Assembly (NCBI GenBank): GCA_963759765.1 | Contig: CAVXAL010000003.1 | Coordinates: 871,804 to 935,803, forward strand | Source: Candidatus Aminicenantes bacterium | GTDB taxonomy: Bacteria; Acidobacteriota; Aminicenantia; UBA2199 | DNA: 64,000 nt | Reading direction: 5' to 3' | Shown here: positions 1-64,000 of the stretch, piece by piece | Numbering within the stretch: the first letter of the stretch is position 1 | How the letters are laid out: every line of letters begins with the position of its first letter | The notes under the pieces: model-generated | Databases searched by the model: none | Told to the model about the DNA's origin: nothing | What the model saw: only the letters and a program-made list of their open reading frames with translations | Translations under genes and position numbers: made by a program

Positions 1-1727
1 TCTGGAAAAGATTTTGCAGGCTGAGTTTCTTTTCGGCCAGGAAGTCGCTGGCTGCTTGCGCTGCGTTCGGGCCACCTGGCGGCATCTCAATGACTTTCTT
101 GGCCTTTTCCTGCTTTCCACGACCTGGAAGATGTCGCCGGCCTGGGGCAGGGCGTCGAAGCCCATGATCTCCATCGGGTCGGGGACCTGGGCGGTGGCCA
201 GGGCCTTGCCGCTGTCGTCGAAGATGGATTTGATTTTGCCCAGGGAGTTGCCGCAGATGAAACGAATCGCCCTTCTTCATCCGGCCATGCTGGATCAGGA
301 TGGTAGCCGATCGGGCCCAGCTGGGGATCCAGCCGGGATTCGATCACCGTGCCGCGGGCCGGGATGCCGGTGTAGGCCTTCAGCTCCTGCATCTGGGCGA
401 CCAGGTGGATCATCTCCAGCAGCGTGTCCAGGTTCTGGTTGAGCTTGGCGGATATCTCCACGGAGACGACCTTACCGCCCCACTCCTCGACCAGCAGGTT
501 GTGCTTGTTCAGTTCCTGTTTGACTTTGCTCGGATCGGCACCGGCCAGGTCGATCTTGTTGATGGCCACGATCATCGGCACCTGGGCGGCCTGGGCGTGG
601 AGGATGGCTTCCACGGTTTGCGGCTGCACGCCGTCGTTGGCGGCCACGACCAGGATGACGATGTCGGTGACCTTGGCGCCCCGGGCGCGCAGGTTGGTGA
701 AGGCCTCGTGGCCCGGGGTATCAATGAAAACGATCATGCCGTCTTTGGTTTTCAGTTTGTAGGCGCCGATCTTCTGGGTGATGCCGCCGGCCTCGTTCTC
801 GGCCACGCGGGTCTTGCGCAGCGTGTCCAGCAGAGTGGTTTTGCCGTGGTCGACATGACCCATGACGGTGACCACCGGCGGACGGGGCTGCGGTTGGGCG
901 TTGGCCTGGGCCACTTGCGAGGCGAAGACGTAGTCTTCAAAGGGCAGGATGTCCAGCTGGACGTGCAGTTCCTGGCAGAGCTTTTTTAAGTTCTCTGTTT
1001 CCATGAGCTCGTTGCTGCTGTAGCTCATTTTCAGCTGGGTCATCTTCTCTTCCAGGAATTTCAACTTGCAGTTCAGTTTGTCGGCCAGCTCTTTGACGGT
1101 AACCAGATCGGGGACCTGGATCCGCTCCGGCAGAGCGACCACCTCTGCCTTTTTAACAGGTTCCGAAACAGGCGCGACGACCCGCTTGGGGGGTGGGGGC
1201 GGTGGCGGGGAGGGGGCGACTCGGGGAATTTCCCTTTTTTCAGGAATTTTTTCCTTGGCTTTGGCCGCTGGCACTTTCGTTTCGACCGGCGCGGGCGTTC
1301 TTTCTTTTCTGCCTTCGCTGACCGGTCGGGCTTCCTTCACCTCTTTCTTGGCCACTGGTTTTTCGACCTTTTCCTTGATGGCTTCCTTGGTCGGTTTCTT
1401 TTCGGGGACCGCTTTCTCCTTGACCGGGGCTTTGACTGGGGCCGGCTTCTTTTCCTCGGCCGGTTTTTTGTCCGCCTCTTTATTCTTCTCTTCCTTTTTC
1501 AACCCGGCCGCCGCCTTCGCTTTCTTGGCCGGCCCGGCAAGCGCTTCCATGACGTCGGGAAAGCGCTCGGGATGGGCGCCAAACTCGCGCAGCAGTTCCA
1601 GCTGGTCGAAGGTGATCACCGAGGAATGGGACTTGACCGCCAGATTTTTCTTTTCGAGGAAAAACATGGCCAATTTATTGGATAGCTTGAACTGCTTGGT
1701 GGCTTCATGGAGCTTGATGGTCGACAT
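1..1727 (-). CDS. infB: translation initiation factor IF-2 (3' end runs off the window; several frame breaks)
   Basis: ORF 87..1727 has the IF-2 N-terminus [17 protein letters not shown], a K/P/A/E-rich linker and the GTPase motifs [20 protein letters not shown] and NKID. The frame breaks near ~300 and ~262. IF-2 domain II sequence ([14 protein letters not shown]; [46 protein letters not shown]) continues in other frames to nt 1. Confidence 0.9.
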
Positions 1728-1739
1728 CGTCGCTTCCTC

Positions 1740-2804
1740 CTAAAGTTTCTTTTGCGGGCTGCCAGTGGCCATGTCCGGCCGCTTGTTCAGAATCTGGATG
1801 TCCCATTTGGTCAGTTTGGAAGCCAGGCGGATGTTGATGCCTTTTTTGCCGATGGCCGCCGACAGGCTCTCGTCCTTGACCAGGACTTCCGCCACGCGGT
1901 TGACCGGATCGCTGAGCGTGACTTTGAGGGTCTCACCCGGAGTCAGGGCCGAGGCGATGAAGCGCTCCGGCGTGTTGCTCCAGGCGATGACGTCGATGCG
2001 TTCACCGCGCAGCTCTTTGGTGATGGCCAGCACGCGGTTGCCGTTCATGCCAACGATGGCACCCACAGGATCGATGGCCTTGTCCGTGGAATAGGCCGCC
2101 ACCTTGCTCTTGATCCCCGGTTCGCGGGCGATGGCGTAGATTTTGACGATGCCTTCAGAGACTTCCGGCACTTCTTTCTTGATCAGCTCGAAGACGAAAT
2201 CGTTCATGTAACGAGAGGCGAGGATCAGCGGGCCCTTGCCCTCGGGGAACACCCGCTTGATCAGGAACTTGATGATTTCACCCCGCTTGAAACTGTCGCG
2301 CGGCGACAGCTCCTTGGGGGGGAGAATGGCCTCACCCCCGTCCAGGCCGAGGATGATGTTGCCGTTTTCGATGCGCCGGATCTCGCCGGACTGCAAAGCC
2401 CCGGTCAGCGGCAGGTATTTGCTGTAGATCTTCTGCTGTTCGGCCTTGAGGATCTTCTGCAGGATGATCTGTTTGGCCGACTGGGCGGCAATGCGGCCCA
2501 GGGTTTCGCCAGGCAGGAACAGTTTGATCTCATCGCCTTCCTTGACCTGGGGGTCGAACTGCAGGGCCTCCTTCCAGTTGATTTCCATGAGCGGGTCATT
2601 GACGTCCTTGACGACCAGCTTGGTGACATAGACGTGGATTTCGCCCTTTCTTTCGTCGATTTCCACATGGACGTCGGCGCCGGCGTCAAAGTATTTCTTG
2701 GCGACGACCTGCAGGGCTTCCTTGATGGCAGAGAAGAAGATGTCGGGATTGATGCCCCGCTCTTTGCTGATCTGCTTGATGCTCGCTAACAATTCTTCTG
2801 CCAT
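1740..2804 (-). CDS. nusA: transcription termination/antitermination factor NusA
   Basis: The ORF is an intact 354 aa. It has a NusA-like N-terminus (MAEELLASIKQISKERGINPDIFFSAIKEAL) and KH-like segments (GMNGNRVLAITKELRGERIDVI; AIGKKGINIRLASKLTKWDIQI). It lies directly upstream of infB, as in the conserved operon. Confidence 0.93.
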   Translation of the reverse strand: MAEELLASIKQISKERGINPDIFFSAIKEALQVVAKKYFDAGADVHVEIDERKGEIHVYVTKLVVKDVNDPLMEINWKEALQFDPQVKEGDEIKLFLPGETLGRIAAQSAKQIILQKILKAEQQKIYSKYLPLTGALQSGEIRRIENGNIILGLDGGEAILPPKELSPRDSFKRGEIIKFLIKRVFPEGKGPLILASRYMNDFVFELIKKEVPEVSEGIVKIYAIAREPGIKSKVAAYSTDKAIDPVGAIVGMNGNRVLAITKELRGERIDVIAWSNTPERFIASALTPGETLKVTLSDPVNRVAEVLVKDESLSAAIGKKGINIRLASKLTKWDIQILNKRPDMATGSPQKKL

Positions 2805-2838
2805 GCAATGTCCCCAACGTCCTCATTGGTAACCGGAA

Positions 2839-2867
2839 ATTATAATGGATTTCCTGCCAAAATGCAA
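2839..2867 (-). promoter_or_regulatory. sigma70-like promoter upstream of nusA (TTGCAT-N17-TATAAT)
   Basis: On the minus strand, TTGCAT sits at 2867-2862, followed by a 17-nt spacer and TATAAT at 2844-2839, about 35 nt upstream of the nusA ATG. This is a pattern match only. Confidence 0.45.
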
Positions 2868-2876
2868 ATGACGGCA

Positions 2877-2905
2877 TTGCCCGGTCGCTGTTTTTCCTTT
2901 ACAAT
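2877..2905 (+). promoter_or_regulatory. candidate promoter (TTGCCC-N17-TACAAT) for the DMT transporter gene
   Basis: TTGCCC is at 2877-2882 and TACAAT at 2900-2905, with a 17-nt spacer. ATG 2914 follows 8 nt after the -10 box, so the mRNA would be leaderless or nearly so. Confidence 0.35.
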
Positions 2906-2913
2906 ATCGGTCG

Positions 2914-3812
2914 ATGGATAGTGCCGTTTTGCAGACTCCCGCGCCTGTCGGTCCGGGGGAAAAACGCCCCGCTGGCAGAGTCTGGCGGGGATCCACCTGG
3001 CGGTCGTCCTGTTCGGCTTCGCCGGACTCTTCGCCAAGTGGGTCGACCTGCCGGCATTGGCCATCGTCTGGGGGCGGACCATTTTTGCCGCTCTGTTTCT
3101 GGCCGTTCTGTTACTCCTGCGCCGGTCGGATTGGCGCATCCGCGGCCGGCTGAATCTCGCGTGGTTGCTGCTCTCCGGGCTGATTCTGGCCCTCCACTGG
3201 TTGTTCTTCTTTCAGTCGATCCGGCTCAGTTCCGTGGCCCTCGGGCTGCTGGCCTATTCCTGTTTTCCCATTTTCGTGCTCCTGCTGGAGCCGCTTCTCT
3301 TTCAGGAAGTTTTTCGCCCGCGGCAGCTGCTGCCCGTCCTGGTGACTCTGGCGGGGGTGGCCCTGCTTTTTTCTCCCCGCTCATCGGGGCCGCAGCCGAC
3401 TGCGGGTATCTGGTTGGGGCTGGCTGCCGGCCTCACCTTCGCCATTCTGGTGCTGCTCAACCGCCGCTTGTCTGCCGGCCATTCGGCGCTGCTGGTGGCC
3501 TGCTACCAGGACGGGCTGGCCGCAGCCCTTTTTTCCCCTGCCATGGTTTTCGCTCGCGTGCACTTCTCGGCACATTCCCTGTGGTTGTTGTTGCTGTTGG
3601 GTATTTTCTGCACAGCCCTGGCCCATTCGCTGTTCATCGGCGGCATGCGCCGGGTCAAGGCCCGAACCGCGAGTCTGATCGCCTTGAGCGAGCCCCTGTA
3701 CGCCATTGTCTTGGCCTTTTTTCTGTTGGGAGAAATACCGGGGAGGCGGACGCTGGCCGGCGGTGGGCTAGTGCTGGCCATGGCTGCCTGGGTGACCTGG
3801 AAATGGGAATAA
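2914..3812 (+). CDS. EamA/DMT-family membrane transporter (start uncertain, probable early frame break)
   Basis: The product is multi-TM and hydrophobic with EamA-like repeats (IHLAVVLFGFAGLFAKWV...; LLVACYQDGLAAALF...). The ORF track starts at TTG 3057, but the same frame is open back to 2922 and encodes TM1. ATG 2914 is in another frame, so an indel in the G5/A5 run at ~2955-2964 would join them. Confidence 0.7.
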
Positions 3813-3848
3813 TCGCGGCGGCGGGAAAGTTTTTAACCCAGCACTGTC

Positions 3849-3877
3849 TTGACTTTGCGATTGAATTCGTTTAAAGT
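3849..3877 (+). promoter_or_regulatory. candidate promoter of hup (TTGACT-N17-TAAAGT)
   Basis: TTGACT is at 3849-3854 and TAAAGT at 3872-3877. It is followed by a leader carrying AGGAGG (3893-3898) 8 nt before the ATG. Confidence 0.45.
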
Positions 3878-3906
3878 ATGGTCTTTCCATTCAGGAGGAA
3901 GTTACA

Positions 3907-4182
3907 ATGAATAAGAACGAACTGGTCGCGAAAATGGTCAAAGATACCACCCTGACCAAAGTCACCGCCCTGAAGGTGGTGGATACAATGCTCAACGTGA
4001 TCGCGGATCAGCTGAAGAAAAAGGACGGAAAAATCACCCTGGTCGGGTTCGGGACGTTTAAGACCATTGAAAAAAAGGCCAAGGTAGGGAGGAATCCCAA
4101 AACGGGCGCCAGGATCAACATCCCCAAAAAACGGGTCCCCAAGTTCATCGCCGGCAAAGAGCTGAAGGCTCTGGTCAAATAG
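3907..4182 (+). CDS. hup: HU/IHF-family nucleoid-associated DNA-binding protein
   Basis: The 91-aa ORF reads MNKNELVAKM...GFGTFKTIEKKAKVGRNPKTGARINIPKKRVPKFIAGKELK. This is the classic HU fold sequence with the R-N-P-x-T arm. It has a strong SD. Confidence 0.9.
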   Translation: MNKNELVAKMVKDTTLTKVTALKVVDTMLNVIADQLKKKDGKITLVGFGTFKTIEKKAKVGRNPKTGARINIPKKRVPKFIAGKELKALVK

Positions 4183-4194
4183 AGATTGCGAAAC

Positions 4195-4269
4195 AGGCGC
4201 GTAGCCCAGTTTGGTTAGAGCGCTACCTTGACACGGTAGAGGTCGGCGGTTCGAGCCCGCCCGCGCCTA
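4195..4269 (+). tRNA. tRNA-Val (anticodon GAC)
   Basis: I folded the cloverleaf by hand. The acceptor stem AGGCGCG pairs with CGCGCCT. The anticodon stem is CTACC/GGTAG with loop TTGACAC, giving anticodon GAC at 4230-4232. The T arm is GGCGG-TTCGAGC-CCGCC and the discriminator is A. CCA is not encoded. The D stem has one C:A mismatch. Confidence 0.9.
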
Positions 4270-4279
4270 TACTTAATTC

Positions 4280-6139
4280 ATGGCGAAAGAAAAAGCGAGT
4301 TTTATTAAAGATAAACGGCGAGCTGAAGGCATCTTTTTGCGCCGCGTTCCCCGCAGGATCAGGTGCAAGAGGTTTACACCCACTCGCCGGAAGCGCTCGA
4401 GGTGTACCGCCATTCGTGTGCCCACCTCCTGGCCCAGGCCGTACTCGAGCTTTATCCGGAAGTTCAGTACGGCGTCGGCCCGGCGGTGGAAAACGGCTTC
4501 TATTACGATTTTTTGCGCGCCGTGCCTTTCACCCCTGAGGATCTGCGAGCAGATCTCGCGGCGCATGACCGAGATCGCCAAGCAAAACCTCAAAGTGGAA
4601 CGGCAGGTCTGGACCCGGCAGCAGGCCCTGGACTATTTTCACCGGCAAAGGTCAATTGTTGAAAAACGAGCTGATCGCGGAAAAGGTCAGCGGCGACGAG
4701 GTCAGCGTCTACAAGCAGGGTGACTTCGTTGACCTCTGCCGCGGGCCGCACCTCTCCTCCACCGGGCTGCTCAAGCACTTCAAACTGCTCTCGCTGGCCG
4801 CCGCCTACTGGAAGGGCGACGAGCGCGGTCTTTCGCTGCAGCGGATCTACGGCGCAGTGTTTCCCAGCGCCGAGGAGCTGAGCCAGTACCTGCAATTTCT
4901 CAAGGAAGCCCAGGAACGCGACCACCGCCTGCTGGGCAAGAACCTCGATCTGTTCTCCCTGCAGGAGGAGGCCGGTCCCGGGCTGGTCTACTGGCACCCG
5001 CAAGGGCGCGCGCATGCGTTACCTGATCGAGGAGTACTGGAAGCAGCGCCACTACCAGGGAGGGTACGAGCTCCTCTACACGCCGCACATCGGGCGCGAG
5101 TGGCTCTGGCAGACATCGGGGCATCTGGAGTTTTACAAGGACGCCATGTACGCGCCCATGGACATCGACGGACTGAATTACTACCTCAAACCCATGAACT
5201 GCCCTTTCCACATCATGGTCTACAAATCGACCCTGCGCTCCTACCGCGAGCTGCCCCTGCGCTGGGCCGAGCTGGGCACCGTTTACCGCTACGAACGCAG
5301 CGGGGTGCTGCACGGGCTGCTGCGCGTGCGCGGCTTCACCCAGGATGACGCTCACATCATCTGCACACCCGAGCAGATCGGCGAGGAGATCCTGCGCGTG
5401 CTGGATTTTTCCCTGGACCTGCTGAAGGCTTTCGGCTTCAGCGAATTCAAGATCGAACTCTCGGTGCGCGATCCGGCAACCCGGGCAAGTATGCCGGCAG
5501 CGAGGGGATGTGGATCGAGGCCGAGAAATCCTTGCTCAACGCCCTGAACACCCGCAACCTGGATTTCCAGCGCCTGGAAGGCGAAGCGGTTTTTTATGGC
5601 CCCAAGATCGACATCAAGATCAAGGATGCCCTGGGCCGCCTGTGGCAATGCACGACCATCCAGTTCGACTTCAACATGTCCGAGCGCTTCGACATGAAAT
5701 ACATCGGTAGCCGACGGCTCCGCCCACCGTCCCTACATGGTGCACCGGGCGCTGCTCGGTTCGCTGGAGCGTTTCTTCGGGGTGCTGATTGAGCATTACC
5801 GCGGATTCTTTCCCGCTCTGGCTGGCCCCGGTGCAGGCGCTGGTCATTCCCATTGCCGAAGGCCACGCCGCCTACGCCGAAGCGGTCTGGCGGCGGCTGA
5901 CCGAAAGCGGCATCCGCGCCGAACTGGAGCGGCGCAACGAGGCGATCGGCAAGAAGATTCGCGACGCCGAACTGCGCAAGATCCCCTACATCGTCGTGGT
6001 TGGCGAGCGCGAGCAGAAGGAGAACACGATCTCCTTTCGCATCCACAAGCAGGGCGACCAGGGTTCCATCGCCTTGTCCGTGTTCATAGAAAAAATAAAA
6101 AAAATAAGCGAGGAAAAGAGTCTACATTATGAGATTTAA
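4280..6139 (+). CDS. thrS: threonine--tRNA ligase (at least 5 frame breaks, probable consensus indels)
   Basis: ThrRS sequence is spread over ORFs 4363.., 4280.., 4656.., 5014.., 5508.., 5737.. and 5789..6139. Motifs include [84 protein letters not shown] and the anticodon-binding domain PVQALVIPI. Confidence 0.9.
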
Positions 6140-6686
6140 CATCCCCCCCAAAGTCAAAAAGCATCCGCACCGGATCAACGAGGAGATTCAGGCCCGCGAA
6201 GTCCGGCTGATCGACGAAGAGAAGAAACAGGTCGGCGTCATTCCCATCGACCAGGCGCTGGCCCTCGCCCGCCAGAAGGAACTGGACCTGGTGGAGATAT
6301 CCCCGGAGGCCTCGCCCCCTGTCTGCCGCCTGCTCAACTACGGGAAGTTTCTCTATTCGCTGCAGAAGAAGGCCCATGAAGCCCAGAGACACCAGCGCAA
6401 GGTGCAGATCAAGGAAATCAAATTCACCCCGGTCATCGGCGAGCACGACATCGAGGTTAAACTGCGCAAAATCCGTGAGTTTTTGCAGGATGGCAACAAG
6501 GTCAAAGTCACCGTCTGGCTGCGCGGACGCCAGAAACGCAAACCGGAGATGCTCGACATGATGGTCGCTGCGCATCATGGAAATTTTCAAGGAGATGGCC
6601 GACATCGAATCGCCGCCGAAGCGGGAGACCTTCAGCTGCCATATTTTAATCGGAGCAAAAAAAGGAGGAAAAGATGCCAAAACTAA
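6129..6686 (+). CDS. infC: translation initiation factor IF-3 (frame break near ~6550; exact 3' end uncertain)
   Basis: The sequence [60 protein letters not shown]...IKEIKF matches IF-3. The C-terminal domain continues in another frame ([18 protein letters not shown]...). It overlaps the thrS stop by 11 nt. Confidence 0.85.
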
Positions 6687-6874
6687 AAACCCATAAAGGC
6701 GCCAGCAAGAGGTTCAAGATCACGGCCACAGGCAAGATCAAGCGCAGCAAAGCCTTCGGTTCGCACCTGCTGACCAAAAAGAGCGCCAAGCGCAAGCGGC
6801 ACCTGAAGCAGTCCACGCTCGTGTCCGGTGAAGAGCAGAAAAGAATCAAACGTTTGCTGCCGTATTGCAATTAG
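6674..6874 (+). CDS. rpmI: 50S ribosomal protein L35
   Basis: The 66-aa ORF reads [42 protein letters not shown]. It sits in the conserved infC-rpmI-rplT order. Confidence 0.92.
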
Positions 6875-6882
6875 GAGGATAC

Positions 6883-7239
6883 ATGCCGAGAGTCACTCGA
6901 GGAAACAAGAAACTGTTGCGCCGGAAAAAGATATTGAAACTGGCCAAGGGGTTCTGGGGAGCCAAGCGGAAAAACTATCGCGTGGCGAAGGAGGCGGTGG
7001 AAAAGTCGATGGTCTATGCCTACCGTGACCGCCGCAACCGCAAGCGGGATTTCCGCCACTCTGTGGAACATCCGCATCAACGCCGCTGGTCCGTGAATTC
7101 GACCTGAGTTATTCCATGTTCATCCACGGATTGAAAAAAGGGCCACATCCAGCTCAACCGAAAAATGCTGGCCAACCTGGCGGCCAGCGAACCGGACACG
7201 TTCAAAGTCCATCGTCGAAAAAGTCAAACCGCTGGTCTG

Positions 7240-7240
<1 letters not shown>
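6883..7240 (+). CDS. rplT: 50S ribosomal protein L20 (two frame breaks)
   Basis: The sequence [58 protein letters not shown] matches L20. It continues in shifted frames (LWNIRINAA...; [17 protein letters not shown]...). The putative stop at 7238-7240 overlaps the pheS ATG. Confidence 0.85.
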
Positions 7241-10299
<3,059 letters not shown>

Positions 10300-10309
10300 G
10301 GAGGAAGAC

Positions 10310-10525
10310 ATGAGTGCGAATCTGAAAGAGTTCGATAAATTGGAAGAACGGATCCGCGCCCTGGTCAAGACCGTCCGGGCACTGCGCGAGGAAAACGAGC
10401 GGCTGAAACGGCAGCTGCACGAGTTCCAGGAAAGCACCTCGCAAAAGGACACGGAACGGACGGAGATCAAAAAGAAAATCACCTCGCTGATGGCGCTGGT
10501 GGACTCGCTGGAACAAGATGGCTAA
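10310..10525 (+). CDS. small coiled-coil protein, ZapB-like
   Basis: The 71-aa ORF is entirely heptad-like (LEERIRALVKTVRALREENERLKRQLHEF). It sits just before zapA and overlaps it by 8 nt. The functional call rests on context only. Confidence 0.45.
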   Translation: MSANLKEFDKLEERIRALVKTVRALREENERLKRQLHEFQESTSQKDTERTEIKKKITSLMALVDSLEQDG

Positions 10526-10847
10526 GGAAGTCAACGTCCAGATTTTGGGGAAGCCTTTCACCTTCCATCTGGCCGATGAGATCAGCACCGACGAGTTCCT
10601 ACGCATCGTCGAATATGTGGAAAACAAGATCACCAAGATCAGGAAGCGGGTGAATGAGCTGGATGCCTTCAAACTGGGATTGCTCACCGCCATCAACATC
10701 ACCCAGGATTTCTTTCACCTCAGGAAAGAAAACGAGCGCTTGCGGGAGATCCTCGGCCGCATCGATACACTGCTCTCCCCGGGCGCCGACGACGAAAAGC
10801 TGGGCATCCGCTTTTCCACCCCCCCACCCAAAGGAGGAAAACCATGA
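10518..10847 (+). CDS. zapA: cell division protein ZapA
   Basis: The 109-aa ORF reads VNVQILGKPFTFHLADEISTDEFLRIVEYVENKITKIRKR...AFKLGLLTAINITQDFF, a typical ZapA pattern. It lies upstream of rny, as in many genomes. Confidence 0.7.
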   Translation: MAKEVNVQILGKPFTFHLADEISTDEFLRIVEYVENKITKIRKRVNELDAFKLGLLTAINITQDFFHLRKENERLREILGRIDTLLSPGADDEKLGIRFSTPPPKGGKP

Positions 10848-12400
10848 TATTGAATATAGTGTTGTTCGCTGCCGGGCTGTTGCTGGGCGGCGCCCTGTTG
10901 CTGCTATTCAGACGGCAGATCTTTTCCGGCAATTATCGCCGTCTCGAGGAACTGAAGCAGGATCTGCTGCGCAAGAACCAGGAGGCGGCGGAAAACCAGA
11001 AAAAGCAAATCTCCCTGGAACTGAAGGAGGAGTTCGCCAACTGGAAGAACGAATACAACCGCCACCAAAGCGAGCGGGTCAACAAGCTGAACGTCATGGA
11101 AAAGCGCCTGCTGCAAAAGGAAGAAAACCTCGACCAGCGGTACATCAACCTGGACAACAAGGAAAAGGAGTTGAAGAAGAAGGAGCGGGAACTCACGCAG
11201 CACGAGGAGGAGATCGTTCAGGAGAAGGCCAAGCTGAACAAGCTGGTCGAGGAGCAGCGGCTGAAGCTGGAAAAGATTTCCGGGCTGACGGTTCAGGAAG
11301 CCAAAGAGATGATCATCAAACAGTACGAGAGCGAAGCCCGTTTGGAATCGGCCCAGAGGCTGAAGGCCATCGAGGAAGAACTGAAGGAAAAGAGCACCCA
11401 GCTGGCCAAGGTCATCATCACCAATGCCGTGCAGCGCATCGCCACCGACCACATCGTTTCCACCTCGGTCACCGTCATCGACTTGCCCTCGGACGAGATG
11501 AAGGGCCGCATCATCGGCCGTGAAGGCCGTAACATTCGGGCGCTGGAGAACGCCACCGGCGTCGACTTCATCGTCGACGACACCCCCGAGGCCATCCTGG
11601 TCTCCTCGTTCGATCCCATCCGCCGCGAAATCGCCAAACAGTCCCTCGAGACGCTGATCGCCGACGGCCGCATCCATCCGGCGCGCATCGAGGAGGTGGT
11701 GGAGAAGATCAAGGCCAACTTCGACGTCTACCTGCGCAAAGAGGGCGAGAGCGTGGTTCTGGAGCTGGGTATCCAGGACCTGAATCCCGAACTTTATTTC
11801 TATCTGGGGAAATTGAAATTCCGCACCTCCTACGGCCAGAATAACCTCGAGCATTCCAAGGAGGTGGCGCTGATCGCGGCCATGCTGGCCCGCGAGGTCG
11901 GCGTCAACGTCAACGTGGCCAAACGGGCCGGCCTGTTGCACGATATCGGCAAGGCTATCGACCGCGAAACCGAAGGGACCCACACGTCGCTGTCGGTCGA
12001 CCTGGCAAAAAAATTTGGCGAAACCCAGGCGGTCCAGGACGCCATCGCCTCCCATCACATGGACACCGATTTCAAGTCGATCGAGGCGGTGCTGATCCAA
12101 GCCGCCGACAGCATCTCGGCGGCCCGTCCGGGAACCCGGCGCGAGATTTTGGAGACCTACATCAAGCGCCTGGAAAAATTGGAGGAACTCAGCAAATCCT
12201 TCCCGGGAGTGAACAAGGCCTTTGCCCTGCAGGCCGGCCGGGAAGTGCGGGTCATCGTGAACGCCAACGAACTCGACGACAACCGGACCTTCCTGGTTTC
12301 CAAGGATATCGCGCACAAAATCCAGGAAGAAATGGAATACCCGGGTCAGATCAAGGTCACCGTCATCCGCGAGGTGCGCGCTATCGAATATGCCCGCTGA
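10844..12400 (+). CDS. rny: ribonuclease Y
   Basis: The ORF is an intact 518 aa. It has an N-terminal TM helix, a long coiled coil, a KH domain (GRIIGREGRNIRALENATGVDFIVDDTP) and an HD domain (HSKEVALIAAMLA...GLLHDIGKA). Confidence 0.93.
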   Translation: MILNIVLFAAGLLLGGALLLLFRRQIFSGNYRRLEELKQDLLRKNQEAAENQKKQISLELKEEFANWKNEYNRHQSERVNKLNVMEKRLLQKEENLDQRYINLDNKEKELKKKERELTQHEEEIVQEKAKLNKLVEEQRLKLEKISGLTVQEAKEMIIKQYESEARLESAQRLKAIEEELKEKSTQLAKVIITNAVQRIATDHIVSTSVTVIDLPSDEMKGRIIGREGRNIRALENATGVDFIVDDTPEAILVSSFDPIRREIAKQSLETLIADGRIHPARIEEVVEKIKANFDVYLRKEGESVVLELGIQDLNPELYFYLGKLKFRTSYGQNNLEHSKEVALIAAMLAREVGVNVNVAKRAGLLHDIGKAIDRETEGTHTSLSVDLAKKFGETQAVQDAIASHHMDTDFKSIEAVLIQAADSISAARPGTRREILETYIKRLEKLEELSKSFPGVNKAFALQAGREVRVIVNANELDDNRTFLVSKDIAHKIQEEMEYPGQIKVTVIREVRAIEYAR

Positions 12401-13190
12401 CCGCCTGCGCGTGTTGCTGATCGGCGACGTGATCGGCCGCTACGGCCGGCGCTTTCTCAAAAGCGCACTGCCGCAGATCCGCCAGAAATATGCACCGGAC
12501 CTGGTCATCGCCAACGGAGAAAATTCGGCCGGGGGCCTGGGCATCATCACCCGCACGGCCGAGGAAATATTCGCCGCCGGCGTCGACCTGATCACCAGCG
12601 GCAACCACGTCTGGGACAAGAAGGAGGCGCTGGAGCTGCTCAAACGGGAGCCGCGCATCCTGCGGCCGTTGAATTTTCCGGCCGCCGCCCCGGGCCGGGG
12701 ATTCGCCACACTCCAGCTGGCCGGCGGTGGCTCCTTGACCGTGATCAATCTCCAGGGTCGCGTTTTCATGGAACCGGTCGTGGACAATCCCTTCACCGCG
12801 ATGGACGATTTCCTCAAGCAACATGAACTGGCGACGGTGCTGGTCGATTTTCACGCCGAAGCCACGGCCGAGAAGCAGGCGCTGGGATTCTTCCTCGACG
12901 GCCGGGTCTCGGCGGTGCTCGGCACGCACACCCACGTGCCCACGGCCGATGCCTGCATCCTGCCCAAGGGGACGGCCTACCAGACCGACGTCGGGCTCAC
13001 CGGTTCGTCCGATTCGATCATCGGCATGGAGCGGGAGGTGATCATCCGCAAGTTCGTCAGTGGCATCGGCGGCCGTTTCGAGGTGGCCAAGGACAATCTG
13101 GTGCTGGACATGACGCGAGTGGACATCGAATCCGGCCAGCGGCCGGGCGCTGGCCATCGAGGCCCGCCGCCTCTTCGAGTCGACCTATGA
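12390..13190 (+). CDS. ymdB: YmdB-family metallophosphoesterase (2',3'-cyclic-nucleotide phosphodiesterase-like)
   Basis: Motifs include LRVLLIGDVIGRYGRRFL, VIANGENSAGGLGI, ITSGNHVWDKKE and VDFHAEATAEKQA...GTHTHVPTAD. It follows rny, which is conserved synteny. There is a possible frame break in the last ~15 codons. Confidence 0.85.
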   Translation: MPADRLRVLLIGDVIGRYGRRFLKSALPQIRQKYAPDLVIANGENSAGGLGIITRTAEEIFAAGVDLITSGNHVWDKKEALELLKREPRILRPLNFPAAAPGRGFATLQLAGGGSLTVINLQGRVFMEPVVDNPFTAMDDFLKQHELATVLVDFHAEATAEKQALGFFLDGRVSAVLGTHTHVPTADACILPKGTAYQTDVGLTGSSDSIIGMEREVIIRKFVSGIGGRFEVAKDNLVLDMTRVDIESGQRPGAGHRGPPPLRVDL

Positions 13191-14554
13191 GCAGCAGCTC
13201 AGTTGAGGAACGGATCTTCAAGGTCTCGGAGACTGACCAGCCTGCTCAAGCTGACGCTGGAGAGCCAGTTCGCCTCCATCCAGGTGCTGGGCGAGGCTTC
13301 GGGGGTGGTGCTGGCCAGTTCCGGCCACCTCTATTTCACCCTCAAGGACAGCGCCGGGGCCATGAAGGTGGTCATGTTCCGCGGCAGCCTGCTGCGAAGC
13401 ACCCTGAACAAACTGGAAGAACGGCCAGCAGATCATCGTGCGCGGGACGGCTTTCGCGTTTACCCGCCGCGCGGCGAAATGCAGATCATCGCCAGCGACA
13501 TGCGCCTGCAGGGCATCGGCGATATTTTCGCCGCCCTGGAAAAACTGAAAAAAGCTTACCAGGAAAAAGGCTATTTCGATCCCGAACGGAAAAAGAAACT
13601 GCCGCTGCTGCCCGGCCGCATCGGCGTGGTCACGTCGCCGACCGGGGCGGCCGTGCGCGACATCGTGCGCATCCTGCGCCGCCGCTTTCCCGGGCATCGA
13701 GATCGTCATCTACCCGGCCAAGGTCCAGGGCGAAGGCGCCGCCGCCGAGATCGCCGCGCGGCATCGACTATTTCAACGACGCCGGCCGGCAGAAACGGTG
13801 GACGTCCTGATCGTCGGCCGGGGCGGCGGGCAGCTACGAGGACCTGTGGGCCTTCAACGAGGCGCCGGTGATCGAGGCCATTTACCGCAGCCGCATCCCG
13901 GTGATCTCGGCGGTCGGCCATGAGACCGATTTCACCATCGCCGATTTCGTCGCCGACCTGCGCGCCGCCACCCCCTCGGCCGCCGCCGAGCTGGTGGTCG
14001 GCAAAAAGGAGGAGTTCCTGCAACCGCATCGATTTTTTCAGCCGTCTGGGCCGTTGATGACGCCATATGGAAAAGCGGCTGCACGAAAAAAATCCGCCTG
14101 GAGGGCTGCGCAGCGATTCGGCCCTGGCCGATTTCCCCGGCGGCCTGCAGGAGCTGGCCCAGCGGCTGGACAGCGGCGAATTCGCCCTGAGCGCGCCTGT
14201 TCCAGCAGTCCCTGAACCGCAAGCTGGGGCGCTGGAACCGGGCGGCGCAGCGTTTCGCCGCCTTCGATATGGGCGCCTGCTGAAGAACAGCGGACTGCAG
14301 GTCCAGAACCTGGCGCGTGCAGCCGGCAGACCGGATTCGGCGAACGGCGTGCAGCAGCAGCGGCGAAACGAGCGGGGTGCTGGCAGGCCAAGCTGGCCGG
14401 CATGAACCCGGAGAACATCCTGGCCAAGGGCTATTCCATCACCACCGGGCACGGCCAGCGAGTGGTCAAGGACGCGGCCGTCCTGGCCGCCGATGAGCGG
14501 ATCCGTATCCGTTTTGCCCGCGGCCAGGTGGCCGCCGAGGTGATCAAGGAGTGA
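13187..14554 (+). CDS. xseA: exodeoxyribonuclease VII large subunit (multiple frame breaks)
   Basis: The OB-fold N-terminus is ...[40 protein letters not shown]. Further motifs are [31 protein letters not shown] and [33 protein letters not shown]. The C-terminus is [17 protein letters not shown]...EVIKE with a stop at 14552-14554. Confidence 0.85.
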
Positions 14555-14558
14555 ACGC

Positions 14559-14792
14559 ATGAAAAAAGAGACGACTGGATTTCGAAGCGGCACTGAAAAA
14601 GCTGGAAGAGATCGTGCAGAAACTGGAGGATCCCGACGTGCCCCTGCAGGAGGGTTTCGCCCTCTATGAGGAGGGGATGAAGCTGACCGCCCAGATGAAA
14701 AAGGAACTGAACGAAATCGAGAAAAAGGTGAAGATCCTGCAAAAGAGACGCCAAGGGGGAGATGCACGAGGCCGATTTTGAAGACGCGGAAA

Positions 14793-14800
<8 letters not shown>
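14559..14800 (+). CDS. xseB: exodeoxyribonuclease VII small subunit (frame breaks near ~14575 and ~14745)
   Basis: The fragments are too short for the ORF track. My translation gives [57 protein letters not shown] and an acidic tail [13 protein letters not shown]. It sits in the xseA-xseB-ispA-dxs order. Confidence 0.7.
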
Positions 14801-15662
<862 letters not shown>

Positions 15663-15663
<1 letters not shown>

Positions 15664-17553
15664 TGGCGCTTGCTCGAAACGCATCGACTTTCCCTCGGAC
15701 CTGTCAAGAAACTGAGCCTGGAGGAATTGTGCCGAGCTCTCGGAGGAGATCCGCGAATTGCTCATCCAGGTGGTGGCGCGCAACGGCGGGCACCTGTCGT
15801 CCAACCTGGGCGTGGTCGACCTGACCCTGGCCCTGCACCGGGTCTTCGACGCTCCGCGCGACAAGATCATCTGGGATATCGGCCACCAGTGCTACACCCA
15901 CAAGATCATCACCGGCCGCCGGGGGCGGATCTTCTCCATCCGCAAAAAGCGACGGCCTGCTGGGATATCCCGGACCGCGAGGAAAGCGAGTACGACGTGC
16001 TCAACACCGGCCACGCCTCGACCTCGCTGGGGTTCGCCTCGGGCCTGGCCATTGCCCGTGACCGCCAGCGGCGAAAAATTTCATATCGTGGCCGTCATCG
16101 GCGACGGCGCGCTGACCGGCGGCGTGGCCCTGGAGGCGCTGAACCATATCGGCCAGGTCAAGCAGCGGCTGATCATCATCCTCAACGACAACAAGATGTC
16201 GATATCGCCCAATGTCGGCGGCATTTCCCGCCATCTGAACTACCTGGTCTCGGGCCGGCCCTACATCCGCATGAAGGAAGTGATCCAGAACATCCTCAAG
16301 TCGATCCCCGCGGTCGGCAAGTCGCTGTACGAATTGGCCAAAAAAATCGAAGTGCTGATGCGCACCATGATGGTGCCCGGGTCGCTTTTCGATGAGCTGG
16401 GCATCAAGTACATCGGCCCGGTCAACGGCCACGACTTCGCCGAGATGCTCAAGGAATTCGAAGACGGCCAAGAAATACGATTTCCCGGTGCTGCTGCACG
16501 TGGTGACTCGCAAGGGCCAGGGCTACGAGCCGGCGGTCGACGATCCCAGCTTCCTATCATTCGTCGTCGCCCTTCAACATCGAGAACGGCAAGTTCATCG
16601 ACAAGGACGAGCCGGTCTCCTACTCGCAGGTGTTCGGCCGCACGCGTGCTGCGGCTGGTCGAGAACGACCGCGCGCTCGTGGCTTTGACCGCGGCCATGC
16701 CCGAGGGCACGGGCCTGGACCCGGTGCAAAAGGAATTCCCGGAGAATTTTTTCGACGTGGGCATCGCCGAACAGTACATGTTCGATTTTGCCGGCGGCCT
16801 GGCCCTGGGCGGGCTGAAGCCCGTGCATGGGCGTCTATTCCACCTTCATGCAGCGGGCCGTGGACCAGATCATCCACGATATTTCACTGATGCGCATCCC
16901 GCTGGTGGTCGGCCTGGACAGGGCCGGTCTGGTCGGCGGCGACGGCCCGACGCACCAGGGGCTCTACGACATCGCCCTGCTGCATGCCGGTTCCCACATC
17001 GGTGCTGATGGCGCCAAAGGACGAAAACGAGCTGCAGCACATGGTTTACACCGGCCAGCCGACTGCGAAAGCCCGTGTTCATCCGCTATCCCAAGGAGCC
17101 GGGCCGGGGCGTGACATTGGACAAGGAGTTGCGATTCATCCCGGAAGGCAAAGCCGAGGTGCTGAGGCAGGGCCGTAACGGCGCGGTTCTGGCCGTGGGA
17201 ACGTTGGCCTATCCGGCGCTGTCCGTTGCCGAACGACTGCAGCGCCAGGAGGGCATCGATCTGACCGTGGTCAATATGCGCTACCTCAAACCGCTGGATA
17301 CGGAGTGCTGGACCAACTGCTGTCCCAGACCCAGAAGATCGTCACCATCGAGGATGGCGTCAAGCGGGGCGGTTTTGGCATGCTGATCCAGGATTACCTG
17401 ATGCAGCGAGACTGCCAGGACCATCGGCATCTGCTCCTGGGGATCCCGGAAGAGATCGTGCCCCTGGCCTCACGCCCGCAACTGCTCGCCAAATACCGTC
17501 TCGACGAAGAGGGTCTCTACACCGACATCCGCCGTTTCCTGCTCAATCGGTAA
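15663..17553 (+). CDS. dxs: 1-deoxy-D-xylulose-5-phosphate synthase (several frame breaks)
   Basis: Motifs include [91 protein letters not shown] and [12 protein letters not shown]. The C-terminus is [20 protein letters not shown]. Confidence 0.88.
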
Positions 17554-17568
17554 CCAACCGCCCGCGGC

Positions 17569-17597
17569 TTGACAGGTCCGATGATATCATTTATCAT
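17569..17597 (+). promoter_or_regulatory. promoter TTGACA-N17-TATCAT with the ATG 6 nt downstream (predicted leaderless transcript)
   Basis: TTGACA is at 17569-17574, followed by a 17-nt spacer and TATCAT at 17592-17597. ATG 17604 lies exactly where a TSS is expected, and there is no SD. Confidence 0.5.
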
Positions 17598-17603
17598 GGC
17601 CCC

Positions 17604-17936
17604 ATGATCGTGGGCTTCAACACCGACATCAAATACCGCAACGAAGTCTTCCACATTCAGACCGAGGACAAGGGCGATACCAACCCGATCATCGAGACCC
17701 TGGTCTACCTGCATGGGGAGATTTTGCTTTCCCGCAGGATCTCTTACGCCCATCTGGTCAACTACGAGGACCGGATGAAGAAGATCAAGGCCATGATGAA
17801 GTCCCAGCACGACCAGATGATATCTGAACTTAAAGGCGGCAATTTTTCCCATCTGCTCGCCATGGATACCCAGAACGTGGAAGATCTGACCCTCGACGAG
17901 TTGGTTTTGGAGTATCTGAAAAAAGAGCACGACTGA
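17604..17936 (+). CDS. hypothetical small protein (110 aa), first gene of a polA transcription unit
   Basis: The ORF is intact and reads MIVGFNTDIKYRNEVFHIQTEDKGDTNPIIETLVYLHGEILLSRR.... I recognise no family. Its stop is 3 nt before the polA ATG. Confidence 0.6.
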   Translation: MIVGFNTDIKYRNEVFHIQTEDKGDTNPIIETLVYLHGEILLSRRISYAHLVNYEDRMKKIKAMMKSQHDQMISELKGGNFSHLLAMDTQNVEDLTLDELVLEYLKKEHD

Positions 17937-17939
17937 TCG

Positions 17940-20613
17940 ATGGCCGACTCCCTGCTACTGATCGACGGTATGTTCCTGATTTTCAGCTCCTTTTATGCCA
18001 ACCGCGGCATGCGCACGCTCAAAGGGGAGCCCACCGGGGCCCTCTACGGCTTCGTCACCCGGGTCGAATATCTTCTCAAGGAGCTGAAACCCCACCGCAT
18101 CGCCGTGGCCTTCGACTCCAAGGAAAAAAATTTCCGCCAGCAGCGCTACCCGGAATACAAAGCCAAGCGGCTGCTGCCGCCGGAAGAATTGCTGCAGCAG
18201 ATTCCCTTTGTCAGGGATTACCTCGCCGCCCGCGACATCCCCCTGTTCGAGGTCCCCGGCTTTGAGGCCGACGATCTCATCGCCCAGCTGGCGAAAAAAT
18301 GCGCCGCGGCCGGCAAGCAGGTGTTCATTTTTTCCGCCGACAAGGATCTTTTCCAGCTGGTGCGGGAGAACGTCTCCATCTACCATCCCAAGCTGAAGCA
18401 GAAGCTCGACCGCCAGGAGTTGAAGGAGCTGTTCGGGGTCTACCCCGAGCAGGTGGTCGATTACCTGGCGCTGGTGGGCGACGTATCGGACAATATCCCC
18501 GGCATTCCCGGTGTGGGGGAGAAGACGGCGCTCAAGCTCATCGAGCGTTTCGGCAGCCTGGACAGCCTGCTGAAAAATCTGGCCGATGTGGATCCCAAGC
18601 TGCGCGAGAAAATAGAGAAGAATGCGGATCATTTGGAGCTGGCCCGTGAACTGCTCGACCTCAACCGGGTTCCGGACATCACCGCCGACCTAAAGATCGG
18701 CGAGTTCCGTGACCAAAGCGGCCAAGCGCTGATCGCTCTGTATCAGCGTTTTTCCTTCAACAGCCTGCTTAAGAAGATGGCGGCCGAGATCCCCGCCGCC
18801 CCCTCAACACTGGCCGTGACTTACCACCTGGTGACCGACCGCAAACAGCTGGGCGAGCTGAAGGCAAAGCTCCGCAAACAGCCGCTGGTTGCCCTGGATC
18901 TGGAGACAACGGAGATCGAATTTTTCAAATCCCGGCCGGTGGGCATCTCCTTCGCTTTTGACGACGAGGGTTACTATATCCCTTTCCTCTACCCGCCCGA
19001 ACCCGGCCGGAAGGTCGAGCTGACCCTTGAGGATGCGGTCGGCGCGCTGAAGGAAGTCTTGGAGACCCCACGCATCAGAAAAACCGGCCACAACCTCAAG
19101 TTTGACCTGCTGCATCTGCGCCAGCTGGGCATTGCCGTGGCGGGCATCGCCGACGATACCATGCTCATGTCCTATCTGCTCTTTCCCAACCGCCGTTCCC
19201 ACAGCCTCAAAGAGCTCAGCGCCGAATTCTTCAATTACCAGCAGACCGAGTACGCCGAGCTGACGGGAAAAGGCAAGGCGCAGCGGGCGCTGGCCGACAT
19301 CGAGCTGGAAAAAATCAGCCGCTACTGCATCGATGATTCCTACTTGCCGCTGAAGCTGGCCGAGAAGCTGCGGCCCAACCTGGAGGAGAAAAAGCTCCTC
19401 GCCCTGTACCGCGATGTGGAAATCCCGCTCGTCGGTGTGCTGGAGGCCATGGAGTTTGCCGGCATGAAGTTGGACCGGAATTTCTTAAAATCCGCCGCCC
19501 GCACGTTGAAAAAAAGGATTGCCGCGATCGAAGCCGAGATATACCGTCTGGCCGGTTGCGAGTTGAACTTGAATTCGTCCCAGCAACTGGGCGATCTGCT
19601 CTTCAACAAGCTGAACCTGCCGTTGAGCAAGAAAACCCAGAAGACCAAGGCCTTTTCGACCGACAGCGAAGTCCTCAACGAATTGAAGGGCTTCCCCGTG
19701 GTGGAGAAGATCATCGACTACCGCACCCTGAAGAAATTGCTTTCCACCTACGTGGAAGGACTGCTGGTCGCCATGGATGACAACGACCGCATCCACACCT
19801 CCTTCAACCAGACGGTCACCGCCACCGGGCGCCTCTCCTCATCCAACCCCAACCTGCAAAATATCCCCGTGGGCGAGGTGGGGGGAGTGAACATGCGTTG
19901 CGCCTTCATCGCCGAAAAGGGCCTGGCCCTGCTGGCTGCCGACTACTCCCAGATCGAACTGCGCGTGCTGGCCCATTTTTCCCAGGACGAGCGCCTGCTC
20001 GATGCATTCCGCCACGACCGCGACATCCACCAGCACACCGCCGAGCCTGGTCTTCGGCCCGGAAGCCGGCCGGCCGGAAATGCGGCGCCGCGCCAAGATC
20101 ATCAACTTCTCGATTATCTACGGCAGCGGTCCCTTTTCCCTTTCCAAAGAATTGGGCATCGGCTACGGCGAAGCAAAAACGTTCATCGACACCTACTTTG
20201 CCCAGTACAGCGGTGTGAAACGCTTCATTGACCGCGTCATCGGCGAGGCCGAACAAACAGCCGAGGTGCGCACCATTCTGGGCCGCATCCGGCAGATCCC
20301 GGAGATCCAGAGCTCCAACCGGGCGGTGAAGGAGAACGGCAACCGCATGGCCATCAACTCCATCATCCAGGGCAGCGCCGCCGATATCATCAAGCTGGCC
20401 ATGATCGGCATCCAGCGGCGGTTGGCGGGGCTGCGCAGCCGGCTCCTGATGCAGGTGCACGACGAGCTTGTATTCGAATATCCTCCCGCTGAGGAAAAGC
20501 GGCTGACAGAAATCGTCCGCCAGGAGATGGAACATGCCCTGAAGCTGGACGTGCCAATCAAGGTCAGCCTGCAGAGGGGGGGCAACTGGGGGGAATTGGA
20601 GGAGATGTTCTGA
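17940..20613 (+). CDS. polA: DNA polymerase I (one frame break near ~20040)
   Basis: The 5'-nuclease domain shows LLIDGMFLIFSSFYA and GDVSDNIPGIPGVGEKTALKLI. A 3'-5' exonuclease-like region shows LDLETT. The polymerase domain shows LLAADYSQIELRVLAHFS, RRRAKIINFSIIYG and QVHDELVFE. It spans ORFs 17940..20231 and 20002..20613. Confidence 0.92.
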
Positions 20614-20639
20614 AATGGAAAAGAGGATCAAGCTGGGTA

Positions 20640-21590
20640 TCAGTGCCTGCCTGCTGGGTCAGCCAAAGCGGATTCGTAGAGCCATTGATTGATTTTCTCT
20701 TTGTCTGGCTCGCGGCCGGGCAGAATTTCTTCCCAGGTCTCCTCGTCCTCCATGCACAAATACAGGGGCAGGTCACACGAAATCCGTTTCTCAATCAAGC
20801 GTTTGATGCGGCTGAACAGGTCCAGGCGCAGGGGCTTGAAGTAGCGGTATTTGCCGTCAAAACCGGGAACCAGTTCGCCCCAAAACAGCTGAGATTGCCG
20901 ACGTTTGAAAATGTGCTCCTTCAGTTCCGGCGGAAAGCGCAGCGCCCCCAGGCTCCACCAGGCGATGCGCCCCGGTTGCACGATTTTCCCGATTTCCGTA
21001 ATCAGCGCGGCATAGTGTGTGAGCCAGGCCGGAAAAAGAATCAGCGGGTCAAAATGGATGCCGATTTTGAAGCCTTTTTCCATGATTCGCCGCAGGGCGC
21101 TCAGCCGTTGTTTCAGGCTTGCTGTGCCCGCTTCCTCGCGGCGAATGAGCGCCGCGGGATTGAGCGACCAGGAGACGACGATATTCGGAAGCGGGCGGGG
21201 GTAGGCGAGCAGGTCGGCCACCCGGTCGGACTTGGTTTTGAATTCGAAAACAATCTGCGGATGGGTTGCGAAAAGCTCCAGTAATTTCCTGGCAGAAGGG
21301 GCTTGCCGCTCGCAGGCCAGTGAATCCGAGAGCTCGCCGTTGCCGATGCGCACGGCCCGGTGCCCGGGGGCCAACTGGCGAACCTCCTTTTCCACCGCAG
21401 CAAAGTCGCTAAAAAAACGGGGCCGCTTGCTCGGCAGGTAGCTCTGCAGGATGCAGTAGGAACAGGAAAAGGGGCAGCCGGTATGGAGGTTTAAATTGTA
21501 ATATCCGCAGGAGACGGCGCCCGGCGTGCAGGGGCAAGGCTTTATGAAGGCCCCTTTTTTACTTTTTGATTGAATCATTCTTTTAAACAA
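20640..21590 (-). CDS. spore-photoproduct-lyase-like radical SAM protein
   Basis: The ORF is 316 aa with a CX3CX2C cluster (GCPFSCSYCILQSY). The overall pattern resembles the SplB / DNA-repair photolyase family, recalled from memory. The annotated TTG start may really be ATG 21578. The first ~15 codons are AT-rich. Confidence 0.6.
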   Translation of the reverse strand: MFKRMIQSKSKKGAFIKPCPCTPGAVSCGYYNLNLHTGCPFSCSYCILQSYLPSKRPRFFSDFAAVEKEVRQLAPGHRAVRIGNGELSDSLACERQAPSARKLLELFATHPQIVFEFKTKSDRVADLLAYPRPLPNIVVSWSLNPAALIRREEAGTASLKQRLSALRRIMEKGFKIGIHFDPLILFPAWLTHYAALITEIGKIVQPGRIAWWSLGALRFPPELKEHIFKRRQSQLFWGELVPGFDGKYRYFKPLRLDLFSRIKRLIEKRISCDLPLYLCMEDEETWEEILPGREPDKEKINQWLYESALADPAGRH

Positions 21591-21644
21591 TGTTCATTAT
21601 AAAAAATTTTTTTGGAAAACTAAAAATTGTTAAATTTGACTTGG

Positions 21645-21683
21645 TTGTTTACTCAAATAAAAAATAGTATAATTTATTTGAGT
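21645..21683 (+). promoter_or_regulatory. promoter (TTGTTT-N17-TATAAT) embedded in a perfect 11-bp inverted repeat, a putative operator
   Basis: ACTCAAATAAA (21651-21661) and TTTATTTGAGT (21673-21683) are exact reverse complements separated by 11 nt. TATAAT is at 21668-21673. The methyltransferase ATG is at 21689. Confidence 0.5.
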
Positions 21684-21688
21684 TTGAT

Positions 21689-22549
21689 ATGAAAGATATA
21701 TCAATAAATTTGTTCCTCGGGGACTGTGGAGTTGAGCTAAAAAAAATCGAGGATAATTCTGTTGATCTAATCTTTACTTCACCACCATATGCCGACAGTA
21801 GAAAAAATACCTATGGCGGCATTCATCCCAACAAGTATGTGGATTGGTTTCTCCCGATTTCATATGAATTGTTAAGAGTTTTAAAGCCCACTGGAACATT
21901 TGTTTTGAATATAAAAGAAAAAGTTGTAAATAGTGAGCGCCATACGTACGTTATGGAATTGATTTTGGGGATGAAAAAACAAGGTTGGCTTTGGACGGAG
22001 GAATTCATTTGGCATAAAAAGAACTGCTATCCAGGAAAGTGGCCAAATAGGTTCAGGGACGCATGGGAGCGATTGCTCCAATTCAACAAAACAAAAAAAT
22101 TCAATATGTTCCAGGATCGGGTTATGGTAGCTGTCGGTGAATGGTCGAAAGACAGGTTGAGAAATTTGAGTGAAATTGACAGGATCAGAGATAATTCGAA
22201 GGTAGGAAGCGGTTTTGGAAAAAAAATTTCTAATTGGATTAATAGAACTTATGTGTATCCAACTAATGTATTGCATCTCGCGACCGAATGCAGTAATAAA
22301 AATCACAGTGCGGCATTTCCGGCATCACTTCCGGAGTGGTTTATAAAATTATTTACAAATGAATTTGATACCGTTTTGGATCCTTTTATGGGTTCCGGTA
22401 CAACCATATTAGTTGCTCGTAACTTGAATAGAAATGCCATCGGAATTGAAATAGTTCCTGAGTATTTTGAAATTATAAAAAATAAAATTAAAGAAGATCG
22501 TTCTCTTTTTAATCAAGGTTTATTTTATGAACAAGCTAAAAATTTCTGA
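21689..22549 (+). CDS. beta-class N4/N6 DNA methyltransferase (SPPY motif, probably N4-cytosine)
   Basis: The ORF is 286 aa. Motif IV (DLIFTSPPY) is near the N-terminus and motif I (DPFMGSGTT) near the C-terminus, which is the beta permutation. HSAAFPASLPEWFIKLFT is also typical of the PF01555-type family. Confidence 0.85.
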   Translation: MKDISINLFLGDCGVELKKIEDNSVDLIFTSPPYADSRKNTYGGIHPNKYVDWFLPISYELLRVLKPTGTFVLNIKEKVVNSERHTYVMELILGMKKQGWLWTEEFIWHKKNCYPGKWPNRFRDAWERLLQFNKTKKFNMFQDRVMVAVGEWSKDRLRNLSEIDRIRDNSKVGSGFGKKISNWINRTYVYPTNVLHLATECSNKNHSAAFPASLPEWFIKLFTNEFDTVLDPFMGSGTTILVARNLNRNAIGIEIVPEYFEIIKNKIKEDRSLFNQGLFYEQAKNF

Positions 22550-23255
22550 TGTAGTTAAATATGTTGAAGAAAACATCGGGACATTCCATGAGCGAAGACT
22601 TAGAAGTCTTAAAGAACTTGAATTAAAAAAAATTCTCAAGAGGAAAAATCCATATCTTTTCAGGGCCAAAGATATTTTGACTTCGCATGAACTTGTCAAG
22701 GTAATCTTAGATGCCCATCTTTCTTCCCAAGAAGAAACTATTTTCGGAGAGTTTTTGGAAGGGCTCGCAATTTTTATTTGCAGTAAAGTTCATAACGGAC
22801 AAAAATCCGCTGCTGAAGGAATTGATTTAGAATTTGTGAAAGATGGGATAAAGTATATCGTTACGATAAAATCAGTGCCGAATTGGGGGAACAATAGTCA
22901 AATCAAAAAAATGCTAGATAATTTTCGGAAAGCCAAGAAGGTGTTGGGCACTAGTGCTGCTAGAGTAAACATCGTCGCAGTAAATGGATGCTGTTACGGT
23001 AAGGACGATAATCCTGAAAAGGAAGAGTATCAAAAATTATGTGGACAACGTTTCTGGGCATTCATTTCTGGAAATGAAAATTTATTTACTGAGATTATAG
23101 AGCCATTAGGACATCAGGCAAGAAAACGGAACGATGAATTTATTGAAAAGTATGCCCAAATTATCAATAAATTTACTTATGCCTTTGGAAAAGAATTTAG
23201 TCGTAATGGAAGAATTAACTGGAAAAAGTTGGTTAAATTTAATTCTTCAAAATAA
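22527..23255 (+). CDS. putative type II restriction endonuclease (cognate of the upstream methyltransferase)
   Basis: The 242-aa ORF overlaps the methyltransferase stop by 23 nt. The segment RKNPYLFRAK...GIDLEFVKDGIKYIVTIKSVPNWGN looks like a PD-(D/E)xK-type core. From memory it resembles TdeIII/Eco47II-like REase families, which I could not verify. Confidence 0.55.
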   Translation: MNKLKISDVVKYVEENIGTFHERRLRSLKELELKKILKRKNPYLFRAKDILTSHELVKVILDAHLSSQEETIFGEFLEGLAIFICSKVHNGQKSAAEGIDLEFVKDGIKYIVTIKSVPNWGNNSQIKKMLDNFRKAKKVLGTSAARVNIVAVNGCCYGKDDNPEKEEYQKLCGQRFWAFISGNENLFTEIIEPLGHQARKRNDEFIEKYAQIINKFTYAFGKEFSRNGRINWKKLVKFNSSK

Positions 23256-23277
23256 AAAAGTAGTTTTCTGTTGTTAA

Positions 23278-24195
23278 TTAAAAATTTCTACATGCATCCA
23301 AGTCAATTTCAAGGGGTTTACTATAAGGTTCAAATGGAGCTGGTTTTTCGGTGTTTGAAATACATTTTGATGGTATTTTTAGTTTCAATTCTTCTATAAG
23401 ACTTCGAATTTCAGGATCTGATTCAGATTTAACCTTCACTTTTAAACTGGGATAAATTATCATCGCAAACCAAGGATCTTGATTAATTTTTTCTTTATTT
23501 GTTTTTAATGGAATTAAAAACTCTGGTTTTTGTTGAGTATTCATATACATTTCTTTGAATTCTTTATCATCCATGTAATAAGATGGCATTCTGAATTTTT
23601 CCAATATTTCTTTTTTTCCTATTTGTTCTAATCTTTCTTTTATTTCATTTGAATAAATTATTCGCCATTCTGATTCATCAAAATATTTATATTCCCATGT
23701 TCCATCTGGGATTGATTTTTCAGCCATCTGTTTTAGAAAACATAAAAAAAATTCATTGAATTTTGTATTTTCATTTGCAATTGACAAGAATGGTGGGAAA
23801 AACCAATTCTTTCTCGATGGATGATAATAAACCATTGGACATCCAAGACGATCAAACAAAAAAAACCGTTTAAATCCGATACCCAATCTTCCAAATCTTG
23901 ATGCATGTAATCGAACTTCAGATAATTTTAATTCCGTAAAACAAGTTCTTGCAGTCAATGGGCGCTCAATTTTTTCTCCATTAATTAAAAGATATCTTTC
24001 ACTTTCGTCCCTTGTCATCCATAGTCCATATTTTAATATACTTTTTAATCGCTTCAGATAAAGCTCAGTAACTTCATTATTCGTACTTGATGAATGTTTT
24101 TCGAACCAATTTTTATCATATTTGTCATCAATATCTCTTTTTCCTGTCCAATGAATAATAAAATCTGAGTGATAAGGTTTATATTGTTTATACAC
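23278..24195 (-). CDS. AbiGi-like (abortive-infection family) protein, solitary
   Basis: The ORF is 305 aa with a GTG start and AAGGAG 7 nt upstream. FIIHWTGK, LKSILKYGLWMT, CFTELKLSEVRLHASRFGRLGIGFKRFF and YFDESEWRIIY match my memory of the AbiGi (PF10899) pattern. No AbiGii-like partner is present. Confidence 0.5.
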   Translation of the reverse strand: MYKQYKPYHSDFIIHWTGKRDIDDKYDKNWFEKHSSSTNNEVTELYLKRLKSILKYGLWMTRDESERYLLINGEKIERPLTARTCFTELKLSEVRLHASRFGRLGIGFKRFFLFDRLGCPMVYYHPSRKNWFFPPFLSIANENTKFNEFFLCFLKQMAEKSIPDGTWEYKYFDESEWRIIYSNEIKERLEQIGKKEILEKFRMPSYYMDDKEFKEMYMNTQQKPEFLIPLKTNKEKINQDPWFAMIIYPSLKVKVKSESDPEIRSLIEELKLKIPSKCISNTEKPAPFEPYSKPLEIDLDACRNF

Positions 24196-24271
24196 AAGGG
24201 ATCTCCTTTTTCGAGGTTAACTTACATCTTTACTTTTAGATCAATTATTTGTTCTAGTCAATATTAATGAT

Positions 24272-25633
24272 TTATCCAATAAAAAACATACGTATATCCA
24301 TGACGTTGGCGCTGGTGGGGCCGGTGATCCAGAGCTGATTGAGGGCTTTGAAGAAACGGTGGGAGTCGTTCTGGCGCAGGTGGCGGTCGATATCCAGGTC
24401 CAGGCGCTGAGCCTTGGCTCGGGTCTGCTGGTCGATCCAGGCGCCGGCTGCGTCGGTCGGACCGTCGATGCCGTCGCTGCCCAGGCTCAGGGCGAAAAAA
24501 GGATAGGGCAGCTCTTCCAGCTCTTTAAGGAGTTGCAGCATGAACTCCTGGTTGCGGCCGCCCTGGCCCCGGCCGCTCACCGTGACCGTGAGTTCGCCTC
24601 CGGCCAGAAGCAGCAGGGGCGGCTGCCAGGGTTGACCGGTTTGAGAGATCTTTTTGATCAGGGCCGCATAGACGCGGGCCGCTTGGCGCGCCTCGCCGCT
24701 GTCCCGGGAAGTTAGAATGTCGGTGCGCAGCCCCTGGCGCCGGGCCGCCGCGCACAGCGAATTCAGCGCCACCCGGTTGTCGCCGAGAATGGCGTGGCCA
24801 TGGCCGGCAAAACGCGCATCGCCGGGCTTGGGCGTTTCCGGTATTTCCCCTGCGCGCGCTCGCGAAAAGCAATTTCGTAGGTGCGGTCCCAGACGGGCCA
24901 GAAGATCGTGGCGCTCGAGTATGTCCAGCGCCTCCGGCCAGGTGCTCGGATCGGGGATGGTCGGCCCCGAGCCGATGTCCTCGGGCGGTGAGTCGATGAT
25001 GTCGGAAACGATCAGGGTCAGCACCCGGGCCGGATGAAGCCGCGCGGCCAGCCGGCCGCCCTTGATGGCTGACATGTGCTTGCGCAGGCAGTTGAGTTCG
25101 CGGATGGGGGCACCTGCGGCCTGCAGCCGGCGGGTGATGGCGATCTTGTCGCGCAGGCGGAAAGGCGGCAACGGTTCGGTCAGCAGCGCCGACGCACCGC
25201 CCGTCACCAGGAAGAGGACCAGATCGTTGGCGCCGATATGATTGTTGGCGTAGCGGCGGAAGGCCCATGCCGCCTGCAGGTTGCGGCGGTCGGGCAGCGG
25301 ATGGGCACCGGAGACAACCTCGATGTTCGAGTCCGACTGTGCCGGGCTGTCAGCCGGAGCCACGATCACCCCGCCGTGAATCCTGTTTTTTAAAACGTGC
25401 GCCGCGCCCCGCCAGAAGGGGAGGGCGCCTTTTCCCGCAGCCAGCAGGTGGATCTTTTCAACTCCCCTAAGGGAAAAAAGTTCGCCGCAAACGAGAAGTT
25501 CCCGAGGCCGGACGGTCAGCTTCTCCCTGAGCAGGAGTCCGGGATCAACCGCCTGCAGGGCGGCGCGGACGAGCTGGCGGCTGAGGGCTTTAATGACCCT
25601 GGATTTTGGCCAGGGTGATAGCGGACTGCCCAT
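24272..25633 (-). CDS. glycerate 2-kinase / hydroxypyruvate reductase family (DUF4147 + MOFRL)
   Basis: The ORF is 453 aa. Motifs include LLAAGKGA, VSGAHPLPD, LVTGGASALL, ELNCLRKHMSAIKGGRLA, LIVSDIIDSPPEDIGSGPT and the MOFRL-like C-terminus LAGGELTV...GGRNQEF...LGSDGIDGPTDAAGA. Confidence 0.8.
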   Translation of the reverse strand: MGSPLSPWPKSRVIKALSRQLVRAALQAVDPGLLLREKLTVRPRELLVCGELFSLRGVEKIHLLAAGKGALPFWRGAAHVLKNRIHGGVIVAPADSPAQSDSNIEVVSGAHPLPDRRNLQAAWAFRRYANNHIGANDLVLFLVTGGASALLTEPLPPFRLRDKIAITRRLQAAGAPIRELNCLRKHMSAIKGGRLAARLHPARVLTLIVSDIIDSPPEDIGSGPTIPDPSTWPEALDILERHDLLARLGPHLRNCFSRARAGEIPETPKPGDARFAGHGHAILGDNRVALNSLCAAARRQGLRTDILTSRDSGEARQAARVYAALIKKISQTGQPWQPPLLLLAGGELTVTVSGRGQGGRNQEFMLQLLKELEELPYPFFALSLGSDGIDGPTDAAGAWIDQQTRAKAQRLDLDIDRHLRQNDSHRFFKALNQLWITGPTSANVMDIRMFFIG

Positions 25634-26147
25634 TGTATTTGCCCTGGAGGTCCTTGTAGGAGAAAACCGGAAAATCGTCGCTCTCCAGGAAGACCACCTG
25701 GGCGATGCCCTCGCCCGGATAAAGCGTGACGGGTTGCGGGCCGCTGTTGGCGATGGAGATGGTCAGGTAGCCGCTCCATTCCGGCTCCAGCGGCGTGACG
25801 TTGACGATGACGCCGCAGCGGGCGTAGGTCGATTTGCCGAAAGCGATCCCCAGAATTTTTTTGGGCATGCGGAAGTATTCCAGGGAGCGACCCAGGATGT
25901 AGTGGCCGGAGGCCAGCCGGATGGGCTCTTCGCTCAGGGTATCGAAATCCTCCTCGCGCACGTGGTGGGGGTCGAGCGGCCGGTCGGAAGCCCGCGGCCG
26001 CTTGTGGGCGCGGTCCAGGCGTATGTCGTAGCCGTAGGGGCCAAGCCCGTAGGAGATCACCCCCTGGCGCACGGAATGGGCGATGAACGGCGCGATCATC
26101 TGGCTGTGCTCGCATTGCTCCTGGATCCAGCGCGAGGATTTGAGCAT
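25590..26147 (-). CDS. dcd: dCTP deaminase
   Basis: The ORF is 185 aa. Motifs include SYGLGPYGYDIRL, GKSTYARCGVIVNVTPLEPEWSGYLTISIANSGPQPVTLYPGEGIAQVVF and KYNGQ. The size is that of a housekeeping enzyme. Confidence 0.9.
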   Translation of the reverse strand: MLKSSRWIQEQCEHSQMIAPFIAHSVRQGVISYGLGPYGYDIRLDRAHKRPRASDRPLDPHHVREEDFDTLSEEPIRLASGHYILGRSLEYFRMPKKILGIAFGKSTYARCGVIVNVTPLEPEWSGYLTISIANSGPQPVTLYPGEGIAQVVFLESDDFPVFSYKDLQGKYNGQSAITLAKIQGH

Positions 26148-27031
26148 CAGATGACGCTGTATTTGGCGATCTTCAGGCTGAACAAGCAGGCGAGCTTGGT
26201 CAGGTACTTGATGTCGTTGACCGTGTCCTTGGAAAATTTGGTCAGGTGTTTGGCGAAATTGCTTTCCTCATGCAAGCGCAGCTTGTTCTCGAATTCCTGG
26301 GTGAACTCTTTCAGCTCGATCATCAGGTTCTGGATGGTGAGCAGGTGGTCGACCATGCTCAGCAGTTCCACGGTGGGAATGCTTTTCGGGTCCGCTTTGG
26401 GGAAGGTCTTCAACCGTTCCAGCGCTTCACCGGTCAGCTCCTTGCAGAGGTAGTCGATCTCCTTCAGGTCCGCTTTCTCGTATTCATCGTAGAAGCGGAG
26501 TTTGTGCCGGGCCCGCTCCTGGATCTTGGTGTTCTGGTCGAGGACGGATAGGAAATAGTCGTTCAATCCGAAATTCTTCTTCTCGAACTTCTTCAGGTCG
26601 ACGAAGATGCGCCCCAGGTAGATCTTGTCGCTGTAGGATTTGACCAATTCGTCCTGGTAATGGGAATAGAACTTAACGGCGAATTTCTGCCCCTCGTGGA
26701 AAACCAGCCGGCCGATGATCACGTCTTGGTCGTGGGAAATATAATAGGCGTTCTCCTCAATGACCGAGCTGTAAAGGAAGAGGGTGTTGATGATGAATTC
26801 CTTCAGGCTATCCAGAAAGGCCTCGTTCGAGTCGATGAAGCTCTTCAGCTCTGGGAACCATTCACCGCGGATCAGGGTGTAGAAGGGTGTGAGCAGGTAT
26901 TTTTCCCCCTGGTAGATCAGTTCCAGGTGAAGGTTGGTACGGATCCTCTCGAACAGGCTGTTGTGTTTCAACCGCGGGTAATTGGTCAGCGGTTCGCCGT
27001 TAAAGGACTTCAAGGCATTGAGTGTATACAC
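26147..27031 (-). CDS. hypothetical protein (~294 aa), translationally coupled to dcd
   Basis: The ORF is intact. The likely start is GTG 27031, with GGAGG 5 nt upstream, rather than the ORF-track start at 27094. Its stop TGA shares one nucleotide with the dcd ATG (TGATG). The product is K/E/L/F-rich with no motif I recognise, and GC is lower than in the neighbours. Confidence 0.6.
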   Translation of the reverse strand: MYTLNALKSFNGEPLTNYPRLKHNSLFERIRTNLHLELIYQGEKYLLTPFYTLIRGEWFPELKSFIDSNEAFLDSLKEFIINTLFLYSSVIEENAYYISHDQDVIIGRLVFHEGQKFAVKFYSHYQDELVKSYSDKIYLGRIFVDLKKFEKKNFGLNDYFLSVLDQNTKIQERARHKLRFYDEYEKADLKEIDYLCKELTGEALERLKTFPKADPKSIPTVELLSMVDHLLTIQNLMIELKEFTQEFENKLRLHEESNFAKHLTKFSKDTVNDIKYLTKLACLFSLKIAKYSVI

Positions 27032-27047
27032 GGCTGCCTCCAATCTA

Positions 27048-27076
27048 ATTATAGGGAAGGGCCGGCAAAAAGTAAA
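27048..27076 (-). promoter_or_regulatory. candidate promoter (TTTACT-N17-TATAAT) for the unknown-gene/dcd/glycerate-kinase operon
   Basis: On the minus strand, TTTACT is at 27076-27071 and TATAAT at 27053-27048. An SD and GTG 27031 follow. Confidence 0.4.
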
Positions 27077-27114
27077 TAGCCGGTGCATTGACATCGGAAC
27101 GGTGATAACCTAAG

Positions 27115-27480
27115 ATGAAAAGAGTGAGAAAATGGACCGCTTACGTGTGGCCGCCGTTTTTCGCAATGGCCAATTTTCTTTTTTTTCTTTTCATTTATCG
27201 ACCGGCTCTGAAAGGAGAGGGATTGGCGCTGGCCCTGCTGACCGGCCTGGCCGCTCTGGCCTGGGGAGCGATGATATTTTATGCCCAGCGCGGGCCGTCG
27301 CGCGTGTTGCTGTTCTACGTTGGATTGGCCATGGTTCTGGCTCTGGTCGGCGTGGAAGTTTGGGGCCGCTCCTGGCCGAACCGGTTCCATTTTCGCGCCC
27401 TCTATGGCCTTCTGATCCTGGGCGTTTTGCTGCTGCGCCTTTACCTGCTGATCCTGGGCAAGAAAGATCAGCGAATCTGA
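27115..27480 (+). CDS. small integral membrane protein (hypothetical)
   Basis: The 121-aa ORF has three or four hydrophobic helices (FFAMANFLFFLFIY; LALALLTGLAALAWGAMIFY; VLLFYVGLAMVLALVGV; LYGLLILGVLLLRLYLLIL). The start is uncertain. Confidence 0.5.
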   Translation: MKRVRKWTAYVWPPFFAMANFLFFLFIYRPALKGEGLALALLTGLAALAWGAMIFYAQRGPSRVLLFYVGLAMVLALVGVEVWGRSWPNRFHFRALYGLLILGVLLLRLYLLILGKKDQRI

Positions 27481-27498
27481 TGCCCTGCCCGGCCGTTG

Positions 27499-28415
27499 TC
27501 AGGCGGGACGCGGCAGGTCGGGTTCGATGAATATCTTTTTGATGAAGGGGAAGCGGCCGATTATCTCTTTTTCGATACCGCTGATCAGGATGGCGGTCTG
27601 CGCACTGTTGAGGCGTTCGTTGAATTCGGCTTTGATGGTCAGCAGCACGTCCTGCGGTCCCAGCTGCAGCGAGCGGATGTGGATGATGCGCTGGATGCTT
27701 TCTTCCTGATGCAGCAGCCGGTAGATCTGGCGCAACAGCTCGGGGTCGGCCCCTTCGCCGCCCAGCAGGGATTTCATCTCCAGCCCCAGAAGAAAGGCGA
27801 GCAGCGTCAGCAGCGCGCCGATCAGCAGTGGGGCCAGTCCGACAAAAAAGATTTTGCCGCTGACTGCGTGAGCGCGCTGCCGGCCAGGGCGATCAGCGAG
27901 CCGGCCAGAACGGCTCCGTTTTCCAGCAGCACGACGCTCTGTTCGATTTTCTTGAAGGTACGCAGGTGGCTGCACACGCCCTGTTGACCCCGTTCACGGT
28001 TGACGGCCCGCAGCAGCGCGCGCAATGACAGGCCGGTGGCCAGCAGTGAAAACAGGAGCACGCCGTAGGCTACGGTCGGTCGGTCGGGCAGGAGCGGCTG
28101 ACGCAGCCCATGAAGGCCTGCGAAGATCGTGGCCAGCGCGCCCGTGCCAAACAGGAAGATGGCCACGACAAATGACCAGAAATAGGTGTCCGGCGCGAAG
28201 CCGAAAGGATGGAGTTCATCGGCTTTTTTTTCGTAGCGCTGTCGGCCGAGGAGCAGCAACGCCTGGTTGCAGGCGGCGGCGCCGGATAGAATGGCCGCGG
28301 CGAGCAGAGCCGCGGAGCGGCAGGCTGCGGCAGCCAGCAACTGTAGAACGGCGGTCAGCACCTGGCTCGTCCACGCCAGCAGCATCAGGGTCCGGGGACT
28401 TTTGTTCCGTTGCAT
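27499..28415 (-). CDS. cation diffusion facilitator (CDF) family transporter (one frame break near ~27870)
   Basis: The N-terminal part (ORF 27822..28415) has TM helices. The C-terminal part (ORF 27499..27975) has further TM helices and a cytoplasmic CDF-like domain (IHIRSLQLGPQDVLLTIKAEF...IGRFPFIKKIFIEP). Confidence 0.65.
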
Positions 28416-28528
28416 CAGCCCACCATTGTAGGCGGGAACCGGCCGCTTGTCAAACGGAGCGATTTTGCCTCGGCCGCGTTTTTTTTATATAATGCAGGCG
28501 CACCGACGGTGCCCAGGAGGGAACAAGG

Positions 28529-28942
28529 GTGAACGCGAACGATGAACACGGCATTGAGCCGATCGGCGGCGGGGAAACCGTTTTGGTCATCGACGACGAG
28601 GAGATGATCCGCACCATCTGCAAGGATATCCTGGAAGAGTTCGGTTACCAGGTGTTGCAGGCGGAAAACGGCGAGGCCGGCCTCCGCCTTTTTGCCGAGA
28701 ACCGGCAGAAGATCCAGCTGGTCATTCTGGACATGGTCATGCCCCGGCTCAGCGGCCAGGAGACCCTGCGCCGCTTGCTGGCCATCGACCCGCAGGTCAA
28801 GGTGCTTTTCTCCACCGGCTTCGGTGAAGGGCAGAAACTGAATGAAAGCCTGGCCCTGGGCGCCAAGGGAATTATCCTCAAGCCCTACCAGATCGAGCAC
28901 CTGCTGAAAAAAGTCAGGGAAACGCTTGATTCCAGAATCTGA
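28529..28942 (+). CDS. single-domain CheY-like response regulator
   Basis: The 137-aa ORF has a GTG start with AGGAGG 8 nt upstream. Receiver motifs are VLVIDDEEMIR, LVILDMVMPRLSG (phospho-acceptor Asp) and VLFSTGFG...ILKP. Confidence 0.85.
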   Translation: MNANDEHGIEPIGGGETVLVIDDEEMIRTICKDILEEFGYQVLQAENGEAGLRLFAENRQKIQLVILDMVMPRLSGQETLRRLLAIDPQVKVLFSTGFGEGQKLNESLALGAKGIILKPYQIEHLLKKVRETLDSRI

Positions 28943-29758
28943 GTGTCTCGGCAGGCGGGGATGAACAGCGCTCAACTCTACTTCGGCCCGGCGGGCTGGA
29001 GCTACGCCGACTGGCAAGGCACGGTTTACCCCCAGCCCCAGCCGCCTCGCTTCAACGCCCTGGGCTTCATCGCTGAGCGTTTCGATTTCGTGGAGGTCAA
29101 CTCCAGTTTCTACCGCACGCCCTCCCTGCAGCTGACAACGGGTTGGGTGCGTAAGACCAGCCACCTGCCGCTCTTCAGCTTTTGGATTAAAATCCACCAG
29201 AATTTCACGCACCAGCGCACGCTGGAGCGGCAGGAGATCTCCGCCTTCAGGGAGTCGCTGCAGCCGCTGGCGGATGCCGGCAAGCTGCAGGGCCTGCTGG
29301 CCCAGTTTCCCTATTCCTTCAAGTACAGCACGGAAAACCTCGATTACCTGCACCGGCTGGCCGGCCTGCTCGGCCCCCCGCCCCTGGCCGTGGAGTTCCG
29401 CCACCGCAGCTGGGACTGCGTGGAGGTGCTGGAATTTTTTCGCGCCTCGAAGCTGATCTTCACCAACATCGACCAGCCGGCCGTGTCGCTGTCGCTGCCG
29501 CTGACGGCGCATGCCAGCCACCCGGAGACCGCCTATGTCCGGCTGCACGGCCGCAACGCCGCCAACTGGTTTGCTGACGCTGGCCGTGACGCGCGTTACG
29601 ATTACCTCTACTCGCTCTCCGAGCTGGGCCAGATCGCCGAGGTGATCAAGAAGTTGCAGGAGCAGGTGAAGAAAATTTTCGTGTCCGGCAACAACCACTA
29701 CAAGGGGAGCGCGGTCAGGAATCTGATGCAGCTCAAGGAAATGCTGCAGGGCCATTGA
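28943..29758 (+). CDS. DUF72 (YecE-like) family protein
   Basis: The ORF is 271 aa. YFGPAGWSYADWQGTVYP...FDFVEVNSSFYRTPS...VEFRHRSW...YVRLHGRN is the pattern I associate with DUF72. Confidence 0.7.
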   Translation: MSRQAGMNSAQLYFGPAGWSYADWQGTVYPQPQPPRFNALGFIAERFDFVEVNSSFYRTPSLQLTTGWVRKTSHLPLFSFWIKIHQNFTHQRTLERQEISAFRESLQPLADAGKLQGLLAQFPYSFKYSTENLDYLHRLAGLLGPPPLAVEFRHRSWDCVEVLEFFRASKLIFTNIDQPAVSLSLPLTAHASHPETAYVRLHGRNAANWFADAGRDARYDYLYSLSELGQIAEVIKKLQEQVKKIFVSGNNHYKGSAVRNLMQLKEMLQGH

Positions 29759-30372
29759 TGGTGAGGAAGAGAATCCTGCTGGTCAACTGCTACAAGCGGG
29801 CGGGGAGCAACAAGATCGCCGCTTATCGCCAGGCGCTGGAACGGGCGGCGCAGGGGCTAGCGCTAGCCCCTGATTTTCTCGTGGTCAACGACCGGCAGCT
29901 GCCGGCCGCCGGCAAGGCCTTCGACCTGGCGGTGATTTCGGGATCCTATAAAATGGTGGGGGATGAGGAGTATACTCCCGAGCTGGCCGATTTCATGCGC
30001 CGCAACCGCCAGCCGCTGCTCGGCATCTGTTACGGTCACCAGATTCTGGCCCGGGCTCTCGGAGCCGAAGTGGTCAAGGATAAAATATACCACGACGGGG
30101 ATGAAGAGGTGTTTCTGCGGGCCGGCTCGGGCCTTTTCGCCGGTTTCCCCCAACGCTTCCCCATGCGCCAGAGCCACTATGAAAACGTTCTGAAGAATGA
30201 AAAATTGTACGCTCAATTCCAGGTCCTGGCTGAAAACGAGAACGGCCAGGTGGAAGCCATCGGCCACCGCGTGCTGCCCCTGTTCGGCGTGCAGTTCCAT
30301 CCCGAGCGTTCGCCCCAATGGGGAGATAAGATTTTTTTCAATTTCATGCACGTGGCCATTCGGCAGATATAG
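29755..30372 (+). CDS. class I glutamine amidotransferase-like protein
   Basis: The ORF is 205 aa. It has the nucleophile elbow LLGICYGHQILARALG and the His-Glu motif FGVQFHPE. It overlaps the DUF72 stop (ATGA-type). Confidence 0.8.
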   Translation: MMVRKRILLVNCYKRAGSNKIAAYRQALERAAQGLALAPDFLVVNDRQLPAAGKAFDLAVISGSYKMVGDEEYTPELADFMRRNRQPLLGICYGHQILARALGAEVVKDKIYHDGDEEVFLRAGSGLFAGFPQRFPMRQSHYENVLKNEKLYAQFQVLAENENGQVEAIGHRVLPLFGVQFHPERSPQWGDKIFFNFMHVAIRQI

Positions 30373-30408
30373 CTCTTTCCTGCCTGCACCGGAGGATGCA
30401 ACCGGCTC

Positions 30409-32379
30409 CTAATCGGCAATTCGATCGAGTGCGCTCCGGGCTGCGCTTAACAGCGGTTCGGCCGAAAGGGGCTGGCCGACCGCCCGCCTCATCCACAGGT
30501 GCGGTGTGAGCCGGCCCAGGCGGCACATGCGTTCCATTTCTTTTCCCAGTTTTTTGCCGCGCAGGAATTCGTCGAGCTGGAACTTTATCAAATGGCCGAG
30601 CGGATAGTCGGGGACATAGAGTGCGGCTTCGACCAGGTGTGAGTAGATGGCCAGGAGCACCTCGTCGCGGCAGGAAAACACGTCGCCATAGTAGCGGTTC
30701 CAGATCGCGGCGGCGATTCCCAGCACGGCCTGTTTCAGGTTAGCCGGCGTGGCCCGGGGATGCTCGTAGAGCCAGTGCCAGACCTCGATGTCGATCAGGG
30801 CGACGCCCGCGATTTCATAGGTCATCCAGAGGCTGTTCAGGATTCCCTGGCAGCGGGCCGAACGGTCGGGGCTGGGGAAATCGAGAAGTTCCGTGTCGTG
30901 CCCCTGGAACACGAAGGCAAAGGCCTCGCTGAACGCCGTGTTGGGCACCCCGTTCAGGATGTATTGGTCGCAGAACTGCAGGGAAAGGGTCTGCTCCACG
31001 CAGTGGCCCAGTTCGTGCATGGCCACATTGAATCCCTGGAAATTCAGCCGGCCGTCCGGCGCGGGCGCTCGCAGGTGGGATTTTTCACTGTGCATCTGAG
31101 CCCCCCAGGCGTGGCCGCCGCTGCGCGCCGGCTCGACCACGATACGCTCGGCCACATAGCGGGCCAGCTCGGTGCTGAAGCCGAGCGAGCGCAGCAGAGC
31201 GGGAATTTTTTGGACGAAGGACCCGGAGCTGGGAAAGAGGCGGCGCACCGCGGCCTCCAGCGTGCGGCTGCTGAGCCGGCCCTTGGGACTGAAGCCGCTG
31301 TACCAGATGTCGAAGGGACGCAGCGGGCGGTCGAGTCTGCGGACAATCAGCCGGGCCAGCCGCCGGACCTCGTCGCTGGTCAGCACGCGCTCGAGCAGGC
31401 CGCGCACTTCCGCTTCCGGTATTTCCCTTTCGGACTCGAACTTCCTGCGGATGTGGCTGGGCAGCAGCGGAAAAAAGGGATCGAGATCGCGGACCGCGCG
31501 AAACACCTGGAGCCAGTTCTGGTAGCGGGTGTTGGGCTCGCAGATGAAGGCTGTCCTCTTGTTGTTTTCAACCAGCCGGCGGGTCAGGGAATCCCAGAGG
31601 CTGTCGCCGGCCGACAACAGGGGCAAAGGGAATTCCTGGCGAACGATGCTCTGCATCAGGCGGTAGATGATCTCCTGCCGCTGGCGGCCTTGCCGATCGG
31701 CGTAAAGGGCTTTCAGTTCGTCGCGCAGGCCCCAGTGACTGATCAGCTTCAGACCGCGGCGAAAGGGAGCTTGGCCCTGGCGGTCGAGCAGCCGGTCCAT
31801 GGGGATCTTGTATTCGGAAATGTAGGCTTCGGCGCCGGCCAGCGCGGCGGCCACCGCCTGGTGGATGGCGGCGGGCGGGCGCGAGGTGAACAGGTCGCCC
31901 AGGCGGGCGGCGGCCCACTGCGGCCGGCTCCAGTCGGGCCCCCGTTCCAGTTTTTCGGCCAGGGGAGAAAAAGGGAAATTGAGCACGACCCAGAAGGCGA
32001 TTTTATTGGCGAACAGGTCCTCGACGAGGTGGGCGTAGGGATCGTACTGGCTGAAGCGCAGGTCCAGGGGCAGACGTTCGCCCAGCTCCACGTGCAGCGG
32101 CCGCTTCAGGTCCAGGCTGATTTTATTCAGGTGACCGTACAGCGTCTCCAGGTTGCCTTCGAGCCGTTTCCGCTGCGCATCGAGCTGCTGTCCTTCTGCG
32201 AGGAAATTTCCCAGACAGAAATCCCGGAAATCGCTGAAACTCCCGTCCTTTTCGCTCCAGAGCAGCGCCGTCTGGCGCAGGCCGCGAGATAACCGCGGCC
32301 GCACCTGTTTGCCGAAGCGGCGCACCAGGCTCCGCTCGATGGCTGCCAGGCTGCTTTGTTCAACGGCCACTGGCATCAC
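30409..32379 (-). CDS. HExxH zinc metallopeptidase, M3-like gluzincin
   Basis: The ORF is 656 aa. It has AMHELGHCVEQ with a downstream Glu in FSEAFAFV, 26 residues after the second His. This is M3/PepF-like spacing. The family call is tentative. Confidence 0.5.
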   Translation of the reverse strand: MMPVAVEQSSLAAIERSLVRRFGKQVRPRLSRGLRQTALLWSEKDGSFSDFRDFCLGNFLAEGQQLDAQRKRLEGNLETLYGHLNKISLDLKRPLHVELGERLPLDLRFSQYDPYAHLVEDLFANKIAFWVVLNFPFSPLAEKLERGPDWSRPQWAAARLGDLFTSRPPAAIHQAVAAALAGAEAYISEYKIPMDRLLDRQGQAPFRRGLKLISHWGLRDELKALYADRQGRQRQEIIYRLMQSIVRQEFPLPLLSAGDSLWDSLTRRLVENNKRTAFICEPNTRYQNWLQVFRAVRDLDPFFPLLPSHIRRKFESEREIPEAEVRGLLERVLTSDEVRRLARLIVRRLDRPLRPFDIWYSGFSPKGRLSSRTLEAAVRRLFPSSGSFVQKIPALLRSLGFSTELARYVAERIVVEPARSGGHAWGAQMHSEKSHLRAPAPDGRLNFQGFNVAMHELGHCVEQTLSLQFCDQYILNGVPNTAFSEAFAFVFQGHDTELLDFPSPDRSARCQGILNSLWMTYEIAGVALIDIEVWHWLYEHPRATPANLKQAVLGIAAAIWNRYYGDVFSCRDEVLLAIYSHLVEAALYVPDYPLGHLIKFQLDEFLRGKKLGKEMERMCRLGRLTPHLWMRRAVGQPLSAEPLLSAARSALDRIAD

Positions 32380-32403
32380 CTAAAAGGGTGCATGCTGCGG
32401 GTA

Positions 32404-34563
32404 TCAATGTATTTCCAGTTCCTTGATGATGGATGTGGTGCCGGCGAACTTGTCCAGCACAAACAGCACGAAACGGATATCCACGCTGATGCCACGCTGC
32501 AGCTCGGGGATGATGCAGTAGTCGCCGACCACACTCTCGTAGGTCATGTCGAAGACGATGCCGATCTGCTCGCCGCGGGCGTTGAGCACCGGTGAGCCGG
32601 AGTTGCCGCCGGTGATGTTGGTTGTGTTCAGGAAGCAGGCGGGGATATCGTTCAGCTTTCTGTCCAGGTAGGGGCCGAAATCCCTCTGGCGGTAAAGCTG
32701 CTTCAGCTTTTCCGGCACGATGAAGGGATCCTGGCCGGTTTCTTTTTCGATGACCCCGGTCAGGGTGGTCTGGGGCAGGTAGAGCACCGCGTCGCGCGGC
32801 CGGTAGCCCTGGATCAGGCCGTAGGTGAAGCGGATGGTGCCGTTGGCATCCGGAGCGAACTGGCCCTGGTGCTGCTCGCTGAGGGCCTGCTCATAGACCT
32901 TTTTCAATTCCGTCATTTCCTGGCCCAGTTCTTTGCCCCGGTCGCGCATGACTTTGAGCTTCTTTTCCAGGTCGGCCGCCAGCGCGATGATCGGGTCGTT
33001 CAGGGCCAGAAGTTGCTTGGGCTTCAGGTCCAGCAGGGCCAGACGTTTTTTGGGGTCGGACAGCACGGTGCGGGCATAGAGGGTTTCCACGTAATCGCTG
33101 ATTTCCTTGTCCGAACCGCTGCCGATGACTTTTTTTAAACAGTCGGGCAGCCTGCCTTTGGCGAGTTCAACGGTTTTGCGCAGGCCGTATTGGCAAAACG
33201 CCTTGTCGCTGGCCAGGTCGTAACTCCGTTCGGCCAGCTCGATTCTCTGGCGGATCTGGGGCAGGTAACGTTCTTGAAACCCCAGGTCGCGCTGGCTGTC
33301 CGGCTTCTGGCGCTCTGTCACGATGCGGTAGATCTGGTACCCCTGGGACGCGAGCGTCGAGGCGTACTGGCCCACCGGGCTGGCAATGACTTCCTGGATG
33401 TTCGTGAATGCGATGTAGCGTTTCATGAAGGCGGCCATCCGCTCGAGGATGTCACCGTATTTTTTCTGCCGCTGCGGATCGCAGTTCACCCAGTCGCGAA
33501 ATTGTTTTTCCCGGGCGGAGATCTTTTCCCGGATACCGTAGCGTTCGATGCCTTCGAGTTTTCCCTGCGAATTCTTCATGCCGTTGTACATCCCCTTGAC
33601 CCGAGAGGCGTATTTGATCTCGACGGCCCGGTCCCGTTTGCCCGCTTCCTCGAAAAAGCGGATCAGGTCCTGGGTCTGGGCGATGCGTTTGCTCAGGTTG
33701 TCGAAGCTGAAGGAAAGCTCGGCGAGGGTGTTGTTGCGAAAGGTGCGGCCCGGATAGCCCATGATGAAGGTAAAGTCCCCCTCGTCGAATCCGGCCAGGG
33801 AGATTTTCAAAAAGGAACGCGGCCGAAAAGGGACGTTGCCCGGGTTGTATTCACTGCCGGTGTTGTCCTTGGACACATAGGCGCGCAAAAAGGAGAAGTC
33901 GCAGGTGTGGCGCGGCCACATCCAGTTGTCGGTCTCGCCTCCGAAGTTACCCAGCGCCAGCGGCGGGGCGTAGACCAGGCGGATATCCTTCAGGCGCTTG
34001 AAGCGGAACAGGTAGTAGCGATTGCCGCTCCACATCGACTGCACCGTGCAGTTGAGGTCCTTGGCTTTATTTTCCTCGCGGGCGACTATTTTCTTGATCT
34101 GGCTTTCCAGGGTCTTGGCCTTCTTTTTGAAACTGGCGGCGGCTTGCAGTCTGGGCAGGATCTCGTTGCTGACGTCCTCGTACCCCAGCAGCACGTCGGC
34201 GATGTAGCCCAGGGCCGGAATTTCGTTCTGCCGGCTCGACGCCAGGAAACCGTCGCGGATGTAATCATGCGCCTTGTCAGCGGCCCGCTGCAGGGCGCCG
34301 AATGCGACATGATGGTTGGTCAGAATTAGTCCTTCGGCAGAGACGAATTCCCCGGTGCCGCCGCCCAGCAACACCACGGCGCTCATCAGGCCGGTGCCGT
34401 CCGTTTTGTACAGATCAGCGGGGTTCATCTTCAGGCCGAGCGTCTGCAGGTTCAGCTCCTTCATCTGGTGGGGGAGCCACATGCCCTCGTCTGCGACCAA
34501 GGTCAGGGGCGCGGCAGCCAGAATCAAGCAAAGGAAATAGAGCGTACGCTTCTTGAATCGCAT
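32404..34563 (-). CDS. S46-family dipeptidyl-peptidase (DPP7/DPP11-like), secreted
   Basis: The ORF is 719 aa. It has a signal peptide (MRFKKRTLYFLCLILAAAPLTLVA), the DEGMWLP motif, catalytic His (LILTNHHVA) and Ser (TGGNSGSPVLNARGEQIGIVFD). Confidence 0.85.
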   Translation of the reverse strand: MRFKKRTLYFLCLILAAAPLTLVADEGMWLPHQMKELNLQTLGLKMNPADLYKTDGTGLMSAVVLLGGGTGEFVSAEGLILTNHHVAFGALQRAADKAHDYIRDGFLASSRQNEIPALGYIADVLLGYEDVSNEILPRLQAAASFKKKAKTLESQIKKIVAREENKAKDLNCTVQSMWSGNRYYLFRFKRLKDIRLVYAPPLALGNFGGETDNWMWPRHTCDFSFLRAYVSKDNTGSEYNPGNVPFRPRSFLKISLAGFDEGDFTFIMGYPGRTFRNNTLAELSFSFDNLSKRIAQTQDLIRFFEEAGKRDRAVEIKYASRVKGMYNGMKNSQGKLEGIERYGIREKISAREKQFRDWVNCDPQRQKKYGDILERMAAFMKRYIAFTNIQEVIASPVGQYASTLASQGYQIYRIVTERQKPDSQRDLGFQERYLPQIRQRIELAERSYDLASDKAFCQYGLRKTVELAKGRLPDCLKKVIGSGSDKEISDYVETLYARTVLSDPKKRLALLDLKPKQLLALNDPIIALAADLEKKLKVMRDRGKELGQEMTELKKVYEQALSEQHQGQFAPDANGTIRFTYGLIQGYRPRDAVLYLPQTTLTGVIEKETGQDPFIVPEKLKQLYRQRDFGPYLDRKLNDIPACFLNTTNITGGNSGSPVLNARGEQIGIVFDMTYESVVGDYCIIPELQRGISVDIRFVLFVLDKFAGTTSIIKELEIH

Positions 34564-34616
34564 GTTTTACTCCTTGGTGTTTTATTGTATCATACCTGGC
34601 GGCGTCATGGCGGCGC

Positions 34617-35710
34617 ATGGTTTTTCGTACCACCATGGGTTTTCACGCGATGAGAAGAGACCGTTGCTTTCCGGTTAGTGCCCTGCTCGATTGGTATGGT
34701 CGCTGGCAGCGCGACCTGCCCTGGCGCCGCGCAAATGATATCTACCGAATCTGGGTTTCCGAGGTGATGCTGCAGCAAACCCAGTCTGCCACCGTGATTC
34801 CCTATTACCGTCTTTTCTTAAAGCATTTTCCCAGCCTCGGACGACTGGCGCGGGCAGCGCTGCAGGAGGTGCTCAAAGTCTGGGAAGGTCTGGGTTATTA
34901 CAGCCGGGCCAGGAACCTGCGGCAAGCCGCGCGACTCGTCCAAGAGAGACACCATGGCCGGGTGCCTCGCGATGCGCACAAGTTCCGCAGCCTTCCCGGA
35001 GTCGGAGACTACATTGCGGCAGCCGTGCTGAGCATCGCTGACCACCAGCGTCTTCCGGTTGTGGACGGCAACGTGTTGCGGGTTTTCTGTCGCTGGTCGG
35101 GTCTGGCGGACGACATCGGCCGGACAGCCACCAAGAAAAAAATTTTTAACCGCCTGCTGTCCCTGATGCCTGCGAAAAGTCCGGGCGATTTCAACCAAGC
35201 GCTGATGGAGCTGGGCGCCCTGGTCTGCCTGCCGCGCAATCCCCTGTGCCCGATGTGTCCGCTGCGGCAAGCCTGCACGGCCCGGGTCCTGAGAAAAACG
35301 GACTCGCTTCCGGTCAAAAAGAAACGGCCGCCAGTTCCGCTCCACCGAGTGGCTCTGGGTGTCATTGACAGGCAGGAGAAAATCTACGTTCAGCGGCGGC
35401 CCGACATAGGGCATCTGGGAGGTCTCTGGGAGTTTCCCGGCGGCAAGGCTCGACCTGGTGAGACGATGACGCGGGCGCTGAAACGCGAAATCCGCGAAGA
35501 GCTGGGAATCGTCGTCGGCAGGGAAAAGGAAATCGCCGTGGTCAAACACGGGTACAGCCATTTTAAGGTTGAGCTGCATGTGTTCTCCTGCCGCTGGCTG
35601 TCCGGCCGCTTGCAGCCGAGCCGGCCGTACCGCTGGGTGAGTTTAAGCGAACTGGACGGCTGCCGCTGCCCGCAGCCAACCGCAAATTTTTCACGCAGCT
35701 CCGTGTGTAA
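34617..35710 (+). CDS. mutY: A/G-specific adenine DNA glycosylase (probable frame break near ~35660)
   Basis: Motifs include DLPWRR...YRIWVSEVMLQQTQ, GLGYYSRARNL, the HhH segment LPGVGDYIAAAVLSIA and the 4Fe-4S cluster CLPRNPLCPMCPLRQAC, plus a NUDIX-like C-terminus (GLWEFPGGK). The uninterrupted frame would run 100 nt into phoU. A shifted frame gives PLPAANRKIFTQLRV with a stop at 35708-35710. Confidence 0.85.
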
Positions 35711-35748
35711 GGAAGGTGCGCGCGAAGTTGTTTTGCTGAAAATTCGAA

Positions 35749-36408
35749 TTATTTTTCGTGGCCGTGGCGCACAATCTTACCTTCGATCATGTAAATCACA
35801 TCTTCGGCGATGTTGGTGGCGTGGTCGGCGATGCGCTCCAGGTGGCGGTTGATGCGCATGTATTCGATGAGGGAGTCCACTTTCTCAGGGCGTTTGCGAA
35901 TCGCATCCTTCACCTGCTGGAACAGGACGCTCACCGCCTCGTCGATCTCGTCATCGGCGGTCAGGACGTCGCGGGCTATTTGGGCGTCCAGGTTGACCAG
36001 GGCGTCCAGGCTCTTCTTCAGCATCAATAGGACCTTGCGCGACAGAGCTGTCACATCGAACTGGATGTCGCTTTTGGGGTAAGCGCTGACGTTGAGTGAC
36101 CGTCCGGCGATGTTGACCGCCTCGTCGCCGATCCGTTCCAGGTCGCTGTTGATTTTGAGCACAGCCACGATGAAGCGCAGGTCGATGGCCACCGGTTGGT
36201 GCAGGGCGAGGATCTTCAAACACTCCTCCTCGACCTCGATCTCCGCTTCATCGATGCGGTAATCCGAATCCTTGACCTGCCGGGCCAGCTGCGAATCGCG
36301 CTTCTCGATCGATTTGACGGCGTTCTCCACGCTCTTTTCAACCGTCCCGGCCAGCAAGATGATCTGTTTTTTAATTTTCTCGATTTCTTTTTGCAAATGT
36401 AGAGACAT
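35749..36408 (-). CDS. phoU: phosphate signalling complex protein PhoU
   Basis: The ORF is 219 aa and has two PhoU repeats with the conserved E(x)3D-type motifs (DLERIGDEAVNIA; HLERIADHATNIAEDV). Confidence 0.92.
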   Translation of the reverse strand: MSLHLQKEIEKIKKQIILLAGTVEKSVENAVKSIEKRDSQLARQVKDSDYRIDEAEIEVEEECLKILALHQPVAIDLRFIVAVLKINSDLERIGDEAVNIAGRSLNVSAYPKSDIQFDVTALSRKVLLMLKKSLDALVNLDAQIARDVLTADDEIDEAVSVLFQQVKDAIRKRPEKVDSLIEYMRINRHLERIADHATNIAEDVIYMIEGKIVRHGHEK

Positions 36409-36418
36409 GGTTTCCTCC

Positions 36419-37177
36419 TCAGCCGAAACGGCCGCTGATATAATTTTCCGTCAACTGCTGCGTGGGCGCGGTGAAGATGCCGGCGGTGGCCCCGAATTCG
36501 ATCAGTTTGCCCAGATACAGGAAGCCGGTGAAGTCGGAGGCGCGCGCCGCCTGTTGCATGTTGTGGGTGACGATGACGATGGTGTAATTTTTTTTCAACT
36601 CCTGCATCAGTTCCTCGATATGCAGGGTGGCAATGGGATCGAGCGCCGAGCAGGGCTCATCCATCAGCAAAATCTTCGGCCTGAGCGGCAGCACGCGGGC
36701 AATGCACAGCCGCTGTTGCTGCTCCAGCGAGAGTCTGAGCGCGGAATCGCCGAGCCGGTCCTTGAGGTCGTCCCAGAGCAGGACGCTGCGCAGCGCCCAT
36801 TCAACAACGGCGTCGTATTCGCTGCGGCGCGTCAGTCGGTGAATTCCTAGGCCGAACATGATATTTCCAAAAACCGACAGGGGAAAGGGATTGGGCCGCT
36901 GAAAGACCATGCCCACCTTTTCGCGCAATTCCAGCAGGTCGGTTTGGGCGGACAGGATGTCCCGACCCTCGATGCGCACCTCGCCGCTGATGCGCACGCC
37001 GGCGATCAGGTCGTTCATGCGGTTGAAAACCCGCAGCAGCGTGCTCTTGCCGCAGCCGCTGGGGCCGATCAGGGCGGTCACCTGCTGGCTGAGGATCTGT
37101 AGGTTGATGTCGCTCAGGGCCTGAAAGTCCTCGTAAAAAAGGTTCAAGCCGCGGGTTTCGATACTGGTCTCGGTCAT
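36419..37177 (-). CDS. pstB: phosphate ABC transporter ATP-binding protein
   Basis: It has Walker [10 protein letters not shown], the signature [13 protein letters not shown], Walker [13 protein letters not shown] and a PstB-type C-terminus YISGRFG. I prefer the internal ATG 37177 ([15 protein letters not shown]), 1 nt after the upstream stop, over the ORF-track start at 37222. Confidence 0.9.
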
Positions 37178-37178
37178 C

Positions 37179-37940
37179 TTAACCAAACTTGCCGGTGATA
37201 TAGTCGCTGGTGCGGCTGTCACGCGGGGCAGTGAAAATTTGCCCGGTGTCGCCCACCTCGACCATTTCCGCCATCAGGAAAAAGGCGGTGCGGTCGCCCG
37301 TGCGGGCCGCTTGGGCGACGTTGTTGGTCACCAGCACGATCGTGTAGCGCTCTTTGAGCTCCAGCATGGTCTCCTCAATCTTGGCCGTGGAAAGCGGGTC
37401 CAAACCCGAAGTGGGTTCGTCAAACAGCAGCACGTCCGGTTTCCCGGCCAGAATGCGCGCCATGCACAGGCGCTGCTGCTGACCGCCGGACAGGTTCAGG
37501 GCCGGGGTGCGCAGCCGGTCCTTGACTTCGTCCCAGAGAAAGGCCTCGCGCAGGCTGCGCTCGACTGCTTCGCTGAGGCGCTCTTTGTCTCGCACGCCCT
37601 GCATACGCAGGCCGTAGGCCACGTTGTCGAAAATAGAGATGGGCAGCGGCAGCGGTAGGGCAAAGACGATGCCCACCTTGCGCCGCAGAGCCTCGACTTC
37701 GAAACCGCCCCGGATATTGATTCCGTCGAGCAGGATCTCACCGTTCTGGCGGGCAGCGGGCTCCAGGTCGTTCAGGCGGTTGAGTGAGTGCAGGAATGAG
37801 GTTTTTCCCGAATTGGCTGGACCGATAACTGTAAATATTTCATGTTCGTGTATTTCAAGGTTCAAATGTCGCAGGGCGGTTTTTTGGCCGTAGTGAATGC
37901 TCAGGTCGCGAATGGAAAATTTAATTGCCGGTTTCACCAT
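37179..37940 (-). CDS. second PstB-like ABC ATPase (divergent paralogue)
   Basis: The ORF is 253 aa. It has Walker [10 protein letters not shown], the signature [13 protein letters not shown], Walker [13 protein letters not shown] and the C-terminus YITGKFG. By eye it is clearly distinct in sequence from the downstream pstB. Confidence 0.85.
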
Positions 37941-38779
37941 TTTTTCTTCCTGCGAAACCGCGAGCGCACCAGAATGGCGGTCAGATTGAGTAACAGCACC
38001 AGCGCCAGCAGCACCAGGGCGGTGCCGTAACGGATGTTCTCGGCAATGCCCGGCACCTGCGTCGAGATGACGTAGAGGTGGTAGGGCAGGGCCATGGTCT
38101 GATCGAAGATCGATTGCGGCAGACGCGGCAGGTAGAAGGCGGCCACGGTGAAAAGAATGGGTGCGGTTTCACCGGCGGCACGGCCCAGGCCCAGAATCGT
38201 TCCGGTCAGAATGCCCGGCAGGGCGTGGGGCAGCACCGAGTGGCGGATGGTCTGCCAACGACTGGCACCCAGGGAAAGGCTGACGGTGCGGAAGGCTTTG
38301 GGCACGCTTTCCAGCGCTTCGCGCGAGGAGGTGATGACCACGGGCAGGATCATGATACCCAGGGTCAGGGAGCCGGAGAGGATGGAGGCCCGGAAACCGA
38401 AAAAGGTGACGAAGATGCCCAAGCCGAAAAGTCCGTAAACCACCGAGGGCACACCGGCCAAATTGACGATGGCCAGCTTGACCAGCCGCGACAGCAGGTT
38501 GTTGCTGGAGTACTCGACCAGGTAGATGGCCGCCATCACTCCCAGGGGGACGGCGAAGAGAATCGCCCCTGTGACCAGGTAGAGGGTGCCGAGAATGGCC
38601 GGCAGGATGCCGCCCGCGGTCATGCCGTTGCGGGGCATGGTGGTGAGGAAAGAGAGGCTGATGGCGCTGCCGCCCTTGAACAGGATGATCAGCAGAATGA
38701 GCACCACCGGCAGCACCACCAGCAGGGTGGCCAGGAACAGCACGGCGAAAGCGATCTTCTGGGTGGTGCGCGAGTTCAT
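37934..38779 (-). CDS. pstA: phosphate ABC transporter permease PstA
   Basis: The 281-aa ORF is a multi-TM protein with the EAA-like loop (SREALESVPKAFRTVSLSLGASRWQTI). Its position follows pstC. Confidence 0.88.
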   Translation of the reverse strand: MNSRTTQKIAFAVLFLATLLVVLPVVLILLIILFKGGSAISLSFLTTMPRNGMTAGGILPAILGTLYLVTGAILFAVPLGVMAAIYLVEYSSNNLLSRLVKLAIVNLAGVPSVVYGLFGLGIFVTFFGFRASILSGSLTLGIMILPVVITSSREALESVPKAFRTVSLSLGASRWQTIRHSVLPHALPGILTGTILGLGRAAGETAPILFTVAAFYLPRLPQSIFDQTMALPYHLYVISTQVPGIAENIRYGTALVLLALVLLLNLTAILVRSRFRRKKKW

Positions 38780-38781
38780 GG

Positions 38782-39660
38782 TCAGCGACGGGAACGGTGC
38801 AGGTAGAGGTCGGCGACGCCGTTGATCAAAAAGGTGATGATGAACAGGACGATGCCGATGGCAAAGAGGGCGGAGTAATGCGCCCCGCCCTGGACCGTTT
38901 CACCCATCTCGGCCGCAATGGTGGCGGTCAGCGTGCGTACCGGTTGCAAGATGCTACGGGGGATGAGGGCGGCGTTGCCGGTCACCATCATTACGGCCAT
39001 GGTTTCGCCGACCACCCGGCCGATGCCCAGCATCACCGCCGCCAGCATGCCCGGCCGGGCGGCGCGGGCCACGATGCGCCAGGTGGTCTGCCACTGGGTG
39101 GCGCCCATGGCAATGGCCGCCTCGCGGTACTGGCGGGGCACGGCGGTGATGGCATCCTCGGCGATGGAAACGATGGTGGGCATGGCCATGAAGGCCAGCG
39201 TGATCGAACCGGTCAGGGCCGTCAGGCCGGTGGGCACCCGGAAAACGGTTTTGATCCAGGGCCCGAGGGTGATCATGCCGATGAAGCCGATCACCACCGA
39301 AGGAATGGCGGCCAGCAGTTCTATGCCTGCTTTCATGATCTCCTTGAGACGGAGCGGAGCGATTTCGGCGATGAACAGGGCGGCAGCGATGCCAATGGGC
39401 ACGGAGATGGCGGCCGCTCCCAGAGTGACCAGCAACGAACCGAGAATCAGGGGCAGGATGCCGAACGCCGGCGGGCTGGAAATGGGATACCAGTTTTTTC
39501 CCAGCAGGAAGTCAAAGATGCCGACCGAACGGAAAAGGGACAACCCTTCGCGCAACAGGAAGAGGAAAATGAGAACAACGAAAAGAATCGCGAAGACCCC
39601 GCTGAAAAGGATGGCTTTTTCGATCAGCCACTCCTTCAGCCTGCGCAGAGTCCGGTGCAT
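38782..39660 (-). CDS. pstC: phosphate ABC transporter permease PstC
   Basis: The 292-aa ORF is a multi-TM protein with the loop AEDAITAVPRQYREAAIAMGATQWQTTW. Its position follows pstS. Confidence 0.88.
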   Translation of the reverse strand: MHRTLRRLKEWLIEKAILFSGVFAILFVVLIFLFLLREGLSLFRSVGIFDFLLGKNWYPISSPPAFGILPLILGSLLVTLGAAAISVPIGIAAALFIAEIAPLRLKEIMKAGIELLAAIPSVVIGFIGMITLGPWIKTVFRVPTGLTALTGSITLAFMAMPTIVSIAEDAITAVPRQYREAAIAMGATQWQTTWRIVARAARPGMLAAVMLGIGRVVGETMAVMMVTGNAALIPRSILQPVRTLTATIAAEMGETVQGGAHYSALFAIGIVLFIITFLINGVADLYLHRSRR

Positions 39661-39672
39661 GCCTGTTTCAGG

Positions 39673-40548
39673 CTACTTCTTGATGGGTACGAAATCGAGC
39701 TTGGATACGATTTGCTGCCCTTCGGCCGAGAGGACGAAATCGATAAACTGGGCGGTCAGCCCCTGGGGCTTCCCCTTGCTGACCATCAGCAGGGGGCGGG
39801 AAATGGGATAGGAATTGTTCACCACATTTTCCTGGGTCGGCTGGATGTAGGGCGCTGTCGCGGTGCGGGCCACGGCCAGCACCTTCTGCTTGGCCGTGAT
39901 GTAGCCCATCCCGTAGTAGCCAATCGCCGAGGAATTCTGCGCGACCTCGTCGGCGATGGACTGGGAACTGGGCAGCAACAGGGCACTGGCGGCGAACTCC
40001 GTTTTGCTCTGGGGATTTCCCCGGCGCAGCACGTGTTCCTTGAAATAGACATGGGTGCCGGAATTGACCTCGCGCGAGAGCACCACGATCGGCAGATCGG
40101 CTCCGCCCACGTCCTTCCAGTTGCCGATGGCACCGGAGAAGATCGCGGCCAGCTGATCCAGGGTCAGCTGCGACACGGGGTTTGCCGGATGGACCACGAC
40201 CGCCAGGCCGTCCAGAGCCACGGTGATCTGCTGGGGATCAATGCCTTTCTGGCGAGCCAGTTGTATCTCGTCCGGTTTGAGTTCCCGCGAGATCTCGGCG
40301 ATGTCGCAGGTGTTTGCGATCAGCGCGGCAATGCCCGTGCCGGAGCCGCCGCCGGTCACGGCCACCGACAGGCCAGGGTTCCGCTTCATGAAAGCCTCGG
40401 CCCAGGCCTGGCCCAGGTTGACCATGGTGTCGGAACCCTTGATCTGCAGGGAATTGGAGCTGCTTTGTTGCCGTCCGCAACTTGCAGACGCTAGTAACAT
40501 AGTCAGCAGTGTCACTGTCAATGCCGTATAAAAAAAACTTTTTTTCAT
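39673..40548 (-). CDS. pstS: phosphate-binding protein PstS
   Basis: The ORF is 291 aa with a lipoprotein-type signal (LLASASCG). Motifs are IKGSDTMVNL, TGGGSGTGIAAL and SREVNSGTH. Confidence 0.9.
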   Translation of the reverse strand: MKKSFFYTALTVTLLTMLLASASCGRQQSSSNSLQIKGSDTMVNLGQAWAEAFMKRNPGLSVAVTGGGSGTGIAALIANTCDIAEISRELKPDEIQLARQKGIDPQQITVALDGLAVVVHPANPVSQLTLDQLAAIFSGAIGNWKDVGGADLPIVVLSREVNSGTHVYFKEHVLRRGNPQSKTEFAASALLLPSSQSIADEVAQNSSAIGYYGMGYITAKQKVLAVARTATAPYIQPTQENVVNNSYPISRPLLMVSKGKPQGLTAQFIDFVLSAEGQQIVSKLDFVPIKK

Positions 40549-40572
40549 GTCTCCTCCGGTTAGTTTCTTTTT

Positions 40573-40622
40573 TATATAAATAGTGTCAGATAAATGTGAA
40601 TTCTGGGTAAAGGAATTGTGAA
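40573..40622 (-). promoter_or_regulatory. candidate Pho-box array plus -10 element upstream of pstS
   Basis: On the minus strand there are four hexamers phased exactly 11 bp apart: TTCACA (40622-40617), TTTACC (40611-40606), TTCACA (40600-40595) and CTGACA (40589-40584). TATATA follows at 40578-40573. This resembles the TT(A/T/C)ACA direct repeats bound by PhoP/PhoB-type regulators. Confidence 0.5.
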
Positions 40623-40666
40623 TTTTTGGTTAATTTTTTTGTTGCACTCAAGGGGTGCTTCCACAA

Positions 40667-41677
40667 TTAGAATTGATAATAGAACGTCATGCTGTAGTAG
40701 GTGTCGCTTTTAGGACCATTTACGCCCGCGGCGTTACGGCCATAGCTAACCAACTTGATGTTGGGCGAGATCTGCACCTTGGGGTGGATGTTCCAGGCCA
40801 GACCGGCGATCAGCATGTCGGTGCGAAAGCCCTTTTCCATGATGACATAAGTGTCCTGGGCCCAGGGGGTCGGGTTGGGGATATGGTCATAACGGGCGAA
40901 GGCTTCCAGCTTCTTGACCAGCTTCAAGGCGCCGAGGACCGAGTAGATGTTGGTGTCGGTGTCGGGCTTGCCGAGTTCGTGGATTCTTTCGAGCATGTAA
41001 TTCACGCCCAGCCGGCCGCTGTCGCTCTTGAAGCCGGCGAAGCCCTGCAGCATGGTCGTGTGCTTGACGTTGCTGATGCCCAGCCAATCGGCGTAAACCT
41101 CAACCAGCCAGTTGGCGGTGGGGGTGTAAGTGAACCGGGCGTAGTAGCCTTTCTGTTTGTTGTTCTCCCATTTGTAGCTGGAGTTGTTGCCGACCATCAC
41201 GGCATAGGAGAACTTTTTGTCCTTGTCGAAGCTGCCGTTCATGGTCAGGCCGAATTCTCTGGAATCGCGCACCTTGAACAGGTCGAGCACCGTCTTTTCC
41301 ACTTGGCGGTAGCCCCAGAATTTTTCGGTGTTGCCGAAGGCCAAAGACTCCTGGATGCCGAGGGTAAACGAATGCAGAGGCAGAAATTGATAGCTGACGT
41401 ACGCGTCCTTGATGAACGCCTTGATGGTGTCGGGTGAGGCGAACTTGCCGTCGCTGTTCATTTCCAGGCGGATGCGGGCTTTGAACTTGTCCGAGATGTC
41501 GCGGTCGTACCAGAGGTAGACGCGCCGCAGCCAGAAGCCAGTCTGGTTGTCGTAACTGGCGTTGTGATTGTTCATGTAATAAAAGTCGCCGAAGGCGTAC
41601 GCCGAAACGGCGGCCGGCAGGCGCGCGCTCCATAGCGCGGTCAACAGAACCAGAGCAAACACGAGTTTTTTAAACAT
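40667..41677 (-). CDS. outer-membrane porin (phosphate-selective porin O/P-like)
   Basis: I prefer the start MFKKLVFALVLLTALWSARLPAAVSA (ATG 41677, GGAGG upstream). The product has alternating beta-strand composition, aromatic girdles and a C-terminal ...FYYQF. The context lies between phoR and pstS. Confidence 0.7.
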   Translation of the reverse strand: MFKKLVFALVLLTALWSARLPAAVSAYAFGDFYYMNNHNASYDNQTGFWLRRVYLWYDRDISDKFKARIRLEMNSDGKFASPDTIKAFIKDAYVSYQFLPLHSFTLGIQESLAFGNTEKFWGYRQVEKTVLDLFKVRDSREFGLTMNGSFDKDKKFSYAVMVGNNSSYKWENNKQKGYYARFTYTPTANWLVEVYADWLGISNVKHTTMLQGFAGFKSDSGRLGVNYMLERIHELGKPDTDTNIYSVLGALKLVKKLEAFARYDHIPNPTPWAQDTYVIMEKGFRTDMLIAGLAWNIHPKVQISPNIKLVSYGRNAAGVNGPKSDTYYSMTFYYQF

Positions 41678-41726
41678 TGAACCTCCTTGGGGTTTAAGTG
41701 TTTGAGCTGACATTCTCGGTTGTGGC

Positions 41727-41765
41727 CGTGAAGCGGGTATAAATAATCCGTTAATTTTCTATGAA
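41727..41765 (-). promoter_or_regulatory. 11-bp phased TTnAnn hexamers upstream of the porin gene (possible Pho boxes or promoter)
   Basis: On the minus strand the hexamers are TTCATA (41765-41760), TTAACG (41754-41749), TTTATA (41743-41738) and TTCACG (41732-41727). They are weaker than the pstS set and could simply be a TTCATA-N16-TTTATA promoter. Confidence 0.35.
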
Positions 41766-41814
41766 TTTTTTAAACGGGCTTTTCAACCTGAAAAAAGACC
41801 TGTTGCCAGCGGAA

Positions 41815-43550
41815 TCAGGCGCTGGGCTGCAAGGGTAGGGTGATGATGAATTCGGTTCCCTGACCGGGCTGGCTGTGGGCCTGGATCTGGCCGTCGTGCA
41901 GCAGCACGGTATGTTTGACAATGGCCAGGCCGAGACCGGTGCCGCCCAATTGCCGGGAGCGCGATTTGTCCACCACGTAAAAGCGTTCAAAGATGCGCGG
42001 CAAATGTTCGGCCGGGATGCCTACGCCGGTGTCGCTGACGCGGATTTCAATCTGCCTCTCTTTCTGCGCCAGGCTGACATTGATCTGGCCGCGGTCGGTG
42101 AATTTGAGGGCGTTGTCCACCAGATTGATGAACAGCTGTTCCAGCTTGAAGGGGTCACCGACAAACGGCGGCAGATCGTTTTCGGCCTTCACCTGCAGGC
42201 GAATATTTTTTTCCTTGGCTTTGGCCGCATAAATTTTTCGGACGTTTTCTGCCAGACTCCGCAAATCCACTTCTTCGTTTTCCCGCTGCAGGTTCGGTTC
42301 TTCGAGTTCAGAAAGGGTCATCAGGTCAGAAACAATGGCGACCAGCCGATCGGTGTGGCGGCGGATGATTTCCAGGTAATTGCGGTTGGCGACCGGGCTC
42401 TCTTCTTCTAGAGTTTCCACGAAGCCCTTGATGGCGGTCAGGGGGGTGCGCAGTTCATGGGAAAGATTGCTGATGAAATCCCGCTTGACCTTTTCCAGCT
42501 TCTTGAATTCGCTGATGTCATGGAAGGTGGCGATCAGGCGTGCGGCGGCGGGCAAATAGCTGATGCGAGCCGACACCATGCGGTCGTTGACGTCCAGTTC
42601 GCCTTGGGTATCTTTTTTTGTTTCCAGGGAACGCCGGACCAGTTCATTGAAGCGGGAATCGCGGAACACTTCCCAATAGAGGCGTCCCTGCCAATCCCGC
42701 TGCCGGCACATGTTTTGGAAGCTCTCATTGGCCAGAGTGATTCGCCCGTCCAGGTCCAAAACCAGCAGCCCCTCGCTGATCGAGGCAATGATGGTTTGCA
42801 ACTCGAGCTGATTGCGCTGCAGCGAGTCGACGAGTTCCTTCTGTTGTTCGACCATGTGGTTGAAACTGCCGGCCAGCTGGTGCAGCTCGTCGCGGCCGTG
42901 CACCCAGGCGCGGGCGTTGAAATCGCCGCCGGCCACCTGCCGGGCCGCCTGGTCCAGCCGCTGAATGGGTCGGTCAGGTTTTTGGAGAAGAAAAATGCAG
43001 CGATCAGCGCCAGCAGGAGCAGAATGGCGATCAGGGTGATGATCTTTCGTTTCATTTCGGCAAGATCCCGGTCGAGCATGCTGACATAGAGGCTCAGCCG
43101 CAGCACGCCAATGACGCGGCCGCCGCTGCGCAGGGGGACAGCCTGGTAGATCATGGCCCGATGCAGGGTGGGGCTGATGCGGGAGAATTCGGCCGGCTTG
43201 CCCTGCAAGGCCAGGATGAATTCCGGCCGGTCGGCGTGATTTTCCATCTGCCGCGGATCGCTGTCCGAATCGGCCAGGACCTTGCCGTCGGGCGCGATGA
43301 CCGTGATGCGCGTGTCCATATCTTTTCCCAGTTCCTTGACCAGGCGGTCCAAGGACCCGCTGTCCGGCGCCAGCAGGAGCGGCATGATGTTCTGACGCAA
43401 GGAAACGGATAGATGGTTAAGGTTCTTGCTGATCGTGTCCCGGTACTGGTCCCTGAAGAAACCCGACGCAAAAAAGAAAATCAGGACAGCCACGACCGCG
43501 GTCATCGCCAAATAACTGAGGAAGGTTTTTCTGAAGATCGATTTTTTCAT
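41815..43550 (-). CDS. phoR: phosphate-regulon sensor histidine kinase (one frame break near ~42960)
   Basis: It has an N-terminal TM and periplasmic-like domain (MKKSIFRKTFLSYLAMTAVVAVLIFFF...), a second TM, HAMP, PAS, the H-box FISNLSHELRTPLTAIKG and an ATPase domain (DNALKFT...DTGVGIP...GGTGLGLAIVKH). The phoB stop overlaps its ATG (ATGA). Confidence 0.85.
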
Positions 43551-44242
43551 GGTTCCAGTTTGTAGCCCACGCCGCGGATGCTCTTGATCAGGGTGCCGGC
43601 CGGCCCCAGTTTCTCGCGCAGGTTCTTGATGTGCACGTCCACGGTGCGGTCGAGTACCGCCTTCTCGTCGCCCCACAGCTTATCCAGCAATTGTTCCCGC
43701 GAGAAAACCCAACCCACGTTCTTGGCCAGGATGACCAGAATGGAAAATTCGGTGGCGGTGAGTTCTTTCTTTTCACCGGCCACAAAAACAGCATGCTGCT
43801 GGCTGTCGATTTCCAGCAGGTCACCGATCCGCTGCCGCGCCGCCGCTTCTTCGGCGCTGCCTTTTTTCCGCCGCAGGATGGCGCGGATACGGGCCACCAG
43901 CTCCTTGGGAGAGAACGGCTTGGCCATGTAGTCGTCGGCGCCGAGCTCCAGGCCCAGCACCACATCGGTTTCCTCGCTGCGGGCGGTCAGCATCAACACG
44001 GGGATGGCCGCCCAGCGTCGGTCTTGTCGCAGTTGTTTGCACACGTCCAGGCCGTCGATGTCGGGCAGCATCAGATCGAGGACGATCAGATCGGGAATTT
44101 TGTTTTCCAGCAGCCGGAGCAGCGGCCGTGCCGCCAGAAACGTTTTGACCCGGAAGCCGGCCTTGGTCAGATGGATATCGATGAGCTGCAGAATGTCGGT
44201 TTCGTCATCGACCGCATAGATCAAAGGCTTCTCGATTGCCAT
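43547..44242 (-). CDS. phoB: OmpR-family response regulator, PhoB-like
   Basis: I prefer the start MAIEKPLIYAVDDETDI (44242). The receiver domain shows DLIVLDLMLPDIDG. The winged-helix domain shows LTATEFSILVILAKNVGWVFSREQLLDKLWG...DRTVDVHIKNLREKL...IKSIRGVGYKL. Confidence 0.88.
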   Translation of the reverse strand: MAIEKPLIYAVDDETDILQLIDIHLTKAGFRVKTFLAARPLLRLLENKIPDLIVLDLMLPDIDGLDVCKQLRQDRRWAAIPVLMLTARSEETDVVLGLELGADDYMAKPFSPKELVARIRAILRRKKGSAEEAAARQRIGDLLEIDSQQHAVFVAGEKKELTATEFSILVILAKNVGWVFSREQLLDKLWGDEKAVLDRTVDVHIKNLREKLGPAGTLIKSIRGVGYKLEP

Positions 44243-44249
44243 TGACCCG

Positions 44250-44278
44250 ATGGTAACAAAGTGGGCGAGTCGAGTCAA
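44250..44278 (-). promoter_or_regulatory. promoter TTGACT-N17-TACCAT with the phoB ATG 7 nt downstream (predicted leaderless)
   Basis: On the minus strand, TTGACT is at 44278-44273 and TACCAT at 44255-44250. Seven nt (CGGGTCA) then precede ATG 44242, and there is no SD. Confidence 0.45.
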
Positions 44279-44365
44279 TCCCAACCACAGGGTGCTTCCG
44301 AAAGGGTTCGACGACCGCGGCGCAGGGTCGAGTGGAAAAAATTTTAAATTTTTGCTTTTCATCTA

Positions 44366-44394
44366 TTGACAGGAAGCGAAAAATATTTTATATT
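44366..44394 (+). promoter_or_regulatory. promoter TTGACA-N17-TATATT with ATG 6 nt downstream (predicted leaderless kamA mRNA)
   Basis: TTGACA is at 44366-44371 and TATATT at 44389-44394. ATG 44401 follows. Confidence 0.5.
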
Positions 44395-44400
44395 CCTCAT

Positions 44401-45735
44401 ATGTTAGGGAGGCGTGAATTGAAAAAGTCGCATCAGGCATTCGTAGTCAAAAAGGAAGCCGAAGTATCAAGTGAGGAGGCCGAGCCTCCAAGCTGTTTGC
44501 GGCAGGATGTCCAGCCTGCCAGCGCCCCCGTCATTCCCTCTCTCCTATTCCCGGAATTAATCCAGTTCCCTGTTCCCAAGGTCGACAAGACCCCGCTCAA
44601 GTTCAGCGCCCGTTCGATTCAGTTTCTGCACCGCTGTTTCCCCATGGCCAGCAAGGCCGAGTGGAGCAGCTGGGAATGGCAGCTGCGCAACAGCTTTACC
44701 TGCATGGAAGATCTGGGCCGGATCATCCGGCTCACGGATGACGAGGCGCAATCCACGGTGCTGGCCAACGGCAATCTGCCACTGCGCATCACGCCGTATT
44801 ACGCCAGTCTGATCGATCCTGACCAGCCGGAGCAGCCGCTCCGCCGCTCGGTGGTGCCGGTGACCGCCGAGCATGTGATCTCGGTGGCCGAGGCCGTGGA
44901 TCCGCTGGGTGAGGATAGCCACAGCCGCGTGGCGGGGCTGGTGCACCGCTATCCGGACCGGGTGCTCTTCCTGGTGACCGGTTTCTGCTCGACCTACTGC
45001 CGCTACTGCACGCGCTCGCGCCTGGTGGGCGACCAGAACAAGCGCCACCTCAACCGCGAGCAGTGGGACCGGGCCATCGCTTACATCGAGGCCCATCCCG
45101 AGGTGCGCGACGTCCTGCTCTCCGGCGGTGATCCGCTTACCCTGCCCGACGAGGGCATCGAGTATCTGCTCACCCGCCTGAGCCGCATCCCCCACGTAGA
45201 GTTCGTCCGCATCGGCACGAAGGTGCCGGTGGTGCTGCCCCAGCGCATCACCACTTCGCTGCTGGCCATTCTCAAGCGCTTCCGGCCGCTCTGGATCAGC
45301 ATCCACTTCACCCATCCGGACGAGGTCACCCTTGAATGCGCCCAAGCCTGCGAGCGGCTGGCCGACGCCGGCATTCCCCTGGGCAGCCAGACCGTGCTGC
45401 TCCGGGGCATCAACGACGACGTGGAGACGATGAAGAAGCTGATGCACGAACTGCTGAAGGTGCGCGTGCGTCCCTACTACCTGTACCAGTGCGACCCGAT
45501 CGTCGGCTCTTCCCATTTCCGCACACCGGTGCAGAAAGGCCTGGACATCATTGCCGGTCTGCGCGGCCACACCTCCGGCTACGCCGTTCCCCACTTCGTC
45601 ATCGACGCGCCGGGCGGTGGAGGCAAAATCCCGTTGCAGCCCGACTACGTCCAGGGTCGGGAAGGCTCCGCACTGCTGCTGAAGAATTACGAGGGCAAGC
45701 TCTTCCGCTATCCCGACGCCGTCTGTCCGCAGTGA
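44401..45735 (+). CDS. kamA: lysine 2,3-aminomutase family radical SAM enzyme
   Basis: Motifs include WSSWEWQLRN, ITPYYASLIDP, HRYPDRVLFLVTGFCSTYCRYCTRSR (CX3CX2C) and SGGDPL. The alternative start ATG 44644 (MASKAEW) would give the canonical N-terminus, so the 81-aa extension is unverified. Confidence 0.85.
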   Translation: MLGRRELKKSHQAFVVKKEAEVSSEEAEPPSCLRQDVQPASAPVIPSLLFPELIQFPVPKVDKTPLKFSARSIQFLHRCFPMASKAEWSSWEWQLRNSFTCMEDLGRIIRLTDDEAQSTVLANGNLPLRITPYYASLIDPDQPEQPLRRSVVPVTAEHVISVAEAVDPLGEDSHSRVAGLVHRYPDRVLFLVTGFCSTYCRYCTRSRLVGDQNKRHLNREQWDRAIAYIEAHPEVRDVLLSGGDPLTLPDEGIEYLLTRLSRIPHVEFVRIGTKVPVVLPQRITTSLLAILKRFRPLWISIHFTHPDEVTLECAQACERLADAGIPLGSQTVLLRGINDDVETMKKLMHELLKVRVRPYYLYQCDPIVGSSHFRTPVQKGLDIIAGLRGHTSGYAVPHFVIDAPGGGGKIPLQPDYVQGREGSALLLKNYEGKLFRYPDAVCPQ

Positions 45736-45780
45736 GCAGCGGCGGCGCGCTTTCTGCGCTCCGACGGTCAGCCCCATCTA

Positions 45781-45809
45781 TTGAATTGCCCGTTGGGCAG
45801 AGATAAAAT
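45781..45809 (+). promoter_or_regulatory. candidate internal promoter (TTGAAT-N17-TAAAAT) with a small palindrome in the spacer
   Basis: TTGAAT is at 45781-45786 and TAAAAT at 45804-45809. The spacer contains TGCCC-GTT-GGGCA. It precedes the first ATP-grasp gene. Confidence 0.4.
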
Positions 45810-45832
45810 ACCCGTGCGAAAAAAGGAACGGC

Positions 45833-46810
45833 ATGCGCGTCGGTTTGACCTATGATCTGAGAAACGATTATCTGGCGGAAGGCTACTGCGAAGAAGAGAC
45901 CGCCGAGTTCGACCGCCCCGATACCATCGAAGCCATCGCCGGGGCGCTGCAGCAGCTCGGCTATGAAACCGAGCGCATCGGCCATGCCCGGCATCTGGTC
46001 GAGCAACTGGCCGCGAGACGGCGCTGGGACATGGTCTTCAACATCTGCGAGGGGCTGCGCGGCATCGGCCGGGAAGCACAGGTGCCCACGCTGCTCGAGG
46101 CCTATGACATCCCGTATACGTTCTCCGATCCGCTGGTGCTGGCCCTGACCCTGCACAAGGGGATGACCAAGAGCGTGGTTCGGGATGCCGGCGTGCCCAC
46201 GCCCGATTTCGTCGAGGTCGAAGAACCAACCGACCTGGAGCGGGTGGATTTGCCGTTTCCCCTTTTCGCCAAGCCTATCGCCGAGGGAACCGGCAAGGGC
46301 ATCAACGCGGATTCGGTCATTCGCAGCCGCCAGGAACTCCGCCAGGTCTGCAGTCGCCTGCTCGCTGCCTTCCACCAGCCGGTGCTGGTCGAACGTTTTC
46401 TGCCGGGGCGGGAATTCACCGTAGGCATTACCGGCAGCGGGAAGGCGGCCGTGGCCGTCGGCGTCATGGAAGTTATCCTCAAGGAAAACGCCGAACCCCA
46501 GGTCTACTCATATACCAACAAGGAATTGTGTGAAGAACGGGTCATCTACCGCCTGGCCGAAGGCGAGGTTGCGGAACGCTGCGCTCAGACAGCCCTGAAC
46601 GCCTGGCGCCGCCTGGGCTGCCGGGATGGCGGCCGGGTCGATATCCGGCTGGATGAGGCCGGGGTGGCCAATTTCCTGGAAGTCAATCCCCTGGCCGGAC
46701 TCCACCCTCAACATTCGGACCTGCCCATCATCTGCACCTTCGTGGGTATTCCCTATGTGGAATTGATTCGCCGGATCATGGACTCAGCCCGGAAGCGGAT
46801 CGGGACATGA
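45833..46810 (+). CDS. ATP-grasp ligase, D-Ala-D-Ala-ligase-like (paralogue 1)
   Basis: The ORF is 325 aa with a Ddl-like layout: MRVGLTYDL...FNICEGLRGIGREAQVPTLLEAYDIPYTFSDP, KSVVRDAGVPTPDF, LFAKPIAEGTGKGI, ERFLPGREFTVGI and GRVDIRLDEAGVANFLEVNPLAGL. Confidence 0.75.
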   Translation: MRVGLTYDLRNDYLAEGYCEEETAEFDRPDTIEAIAGALQQLGYETERIGHARHLVEQLAARRRWDMVFNICEGLRGIGREAQVPTLLEAYDIPYTFSDPLVLALTLHKGMTKSVVRDAGVPTPDFVEVEEPTDLERVDLPFPLFAKPIAEGTGKGINADSVIRSRQELRQVCSRLLAAFHQPVLVERFLPGREFTVGITGSGKAAVAVGVMEVILKENAEPQVYSYTNKELCEERVIYRLAEGEVAERCAQTALNAWRRLGCRDGGRVDIRLDEAGVANFLEVNPLAGLHPQHSDLPIICTFVGIPYVELIRRIMDSARKRIGT

Positions 46811-47781
46811 AACCGGAGCGGGTTGTCATCCTGTTCAACTATGTCGATGAACACTCGCCTCCGGACGAACGGGACGTGTTGATTCAGGTGGAGGCAGTGG
46901 AGCGGGCGCTGCGCGAGCTGGGTTGCAAAACGTTCCGCCTGCCCTTTTCCCTGGACGTGGCTGCGGCCGCGAAAAGACTGCGCCGCCTCAGCCCCGATCT
47001 GGTTTTCAACCTCAGCGAATCGGTTGCCGGCGACGGGCAGCTGATCCAACTGGCTCCTTCGCTCCTCGATCACCTGCGCCTGCCCTACAGCGGCTGCTCC
47101 AAGGAGGCGCTGATGCTCACATCGAACAAGCTCGTGGCCAAGCGGATCCTCAGGCTGGCTGGCATCGCCACTCCCGAATGGCTCTCGCCGGGGGATCCTA
47201 TACCCACCCCTTGGAACGGCAACGAGCGCTTCCTGATCAAATCGGCCTGGGAGCACGCCTCCAACTGGTTGAATGACGAATCGCTGACAACGGCCGCCAG
47301 ACCCGAGGAACTGCTGCAGCGGCTGGAGCGGCGCCGGAGAGAAGCAGGAGGCGATTTTTTCGCCGAGCGTTATATCGACGGCCGCGAGTTCAACCTCTCG
47401 CTGCTGGCGGGCGAGCTGCTGGCAGTACCCGAGATGCGCTTTGTCGATTTTCCGGAAGGCAGGCCCAAGCTGGTCGATTACCGCGCCAAATGGGACGAGG
47501 GTTCGTTTGAATTCCAGCACACCGTCCATTCCTTCGATTTCACCGAGGCCGACCGACCGCTGCTGGAGCGTCTCGAGGAGAGCGCTCGCCGTTGCTGGCA
47601 ATTGTTCGGACTCCGCGGTTACGCCCGGGTCGATTTTCGCGTGGACGGGGAGGGAAAACCGTGGGTGCTGGAGATCAACGCCAATCCCTGCATCTCTCCC
47701 GACAGCGGTTTTGTCGCAACCGCTCTGCGCTCGGGACTGACCTACACCGGCGTGATTGAACGGATCGTGAACGCTGTGTAG
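46807..47781 (+). CDS. ATP-grasp ligase, D-Ala-D-Ala-ligase-like (paralogue 2)
   Basis: The ORF is 324 aa. Motifs are VVILFNYV...VFNLSESVAGDGQLIQLAPSLLDHLRLPYSGCS, KLVAKRILRLAGIATPEW, LIKSAWEHAS, ERYIDGREFNLSLL and ARVDFRVDGEGKPWVLEINANPCISP. It overlaps paralogue 1 by 4 nt. Confidence 0.75.
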   Translation: MKPERVVILFNYVDEHSPPDERDVLIQVEAVERALRELGCKTFRLPFSLDVAAAAKRLRRLSPDLVFNLSESVAGDGQLIQLAPSLLDHLRLPYSGCSKEALMLTSNKLVAKRILRLAGIATPEWLSPGDPIPTPWNGNERFLIKSAWEHASNWLNDESLTTAARPEELLQRLERRRREAGGDFFAERYIDGREFNLSLLAGELLAVPEMRFVDFPEGRPKLVDYRAKWDEGSFEFQHTVHSFDFTEADRPLLERLEESARRCWQLFGLRGYARVDFRVDGEGKPWVLEINANPCISPDSGFVATALRSGLTYTGVIERIVNAV

Positions 47782-47806
47782 CCGCCCGGCGGCAAAGGAG
47801 AGAATC

Positions 47807-48301
47807 ATGAAAACCAAAGAGGCGATCCGTTTCCGCCAGGAAGTCCTTCCCGACGATGTCCGCAACGTGCGTGTCATCGTCGAGTCGAGCGGTTTTTTCC
47901 ACGGCCACGAGATCGAGGTGGCCGTCGAGCTGGTCGAGGAGCGGTTGGCCAAGGGAATCCGCAGCGGCTACCATTTCATTTTCGCCGAGCTTGAAGGCAA
48001 GACCGTGGGCTACACCTGCTACGGCGAGATCGCCGTCACCGAGGGCAGCTACGACCTCTATTGGATCGCGGTCCTGGATGCATTCCGCAGCCGGGGCGTG
48101 GGCGGGAAACTGCTGGTTGAAACCGAACAGGCGATCCGGGCCCTGGGCGGCCGGGCCATCTGGGTCGAGACATCCTCGCGGCCTCTCTACGAGCCGACCC
48201 GGCAGTTCTACCTGCGCCACGGCTACCCGATTGAAGCCGTGCTGAAGGATTTCTACGCGGCGGAAGACGACAAGGTCATATTCGTCAAAAGGCTCCCATG
48301 A
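47807..48301 (+). CDS. GNAT-family N-acetyltransferase
   Basis: The ORF is 164 aa with the acetyl-CoA motif IAVLDAFRSRGVGGKLL. The typical GNAT beta-alpha pattern ends ...FYLRHGY. Confidence 0.8.
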   Translation: MKTKEAIRFRQEVLPDDVRNVRVIVESSGFFHGHEIEVAVELVEERLAKGIRSGYHFIFAELEGKTVGYTCYGEIAVTEGSYDLYWIAVLDAFRSRGVGGKLLVETEQAIRALGGRAIWVETSSRPLYEPTRQFYLRHGYPIEAVLKDFYAAEDDKVIFVKRLP

Positions 48302-48411
48302 AATATTTCAAGGCTCGTTCTGTCAAAGCCGGGCTGCCCTCGAAAGCCTGAACCAGAGTGGCTGTGATGCCCGCACCGATTTTCATTTGAAACAAGCCGA
48401 GGAGGCCCCGC

Positions 48412-49200
48412 ATGAGAATTCCGATCTATCAAGTCGATGCCTTTACGGCCGAACCGTTTCGCGGTAACCCGGCCGGTGTCTGCCTGCTGGATGAACCGTT
48501 GCCCGACCGGATATTGCAGCATATCGCCATGGAAATGAACCTCTCCGAGACGGCCTTCCTGCTGCGCCGGACCGACGGTTTCCGGCTGCGCTGGTTCACG
48601 CCGCTGGTCGAGGTGAAACTGTGCGGCCACGCCACCCTGGCCAGCGCCCACCTGTTGTTCGAGCGCGGCTGTATGCGCAAGGACCAGGTCGCCCGCTTCC
48701 ACACCCGCAGCGGCCTGCTGACCGCCCGCTATATTCAGGGCTGGATTGAGCTCGATTTTCCCCAGCTGCCAGCCAGGAAGGTCAAGGCCCCGGCCCTTCT
48801 GCTCGAGGCCCTGAAACTGAAACCTTTGTTTGTCGGCCGCAACGGCATGGACTATCTGGTTGAAGTGAAAGACGAGGCGGAAGTCCGCGGGGCTCGGCCC
48901 GACTTCGACCGACTGGCCAGGTCGGGGGCCCGTGGCGTCATCGTCACCGCCGCGGCAAAGAAAAAATACGATTTCGTTTCCCGCTTCTTTGCGCCGGCGG
49001 TGGGCATCAACGAAGACCCGGTGACCGGTTCAGCCCACTGCTGCCTGGGTCCCTTCTGGGCGGCCAAGCTGAACAAACGGGAGTTGAGCGCCGCCCAGGT
49101 TTCCAGCCGCGGCGGGGTTTTGCAGCTGCGGTTGGAGGGCAAGCGCATCCGCATCCTGGGTCAGGCCGTGACCGTTCTGGCAGGGGAGTTGCAGTTTTAA
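48412..49200 (+). CDS. PhzF-family isomerase
   Basis: The ORF is 262 aa. Motifs are IPIYQVDAFTAEPFRGNPAGVCLL, EMNLSETAFL, RWFTPLVEVKLCGHATLA and DPVTGSAHCCLGPFW. Confidence 0.85.
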   Translation: MRIPIYQVDAFTAEPFRGNPAGVCLLDEPLPDRILQHIAMEMNLSETAFLLRRTDGFRLRWFTPLVEVKLCGHATLASAHLLFERGCMRKDQVARFHTRSGLLTARYIQGWIELDFPQLPARKVKAPALLLEALKLKPLFVGRNGMDYLVEVKDEAEVRGARPDFDRLARSGARGVIVTAAAKKKYDFVSRFFAPAVGINEDPVTGSAHCCLGPFWAAKLNKRELSAAQVSSRGGVLQLRLEGKRIRILGQAVTVLAGELQF

Positions 49201-49241
49201 ACGCATTTGTGGCTTATTAAATAAAATTATGCGTATATAAT

Positions 49242-50870
49242 ATGCCTCTGTTTGATGTGATATTCGTTCTCCCGTATCCCTTCGCCGATCACCCATCTTT
49301 TCCCGAGGGGATTCTCAAGAGAGCCTTGGAAACAGCCGGGTTTTCGGTCGGAGTAATCGAAACTCCTTTCTGGCAGAGCAAAGAAGCGTTCTCCGCTCTG
49401 GGCCGACCGCGGCTCTTTTTTGCCGTCATTTCCGGCCCGGTTGATTCCGTTGTTTTGAATTACACCTCCTTGCGCAAGCGCAGGCGCGAGGATCTCTACC
49501 AGTTCGGCGGCCGGGCGTTCTTTCCCGACCAGCCGGCTTCGATCAAGTACAAGATCCGTCCGGACCGGACATTGATCGTTTTTTCCAACCGGCTGCGCGA
49601 GGCCTTCAGGGATGTGCCCATCGTCATCGGCGGCGTGGAAGGGACGCTGCGCCGCTTCACCCATTTCGATTTTCAGGAGCAGAAAATCCGCCGGTCGATT
49701 CTGCTCGATTCTCGGGCCGATCTGCTGGTCTGCGGCCCGGGCGAAAAGCAGCTCGTGCGCATCGCCCGGATACTGCAAGCGGGGACGCCAATTGAACAAA
49801 TTATTATCCCCGGCACGGCTCGAGCGGTCAGCGATATTCCCGAGCCAGAACAAACAGCGCTGCTTCCAGCCGCTGAAGAGATTCAGAAAGAACCCGCGAA
49901 ATTGCTGGAAGCGGTTCTGGCGCTCGAAAGGCTGGGCGGGATGGGGAAAAAGATTGCCCAGCGCAGCGGCGACCGATTGGTGCTGGAGCAGCCCGCGGAA
50001 ATTTATACCAGCGAGGATCTCGATTTTATCTATGATCTTGATTTCAGCCGTTCGCATCTCCAGGCCCGGGGGTGCTCGCCGGCTTTGCAGATGAACCTCT
50101 TCTCGATCACCGCGCACCGCGGCTGCGGCGGGGCCTGCGCCTTTTGCTCGATCACGCAGCACGAGGGCAGACGGGTGGTCTCCCGCTCGCTGGATTCCGT
50201 GTTACGCGAGGTGCGGGCGCTTTCCCGCCACCCGTTGTGGAAAGGAGTCGTTTCTGACATGGGCGGCGCCAGCGCCGAGATGTACGGCAGCGACTGCCTT
50301 TCCGCTTCCTGCAGCCGCGTCTCCTGCGTGTACCCGGAGTCCTGCGGCCAGTTCCGAGCCGGCGAACCGTATCTGCGGCTGCTGCACGCCAGCCGCAGCC
50401 AACCGGGCGTGAAGAAAGTCTTCATCGGATCGGGTGTGCGCCACGACCTGGTGCTGCAAAACCCCGAGCTGCTCGAGGAGATTCTCCTGCACCATGCCGG
50501 CCGTTTTCTGCGCATCGCGCCCGAACACACCGAGGAGCATGTGCTGCGGCTGATGCGCAAGCCTTCCTTCAAGGTGTTGGAGGAGTTCGTTCGCTTGTTC
50601 CGTCAGATCAACAGCAAAATGCGGCGGCCGGTTGAACTGCTGCCCTACCTGATCATTGGCCATCCCGGTGAAACATTTGCCGATGTCCGGGAAATGAGGA
50701 AGAAACTGAAGGCGCTGGGTCTGAAGACCAGCGGCACCCAGATTTTCACCCCTTCGCCGGGAACGCTCTCCACGGCCATGTTCCATGCCGGGATCTCTCC
50801 GTCCGGAGAGACGCTGGCGGTTGCCCGCGATGTACGCGAACTGCAGCGGCGAAAAGATTATCTGGCCTAA
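49242..50870 (+). CDS. ygiQ: YgiQ-family (UPF0313) radical SAM protein
   Basis: The ORF is 542 aa. The N-terminus reads PYPFADHPSFPEGILKRALETAGFSVGVI. The cluster is ITAHRGCGGACAFCSITQHEG, followed by GGASAEMYG. Confidence 0.8.
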   Translation: MPLFDVIFVLPYPFADHPSFPEGILKRALETAGFSVGVIETPFWQSKEAFSALGRPRLFFAVISGPVDSVVLNYTSLRKRRREDLYQFGGRAFFPDQPASIKYKIRPDRTLIVFSNRLREAFRDVPIVIGGVEGTLRRFTHFDFQEQKIRRSILLDSRADLLVCGPGEKQLVRIARILQAGTPIEQIIIPGTARAVSDIPEPEQTALLPAAEEIQKEPAKLLEAVLALERLGGMGKKIAQRSGDRLVLEQPAEIYTSEDLDFIYDLDFSRSHLQARGCSPALQMNLFSITAHRGCGGACAFCSITQHEGRRVVSRSLDSVLREVRALSRHPLWKGVVSDMGGASAEMYGSDCLSASCSRVSCVYPESCGQFRAGEPYLRLLHASRSQPGVKKVFIGSGVRHDLVLQNPELLEEILLHHAGRFLRIAPEHTEEHVLRLMRKPSFKVLEEFVRLFRQINSKMRRPVELLPYLIIGHPGETFADVREMRKKLKALGLKTSGTQIFTPSPGTLSTAMFHAGISPSGETLAVARDVRELQRRKDYLA

Positions 50871-50884
50871 GTCGTGAATCAAGA

Positions 50885-50913
50885 TTGTAACCGAGCCGGA
50901 AATTTGTTATATT
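50885..50913 (+). promoter_or_regulatory. candidate promoter TTGTAA-N17-TATATT
   Basis: TTGTAA is at 50885-50890 and TATATT at 50908-50913. It is followed by AAGGAG and ATG 50932. Confidence 0.4.
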
Positions 50914-50931
50914 CAAAAGAAAGGAGTAAAG

Positions 50932-51594
50932 ATGAACAAAATAATCACTTTGATTATGTGTTTGGGTCTGCTGGCGCCAACGGTTTCGGCCAAGGGGGAT
51001 GTTCTCAATGGCGAGACCATTCAAAAGCTGAAAGAAAAATACGCCGTCAACAAATTTTTCAAGATCAAGATGCCCGGGCTTCTTTCCTTTGTTTCTCCAA
51101 AAGGGTCAGTGAAATCCGTGTATTACTCGATGACGGTTGACCTGGATTGCAGGTGGGGAACAAGGAAATGGACGCCTCACCAATGGAAAAACACGGTTTT
51201 TGAAGTGGGCGAAGAGGTCTTTGTCAGCCAAGAGGTTGATGCCAGCGGCAAGAGCGTGGAAATTTTCATCACCTCCACCAAGGCCCATTCAGCAGGCAAG
51301 GCGACTGCTGTTCCCTGCACCACCGCCATGTATTTTGAAGTGGTCCCCACAGACACCTTTGATACCGTGCTGGCGCGGATTTCCAAATTTGTTGATGATC
51401 GCGATGGTGTCGCAGCTGCCGCCAACGCCTCCACCAAGAGCCTGAAAATCGGCATGACGGTCGAAGAAGTCGTTCAAGCGCTCGGCGACCCCAAAATGAA
51501 GGCCGATATGGGCGGCGGTAAAATCGTTTACAAGTATGCCGACATGGTCATCACTTTTCAGGACGGGAAAGTCAGCAATATCGAATTCAAATAA
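50932..51594 (+). CDS. secreted hypothetical protein with a BamE/SmpA-like C-terminal segment
   Basis: The ORF is 220 aa with a signal peptide (MNKIITLIMCLGLLAPTVSA). The C-terminal IGMTVEEVVQALGDPKMK...VYKY...ITFQDGKVSNIEF resembles the SmpA/OmlA fold pattern. This call is weak. Confidence 0.45.
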   Translation: MNKIITLIMCLGLLAPTVSAKGDVLNGETIQKLKEKYAVNKFFKIKMPGLLSFVSPKGSVKSVYYSMTVDLDCRWGTRKWTPHQWKNTVFEVGEEVFVSQEVDASGKSVEIFITSTKAHSAGKATAVPCTTAMYFEVVPTDTFDTVLARISKFVDDRDGVAAAANASTKSLKIGMTVEEVVQALGDPKMKADMGGGKIVYKYADMVITFQDGKVSNIEFK

Positions 51595-51616
51595 ATTAAT
51601 CCAATAGAATAAAAAG

Positions 51617-54046
51617 ATGAGAAGTGGCAGCGGCGTGTGCACGCGCACGCTGGCCGGTCTTTTTTTCGTCACCCTGGCCACTCTGATGTACGAGATCCTG
51701 CTGACCCGCATCTTCAGCGTGACCATGTGGTACCACTTCGCTTTCATGGCTATCTCCATCACCATGTTCGGCATGACGCTGGGGGCGCTGATCGTCTACC
51801 TGGTTCCGGCCTGGTTTTCCCGCGCCAGGATCCACGACCAACTGACCCTGAGCGCCTTGCTGTTTTCGCTTTTCATTGTGATTTCCTGTCTCATCCATCT
51901 GAACGTGCCGTTCAATCCCCGCTGGACGCCGGCAGGAATCGGTTCCATGGCTCTGACCTACGCGGCCATTTCGCTGCCTTTTATCTTCAGCGGCATCGCT
52001 GTTTCCCTGGCCCTGAGCCGTTTCCCTGCCGACGTCGGCCGCCTGTATGCGGCTGATCTGGTCGGCGCGGCTGCCGGGTGCCTGCTGCTGCGCTACATCC
52101 TGGAGATCATGGATGGGCCTGGCGCGGTGCTGGCCGTGGCCGCGCTGGCCGCTCTGGGCGCGTTGTTCTTTGCCGGTCGGGAGGTTGGCGGCAAGGTTCG
52201 CTCACTGGCTTTGACCGCCTGTCTGGCTTTTGTGCTTTTGACCGGTATCAATATATTCCTGTTCCAGCAGCAACACCCCCTGCTGCGGGTCAAATGGGTC
52301 AAGGACAGACCGGAGATGCGGCTGATTTACGAAAAATGGAGTTCGTTCGCCCGGGTGGCCATTCGCCACGATCGCTTGCAGCAGCCGATCGGCTGGGGAA
52401 TGAGCGACATCTGGATTCCCCGGCAGAACGTCGACCAACTTTACATGGACATTGACGCCGCGGCGTCCACGGTGCTCACCTCGTTCAACGGCAACCTGCG
52501 GGAGCGCGAATACCTGAGGTACGACATCACCAACCTGGCTCATTACCTGCGGCCCCGATCCGACGTGCTGGTCATCGGCACCGGAGGCGGCCGCGACATC
52601 CTCTCCGCCCTGGTGTTTGACCAGAAATCGGTCACCGGCATTGAAATCAACGGCGACATCCTGCACGCGGTCAACCGCACTTTTGGTGATTTCACCGGCC
52701 ACCTCGACCGAGATCCGCGGGTGACGTTCATTCGCGACGAGGCGCGTTCCTATGTTTCAAGGCTGAAGACGCGCTTCGACATTATCCAGGTGTCGCTGAT
52801 CGACACCTGGGCCGCGACCGCGGCCGGGGCTTTCGTGCTGGCGGAGAATTCCCTGTACACGCTGGAAGCCTGGGAAAACTTCCTGCGCCATCTCCGCTCC
52901 GACGGCATTCTGACCTTCTCCCGCTGGTACAACGGCGGTCTGCCCGCGGAGATGTATCGGCTGACCTCGCTGGCTGCCGGGGCCTTGCGCCGGCTGGGGA
53001 ACACGGAGCCCGAGCGCCATATCCTCATCGCCCGTCACATGCTGCCCAAATATGACCGGCGCCTGGGAATCGGGACCATGCTGGTCAGCGCGTCGCCCTT
53101 TTCCGACCGGGATATTGACGAATGGCAGCGGGTCTGCGACCGCCTCCATTTTGAGATGGTTCTCAGCCCCCGTTCGGCCGCGGATGCCAATTTCGCGACA
53201 ATAGCCTCGGGCCGGGATTTGCAGGCATTCACCGCTGCCTTTCCCCTCAACATCTCGCCGCCCACAGACGACAACCCCTTCTTTTTCAACATGCTGCGGC
53301 TGCGCGACGCCATCAAGCCGCGGCTCTGGCAAAAGGAACTGGACCTGAGTTTCAACTTGCGGGCAGTGGCCGTTCTGGGCATCCTGCTGACCATCGTGCT
53401 GCTGCTGACGCTCCTGTGCATTGCGGTGCCGCTCGGCTTGACGGTGCGGCGCACGCCGCTGCGGGGGACCTGGCCCGATTTCCTCTATTTCGCCTCCATA
53501 GGCTTCGGCTTCATGCTGGTGGAAATTTCCCAGATGCAGCGCCTGAACGTGTTTCTCGGTCATCCCAACTACGGCCTGTCTGTGGTCCTTTTTTCTTTGT
53601 TGCTGGCCAGCGGTATCGGCAGCTTTCTGACTGCGAAGCTCAAATGGCTGGCCGCCAACACCCGCAACGTCTGGCCGCTGGTGCTGCTGCTGGGTCTGCT
53701 GCTGCTGTTCGGGAAATTGACGCCACTGGTCACTTCGTCACTTGCCGGAGCCTCCACCCCGCTGCGGATCGCTGTGGCTGTGGGCTTGTTGTTCCCCCTG
53801 GGTATTTTCATGGGCATGGCCTTTCCCCTGGGCCTGCGCTGGGTGGCCGACCGGGCGCACGCCTTGACGCCCTGGCTCTGGGGAATCAACGGCGCGACTT
53901 CCGTTTTCGCATCGGTGCTGGCCACTGCCATTGCCCTCAGTTCCGGTATTGCCGCCTCCTTCTGGACCGGTTTTGTATTTTACGGCTTGGCGTTATTGGC
54001 TTATACCTTGAGCCCTTTAACTTCAGCATATGAAAACGTTTTGTAA
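51617..54046 (+). CDS. fused polytopic membrane / spermidine-synthase-like (class I methyltransferase-fold) protein
   Basis: The ORF is 809 aa. About 7 N-terminal TM helices are followed by a soluble domain with VLVIGTGGGRDILSALVF...VTGIEINGDI...DIIQVSLIDTWAATAAGAF, which is an aminopropyltransferase-like fold. About 6 more TM helices follow. Confidence 0.65.
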   Translation: MRSGSGVCTRTLAGLFFVTLATLMYEILLTRIFSVTMWYHFAFMAISITMFGMTLGALIVYLVPAWFSRARIHDQLTLSALLFSLFIVISCLIHLNVPFNPRWTPAGIGSMALTYAAISLPFIFSGIAVSLALSRFPADVGRLYAADLVGAAAGCLLLRYILEIMDGPGAVLAVAALAALGALFFAGREVGGKVRSLALTACLAFVLLTGINIFLFQQQHPLLRVKWVKDRPEMRLIYEKWSSFARVAIRHDRLQQPIGWGMSDIWIPRQNVDQLYMDIDAAASTVLTSFNGNLREREYLRYDITNLAHYLRPRSDVLVIGTGGGRDILSALVFDQKSVTGIEINGDILHAVNRTFGDFTGHLDRDPRVTFIRDEARSYVSRLKTRFDIIQVSLIDTWAATAAGAFVLAENSLYTLEAWENFLRHLRSDGILTFSRWYNGGLPAEMYRLTSLAAGALRRLGNTEPERHILIARHMLPKYDRRLGIGTMLVSASPFSDRDIDEWQRVCDRLHFEMVLSPRSAADANFATIASGRDLQAFTAAFPLNISPPTDDNPFFFNMLRLRDAIKPRLWQKELDLSFNLRAVAVLGILLTIVLLLTLLCIAVPLGLTVRRTPLRGTWPDFLYFASIGFGFMLVEISQMQRLNVFLGHPNYGLSVVLFSLLLASGIGSFLTAKLKWLAANTRNVWPLVLLLGLLLLFGKLTPLVTSSLAGASTPLRIAVAVGLLFPLGIFMGMAFPLGLRWVADRAHALTPWLWGINGATSVFASVLATAIALSSGIAASFWTGFVFYGLALLAYTLSPLTSAYENVL

Positions 54047-54178
54047 TTTTTTTAGATAGGGTTCAGGCCAGTCATTAAACTATATAATTGTCTGCTTTTG
54101 AAAATATCTCTTAACTTCCATGCCTCGGTTTACGCATTTGAAAATGAAAAATTCAAGAACCGTCCTCTTTTAGGTTGC

Positions 54179-55522
54179 TTATCGTTGTATGGATCGAATG
54201 CGCGCCGCCCGGGCCTCCAGTGATTCGGCGTCCTTGATACGGCCGGTTTTTCGAAAGAGTTTTGCCATGTTCTCAAGGCTCGCGGCCACAAAGGGATGAT
54301 CCGGGCCGAGGACCTTCTCATAGATCGCCAGCGAGCGTTTGTAGAGCGGCTCGGCCTGCGCGTACTTGCCTTGGGCGCGATATAGTTCTGCGAGATTGTT
54401 TAGGCTGGTGGCCACTAAGGGATGATCCGGGCCGAGGGTTCTCTCATATATTGCCAGCGAATGCTTGAAGAGTGGTTCAGCCCATATGTACTGGCCTTGG
54501 TCGCATTGCAGTTCCGCGAGATAGTTCAGGCTCGCGGCCACATCAGGATGATCCGGACCGAGGGATTTCTCCCTAATTGCCAGCGAACGCTTGAAGAGCG
54601 GCTCAGCCTGTTCGTATTTGCCTTGGACGTGATACAGTTCTGCGAGATTGTTAAGGGTCGTGGCCACATCGGGATGCTCAGGGCCGAAGGCCTTTTCATT
54701 AATCGCCAGAGAGCGTTTGTAGAGCGGCTCGGCCTGTTCATACTTGCCTTGGACGCGATACAGCTCTGCAAGATTGTTCAAGCTCATCGCGACATTGGGA
54801 TGATCAAGGCCGAAAGCCTTTTCATTGATCGCCAGCGATCGCTTGAAGAGCGGCTCAGCACATGCATACTGGCCTTGGGCTTGATATAGTGATGCGAGGT
54901 TGTTCAGGATCTGGGCCACATCAGGATGATCCGGACCGAGGGCCTTTTCCAAGATCGTCAACGAACGCTTGTAGAGCGGCTCGGCCTGCGCGTACTTACC
55001 TTGGGAATCGTACAGTTCCCCGAGGTTGCCCAAGCTCGCGGCCACATTGGGATGATCCGGGCCGCGGGCCTTCTCCAAGATCGCCAGAGAGCGCTTATAG
55101 AGTGGCTCGGCCTGTTCGTACTTGCCTTGAGCGCGATTCAGTAACCCGAGATTGTTCAGACTCTGGGCCACATCAGGATGATCCGGCCCGAGGGCTTTCT
55201 CCCTAATCGCCAGCGAGCGCTTGTAGAGCGGCTCGGCCTGCGCGTATTGACCTTGGGCACGATACAGTTCCGCGAGGCTGTTCAGGCTCGTGGCTACATT
55301 GTGATGATCCGGGCCAAATGCCTTCTCTGCCACCTCGAGTGCCTTCTTCGCAACGACCACTGCACGGTCATATTTACCAGCGCGAAAAAGATCCGTAACT
55401 TCCTTATTCAACTTTTCCCATTCAATGCCTTGTGAGCACACAGGGGCTAAAAATAGCAACAGCACAGCAGCCCTCCCAATTGCCCTGATTAAATTCATCA
55501 TGTTCCCGTCTCCTATATGCAC
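54179..55522 (-). CDS. secreted TPR protein with ~9 tandem 42-residue (TPR_12 / kinesin-light-chain-type) repeats
   Basis: The ORF is 447 aa with a signal-like N-terminus (MMNLIRAIGRAAVLLLFLAPVCS). The repeated unit is SLNNLAELYRAQGKYAQAEPLYKRSLAIxEKALGPDHPDVA. Confidence 0.85.
   Translation of the reverse strand: MHIGDGNMMNLIRAIGRAAVLLLFLAPVCSQGIEWEKLNKEVTDLFRAGKYDRAVVVAKKALEVAEKAFGPDHHNVATSLNSLAELYRAQGQYAQAEPLYKRSLAIREKALGPDHPDVAQSLNNLGLLNRAQGKYEQAEPLYKRSLAILEKARGPDHPNVAASLGNLGELYDSQGKYAQAEPLYKRSLTILEKALGPDHPDVAQILNNLASLYQAQGQYACAEPLFKRSLAINEKAFGLDHPNVAMSLNNLAELYRVQGKYEQAEPLYKRSLAINEKAFGPEHPDVATTLNNLAELYHVQGKYEQAEPLFKRSLAIREKSLGPDHPDVAASLNYLAELQCDQGQYIWAEPLFKHSLAIYERTLGPDHPLVATSLNNLAELYRAQGKYAQAEPLYKRSLAIYEKVLGPDHPFVAASLENMAKLFRKTGRIKDAESLEARAARIRSIQR
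54230..55400 (-). repeat. imperfect 126-bp tandem coding repeats (TPR units)
   Basis: The 42-aa periodicity is visible in the protein (AEPL[YF]K[RH]SLAI occurs 8 times) and in the DNA. Boundaries are approximate. Confidence 0.7.
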
Positions 55523-55747
55523 CTAATATTCTTTAGTACTGTTGAAAAATCGGCTGGAGTGAAAAGCTCACTTGATGAGTAATGCGCAGCAGCTTCAACC
55601 ATGCTTCCACCGCTGGCACAACCTTCCATCTCTTTCCTATCTCCACCCTATAGCTTCTTCTAATGATATTTTCTTAGCATACCCGGGAACAAATTTCAAA
55701 TTTTGATTAGAGTGAACATAGACAAAACGTTCCTCCCAAGGCAGTAC

Positions 55748-55777
55748 TTGACACGACGATCCCGCTGCGCCTACTAT
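55748..55777 (+). promoter_or_regulatory. candidate promoter TTGACA-N18-TACTAT
   Basis: TTGACA is at 55748-55753 and TACTAT at 55772-55777. A GGGGTGGAG SD-like stretch lies before ATG 55801. Confidence 0.4.
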
Positions 55778-55800
55778 TTAAGTAGGGGTGGAGATGAAAA

Positions 55801-56325
55801 ATGAGTATTAAGGACTTTTTTTCGTTTAAAAAGAAGCTGACAATTGACACCACCGCCCCAAAAGAACTCCAAGGATTATCATTATTCTCGCAGGAAAACA
55901 TGGGAAAAGCATTTGAATTGACCACGCAAAAACTTCAAGAACTTCTAAATTTAAAGGATGTGCCTGGTCGCAAAGAAATTGTTGATCGCTTCCATATAAC
56001 AAATCAGGAATTCAATGTACTTTATGCTAGTTATTACGGGTCGCTCTTTGCCGATCATGGCACAGAGGGTGGGTGGAATGAAGATTGTGATGATTTCGCT
56101 CGGGAAATCGGCGCCCTCTCCGACGCAGAAATCGAAAATGCAAAAAAAAATCTTCATTTAGCTATATTGAATCGGATAAAGTTGCGTTTTATAAGTTCGG
56201 ATAAATATGCAAAAGCTGCGCGCTTTCCTCAGCGCCTCGAACGGGGTGCTAAGCCCTTTCAGGCACTTATGAGTCAAATCCCACTTTTTCGGAGCGAGGA
56301 TGCGGTTCCAGTCGATGCTCGGTGA
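55801..56325 (+). CDS. hypothetical protein (174 aa)
   Basis: The ORF is intact, sits in a lower-GC patch, and has no recognisable motif. It overlaps the next ORF by 26 nt. A T5 run at 56285-56289 could alternatively fuse the two ORFs. Confidence 0.5.
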   Translation: MSIKDFFSFKKKLTIDTTAPKELQGLSLFSQENMGKAFELTTQKLQELLNLKDVPGRKEIVDRFHITNQEFNVLYASYYGSLFADHGTEGGWNEDCDDFAREIGALSDAEIENAKKNLHLAILNRIKLRFISSDKYAKAARFPQRLERGAKPFQALMSQIPLFRSEDAVPVDAR

Positions 56326-56809
56326 ACTGGCTTACACTGGTCTCGAGATTTACGATGATCCGGGTCTGGGCATTAGTCTCCGCTACGAGCGCGGCATTAC
56401 CAAGGCCACCGTGTATCTTTACGACCTCGGTTTGGAACACATCCCCGACGACATTCGCTCCGAGACAGTGACCCAGTTTTTCCAGCAGGCATGCAGCGAC
56501 GTCTTTGTCTCTGCAGATTGTGGCAGTTATCTCGACCTTAAGACGCGCGCCTCGCAGTATCTTCACCTCCCAGCCGATTCGCTCGTCCCGATGTATCTAT
56601 GGGCGGCATTTTATTACCGTCAGGCACCTGGCCCCGGTGTTGACTACTTGGGTTTTCGATTCTCCCACGTTTTGCTTCGAACGGACGGTGGCTACATTAA
56701 TAAGGTTCGCTACACATATCCCGCGCACCCCACGCACACAGCCACTGATGCCGAACGGGGCATGATGCACTTTTTACTCGACTGGTATAACGCAATCCCT
56801 AAGGACTAA
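56300..56809 (+). CDS. hypothetical protein (169 aa)
   Basis: The ORF is intact, with GGAG 5 nt upstream of the ATG. It has no recognisable motif. It may be the C-terminal part of a single ~336-aa protein. Confidence 0.5.
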   Translation: MRFQSMLGELAYTGLEIYDDPGLGISLRYERGITKATVYLYDLGLEHIPDDIRSETVTQFFQQACSDVFVSADCGSYLDLKTRASQYLHLPADSLVPMYLWAAFYYRQAPGPGVDYLGFRFSHVLLRTDGGYINKVRYTYPAHPTHTATDAERGMMHFLLDWYNAIPKD

Positions 56810-56906
56810 CATGTGCGTGCAGCTTATTAACTTATCGCTCGCTGCTGATGCAAGGCGCTTCAGCCGATGTCTAATGCGCCTTCTCCGTCCGTTTGTGCGA
56901 TATTCT

Positions 56907-58274
56907 CTACTTACAATGTTCTTTTATTAAATCGTATGCCTGAGTAGATCCAAGTTCACCAGCTTTTCTTAAATCAAGACATCCGCCGTCTTTGTCTCCA
57001 AGTGCAATCTTTAAAAGCCCTCTTCCAATATATGCCTTTGCATCTTTCGGGTTTAACTCAATGACCTTTGTAAAATCATCTATAGCACCACGATAGTCTT
57101 CAAGTTTATCTTTTGCAATCCCTCTATAAAAATATGCACTCGCCTCTTTCGGATTTAGCTCGGTGGCCTTCGTTAAATCAGCTATGGCTCCGTGATAATC
57201 TTTAAGGTCGTCTTTTGCAATCCCTCTATAAAAATATGCACTCGCCTCTTTCGGATTTAGCTCGGTGGCCTTCGTTAAATCAGCTATGGCTCCGTGATAA
57301 TCTTTAAGGTCGTCTTTTGCAATCCCTCTATTATAATAGGCATCTGTATATTTCGGATCTAACTCGATAGACTTTGTAAAATCATCAATGGCTCCTTTAT
57401 AGTCTGCAAGTTTAGCTTTTAAAACTCCTCTTTGATGATAAACCTCTGCATTTTTAGGCTCTAACTCGATGGCTTTTGTGCAATCCTGAATACCTCCGGT
57501 ATAGTCTTTAAGTTTACCCTTAGAAAATCCTCTATTATTAAATGCCATTGCATATTTCGGATTTAGCTCGGTTGCCTTCGTGAAATCGGCTATGGCTCCG
57601 AGATAGTCTTCAATTTTATACTTTGCATTTCCTCTGTTAAAATATGTCATTGCATTTTCCGGATTTAACTCGATGGCCTTCGTATAATCCTGGATGGCTC
57701 CATGATTGTCTTCAAGTTTATACTTTGCAAATCCTCTGAGAATAAATCCTTTTTCATTTTTCGGATCTAAATCAATGGCCTTTGTAAAATCCTCTATGGC
57801 TCTGAGATAGTCTTCAAGTTCACCTCTCGCATGCCCTCTATTATAATATGCATCTATATATTTTGGATCTAATTCTATGGCATTCGTGTAATCCTCTATG
57901 GCTCCGCGATAGTTTTGAATACTAACTTTTGCATCTCCTCTTTTAAAATATACTATGAAGCTACGTACTGCACATTCCGGATCTTCTAACTCGATAGCCT
58001 TCGTGTAATCCTCTATGGCTCCGAGATAATTCTTAAGTTCTTCTTTTGCAATCCCTCTATAAAAATATGCATCTGCAAATTTCGGATCTAACTTGATGGC
58101 TTTTGTAAAATCCTTTATGGCTCCATGATGGTCTTCAAGTTTATACTTTGCAAACCCTCTATCACAATATGCCTTTGCATCTTTCGGCTTAGCGGCTTTC
58201 ATATAGCTCGAAAAAAACAATGACAAAATAACTAACAAGATAACATAACGATTTTTTTCTTTTTTTGATGGCAT
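56907..58274 (-). CDS. TPR-repeat protein (classic 34-residue repeats), low GC, signal/anchor at the N-terminus
   Basis: The ORF is 455 aa. The N-terminus reads MPSKKEKNRYVILLVILSLFFSS. About 12 repeats follow the form AxAYxxRGxAKxxLxDYxGAIxDxTKAIELxPK. Confidence 0.85.
   Translation of the reverse strand: MPSKKEKNRYVILLVILSLFFSSYMKAAKPKDAKAYCDRGFAKYKLEDHHGAIKDFTKAIKLDPKFADAYFYRGIAKEELKNYLGAIEDYTKAIELEDPECAVRSFIVYFKRGDAKVSIQNYRGAIEDYTNAIELDPKYIDAYYNRGHARGELEDYLRAIEDFTKAIDLDPKNEKGFILRGFAKYKLEDNHGAIQDYTKAIELNPENAMTYFNRGNAKYKIEDYLGAIADFTKATELNPKYAMAFNNRGFSKGKLKDYTGGIQDCTKAIELEPKNAEVYHQRGVLKAKLADYKGAIDDFTKSIELDPKYTDAYYNRGIAKDDLKDYHGAIADLTKATELNPKEASAYFYRGIAKDDLKDYHGAIADLTKATELNPKEASAYFYRGIAKDKLEDYRGAIDDFTKVIELNPKDAKAYIGRGLLKIALGDKDGGCLDLRKAGELGSTQAYDLIKEHCK
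57109..57330. repeat. perfect 102-bp tandem duplication (2.2 copies) inside the TPR gene
   Basis: 57109-57210 is identical to 57211-57312, and the first 18 nt recur at 57313-57330. Each copy encodes exactly one 34-aa TPR unit (ELNPKEASAYFYRGIAKDDLKDYHGAIADLTKAT, twice). Confidence 0.9.
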
Positions 58275-58400
58275 TTGTCCCCCTCGAAAAGATATTACGA
58301 AGAATTTTATTAAATTTCAACTTCTCTTGCAACTGGTCCAAAAGAATTAAGTTTTTACCTCTTCATATAGTCGATCCTATCCGAGCTTGGCGCAGGAAAG

Positions 58401-58429
58401 TTGCATTTATAACCAAATTGGTATAAAAT
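58401..58429 (+). promoter_or_regulatory. candidate promoter of the hdr cluster (TTGCAT-N17-TAAAAT)
   Basis: TTGCAT is at 58401-58406 and TAAAAT at 58424-58429. AGGAG lies 6 nt before ATG 58457. Confidence 0.45.
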
Positions 58430-58456
58430 CCGTATTTCATTTTTCAGGAGACGCCG

Positions 58457-59041
58457 ATGAGTGGCGACACCATCACTGCCCGCAACCGTTCAGCCCTGGC
58501 CGATCAGGCCCTGAAGCGCACCGCCGTCAGCGTCATTCGTTGTTACCAGTGCGGCAAGTGTTCGGCGGGCTGCCCGCTGGCCGCAGACATGGATTATCCC
58601 CCCAGCCTGATCATGCGCATGCTGCAAACCGGGGCTGCCGATCTGGAAGAGAAGGTGCTGCGTTCCTATACCATCTGGCTTTGCCTCTCCTGCGAAATCT
58701 GTTTCGCCCGTTGCCCGATGGAAATTGACATCCCCAAGCTGATGGATTTTTTGCGCGGCGAGTCGTTGCGCCGGAAGATGGTCTCTCCCAAAGCCAAAGA
58801 GATTCTCGCTTTCCACCGCTCGTTTCTCGATACCGCTGCGCTCCACCGGCCGGCTCTATCGAAGTGGGGCTGATCGCCGACTACAAGCTTCGTTGCTGGC
58901 ATTTCCTCCAGGACCTGCTGCTGGCGCCCTGGATGCTGGCCAAGGGCAAGCTGCATCTGTTTCCGGAACGGGTCCGCAACCGTCGGCAGATGCGCCAGAT
59001 TTTCCGACGCAGCCGCACCCCCCGCCAGGAGAGGCCCATGA
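58457..59041 (+). CDS. hdrC: heterodisulfide reductase subunit C-like (2x[4Fe-4S]); frame breaks, 3' end inferred
   Basis: It has two ferredoxin motifs, CYQCGKCSAGCP and CLSCEICFARCP. It continues in another frame (GLIADYKLRCWHFLQDLLLAPWMLAKGKLHLFP). The stop is assumed at the ATGA overlap with hdrB. Confidence 0.7.
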
Positions 59042-59936
59042 GCATCGGCTTGTACCCGGGTTGTTCGCTGAAGGGGTCGTCCCGCGAATACCGGGAATCG
59101 CTGCTGGCAGTGGCGCGGGCCCTGGATATGGAATTGCCGGAAGTTCCCGACTGGAACTGCTGCGGCGCCACTGCGGCCCACAACCTCAACCGCGACCTGG
59201 CCCTGGCCCTGCCGGCCCGCATCCTGGCTGCTGGCCGAGAAGCAGGGGCATGGACGAGGTGCTGGTGCCCTGTGCCGCCTGTTACAGCCGTCTGATGCGT
59301 CACCCGCCACGAACTGCTTGAGGACAGCGCCCTGCGCGCGTGCATTTCCGATCTCATCGAGCTGGAGTACCGGGGCACCACCCAGGTGTTGAATATCATC
59401 CAATTCCTGGATAAATACGTCATGGATAAAATCGCGGAACGGATCGTCAAGCCCCTGCAGAAACGGCTGGCCTGCTATTACGGCTGTCTGCTGGTGCGGC
59501 CGCCCAAGGTATCGGATTTCGACCGGCCCGAAGATCCCCAGTCCATGGACAACCTGGTGCGGCGCATCGGCGCCACGCCGGTGGAATGGGCCTTCAAGAC
59601 CGAGTGCTGCGGCGCCGGTTTTTCCGTGTCGCGCACCGACCTGGTGGCCAAGCTGTCCGGCCAGATTCTCGACGATGCCGAAAGCCCGCGGCGCCGAGGC
59701 CGTGGTGGTGGCCTGCCCCATGTGCCACTCCAACCTGGACATGCGCCGGCCAGAGCATCGAAAACGCCAGGCCAAGAGGAAATACGACCATGCCGGTCAT
59801 TTACATCACCCAGGCCATCGGGCCTGGCGCTGGGCCTCTCTGCCAAAAAACTGGGGCTGCACCGCCACATGGTGTCCCGTCAAATGGCAGAGCGCTGCGG
59901 CCCGCCGAAGCGGGCCGGCCGCCGAACAGGGAGTAG
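59038..59936 (+). CDS. hdrB: heterodisulfide reductase subunit B-like (two CCG domains); frame breaks
   Basis: The sequence MSIGLYPGCSLKGSSREY...DWNCCGATAAH...VPCAACY contains the first CCG motif. LACYYGCLLVRPP...KTECCGAGFS...ACPMCH contains the second. Confidence 0.75.
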
Positions 59937-59940
59937 TGCC

Positions 59941-61971
59941 ATGGCGCGCATCGGCGTATTCATCTGTCACTGCGGCGAAAACATCGGCGCCACCGTTGAT
60001 GCGTCAAGGTCGCCGCGGCCAGCGCGTCGCATGCCGGGCGTGGTCCACAGCGTCGACTACAAGTACATGTGCTCCGACCCCGGCCAGAAGATGATCAAGA
60101 ACGCCATCGGCGAGAAGCACTTGACCGGCGTGGTGGTGGCCGCCTGCTCGCCGCGCATGCACGAGCCCACCTTCCGCCGCGCCTGCGCCGAGGCGGGCTT
60201 GAACCCGTATCCTCTGCGAGATGGCCAACATCCGCGAGCACTGCTCCTGGGTGCACGAAAAATCGACGCCGACCACCCAGAAGGCCATGGACCTGGTGCG
60301 CATGCTGGTGGCCAAGGTGAAACGCAACAAGCCCCTGCTTGCCCATCAAGGTGCCGGTGACCAAGACGGCGCTGGTGCTGGGCGGCGGCATTGCCGGCAT
60401 CCAGGCCAGCCTGGACATCGCCAACGCCGGCCACAAGGTGATCCTGGTGGAACGGACGCCATCGATCGGCGGCCACATGTCGCAGCTGTCCGAGACATTC
60501 CCCACTCTCGACTGCTCGCAGTGCATCCTGACGCCGCGCATGGTCGAAGTGGCCCAGCACCCCAACATCACCCTCTACTCCTACGCCGAGCTGGAGAGCC
60601 TGGACGGTTTCATCGGCAACTTCAAGGCGCAGATCCGCAAGAAGGCGCGCAGCCTGGACGAAAAGCTCTGCACCGGCTGCGGCCTGTGCATCCAGAAATG
60701 CCCGGTGCGCAAGATTCCCAGCGAGTTCGATGCCGGCCTGGGCATGCGCACCGGCCATCTACGTGCCCTTCCCGCAGGCGGTGCCCAACAAGCCGGTCAT
60801 CGACCGCGAGCACTGCACCTATTACCTGAAGGGCAAGTGCCGCCTCTGCGAGAAGATCTGCCCGACCAAGGCCATCCGCTTCGACCAGGAAGACGAGATC
60901 GTCGAAGCCGACGTCGGCGCCGATCGTTCTGGCCACCGGTTTCGACGTGCAAGCACGGCGATTTCTTTCCCGAATACGGTTACGGCAAATACCCGGACGT
61001 GATCACGGGCTGCAGTTCGAGCGCCTGGCTTCGGCATCCGGGCCCACCCTGGGCGAGATCCGCCGGCCCTCCGACGGCAAGGTGCCGCGAAACGGTGGTC
61101 TTCATCGCCTGCGCCGGTTCGCGCGACCCGGCCAAGGGCATCGAGTACTGCTCCAAGATCTGCTGCATGTACACGGCCAAGCACGCCATGCTCTACAAGC
61201 ACAAGGTGCACCAGGGCACAGCCCTACGTCTTCTACATGGACATCCGCGCCGGCGGCAAGATGTACGAGGAGTTCGTGCGCCGGGCCATCGAGGAGGACG
61301 GCGTGCAGCTACATGCGCGGCCGCGTCTCGCGCATCTACGACGCGAACGGCAAGCTGGTCGTCAAGGGCGCCGACACCCTGCTCGGCGGCCAGCCCCTGG
61401 AGATCGAAGCCGACCTGGTCGTGCTGGCCAGCGGCCGGCGTGGCCAACAGCGGCGCCGAGGAACTGGCCCAGAAGCTGCATGTCAGCTATGACGCCCACA
61501 CGTTTTTCGCCGAAGCCCATCCCAAGCTCCGGCCGGTGGAAACCAACACGGCCGGCATCTTCCTGGCCGGAGCCTGCCAGGCGCCCAAGGACATCCCCGA
61601 AGCGGTGGCCCAGGCGTCCGGCGCCGCGGCGAAGGTGGCGGCGCTTTTCTCGCAGGACGAGCTGACCCGCGAGCCGCTGATCGCCGTGGTCAACCGCCAG
61701 GCGCCGCCGCTCTATTCGACCTGCGTGGGCTGTTTCCTCTGCCAGAGCGTCTGCCCCTACCAGGCCATCGAGCAGGAGGAGATCCGCGGCCGCGACGGGC
61801 AAGCTGATCAAGAACGTGGCCAAAGTCAACCCCGGGCTCTGCCAGGGCTGCGGCACCTGCGTCGCCTTCTGCCGCACCAAGGCCATCGACATGCAGGGGT
61901 ATAGCAACGAACAGATTTATGCCGAAGTGCTGGCCCTGCTCCACAGGAGAGACGAGAATGCCGGAATTTGA
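59941..61971 (+). CDS. hdrA: heterodisulfide reductase subunit A-like flavoprotein (many frame breaks)
   Basis: The N-terminus is MARIGVFICHCGENIGATVD. The FAD fold shows ALVLGGGIAGIQASLDIANAGHKVILVE. The Fe-S motifs are CTGCGLCIQKCP, CRLCEKICP, CVGCFLCQSVCP and CQGCGTCVAFC. It is spread over all three frames. Confidence 0.8.
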
Positions 61972-62393
61972 ACCCCAAGATCGTGGCCTTCGTCTGCAAC
62001 TGGTGCACCTATGCCGGCGCCGATTTGACCGGCACCAGCCGCATCAAGTACGCGCCCCAGGTGCGCATCATCCGCTTCCCCTGCACCGGCCGCATCGATT
62101 TCATGCTGCTGCTCAAGGCCTTTGCCCAGGGCGCCGACGGCATCATCGTCTCCGGCTGCCACCCCAACGACTGCCATTACACCTCGGGCAATTTCCACGC
62201 CCGGCGGCGCTGGATCGTGTTTCGCAGCCTGCTTGATTTCTTGGGCATCGACACCCGGCGGGTGCGCTTTTCCTGGGTGTCGGCCGCCGAGGGCGCCAAA
62301 TGGGCCGACGTGGTCAATTCCACCGTGGCCGCCGTGCGCCAGCTCGGCCCCTTCAGCGACTACCAGAAGCTGGCCCAGGCGGGAATCGCCTGA
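61958..62393 (+). CDS. mvhD: MvhD-like (methyl-viologen-reducing hydrogenase delta subunit family) protein
   Basis: The sequence KIVAFVCNWCTYAGADLTGTSRIKYAPQVRIIRFPCTGRIDFMLLLKAFAQGADGIIVSGCHPNDCHYTSGN matches MvhD. Either it starts at ATG 61958 with an indel in the C4 run at 61973-61976, or it starts at TTG 61968. Confidence 0.85.
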
Positions 62394-63218
62394 TGGAGAG
62401 CGCCGTGGAAGAGTTGCAGGAACAAGGCGCGGCGAGCTGCTCGAAAGCCGCCGCGTGGCAGTGGTCATCGGCTACGCCAACGGCAGCGGCCGCCAGGTGC
62501 GGGCCGTTTTCATCCGGGATCCGGCCGCAACGGGCAAGCTGATTTTTGACGAGCGCTGCCAGCAGAACCTGGCCGTCTACCTGCTGAAACCGGAAATCAG
62601 GAAACTCGGGAAACCGGCGCTGGTGGCCACCCTGCCGGTGCTGCGCAGCGTGCTGCAGCTGATCGCAGGAAAACCAGCTCGCCGAAGAAGATCTGGAGCT
62701 GCTGGGTATCGATGGTAACGGCCAACTGCTGGAATGGCCCGATTTCCAGGCCGTGGAAACCTATCGTCGCTTCACAGGATCTAAACTTGGCGGAAGCGGA
62801 TCGCCAGGCAGTGGAGAAACTTGAGAAAATGAGCCTGGCAGAGCGCCGGCGCTTCTGGCAGGAAGAGCTGTCCCGCTGCTTCAAGTGCTACGCCTGCCGC
62901 GCCGCCTGCCCGCTCTGTTATTGCGGCCGCTGCACGGTTGAATGCAACCAGCCGCAGTGGATCCGCGTGCCGGCCCATGACCTGGGTAACCTGGAGTGGC
63001 ACATGTATGCGGGCCATGCACCTGGCCGGCCGCTGCGTCGGTTGCGGCGAGTGCGGCCGCGCCTGCCCCGTCGGGCATCCCCATCCACCTGCTGACCTAG
63101 AAGATGGCGGAGGAAGTGTTTCGGCGTTTCGGCTCTGCGCAGCGGCACGGCCGCGCAAGCAGGCGACAACGCCCTGTCCACGTTCAAACCCAACGACACG
63201 GACGATTTCATCGGCTAG
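62393..63218 (+). CDS. Fe-S protein with two cysteine clusters (frame breaks)
   Basis: The start overlaps the mvhD stop (TGATG). The fragments include VAVVIGYANGSGRQVRAVFIRDP, CFKCYACRAACPLCYCGRC and RCVGCGECGRACP. The C-terminus is NDTDDFIG. The family is uncertain, possibly FrhB/FdhB- or Flx-like. Confidence 0.55.
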
Positions 63219-63234
63219 ACCATGAACGAGCGAC

Positions 63235-64000
63235 GTGTATCTCAAGGCAGAATCCCTCGGCGCCTGGGTCAGGATGCTGCAGCAGTCCGGCCGGCAGATC
63301 TACGCCCCAAAAAAACGGGACCAGCAGGTCGATTTCGTCCGGCTGGAGCCGGGCGAGGTGCTGACCGACCTGGTCGACGATGTCGTCCAGACCGTGCAGT
63401 CGCCCAAGTTCGCGCTTTTTCCCCGCGTGGAGGAATTGTTCCGTTTCGGCACCGGCAAACCGGGCCGCCTGCGGGAGCGGCAATGGAACGACCTGCCCGA
63501 GACGGTGCTGCTGGGCGTGCGTCCCTGCGACGCCGCCGCCTTTTCCGCGTTGGAAGCGATTTTCATGTGGGACACGACGGACGCACCTTTCAGGCCCAAA
63601 AGGAAGGATAAGCTTTTCGTGGTCGGGCTCAGCTGCCGCCAGGCCGACGAATACTGTTTCTGCACCTCGCTGGGCGGCGGTCCGGGCGACAGCCGCGGCA
63701 GCGACATCCTGCTGACCCGGATGGACAACGGCGATTTCCTGGTCGAGGTCGTCAGCGGCAGGGGAAAATCTCTTGTCCAACTTGCGGAAGACCTGTTTGC
63801 ACCGGCAGCGGCGGTGGATAAGGAAAGCTGCTGGCCAAGGTGGAGAAAGTCTTTGACAGCCGGCAGCTGGAAAAAACGCTGACCGGCCTGTTCGCCAAAG
63901 AAAAACTGTGGGAGGAGCAGTCGCTGCGCTGCATCGGCTGCGGCGCCTGCGCTTACGTCTGCCCGACCTGCGCCTGCTTCGACATCCAGGACGAGGGCTG
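63235..64000 (+). CDS. AsrA / sulfhydrogenase-beta-like 4Fe-4S protein (partial, runs off the window; a frame break near ~63830)
   Basis: The N-terminal domain reads LLGVRPCDAAAFSALEAIF...FVVGLSCRQADEYCFCTSLG. After a shift comes LWEEQSLRCIGCGACAYVCPTCACFDIQDEG. Confidence 0.6.

Follow-up and report, generated by a model that had tools for sequence, protein, structure and literature searches.

A low-GC islet in a Candidatus Aminicenantes contig carries a Type II restriction-modification pair beside a stand-alone AbiGi-like gene

The partners of EcoO109I are an m5C enzyme and a C protein. The DNA of P. mendocina is modified at GGWCC, a motif that agrees with the strain's characterised endonuclease PmeII, and the modification assigned to PmeII is m5C, not m4C (bioRxiv 10.1101/2021.02.10.430591). 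The lactococcal AbiG system of plasmid pCI750 consists of AbiGi and AbiGii, and a review reports neither a structural match nor a known mechanism for either protein (PMC13064643). Published profile comparisons count AbiGi (PF10899) among the known ADP-ribosyltransferase families and place it in the R-S-E clade, to which the Lsan_2474 family, with R-SxS-ExE motifs and a CxS variant, also belongs (bioRxiv 10.1101/2024.07.30.605764).

We compared these systems with an islet of about 2.7 kb (approximately 21580-24270) in the window, that is, the whole 64,000-nt stretch of DNA that was analysed. The islet was probably acquired horizontally and holds, in the reading we favour with fair confidence, two independent defence-type modules side by side and not one system. 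Its features and those of its flanks are as follows.

20640-21578, minus strand: left flank, splB-like gene, radical-SAM and spore-photoproduct-lyase-like (PF20903, 3.6e-16), intact and native
21579-21688, no strand: left junction, divergent promoter region, 110 nt, GC 0.17
21689-22549, plus strand: beta-class DNA methyltransferase, 286 aa (PF01555, 6.7e-47; PADLOC MTase_II, 9.2e-46)
22527-23255, plus strand: Type II restriction endonuclease of the PmeII family, 242 aa (PF14511, 1.8e-86)
22881-22885, plus strand: G5 run within the endonuclease gene, shorter by one G in assembly L136
23278-24195, minus strand: stand-alone AbiGi-superfamily protein, 305 aa (PADLOC AbiGi, 2.1e-8)
24196-24271, no strand: right junction, AT-rich spacer, 76 nt, GC 0.28
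24272-25633, minus strand: right flank, glycerate-kinase-like gene, DUF4147 plus MOFRL (PF13660, 2.6e-65; PF05161, 1.2e-35)

The abrupt drop in GC content described in the original prediction was reproduced by computation. The 300-nt sliding profile gave 0.59 at 21200-21499, 0.25-0.39 across 21500-24349 and 0.65-0.68 from 24350, a fall from about 0.59-0.65 outside to 0.25-0.39 inside; GC was 0.32 in the islet (21591-24271) and 0.59 in the remainder of the window. GC3 was 0.345 in the methyltransferase gene, 0.30 in the endonuclease gene and 0.18 in the AbiGi-like gene, compared to 0.70-0.84 in the flanking genes. The data support a foreign origin of the islet DNA, with no drift towards the host composition. 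The ORF listing showed three intact ORFs in the islet and no more, the first two overlapping by 23 nt, just as had been predicted, and because the spacers measured only 110, 22 and 76 nt there was no room for a further gene. The predicted lack of mobility features also held on search: the islet contained no integrase or transposase ORF, the sole tRNA of the window was located at 4195, and no meaningful direct or inverted repeats were found flanking the islet. The other genes of the window matched 67 Pfam families, of which the 25 commonest were housekeeping.

The splB-like gene encoded 312 aa from an ATG at 21578, with its start codon towards the islet and a GC3 of 0.70. Its N-terminus aligned with homologues from residue 1, and a protein from a 1.34-Mb contig (P0241) was 100% identical over the 312 aa. 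On the other side, the stop codon of the intact and native glycerate-kinase-like gene (453 aa, GC3 0.77) faced the islet, and homologue alignments reached residues 451-453 of the 453-aa protein. Since both flanking genes are complete, the foreign DNA is purely intergenic. The left junction contained an 11-bp perfect inverted repeat (I22, stem 21651-21661 / 21673-21683) flanking TATAAT immediately 5' of the methyltransferase start. As single-stranded DNA, its hairpin was calculated at -7.5 kcal/mol (z = -3.95), and the repeat may be an operator; conservation of this region was not found upstream of related R-M cassettes. The right junction carried the ribosome-binding site of the AbiGi-like gene and presumably also contains its promoter.

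The methyltransferase and the endonuclease are an R-M pair, as the original prediction had proposed; the pair is of Type II and a known mobile cassette. The methyltransferase carried FTSPPY towards the N-terminus and FMGSGTT towards the C-terminus; motif IV (SPPY) preceded motif I (FxGxG), the order of the beta class. Its best solved relative was M.PvuII, an N4-cytosine enzyme (8.5e-28, full length), whereas the full-length matches to the N6-adenine enzymes M.MboIIA and M.RsrI were no better than 5.5e-12. Judging from these similarities, its product is probably N4-methylcytosine. The PF14511 match to the endonuclease spanned model positions 2-198 of 198. More than 8000 homologues, 65-77% identical, were found, some labelled 'PmeII family type II restriction endonuclease' by NCBI, and all 72 residues invariant among 30 homologues were present (72/72). 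The AF2 model (pLDDT 77.5) matched EcoO109I (1wtd/1wte) with an E value of 1.3e-8 and a TM score of 0.68-0.72. Sequence and model together point to a PmeII-family member with the EcoO109I fold. The 'putative endonuclease' of the earlier reading can accordingly be assigned to a named family that is very large and highly conserved.

The methyltransferase-then-endonuclease pair recurred in six metagenomic loci (L050-L055), four of which (L051-L054) had the same 286-aa methyltransferase and the same 23-nt overlap. Methyltransferases that accompany this endonuclease family in metagenomes shared 74-80% identity with the one in the islet, and the copy on 5.6-kb mobilizable Aeromonas plasmids, which carry the same pair, shared 63%. 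The endonuclease, annotated 'PmeII family', was also found on related small plasmids of Klebsiella, Salmonella and others, and ten IMG/VR viral contigs carried the endonuclease family alone. The R-M part is ordinary and widespread, and most of the islet is a routine cassette of this kind. The beta-class SPPY enzyme (likely m4C) would shield host DNA, and the EcoO109I-fold endonuclease, presumably a homodimer by analogy with EcoO109I, would cleave incoming unmodified DNA at a short palindrome (Type IIP). GGWCC, or else a related site of the GGNCC type, is the most likely candidate for the recognition site. In its favour are the GGWCC modification of P. mendocina DNA and the depletion of GGWCC in host sequence of the window, where it ranked second among 512 5-mer classes (O/E 0.67). 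Against it, the depletion exceeded only slightly the baseline of unrelated high-GC loci (pooled O/E 0.86, range 0.57-1.12), and the P. mendocina modification is m5C.

The third gene began with GTG, 7 nt after AAGGAG, and was convergent with the endonuclease gene at a distance of 22 nt. Its original assignment as AbiGi-like was confirmed by the PADLOC match and by PF10899, which scored 0.0042 for the window protein, under the gathering score, and matched 36 of 37 family members (best 2.9e-7). We found 540 homologues, the best 59% identical, with 39 invariant columns. In the protein, an N-terminal AbiGi/ADP-ribosyltransferase-like domain of approximately 185 aa was followed by a C-terminal region, approximately 110 aa long and specific to the subfamily, that finished in CRNF. 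The family is conserved, with members of about 290 aa, and forms a distant AbiGi branch (PF10899). The Pfam label 'antitoxin' for AbiGi is a poor fit with a stand-alone effector. An AbiGii partner was absent beside the gene here and in all 86 related loci, neighbour clustering yielded no common partner apart from duplicate contigs, and a Pfam survey of 150 neighbours showed no recurrent family. The neighbours included DRT reverse transcriptases, Shedu, PDC-S01/S06, Type I, II and III R-M genes, and TIR and Schlafen-type proteins; such frequent known defence genes give the picture of a defence island. The family was seen solely in uncultured environmental lineages, e.g., Omnitrophica and Patescibacteria, and no relatives were found in a plasmid collection, a phage collection or 2.9 million viral contigs.

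The high-confidence AF2 model of the AbiGi-like protein (pLDDT 87.7) gave no ADP-ribosyltransferase and no other fold match by Foldseek against PDB and BFVD, and no PDB sequence was matched in a profile search. Because these searches were empty, the enzymatic assignment is based on motif order and on the published AbiGi profile comparisons. Invariant or near-invariant residues were H15-W-T17 on strand 1, R49, C85-F-T87 on strand 82-88, which leads into a helix, and E174-S-E176 where strand 176-181 begins, and this H-x-T, R, C-x-T, E-x-E pattern fits the published ADP-ribosyltransferase assignment. Most likely, the protein would act as an ADP-ribosyltransferase-type enzyme that modifies a nucleic-acid or protein target upon infection, and the modification would lead to abortive infection or growth arrest. 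With neither a partner nor a conserved neighbour, a defensive AbiGi-like protein would have to sense and act alone, and the C-terminal region of about 110 aa may be its regulatory or sensor part. We infer both the enzymatic activity and the role in defence. The solo family is uncharacterised and of modest interest, and its parent AbiGi family is poorly understood.

Two alternatives concern the integrity of the islet. The extreme contrast in composition, in a metagenome-assembled genome, might indicate an assembly chimera in which low-GC DNA of another organism was mis-joined into the high-GC contig. This is scarcely credible, as both junctions recurred at 99.96% identity in L136 (Logan ERR10755944), an independent public assembly, which argues against a chimeric join; the junctions also fell precisely in the interval between two complete host genes of the same orientation, and low-GC R-M and AbiGi-like genes occur within higher-GC contexts elsewhere too. 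Over 5.5 kb (blastn), L136 differed from the window by one indel in the endonuclease gene and one SNP at approximately 24202, in the ribosome-binding site of the AbiGi-like gene (AAGGAGG vs. AAGGAGA). With one G fewer in the G5 run, the reading frame shifts and the endonuclease gene is split into pieces that encode 129 and 114 aa, and the restriction arm may thus lack activity in some members of the population. R-M systems commonly lose their endonuclease, and the cassette could be decaying, leaving an orphan methyltransferase and an islet that no longer restricts. We regard such decay as quite improbable: the endonuclease of the window was intact with every family-invariant residue kept, and G5 is short for phase variation. 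The L136 difference may be a sequencing artefact, because the window assembly is itself not free of probable indel errors (at least one, in polA).

The other two alternatives concern the AbiGi-like gene. The original prediction had left a choice between two stacked defences and one co-evolved three-gene module, in which the AbiGi-like protein would cooperate with the R-M pair or be regulated by it. Tight packing, with 22 nt between convergent stop codons in an islet otherwise empty, and the AT-richness common to all three genes would favour a single system, but the co-occurrence data render it highly improbable. None of 86 AbiGi-like loci encoded a methyltransferase or endonuclease of this kind (0/86), and an AbiGi-like gene was absent from all six metagenomic R-M loci (0/6) and not listed in the annotated stretch of the Aeromonas plasmid R-M locus. 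GC3 differed between the R-M genes (0.30-0.35) and the AbiGi-like gene (0.18), the endonuclease family was present in the plasmid and viral-contig collections, in which no AbiGi-like relatives were found, and the convergent genes cannot share a transcript. The co-evolved module was accordingly rejected in favour of two stacked defences, and the R-M pair and the AbiGi-like gene appear to adjoin by accident. The islet DNA may have arrived in one or two events, possibly with all three genes in a single acquisition. It is unlikely, though conceivable, that the AbiGi-like gene has no part in defence and is instead a selfish toxin or addiction element, or a gene with another cellular role, hitch-hiking in variable regions, which would leave the R-M pair as the sole defence module. 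The gene has no known partner, mechanism or phenotype, the Pfam term would suit such a role, and some neighbours were conjugation genes (e.g., TraG/TrwB); its GC lay more than 10 points below the flanks in 18 of 64 loci, suggesting that the gene is generally mobile. However, it is homologous to the AbiGi component of an experimentally shown phage-resistance system (PMC13064643), known defence genes were frequent beside it, and the viral-contig, phage and plasmid collections yielded no relatives.

Among described systems, the R-M pair resembles PmeII/EcoO109I-fold systems (PF14511 plus PF01555) in its match to the full PF14511 model, its similarity to the EcoO109I structure (TM approximately 0.7), and its gene order, in which the methyltransferase comes first and its reading frame overlaps that of the endonuclease; this pairing is found at 70-80% identity in metagenomic copies and at 49% (endonuclease) and 63% (methyltransferase) on Aeromonas 'PmeII family' plasmids. 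Unlike EcoO109I, to which the endonuclease is only about 17% identical and which sequence search does not detect, the islet has no C protein, and its probable m4C beta-class partner differs from the m5C modification of P. mendocina. The AbiGi-like protein shares its N-terminal approximately 185 residues with lactococcal AbiGi by homology and, like it (PMC13064643), has no structural match in PDB, but it is about 50 residues longer, with the conserved C-terminal region and CRNF end, and does not represent a canonical AbiG system because AbiGii is missing here and across the 86 related loci. No similarity of its model to solved ADP-ribosyltransferases was found by Foldseek, and the islet lacks an antitoxin such as the DarG macrodomain of ADP-ribosyltransferase toxin-antitoxin systems; in common with ADP-ribosyltransferase toxins (DarT, DUF2971, Lsan_2474), in whose superfamily published profile analyses put AbiGi, it shows candidate motifs I (H-x-T, R), II (C-x-T) and III (E-x-E) on the expected strands. 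The islet differs from defence islands and integrative genomic islands in measuring just 2.7 kb and in lacking an integrase, a tRNA target and direct repeats; it resembles them in its two stacked defence-type modules, its foreign composition and its housekeeping surroundings.

GC content in 300-nt windows was 0.59 up to position 21499, fell to 0.25-0.39 over 21500-24349 and then rose to 0.65-0.68. The islet itself, a 2681-nt AT-rich piece (21591-24271) between a splB-like gene and a glycerate kinase gene, had a GC of 0.32, compared to 0.59 in the remaining window. Its contrast with the flanks was sharper in GC3, which was 0.70-0.84 in polA, the splB-like gene, the glycerate kinase gene and dcd. 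Exactly three ORFs lay within the GC drop:

21689-22549, plus strand: methyltransferase ORF, 286 aa, GC3 0.345
22527-23255, plus strand: endonuclease ORF, 242 aa, 23-nt overlap with the methyltransferase ORF, GC3 0.30
23278-24195, minus strand: AbiGi-like ORF, 305 aa, GC3 0.18

The spacers of the islet were 110, 22 and 76 nt, leaving no room for a further gene. The splB-like protein, started at ATG 21578, aligned with its homologues from residue 1, and homologues of the glycerate kinase aligned through its final residues. Both flanking genes, which are read on the minus strand, are thus complete, and the foreign DNA is purely intergenic. Neither a recombinase nor an integrase was present among the islet ORFs, repeats in the flanks, whether direct or inverted, amounted to no more than chance matches of AT-rich sequence, and the sole tRNA of the window was found at 4195, 17 kb off. 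The islet therefore does not have the recombinase, tRNA/att target and direct repeats of an integrase- or tRNA-associated genomic island. The original prediction, a sharp GC drop holding exactly three intact genes without integrase, tRNA or flanking repeats, was confirmed on each of these points. No Rfam family was found in the islet, and terminator-like sites in the islet region were not in excess over chance (3 found vs. 2.4 expected). One terminator-like hairpin with a trailing T-run was observed at 21538-21562 on the plus strand (GGCTTTATGAAGGCC CCTTTTTT), exactly at the left border of the GC drop and within the 5' end of the opposite-strand splB-like CDS.

By the top 25 of its 67 Pfam families, ranked by frequency, the window outside the islet encodes housekeeping functions, e.g., IF-2, NusA, IF-3, PheST, DXS, RNase Y, PolA, exonuclease VII and Ddl. 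A second low-GC patch was observed at 55800-58300, with 1-kb GC as low as 0.38 (57-58 kb); the patch probably marks a separate foreign insertion that has no connection with the islet. The ORFs in and adjoining this patch were:

54179-55522, minus strand: second TPR protein, adjoining the patch
55801-56325, plus strand: ORF without Pfam or PADLOC match
56300-56809, plus strand: ORF without Pfam or PADLOC match
56907-58274, minus strand: TPR-repeat protein, GC3 0.30

Directly downstream of dcd, a 315-aa ORF (26147-27094, minus strand) combined a host-like GC3 of 0.79 with a very low GC2 of 0.27; it had no Pfam or PADLOC match, and its product is a lineage-specific protein.

An assembly artefact as the source of the islet was ruled out by two records. 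The splB-like protein was 100% identical to a database protein (P0241) recorded on a 1.34-Mb contig, and an independent 5.5-kb assembly from Logan run ERR10755944 (L136, corresponding to window 20313-25809) was 99.96% identical to the window from the glycerate kinase gene through the islet to splB. Only two positions differed: a G-to-A SNP at ~24202, within the AbiGi-like gene's ribosome-binding site, and G4 in place of G5 at 22881-22885, by which the endonuclease gene of L136 is frameshifted and split. The window copy of this gene is unbroken and has lost none of the family-invariant residues; the G4 of L136 may be either a true variant or an error. DNA polymerase I in the window (17940-20613) was also read as two overlapping ORFs of 763 aa and 203 aa, with the frame change near 20040-20060, straight after the conserved DIHxxTA motif, at ...ACCGCCGAGCCTG.... 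The split probably reflects an assembly indel error and not a genuine pseudogene, indicating that indel errors occur in these assemblies. In L136, the AbiGi-like ORF was called as two products, 57 and 149 aa long, with the DNA itself intact; the split call may be the reason why no identical 305-aa match was present in the protein collection.

An empty site was sought with both flanking genes. With the glycerate kinase as query, the genome contigs gave distant relatives only (at most 47% identical), and splB, dcd or polA was near none of them. The nearest splB-like relatives, on three Aminicenantes contigs (L137-L139), were 60-61% identical and had a peptidase S58 gene upstream of the splB-like gene, with no glycerate kinase there. 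No empty site was found because the nearest relatives are only ~60% identical and non-syntenic.

The methyltransferase scored 6.7e-47 against PF01555 and 9e-46 against the Type II methyltransferase models of PADLOC. Both the catalytic (S/D/N)PP(Y/F) and the AdoMet-binding FxGxG motifs were found, as FTSPPY (residues 29-34) and FMGSGT(T) (residues 233-238), in the order of the beta class. Among solved relatives, the strongest full-length match was the N4-cytosine enzyme M.PvuII (8.5e-28), compared with 5.5e-12 or weaker for the full-length matches to the N6-adenine enzymes M.MboIIA and M.RsrI, so the predicted product is likely N4-methylcytosine. At 21651-21683, a perfect inverted repeat of 11 bp (ACTCAAATAAA...TTTATTTGAGT) flanks a TATAAT 6 nt ahead of the start codon of the methyltransferase; in single-stranded form, this stretch had a folding z of -3.95. 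The repeat could be a candidate operator in a cassette without a C protein; in related cassettes it is not conserved, and their regions upstream of the methyltransferase did not align.

Residues 8-202 of the endonuclease matched positions 2-198 of the 198-position PF14511 (RE_EcoO109I) model at 1.8e-86, and the score of 289 bits, against a cut-off of 22.5, counts as a full-length family match. More than 8000 homologues at 65-77% identity were distributed over many phyla, some of them named 'PmeII family type II restriction endonuclease' by NCBI, and all 72 residues invariant among 30 homologues were present in the window protein. Neither phmmer nor a 30-sequence profile gave a sequence match linking the endonuclease to EcoO109I. 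When the AF2 model, of moderate quality (pLDDT 77.5), was searched by Foldseek, it matched the EcoO109I crystal structures 1wtd/1wte at E 1.3e-8 to 2.1e-8 with a probability of 1.00 and a TM of 0.68-0.72; the runner-up (E 0.015) was six orders of magnitude weaker. The modeled endonuclease thus has the EcoO109I fold. Judged from sequence, the methyltransferase and its paired endonuclease are assigned with high confidence to a Type II R-M pair.

The cut site of EcoO109I is RGGNCCY. The DNA of P. mendocina is GGWCC-modified by an m5C enzyme, and this motif reportedly matches the site of the characterized endonuclease of the strain, PmeII (bioRxiv 10.1101/2021.02.10.430591). From these two sites, a GGWCC or GGNCC-type site would be the best guess for the window endonuclease. 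GGWCC had an observed/expected ratio (O/E) of 0.67 in the host part of the window, ranking second for depletion among 512 5-mer classes; since unrelated high-GC loci already had a baseline below 1 (pooled O/E 0.86, range 0.57-1.12), this depletion lends weak support to the site. RGGNCCY was not depleted in the window (O/E 1.02).

The methyltransferase and endonuclease were also found as a pair in six metagenomic loci (L050-L055) and in a plasmid locus (L141). In four of the metagenomic loci (L051-L054), the 286-aa methyltransferase length and the 23-nt overlap were identical to those of the window, with 74-80% identity in the methyltransferase and 70-77% in the endonuclease. The pair was carried by 5.6-kb mobilizable Aeromonas plasmids (methyltransferase 63% identical), and the endonuclease was present on small related plasmids of Klebsiella, Salmonella and others and on ten IMG/VR viral contigs. 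The R-M pair is a conserved, mobile unit and an ordinary case from a named and very common family, with nothing new about it. We have high confidence that it would work as a standard Type IIP system: the methyltransferase would mark host sites, the endonuclease, presumably a homodimer as in EcoO109I, would cut unmodified incoming DNA, and the overlapping reading frames would couple the expression of the two. In one metagenomic locus (L050, 3107-5774), the pair was observed directly downstream of a radical-SAM gene, in an orientation different from that of the window. The radical-SAM protein had no tblastn similarity to the window splB-like protein, and the shared radical-SAM neighbor was rejected as chance.

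The third gene product was matched by the PADLOC AbiGi model at residues 50-218 (2.1e-8). Its score against Pfam AbiGi (PF10899) was 17.6 bits, under the gathering score of 22.4 bits, whereas 36 of 37 aligned homologues matched PF10899 (best 2.9e-7); the predicted AbiGi homology is distant for the window protein alone and firm at the family level. The protein had 540 homologues, the closest 59% identical. A profile search of 1.84 billion representatives yielded 971 clusters at E ≤1e-3, which are clusters at 50% identity covering the wider AbiGi superfamily, and 116 at ≤1e-30. The full-length core of the family is ~290 aa. Remoter proteins of ~245 aa, all 10 scanned being Pfam AbiGi members above threshold, matched the first ~185 positions only; the window protein therefore consists of an AbiGi domain and a subfamily-specific C-terminal region of ~110 residues, ending CRNF.

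The first two genes as an R-M pair and the third as AbiGi-like had both been anticipated by the original prediction, and these identifications held. Two arrangements had been considered: stacked R-M and Abi defenses, or a single co-evolved module of three genes. The AbiGi-like gene adjoins the pair, its 3' end abutting the convergent endonuclease gene, and all three genes share the GC drop. The single module was refuted by the distribution of the genes. By tblastn, the window methyltransferase and endonuclease were in none of 86 collected loci encoding the AbiGi-like family, and no AbiGi-like gene was in the six metagenomic R-M loci. The AbiGi-like family was not found in the plasmid, phage and IMG/VR collections; by contrast, plasmids of the collection carried the R-M pair, and viral contigs of IMG/VR carried the endonuclease. 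The GC3 gap (0.18 vs. 0.30-0.35) hints at different histories. The islet is two modules, not one system.

A conserved neighbor of the AbiGi-like gene was not found either. All-against-all clustering of 354 neighboring ORFs grouped duplicate contigs only, no Pfam family recurred among 150 non-redundant neighbors at positions ±1 and ±2, and pairwise comparison of the downstream ORFs gave no conserved partner. Strong matches among the neighbors included DRT reverse transcriptases, Shedu, PDC-S01/S06 and components of Type I, II and III R-M systems, and TIR and Schlafen-type proteins were also present. Such neighbors are typical of a resident of defense islands. In 18 of 64 loci, the GC of the AbiGi-like gene was more than 10 points below that of its flanks. 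The family behaves as mobile cargo of these islands in many lineages, and a putative role in phage resistance is suggested only through guilt by association with the defense-gene neighbors. Neighbors across the family loci (L056-L135) included DRT UG14, Drt4, Drt6, Shedu SduA, mad8 and TraG/TrwB conjugation proteins.

In a survey of ADP-ribosyltransferase families, AbiGi (PF10899) is listed as a known one and assigned to the R-S-E clade, and the related Lsan_2474 family is described with the motifs R-SxS-ExE, of which motif II also occurs as CxS (bioRxiv 10.1101/2024.07.30.605764). The catalytic triad of motifs expected in order on the core strands comprises H/R, followed by S-x-S, Y-x-x or C-x-S, and lastly E-x-E. 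In the AbiGi-like family, H15-W16-T17 lies on the first strand (12-17), with W16 and T17 invariant and H15 conserved in at least 90%; R49 is invariant; C85-F86 is invariant and T87 conserved in at least 90%, on a strand (82-88) followed by a helix; and E174-S175-E176 is invariant at the beginning of strand 176-181. In order and secondary-structure elements, these motifs are consistent with an ADP-ribosyltransferase core, the residue assignment being our own reading. The model showed no such structural similarity by Foldseek: the PDB gave no hit at E <1 and no ADP-ribosyltransferase in the top 50, and the BFVD gave no significant match. Among PDB sequences, neither the profile nor the single sequence found a match. 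A core of such divergence may escape Foldseek, and the null fold search therefore lowers the ADP-ribosyltransferase claim rather than excluding it.

As a single polypeptide, the AbiGi-like protein would have to both sense and act by itself, most likely through an ADP-ribosyl-transfer type of modification halting phage or host macromolecular synthesis, with its private C-terminal region as the regulatory part; we hold this mechanism with low to moderate confidence. The wider proposal, that the ~290-aa proteins may be self-sufficient, AbiGii-free, single-gene antiphage effectors joining a divergent ADP-ribosyltransferase-like core to a C-terminal sensor or regulator in a fold absent from the PDB, is tentative and in our judgment rather doubtful.

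The data suggest that a deep-branching, Aminicenantes-like uncultured bacterium recently acquired a promiscuous R-M cassette that also travels on enterobacterial and Aeromonas plasmids, with its endonuclease family on viral contigs. Lying in a housekeeping region without visible recombination machinery, the islet is a clean example of very small defense islets and shows how far such cassettes travel. What stays of interest is the AbiGi-like family, which has no partner. As a by-product, a conserved branch of AbiGi was defined by its ADP-ribosyltransferase-like motifs, frequent defense neighbors and a confident model without a solved relative. No AbiGii-type partner was found in the islet or upstream or downstream in the 86 related loci, so the gene falls outside AbiG as that system is defined: it shares with lactococcal AbiG an AbiGi-homologous protein but not the two-gene operon with AbiGii. 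Lactococcal AbiG is an Abi system without an established mechanism (PMC13064643), and a single-gene relative would make it easier to examine whether AbiGi domains have enzymatic activity.

Follow-up and report, generated by a model that had tools for sequence, protein, structure and literature searches.

A solitary AbiGi-like gene of a divergent clade in a recently acquired islet of a Candidatus Aminicenantes bacterium

In the window analyzed here, a 64,000-nucleotide stretch of the genome of a Candidatus Aminicenantes bacterium, an AbiGi-like gene lies within an islet whose GC content is about 30%, compared with about 60% for the genome and 55 to 70% for the rest of the window. The islet holds exactly three genes, encoding a DNA methyltransferase, a restriction endonuclease, and the AbiGi-like protein (P0001), and its gaps of 99, 22, and 77 bp leave no room for a second gene beside the last of these. 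The assembly comprises 2.85 Mb in four contigs and is about 74% complete. The glycerate-kinase-type protein encoded beside the islet has its best named matches in Aminicenantes and Acidobacteriota, in keeping with an Acidobacteriota host. The locus contains the following features.

20640 to 21590, minus strand: left flank, a radical-SAM/spore-photoproduct-lyase-like (SPL-like) core gene, of which the first approximately 15 codons are AT-rich
21560 to 24295: low-GC islet of 2.7 kb, horizontally acquired (24 to 41% GC in 200-bp windows, versus 55 to 70% in the flanks)
21689 to 22549, plus strand: type II DNA methyltransferase, N6_N4_Mtase (Pfam E value, 6.7e-47; PADLOC MTase_II E value, 9e-46)
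22527 to 23255, plus strand: EcoO109I-family type II restriction endonuclease (Pfam RE_EcoO109I E value, 1.8e-86)
24195 to 23278, minus strand: AbiGi-like gene encoding P0001, 305 aa, intact, with GTG at 24195 and TAA at 23280-23278
24206 to 24203, minus strand: Shine-Dalgarno sequence GGAG, read from the sequence, 7 nt before the GTG of the AbiGi-like gene
24272 to 25633, minus strand: right flank, a glycerate-kinase-type core gene (DUF4147 and MOFRL), of which the last approximately seven codons are AT-rich

The endonuclease and methyltransferase genes overlap by 23 nt, and the former faces the AbiGi-like gene tail to tail across the 22-bp gap. By the adjacent-gene criterion, the methyltransferase and endonuclease form a predicted type II restriction-modification (R-M) system, in agreement with the preliminary description, which had recognized an R-M pair on the other strand as the only neighbors. 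The same description had placed a 305-aa product at positions 23278 to 24195; this open reading frame is real but belongs to the minus strand; read on the plus strand, the interval is full of stops. A scan of the 77-bp gap upstream of the AbiGi-like gene for sigma-70-type consensus sequences detected no strong promoter, and read-through from the upstream glycerate-kinase operon may therefore drive its expression. Elsewhere in the assembly, the polA open reading frame ends after half of the polymerase domain and resumes in another frame. Indel errors in the assembly are thus likely; the AbiGi-like open reading frame is still full length.

Comparison with related genomes was used to define the insertion site. 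In one relative (G003), which belongs to a different genus within the family, the site is empty, and the stop codon of the kinase gene is separated from the start of the SPL-like gene by 2 nt. The islet is thus an insertion into a former operon. A further relative (G011) carries a peptidase S9 gene and a gene for a TIG-domain protein, both of native GC content, between the glycerate kinase and SPL-like genes, and PADLOC found no match among the genes at this position in G011. A defence hot spot between the two core genes was considered and was rejected, since the genes found there in G011 are two ordinary ones; the site is variable, yet it is no dedicated defence hot spot. The ends of the islet show no integrase, tRNA-type landmarks, or terminal direct or inverted repeats, the repeats that were found being AT-rich noise. 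The AbiGi-like gene was recently imported with the islet.

AbiGi is a component of the lactococcal abortive-infection system AbiG, which is carried by plasmid pCI750 and was first described in 1996. Its partner in that system, AbiGii (PF16873), is a protein of about 400 aa. To our knowledge, AbiGi has neither an assigned activity nor a structure, and the "antitoxin" label that it carries is a putative one.

The preliminary description had identified P0001 as a relative of the AbiGi family. The Pfam AbiGi profile (PF10899) matched P0001 over a 28-residue stretch with a score of 17.6 bits (E value, 0.0042), below the gathering cutoff of 22.4 bits, and the PADLOC AbiGi model matched residues 50 to 218 with an E value of 2.1e-8 (model positions 30 to 208 of 260). 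A search of NCBIfam with P0001 gave no match. When the analysis was extended to 64 members of the P0001 clade, 53 matched PF10899 at an E value of ≤0.01, the best at 3e-8. A protein scoring 140 bits against PF10899 and encoded in a genome of the host phylum served as the reference for canonical AbiGi; its family comprises more than 3,000 matches, 43 of which were aligned, and many of its members are named "abortive infection system antitoxin AbiGi family protein." Comparison of the clade alignment with this canonical alignment by hhalign gave a probability of 97.2% and an E value of 4.3e-11, with the motifs HxT, CFx[DE]L, GxGIG, P-x-x-Y, and [DE]ExEWR aligned with one another. The signature order HxT, CFx[DE]L, [FY]GxxGIG, [DE]ExEWR is present and conserved in both alignments. 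Thus, as judged by profile-profile comparison, P0001 belongs to the AbiGi superfamily, within which its clade is distinct and divergent, and the proposed relationship is borne out by this comparison together with the PADLOC match and the PF10899 matches across the clade.

The preliminary description had also singled out four sequence blocks in P0001, all of which are present and strongly conserved among the 64 homologues. The first, FIIHWTGK, occupies residues 12 to 19. The remaining blocks and the other landmarks of the protein, with their positions in the window, are as follows.

24145 to 24153, minus strand: H15-W16-T17, the "HxT" motif, with which strand beta-1 ends, a candidate NAD-binding motif I
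24061 to 24141, minus strand: clade-specific insertion of about 26 residues (approximately residues 20 to 45), a gap relative to canonical AbiGi in the hhalign alignment
24019 to 24048, minus strand: LKSILKYGLW, a helix-strand block (residues 50 to 59) that aligns with NLIxIL of canonical AbiGi
23932 to 23943, minus strand: C85-F86-T87-E88, at the end of a beta-strand and followed by a helix, a candidate motif II
23860 to 23895, minus strand: FGRLGIGFKRFF block (residues 101 to 112), from the clade alignment and the hhalign alignment
23662 to 23676, minus strand: E174-S-E176-W-R (ESEWR, residues 174 to 178), at the start of a beta-strand, a candidate catalytic motif III
23281 to 23637, minus strand: C-terminal part (approximately residues 187 to 305), ending in the conserved DLDACRNF and missing from many shorter relatives

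The HxT motif of the clade corresponds to HFT in canonical AbiGi, the two aligning with each other by hhalign, and C85-F86-T87-E88 corresponds to CFCD. The counterparts of ESEWR are DEREWR in canonical AbiGi and EESEWR in DUF2971 proteins. Among the 64 homologues, which were drawn from many phyla, 32 columns are invariant, and P0001 retains all 32; they include W16, G18, L54, L58, W59, C85, F86, E88, H97, G102, L104, G105, G107, K109, R110, Y123, K155, E174, E176, and W177. H15, T17, and R178 are conserved in at least 90% of these sequences. Since the quoted blocks fall on invariant or highly conserved columns, they are not chance matches. P0001 and canonical lactococcal AbiGi share a homologous core of about 180 residues with an identical motif order; they differ in the insertion, which in the P0001 clade follows HWTG, and in the longer C-terminal part of the clade. 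The predicted alpha/beta architectures of P0001 and canonical AbiGi are similar, and neither has a significant neighbor in the PDB (PMC13064643).

More than 540 homologues of 280 to 310 aa were recovered from metagenomes, the closest with 59% identity, and all are named "hypothetical protein" or are unnamed. When 1.84 billion representatives were searched exhaustively with the profile, 1,018 clusters were obtained at an E value of ≤1e-3 and 117 at ≤1e-30; in many shorter representatives (230 to 260 aa), the match was limited to profile positions of approximately 7 to 186. The hosts of the clade belong to the Omnitrophota, Planctomycetota, Acidobacteriota, Bacteroidota, Proteobacteria, and Elusimicrobia, and include one Nanoarchaeota MAG. 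Lactococcal AbiGi is a gene of Firmicutes plasmids; the P0001 clade, by comparison, belongs to uncultured lineages, among them the Omnitrophota, Planctomycetota, and Acidobacteriota. The gene is rare: one-genome-per-species data contained 42 loci of the clade versus 535 of canonical AbiGi, and PF10899 was matched in 2 of 301 genomes of the host phylum. No clade member was found in IMG/VR viral contigs, PLSDB plasmids, or INPHARED phages.

The preliminary description had reported that no AbiGii gene adjoins the AbiGi-like gene. AbiGii is certainly absent next to it, since the islet holds the R-M pair and this gene only. No AbiGii (PF16873) was detected in the 2.85-Mb assembly either, a result that is weak at the scale of the genome because no control genome matched the profile and the assembly is incomplete. 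P0001 is therefore not a member of a two-gene AbiG system, of which AbiGii is the defining partner, and in this it differs from lactococcal AbiGi.

The neighborhoods of other family members were then compared, with flanking open reading frames called by a simple longest-ORF rule. All-against-all clustering of the open reading frames flanking 41 distinct clade loci revealed no conserved partner beyond closely related loci, and no conserved neighbor was found at the best 80 of the 535 canonical AbiGi loci. AbiGii_2 was not among the families matched by two or more of the 150 open reading frames that flank canonical AbiGi. The canonical AbiGi genes of Clostridium perfringens and Psychroflexus are solitary, and that of C. 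perfringens adjoins type I hsdM/hsdS genes. More generally, solitary AbiGi of the "LFHFT type," as in C. perfringens and Flavobacteriia, resembles P0001 in standing alone without a conserved neighbor; these proteins of about 260 aa are scattered in variable regions, sometimes adjoining R-M genes. They differ from the P0001 clade in forming a larger group (535 versus 42 loci) that is already annotated, whereas members of the P0001 clade are called only "hypothetical protein." Thus, the solitary state is the norm for AbiGi-domain genes, and a conserved adjacent partner gene, the hallmark by which type II/IV toxin-antitoxin pairs are recognized, was found at neither the 41 clade loci nor the 80 canonical loci.

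To characterize the surroundings of the clade, Pfam and PADLOC families were tallied for 147 open reading frames lying within two genes of its members. Defence and mobile-element genes were mixed with housekeeping genes. The former included GmrSD-type genes (3), a type I restriction endonuclease, HerA, "mads" components, PIN proteins (2), and an integrase family seen at four loci; the latter included two-component systems, PEP-utilizing enzymes, transporters, and small-molecule methyltransferases. Some of the closest homologues adjoin genes for a NucS-like nuclease and a reverse transcriptase, some an integrase gene and HipBA; others have SIR2-HerA, or HicA and IS110, in their vicinity. Defence and mobile-element genes are near a minority of clade loci. 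When PADLOC family tallies for open reading frames within two genes were compared semiquantitatively with those for open reading frames more than 4.5 kb away at the same loci, there was no clear difference, the distal set also matching SIR2, HerA, and MTase. These tallies therefore did not reveal the enrichment in defence islands whose absence the preliminary description had named as a ground for rejecting its idea.

Structure prediction gave a confident AlphaFold2 model of P0001 from the 64-sequence alignment (pLDDT, 90.3; pTM, 0.90), with a compact, single-domain-like alpha/beta fold. In the comparison by Foldseek that the preliminary description had suggested, the model had no significant match in the PDB (best E value, 1.5) or in BFVD, and a sequence-profile search of PDB chains returned nothing. 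For the canonical AbiGi model (pLDDT, 91.9), Foldseek ranked the DarT entries 7omx, 7omw, 7omv, and 7omy at positions 2 to 10 with subthreshold E values of 0.4 to 1.3; these were the sole whole-length neighbors, at TM scores of 0.39 to 0.44 and probabilities of ≤0.30, which are not significant. By hhalign, the probabilities were 2 to 7% against DarT (P, 0.005 to 0.02) and 7 to 11% against DUF2971 (P, 0.003 to 0.005), with small alignments of 14 Acidobacteriota DarT genes and five DUF2971 proteins, respectively; these scores of 2 to 11% were set aside as unusable as evidence.

Published profile analyses point toward an ADP-ribosyltransferase (ART) relationship. Matteoli et al. (2018, with Aravind) grouped AbiGi with DarT (DUF4433) in one ART-fold assemblage by profile methods (PMC6192313), and a survey of Legionella ARTs placed AbiGi in the ART fold with DarT and DUF2971, reporting significant similarity between AbiGi and DUF2971 from larger profiles (PMC12522546). 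In the P0001 model, the order of conserved residues appears to fit an ART core: H15 ends the first predicted strand, C85-x-T87 ends a strand before a helix, and E174-x-E176 follows a long loop and opens a strand, consistent with the ART motif order. AbiGi and DarT (PDB 7omv/7omw) have in common an N-terminal "HxT ... L..IL..G" pattern. However, DarT relies on a single catalytic Glu where the AbiGi-like protein has the candidate ExEWR, and a DarG-like macrodomain antitoxin accompanies DarT at 16 of the 17 retrieved DarT loci, whereas none lies beside the AbiGi-like gene. The predicted ART family DUF2971 (PF11185) resembles P0001, by eye, in its H-x-T ... L..IL start and its [EQ]E-x-EWR motif, and differs from it in the middle region. 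None of the comparisons with ARTs made here reached significance, and they do not establish an ART fold for P0001. In our reading, an NAD+-using transferase is the best available mechanism for P0001, at a likelihood that we place somewhat short of even. Enzymatic activity of whatever kind is much more likely than this specific chemistry.

We propose that P0001, the product of an intact and horizontally acquired gene, is a stand-alone enzyme from a divergent AbiGi clade and works as a single-gene effector of abortive infection or defence, possibly as an ART, rather than as an "antitoxin"; we give this reading an even chance. Such a role would follow from homology to AbiGi, from the horizontal and patchy distribution of the clade, and from the neighbors found at part of its loci. 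In this view, an enzymatic activity triggered by infection would arrest the transcription or replication of the phage. Consistent with this, AbiG of Lactococcus blocks the transcription of phages, with a major tail protein as its trigger (PMC13064643). The most likely chemistry would be NAD+-dependent ADP-ribosylation of nucleic acid or protein, with a predicted active site formed by H15 of the HxT motif, C85-x-T87, and E174-x-E176, following the literature that groups AbiGi with the DarT-like ARTs. Sensing or autoinhibition may be a task of the clade-specific insertion and the C-terminal part. Within one small defence islet, the AbiGi-like gene and the R-M pair would act as independent layers. 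Counting against this reading are the need of a solitary toxic ART for some means of control other than an antitoxin, the nonsignificant structural and profile comparisons, the many housekeeping neighbors, the lack of clade members among the phages, plasmids, and viral contigs searched, and the finding that neither lactococcal protein was toxic in Escherichia coli (PMC3985639).

The preliminary description had viewed a stand-alone AbiGi-type protein tied to an R-M system as a possible uncharacterized defence configuration, and the AbiGi-like protein and R-M pair could constitute one three-gene system, in which the former would, for example, regulate the R-M genes or provide an abortive backup in the event of failed restriction. 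The common AT-rich islet, its tight packing, with 22 bp between convergent stop codons, and the probable joint arrival of the three genes are in accord with such a system. However, the genes are convergent and so do not form an operon, and no linkage was seen at other loci. At least 113 relatives of the endonuclease were identified, and none of the best 80 (57 to 70% identity) had an AbiGi-like open reading frame within 5 kb in a search with HMMs of both AbiGi alignments; as a control, both HMMs detected P0001, with E values of 6.5e-134 for the clade and 6.9e-8 for the canonical profile. Conversely, N6_N4_Mtase and RE_EcoO109I were not among the families matched by two or more of the 147 open reading frames flanking clade members, and the closest homologues (55 to 59% identity) adjoin unrelated genes. 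The absence of an AbiGi-like neighbor from the 80 endonuclease loci indicates that the three islet genes are a mosaic and not a conserved module. Thus, what stands of the earlier suggestion is that the gene is solitary and adjoins an R-M pair: solitude is normal in this family, the R-M genes beside it are coincidental cargo rather than a new defence configuration, and, in the survey of homologue contexts, some loci carried defence genes while the link to R-M genes was not conserved. An R-M-linked three-gene system is largely refuted, and we regard it as very unlikely. Still more improbable, to our mind, is that the gene is a decaying, nonfunctional passenger of the islet or an artefact of assembly. 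The indel signs in polA and the incomplete assembly are compatible with this explanation, but the open reading frame is full length relative to its homologues, retains every invariant residue, and is preceded by a Shine-Dalgarno sequence, and both islet junctions preserve the flanking reading frames within one contig of 0.9-Mb scale, unlike a chimeric join.

Two further explanations concern the function of the protein itself. P0001 could be an orphan antitoxin or anti-addiction factor, devoid of enzymatic activity, that protects against AbiGii-type toxins from mobile elements, as is suggested by the Pfam and NCBI naming ("AbiGi, antitoxin") and by the position of AbiGi before AbiGii in the lactococcal operon (PMC3985639). 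That label is putative only, and neither of the two Lactococcus proteins, AbiGi or AbiGii, is toxic in Escherichia coli (PMC3985639). Most family members have no AbiGii nearby, the invariant His, Cys, Glu, Lys, and Arg residues of this 300-aa globular protein resemble an active site, and the published profile analyses discussed above put AbiGi among ART enzymes (PMC12522546, PMC6192313), so that an orphan antitoxin appears improbable. More weight is due to the alternative that P0001 is a non-defence enzyme, for example one engaged in nucleic-acid or NAD-related modification with a cellular or selfish-element role, that travels in variable regions; both the many housekeeping neighbors and the lack of a clear difference between near and distal PADLOC tallies are in line with it. 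Against this, the clade is spread patchily over at least 10 phyla at 35 to 60% identity, a pattern typical of horizontally moving cargo, and the gene is rare even within the host phylum. It shares its AT-rich islet with an R-M system, other clade loci lie near integrases, GmrSD, PIN, SIR2-HerA, HipA, and HicA, and the protein is homologous to a proven component of phage resistance. We therefore consider a non-defence enzyme unlikely, although it is an explanation to be taken seriously.

A broader form of the preferred reading, that of a one-gene defence effector, can also be put forward. Partner-less AbiGi clades might represent widespread single-protein immunity by self-controlled, DarT-like ARTs, in which recognition of a phage structural protein by the insertion and the C-terminal part frees the catalytic core. 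AbiGii and a separate antitoxin would then both be dispensable, and the "antitoxin" label would be wrong across the family. We hold this generalization to be speculative and, on present evidence, rather unlikely to be correct as a whole.

What is new in these findings is confined to an AbiGi clade that lacks annotation and a well-defined case of recent transfer, as solitary canonical AbiGi genes are already common and annotated; the locus opens no new question, and its value is modest. It does provide a clean example of an AbiGi-family gene that is intact, recently transferred, and partner-less, in a clade whose database entries read "hypothetical," and it points to H15, C85/T87, and E174/E176 as candidate functional residues. 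Since the lack of a partner is normal and the R-M genes are coincidental cargo, these results argue for AbiGi-type proteins as candidate autonomous effectors.

Both junctions of the AT-rich islet, which carries the methyltransferase, EcoO109I-family endonuclease and AbiGi-like genes, lie within the flanking genes (window 24272-24300 and 21545-21590), and the AT-rich ends of these genes still encode homologous peptides at both junctions. At the tail of the glycerate-kinase-type gene, NVMD is followed by IRMFFIG in the window and by LRLFAIP in the relative G003, which has an empty site, with an identical stop position. The head of the lyase-like gene reads MIQSKSKKGAFIK before PCPC, compared with ERGPFLRH before CPC. 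Taken together, the position of the junctions and the peptides encoded there suggest a swap in which the cassette and the adjoining gene ends were both brought in from a low-GC donor with the same gene order. An assembly chimera at the islet was also considered; the homologous peptides encoded at the AT-rich junction ends argue against it.

Just before the start of the islet methyltransferase gene is a 16-nt inverted repeat (window 21651-21683; arms 88% complementary, 1 nt apart), a possible operator. The islet lacks a C-protein ORF. A methyltransferase gene with 69% DNA identity to that of the islet was found in a relative's genome, G009 (locus L062, 5031-6095). It stands alone between two giant ORFs of 1640 and 1572 aa, with neither an endonuclease nor an AbiGi-like gene beside it.

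Elsewhere in the window, the polA ORF (17940-20613 region) is 763 aa long and covers only positions 3-192 of the 381 in the DNA_pol_A domain. The remaining part, including IINFSIIYGSGPFSL and QVHDE, is encoded at 20002-20613 in a different frame. This interruption is a frameshift, probably an assembly indel error. The dxs ORF (15758-17008) also appears truncated. Another low-GC patch at ~54000-59000 (0.38-0.51, minimum at 57-58 kb; window otherwise ~60% GC) may be a further acquired region.

GmrSD-type (DUF262) enzymes are encoded near AbiGi-like clade members at 3 of 41 loci, directly or two genes upstream (L016, 5678-7792; L019, 6198-7394), and the L016 enzyme is fused with a Schlafen AlbA_2 domain. 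In a Planctomycetia MAG (L035, 6688-8687), two ORFs of the clade, 399 and 246 aa long, stand in tandem; they are duplicates or else the pieces of a single split gene. DarT (PF14487) was present in 19 of 301 Acidobacteriota genomes (L063-L084). In contrast to the partner-less AbiGi genes, 16 of 17 clustered DarT ORFs lie beside a conserved neighbour of ~350 aa, presumably DarG.

Follow-up and report, generated by a model that had tools for sequence, protein, structure and literature searches.

What a lysine 2,3-aminomutase, two ATP-grasp ligases and a GNAT N-acetyltransferase might make together is the question raised by a locus in a 64,000-nucleotide stretch of DNA (the window) from a Candidatus Aminicenantes bacterium. 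Beta-lysine in bacteria is mainly a modifier of EF-P, a building block of antibiotics or an intermediate of fermentation; acetylated beta-lysine is an archaeal osmolyte. A first-pass annotation had described kamA, two Ddl-like ATP-grasp ligase genes (AG1 and AG2) and a GNAT gene as closely linked. This cluster is confirmed as a real, operon-like arrangement (Table 1), in which the stop codon of AG1 and the start codon of AG2 share 4 bp (ATGA). The closest relatives are MAGs of Aminicenantes.

Table 1. Features of the kamA/AG1/AG2/GNAT locus, in positions of the window.
Feature	Position	Strand	Basis or remark
Predicted sigma70-like promoter, TTGACA-17-TATATT	44366..44394	+	consensus scan, 11/12 matches
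Shine-Dalgarno sequence, GGGAGG	44407-44412	+	precedes in-frame TTG 44419
KamA-family radical-SAM/PLP aminomutase	44401..45735 (start ATG 44401 or TTG 44419)	+	ORF 44332-45735
Acidic-EPP[G/S/D] motif (SSEEAEPPSC in the window)	44482..44493	+	conserved in KamA extension
ATP-grasp ligase 1 (AG1), Ddl fold	45833..46810	+	PF07478
ATP-grasp ligase 2 (AG2), Ddl fold	46807..47781	+	PF07478
GNAT N-acetyltransferase, 164 aa	47807..48301	+	PF13508, PF00583
Cluster kamA / AG1 / AG2 / GNAT	44401/44419-48301	+	four ORFs, head to tail

A scan of species-representative genomes returned at least 595 matches, and synteny was counted in the best 80 loci, which cover about ten bacterial phyla. Of these 80, 68 have kamA upstream, 67 have the second ligase downstream and 54 have a GNAT gene; the complete four-gene set, with short or overlapping intergenic gaps, occurs in 47. 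Because the gene order recurs in most of these loci across so many phyla, it is far beyond chance, and the possibility that the ligase genes accompany kamA only in the window can be rejected. Carriers amount to hundreds of species-level genomes from Thermodesulfobacteriota, Bacteroidota, Planctomycetota, Acidobacteriota and other groups, with Desulfosarcina variabilis and Desulfovibrio alaskensis G20 among them, and genomes from freshwater, soil, fens and digesters commonly possess the cluster. Upstream sequence is long enough for a judgement in 74 loci, and in 8 of them no kamA immediately precedes the ligases; their neighbours are unrelated genes, with no alternative substrate supplier found among them. 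Hence, beta-lysine may be supplied by genes outside the cluster, and some genomes may do without it.

The aminomutase, a match to PF04055 and PF12544, belongs to the KamA family (TIGR00238: 365.9 bits, cut-off 199.2). The best-scoring equivalog model is AblA (TIGR03820), although its cut-off is missed (475.4 vs 525.4 bits), as are those of EpmB (TIGR03821: 266.7 vs 369.3), glutamate 2,3-aminomutase (412.9 vs 650) and arginine 2,3-aminomutase (396.1 vs 600). The protein aligns with Clostridium subterminale KamA (PDB 2A5H) at E 1.4e-132 and lacks about 45 C-terminal residues of the clostridial enzyme. In KamA, CxxxCxxC is the cluster motif and Lys337 the PLP-binding lysine; the epsilon-ammonium group of the substrate lysine is bound by Asp293 and Asp330, its carboxylate by Arg134 (2A5H numbering). 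Cys125/129/132, Arg134, Asp293, Asp330 and Lys337 are invariant in 65/65 cluster-linked orthologues, so that the residue pattern is that of a lysine 2,3-aminomutase. Since Asp293 and Asp330 are kept, beta-lysine is a likely intermediate, as the first-pass annotation had presumed. By its sequence, the window's KamA is a member of a distinct, cluster-linked clade.

An N-terminal extension of KamA had been noted at 81 codons for a start at ATG 44401; it exists and is conserved among orthologues, but it is shorter. Residue 7 of 2A5H corresponds to position 101 of the long ORF, and the methionine at 44401 falls in the alignment column where most orthologues begin. The position of the predicted promoter places the transcription start near 44401 and, together with the GGGAGG element, makes TTG 44419 as good a start as ATG 44401, which leaves an extension of about 65-71 residues. 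Its acidic-EPP motif is docking-like and hints at protein-protein interactions. At the nucleotide level the motif reads GAR-CCU-CCN-RGY with one synonymous position constrained: the first proline codon is CCT in 53/65 sequences; in 20 of 21 further conserved proline columns CCT makes up 8-25%, and at the adjacent second proline 5%. This bias is the top outlier among 112 conserved columns. A conserved RNA structure at the CCUCC motif was considered and rejected because the MFE partners are inconsistent (upstream in 32 loci, downstream in 14, unpaired in 13). Across 64 loci, the z-scores of the leaders and of an internal control show no significant difference (median -0.49 vs -0.11, Wilcoxon p=0.07); the window's own kamA leader is structured (z=-3.6). 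Upstream of kamA, Rfam finds neither a riboswitch nor another known RNA; its sole match is a tRNA at 4195-4269.

The two ligases are paralogues with about 25% identity, and AG1 is conserved to an unusual degree across phyla (58-67% identity). Ddl, which joins two small amino acids, is the closest solved fold for both AF2 models (pLDDT 91 for AG1 and 87 for AG2). Both proteins are assigned to the ATP-grasp superfamily with a Ddl fold; with the Ddl/Van ligases they share this fold (TM 0.76-0.82 for the AG1 model) and the ATP/Mg catalytic residues, the equivalents of Lys144, Arg255, Asp257, Glu270 and Asn272 being retained in both. Unlike those ligases, they show only 19-27% identity and miss all Ddl model cut-offs (best HMM 151.5 bits for AG1 and 97.8 for AG2, cut-off 243), the N-terminal substrate loop is changed, and the genomic context is unconnected with cell-wall synthesis. 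The Glu15-Ser150-Tyr216 specificity triad of Ddl is not preserved; in place of its Tyr216, AG1 has Glu and AG2 has Trp. Furthermore, AG1 has an invariant Asp at the position of Ddl Leu282 and acidic residues clustered near the substrate sites. Judged from these features, AG1 and AG2 are not true Ddl enzymes. Public records name them 'D-alanine--D-alanine ligase', which is misleading.

The GNAT is orthologous to PDB 2R7H (E 7e-45), its only solved relative, an uncharacterised structural-genomics protein titled 'putative D-alanine N-acetyltransferase'. It matches no AblB model at E<=1e-3; among NCBIfam models it matches RimI alone, and weakly. No GNAT/ATP-grasp fusion occurs among the top GNAT homologues. 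In 19 of the best 80 loci, a deacetylase gene lies between AG2 and the GNAT gene and is sometimes fused to the latter; the best matches of its product are the acetylpolyamine amidohydrolases 6PHR, 3MEN and 3Q9B (E 1e-63 to 1e-68). Enzymes of this type act on small N-acetyl-aminoalkyl compounds, and this frequent fifth gene suggests a reversible N-acetylation of an aminoalkyl group. Many of the deacetylase proteins appear, from a reading of the sequence, to carry a second GNAT-like N-terminal region that is undetected by Pfam. The arrangement resembles polyamine acetylation and deacetylation by a SpeG-type GNAT and an acetylpolyamine amidohydrolase, except that here both genes form part of a beta-lysine/ATP-grasp operon, and that the window has the four-gene form without the deacetylase.

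Among the neighbours in the 80 loci, no exporter, carrier protein, efp gene or other candidate protein target is recurrent, and tblastn with E. coli EF-P as query finds no efp in these loci or in the window. AsnO-type amidotransferases are likewise absent from the recurrent neighbours, and the lysine-fermentation genes kamDE, kdd and kce are not linked to the cluster. Linked regulators vary, being Pho-type in the window and sigma54 enhancer-binding proteins in some lineages; none is osmotic. An anti-phage defence system was also considered and rejected (PADLOC models, 0/5 proteins matched).

Our preferred model, to which we assign a probability of roughly 0.55, takes the operon to be self-contained and its product to be a small cytoplasmic molecule based on beta-lysine, namely an N-acetylated beta-lysyl peptide or amide whose acetylation is reversible. 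From its conserved catalytic and lysine-binding residues, the KamA-clade enzyme would convert L-lysine to beta-lysine. Each Ddl-fold ligase would then activate a carboxylate as acyl phosphate and make one amide bond, which could give a beta-lysine-containing di- or tripeptide, an amide or a short oligomer. The GNAT would N-acetylate a free amine that remains, probably at the epsilon-aminoalkyl end, and in about a quarter of the genomes the deacetylase of the same operon would take the acetyl group off again; the acetyl group could thus serve as a reversible switch (on/off or turnover) or as a transient protecting group. A comparable order of steps is known from PylB and PylC, a radical-SAM lysine mutase followed by an ATP-grasp ligase that makes an amide with the rearranged lysine. 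Unlike in that system, the mutase here is predicted to use PLP-dependent 2,3-aminomutase chemistry, the matches listed for the ligases, by sequence or by fold, do not include PylC, and there is no PylD.

Acetylated beta-lysine has a precedent in methanogens, where AblA and AblB make N-epsilon-acetyl-beta-lysine. The same pathway has been proposed for Pelobacter (PMC3543383). Both systems combine a radical-SAM lysine 2,3-aminomutase with an acetyltransferase; here, in contrast, two ATP-grasp ligases separate the two genes, KamA has its conserved extension, the GNAT is of a different, 164-aa family, so that no AblB-type beta-lysine N-acetyltransferase is adjacent, and the operon often includes the deacetylase. 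In NAGGN synthesis by AsnO and Ngg, a bifunctional GNAT/ATP-grasp enzyme, an ATP-grasp peptide bond and N-acetylation likewise yield a capped small peptide, but the building block is glutamine and presumably beta-lysine here, and our cluster has two separate Ddl-fold ligases, a separate GNAT and no amidotransferase. By analogy with these two systems, the first-pass annotation had suggested a compatible solute under osmotic stress, e.g. an N-acetyl-beta-lysyl dipeptide. The combined enzyme logic would fit, as would the lack of a linked exporter, which suggests that the product stays in the cytoplasm. Against such a solute stand the KamA score below the AblA cut-off, the lack of an AblB match for the GNAT, the missing AsnO-like enzyme, the common occurrence in genomes from freshwater, soil, fens and digesters, and the regulators; with no tie to salt, the osmolyte proposal is not borne out and we regard it as unlikely. 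A further variant, itself a sub-case of the preferred model, sees a polyamine surrogate in the product: an oligo-beta-lysine or other beta-lysyl polycation, with a charge that GNAT and deacetylase would tune as SpeG and the amidohydrolases do for polyamines. The type of the deacetylase, its putative second GNAT-like region and the additional Asp and acidic cluster of AG1 are compatible with it, and streptothricin, whose beta-lysine oligomers are acetylated by GNATs, offers a precedent. Yet the presence of two different ligases speaks for two kinds of bond and against a homopolymer formed by iterative ligation, and the deacetylase is missing from the window's version; this variant, too, seems doubtful.

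The ligases might instead act as ATP-grasp substitutes for EpmA and link beta-lysine to a protein, with GNAT and deacetylase editing the appended amine. ATP-grasp enzymes that modify proteins are known, e.g. RimK and LysX, and KamA is a paralogue of EpmB; the strong conservation of AG1 across phyla would also fit a macromolecular partner and, like the short linear motif on KamA, counts against a small-molecule pathway. As in the EpmB/EpmA system, a KamA-family aminomutase would feed beta-lysine to an ATP-dependent amide ligation; here, the EpmB model is well under its cut-off, efp linkage is lacking, the ligases are ATP-grasp enzymes and not LysRS paralogues, and a GNAT and, in related loci, a deacetylase are added. 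Both ligases are nearest to small-molecule Ddl and not to RimK/LysX, the deacetylase is of a small-molecule type, and neither the 80 loci nor the window contain a recurrent target gene. According to a 2026 review (PMC12856214), EF-P functions unmodified in Bacteroidota, and Planctomycetota use EpmAB. A protein target is hence quite improbable. That ordinary cell-wall D-Ala-D-Ala ligases lie incidentally next to a kamA for lysine fermentation agrees with the names in public annotations, but the low Ddl scores, the replacement of Tyr216 in both ligases, the synteny with kamA and GNAT across phyla and the unlinked fermentation genes make it scarcely credible.

Overall, the interpretation of the first-pass annotation is partly supported. 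Full-text searches of a literature library yielded no description of this gene set, in line with the first-pass annotation, which was aware of no characterised pathway; Iyer et al. (2009, 'Amidoligases with ATP-grasp...') may have predicted the system before. We tentatively propose, at somewhat less than even odds, that the locus is a dedicated four- or five-gene module, spread over at least ten phyla of mostly anaerobic bacteria, with its own lysine 2,3-aminomutase clade bearing an N-terminal docking or regulatory motif, and that it makes a previously unrecognised beta-lysine metabolite, an acetylatable beta-lysyl peptide or polycation. If the proposal is true, such reversibly acetylated products would form a new class of small molecules that is widespread in bacteria; the conservation of the operon in hundreds of species-level genomes implies an abundant, hitherto undescribed metabolite in environmentally important anaerobes.

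Four closely packed open reading frames on the plus strand of the window, between 44.3 and 48.3 kb, encode a KamA-family radical-SAM aminomutase (kamA), two ATP-grasp ligases (AG1 and AG2) and a GNAT protein. Both the reading frames and the domain matches in the window confirm what the first-pass annotation had described, namely that two overlapping ATP-grasp frames resembling D-alanine--D-alanine ligase (Ddl) lie between kamA and the GNAT gene; the AG1 stop and the AG2 start share 4 bp. The positions of a predicted promoter and of a Shine-Dalgarno sequence (see table) place the kamA start at either ATG 44401, which would leave the transcript with hardly any leader, or TTG 44419 in the same frame; GTG 44332 is an unlikely start. 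The first ~130 nt of the kamA mRNA have an unusually stable predicted fold (z=-3.6; 0/200 shuffles; window 44366-44530), with the Shine-Dalgarno sequence base-paired in the minimum-free-energy structure. Across loci, the kamA leaders as a group have no significant structure.

Features of the module and its surroundings, in the window and in related loci (L numbers)
Feature	Sequence	Position	Strand	Remarks
KamA-family radical-SAM protein	window	44332-45735 at longest	+	TIGR00238 passed; PF04055, LAM_C domain
AG1, ATP-grasp	window	45833-46810	+	D-Ala-D-Ala-ligase C-terminal domain match
AG2, ATP-grasp	window	46807-47781	+	D-Ala-D-Ala-ligase C-terminal domain match
GNAT, 164 residues	window	47807-48301	+	begins 25 nt past AG2
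sigma70-like promoter, predicted	window	44366-44394	+	near-consensus; strong; ends 6 nt 5' of ATG 44401
GGGAGG Shine-Dalgarno	window	44407-44412	+	5' of in-frame TTG 44419
Acidic-EPP[G/S/D] motif of KamA	window	44471-44500, core 44482-44493	+	reads SSEEAEPPSC; counterpart in at least 57 related loci
Pho-type block	window	36419-44362	-	divergent, upstream of module
Sensor kinase, whole	window	41815-43676	-	two overlapping ORFs, different frames
Sensor kinase, part 1	window	42534-43676	-	Cache domain
Sensor kinase, part 2	window	41815-42936	-	HAMP-PAS-HisKA-HATPase; HAMP match from profile position 20
Region downstream of GNAT	window	48412-54046
Low-GC island	window	21689-24195		32.5% vs ~60% GC
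Two TPR-repeat proteins	window	54179-58274		lower GC (44-50%)
PiT phosphate transporter	L061	109-873		far upstream
Regulator + small ORF	L023	1018-3038
Regulator + small ORF	L008	6563-8510
Regulator + small ORF	L049	5955-8013
Cys-rich protein	L027	9394-10023
Cys-rich protein	L029	9451-9996
Cys-rich protein	L060	47-574
Cys-rich protein	L063	7632-8162
Cys-rich protein	L064	9439-10023

Close homologues of AG1 (64-71% identical) number in the thousands, in genomes labelled Deltaproteobacteria, Nitrospirota, KSB3, Glassbacteria and Bacteroidetes, and a profile scan over one genome per GTDB species found AG1 relatives encoded in at least 595 stretches. Synteny was counted by tblastn with the window proteins in the best 80 of these at least 595 loci, which represent Thermodesulfobacteriota, Bacteroidota, Planctomycetota, Acidobacteriota (including Aminicenantes) and Spirochaetota as well as WOR-3, Krumholzibacteriia, Marinimicrobia, Myxococcota, Alpha- and Gammaproteobacteria. 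Among these 80, kamA lies upstream on the same strand in 68 (at most 300 nt away in 61), AG2 directly follows AG1 in 67, a GNAT gene is present in 54, and 47 have all four genes; loci short of a module gene are mostly contigs that break off. Median identity to the window proteins is 64% for AG1, 60% for KamA, 52% for GNAT and 46% for AG2. As judged by this synteny, kamA-AG1-AG2-GNAT is a conserved module, and the first-pass annotation's refuting case, that the ATP-grasp genes co-occur with kamA only here, is therefore rejected.

KamA aligns to the lysine 2,3-aminomutase of C. subterminale (PDB 2A5H) over 363 residues (E 1.4e-132). Among the 65 full-length cluster-linked orthologues, none departs from the [4Fe-4S] Cys triad, Arg134, Asp293, Asp330 or the PLP lysine Lys337; in 2A5H, the lysine epsilon-ammonium is held by Asp293 and Asp330. 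Since the catalytic and lysine-binding residues are invariant, the predicted reaction is likely to be lysine to beta-lysine. The protein falls below the curated cut-offs for AblA (475 vs 525 bits), EpmB, and the glutamate and arginine 2,3-aminomutases, and the last ~45 residues of its clostridial counterpart are missing from it; by these scores, the C-terminal loss and an N-terminal extension, the cluster-linked KamA proteins are placed in a distinct clade.

The two ligases are only ~25% identical to each other, and each matches solely the D-Ala-D-Ala-ligase C-terminal domain. Their AlphaFold models are confident (pLDDT 91 for AG1, 87 for AG2), and the best PDB fold matches of both are all Ddl (TM up to ~0.8, 18-27% identity). 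In a family alignment including E. coli DdlB, AG1 and AG2 retain the equivalents of Lys144, Arg255, Asp257, Glu270 and Asn272 and the Ser281 region; with these ATP-grasp catalytic residues retained, both look catalytically competent. In place of the Ddl specificity residue Tyr216, AG1 has Glu and AG2 has Trp, the position of DdlB Leu282 is an invariant Asp in AG1, and the N-terminal substrate loop is acid-rich and unlike that of DdlB. Both proteins score far below the cut-offs of all Ddl and Van models. Sequences and models describe AG1 and AG2 as Ddl-fold ligases other than the cell-wall Ddl.

The only solved relative of the GNAT protein is 2R7H (E 7e-45), a Desulfovibrio structural-genomics protein named 'putative D-alanine N-acetyltransferase'; the AblB model gives no match. 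In 19 of the best 80 loci, a fifth gene of ~600 residues, absent from the window, lies between AG2 and GNAT, and in some loci it is fused to GNAT as a ~750-residue protein. The core domain of its product belongs to the histone-deacetylase family (PF00850), and the best solved relatives are the acetylpolyamine amidohydrolases 6PHR, 3MEN and 3Q9B (E 1e-63 to 1e-68), enzymes that remove N-acetyl groups from small aminoalkyl compounds by hydrolysis. A GNAT-like glycine-rich motif is visible by eye in its N-terminal ~240 residues, where Pfam detects no GNAT domain.

We propose that KamA would supply beta-lysine, to which each ligase would add one amide bond, the partner being another amino acid, a second beta-lysine or an amine; the GNAT protein would then cap a free amine, and the deacetylase, in the loci having one, would undo the cap. 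To this general scheme, from beta-lysine through two amide bonds to an acetyl cap that is reversible where the deacetylase occurs, we assign slightly better than even odds (about 0.55). The neighbours in the best 80 loci include no recurrent exporter, carrier protein or efp and no other recurrent candidate for a protein target, and the lack of a linked exporter suggests that the product stays in the cell.

What such a product does may be read in several ways. It may be a compatible solute, as proposed in the first-pass annotation; no link to salt was found, and many freshwater, soil and digester genomes carry the cluster. The linked deacetylase favours a polyamine-like polycation under acetylation control, which the product may also be, or acetylation may serve as a biosynthetic protecting group. 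Protein modification by the ligases is less likely, because both the nearest folds and the deacetylase are of small-molecule type, a target gene is not linked, and known EF-P biology leaves little space for it: EF-P is unmodified in Bacteroidota, and Planctomycetota employ EpmAB (PMC12856214).

Cluster-linked KamA proteins are nearly all 420-470 residues long, their core preceded by 60-90 residues of linker that are poorly conserved except for one motif kept in different phyla, in which two or three acidic residues come before E-P-P-[G/S/D]. For the first Pro codon of this motif, 46 of 57 loci (~81%) use CCT, against 16% for the other Pro codons of the same genes. In a control that retains phylogeny and compares 112 conserved columns, it is the top synonymous outlier (single-codon fraction 0.82; next highest 0.69); among the 21 remaining conserved Pro columns, CCT makes up 8-25% in 20 and 5% in the neighbouring column, the second Pro of the motif, and the next Gly is GGT in 20 of 22 loci. 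Judged from these alignments, the synonymous constraint is real. The CCUCC of the motif is complementary to GGAGG (anti-Shine-Dalgarno-like) and pairs in the window with upstream Glu codons as a local hairpin; across related loci its predicted partner is inconsistent, and no common RNA partner was found. The constraint may come from Shine-Dalgarno-like sequences being masked, from a codon-specific influence on a Pro-Pro pause, or from a docking motif with an RNA signal superimposed.

Encoded in the Pho-type block upstream are a PhoB-like response regulator and a sensor kinase as well as a phosphate-selective porin and a PstS-like binding protein along with two permeases and two ATPases; the split of the kinase suggests a frameshift, sequencing error or pseudogene. 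A PiT phosphate transporter occurs in five other loci, ~0.8-0.9 kb past the last module gene found in four of them (L001, L009, L015, L025) and elsewhere in the closest Aminicenantes locus, L061; a phosphate link of the module could be a recurrent association or coincidence. Downstream of GNAT lie genes for a PhzF-family isomerase and a YgiQ-family radical-SAM protein (TIGR03904, 524 bits), for a protein of 220 aa whose BamE-like match is weak, and for a membrane protein of 809 aa in which one domain resembles spermidine synthase. Among the window neighbours, YgiQ alone is conserved with the module, in L061, and neither the Pho-type block nor the downstream genes are counted as module parts.

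Apart from the deacetylase, recurrent neighbours are confined to particular lineages. In 12-13 loci, apparently mostly of Thermodesulfobacteriota type, kamA is preceded by a sigma54 enhancer-binding response regulator and a conserved small ORF (82-135 aa; motif IPVDWD...GNV.AVAI; no match in Pfam or NCBIfam), and about eight loci have sigma54-promoter-like sites (TGGCAC-N5-TTGC) upstream. In five loci a Cys-rich protein (175-209 aa, without a family match) lies 5' of AG1, and in the four that have kamA on the contig (not L060) it sits between kamA and AG1; it may serve the radical-SAM enzyme as an Fe-S or Zn accessory. Farther off in the window, the low-GC island encodes an N6/N4 DNA methylase, an EcoO109I-like type II restriction endonuclease and an ORF of 305 aa that matches nothing in Pfam; this island is probably a restriction-modification system gained by horizontal transfer.

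The nearest systems are AblA/AblB, NAGGN synthesis, EpmA/EpmB, PylB/PylC and polyamine acetylation/deacetylation; the cluster has a logic in common with each and the defining features of none. PylB/PylC combine a radical-SAM lysine mutase with an ATP-grasp ligase, and by analogy the cluster would resemble them in this pairing. The first-pass annotation was aware of no characterised pathway with this gene set, and a full-text literature search, outside which lay Iyer et al. 2009, the comparative-genomics work likeliest to predict the cluster, likewise found no description of it. We place the cluster, as a variant, with a known kind of small-molecule system, whose products derive from beta-lysine, are built by ATP-grasp enzymes and carry an acetyl cap; the cluster is widespread and open to experiment.
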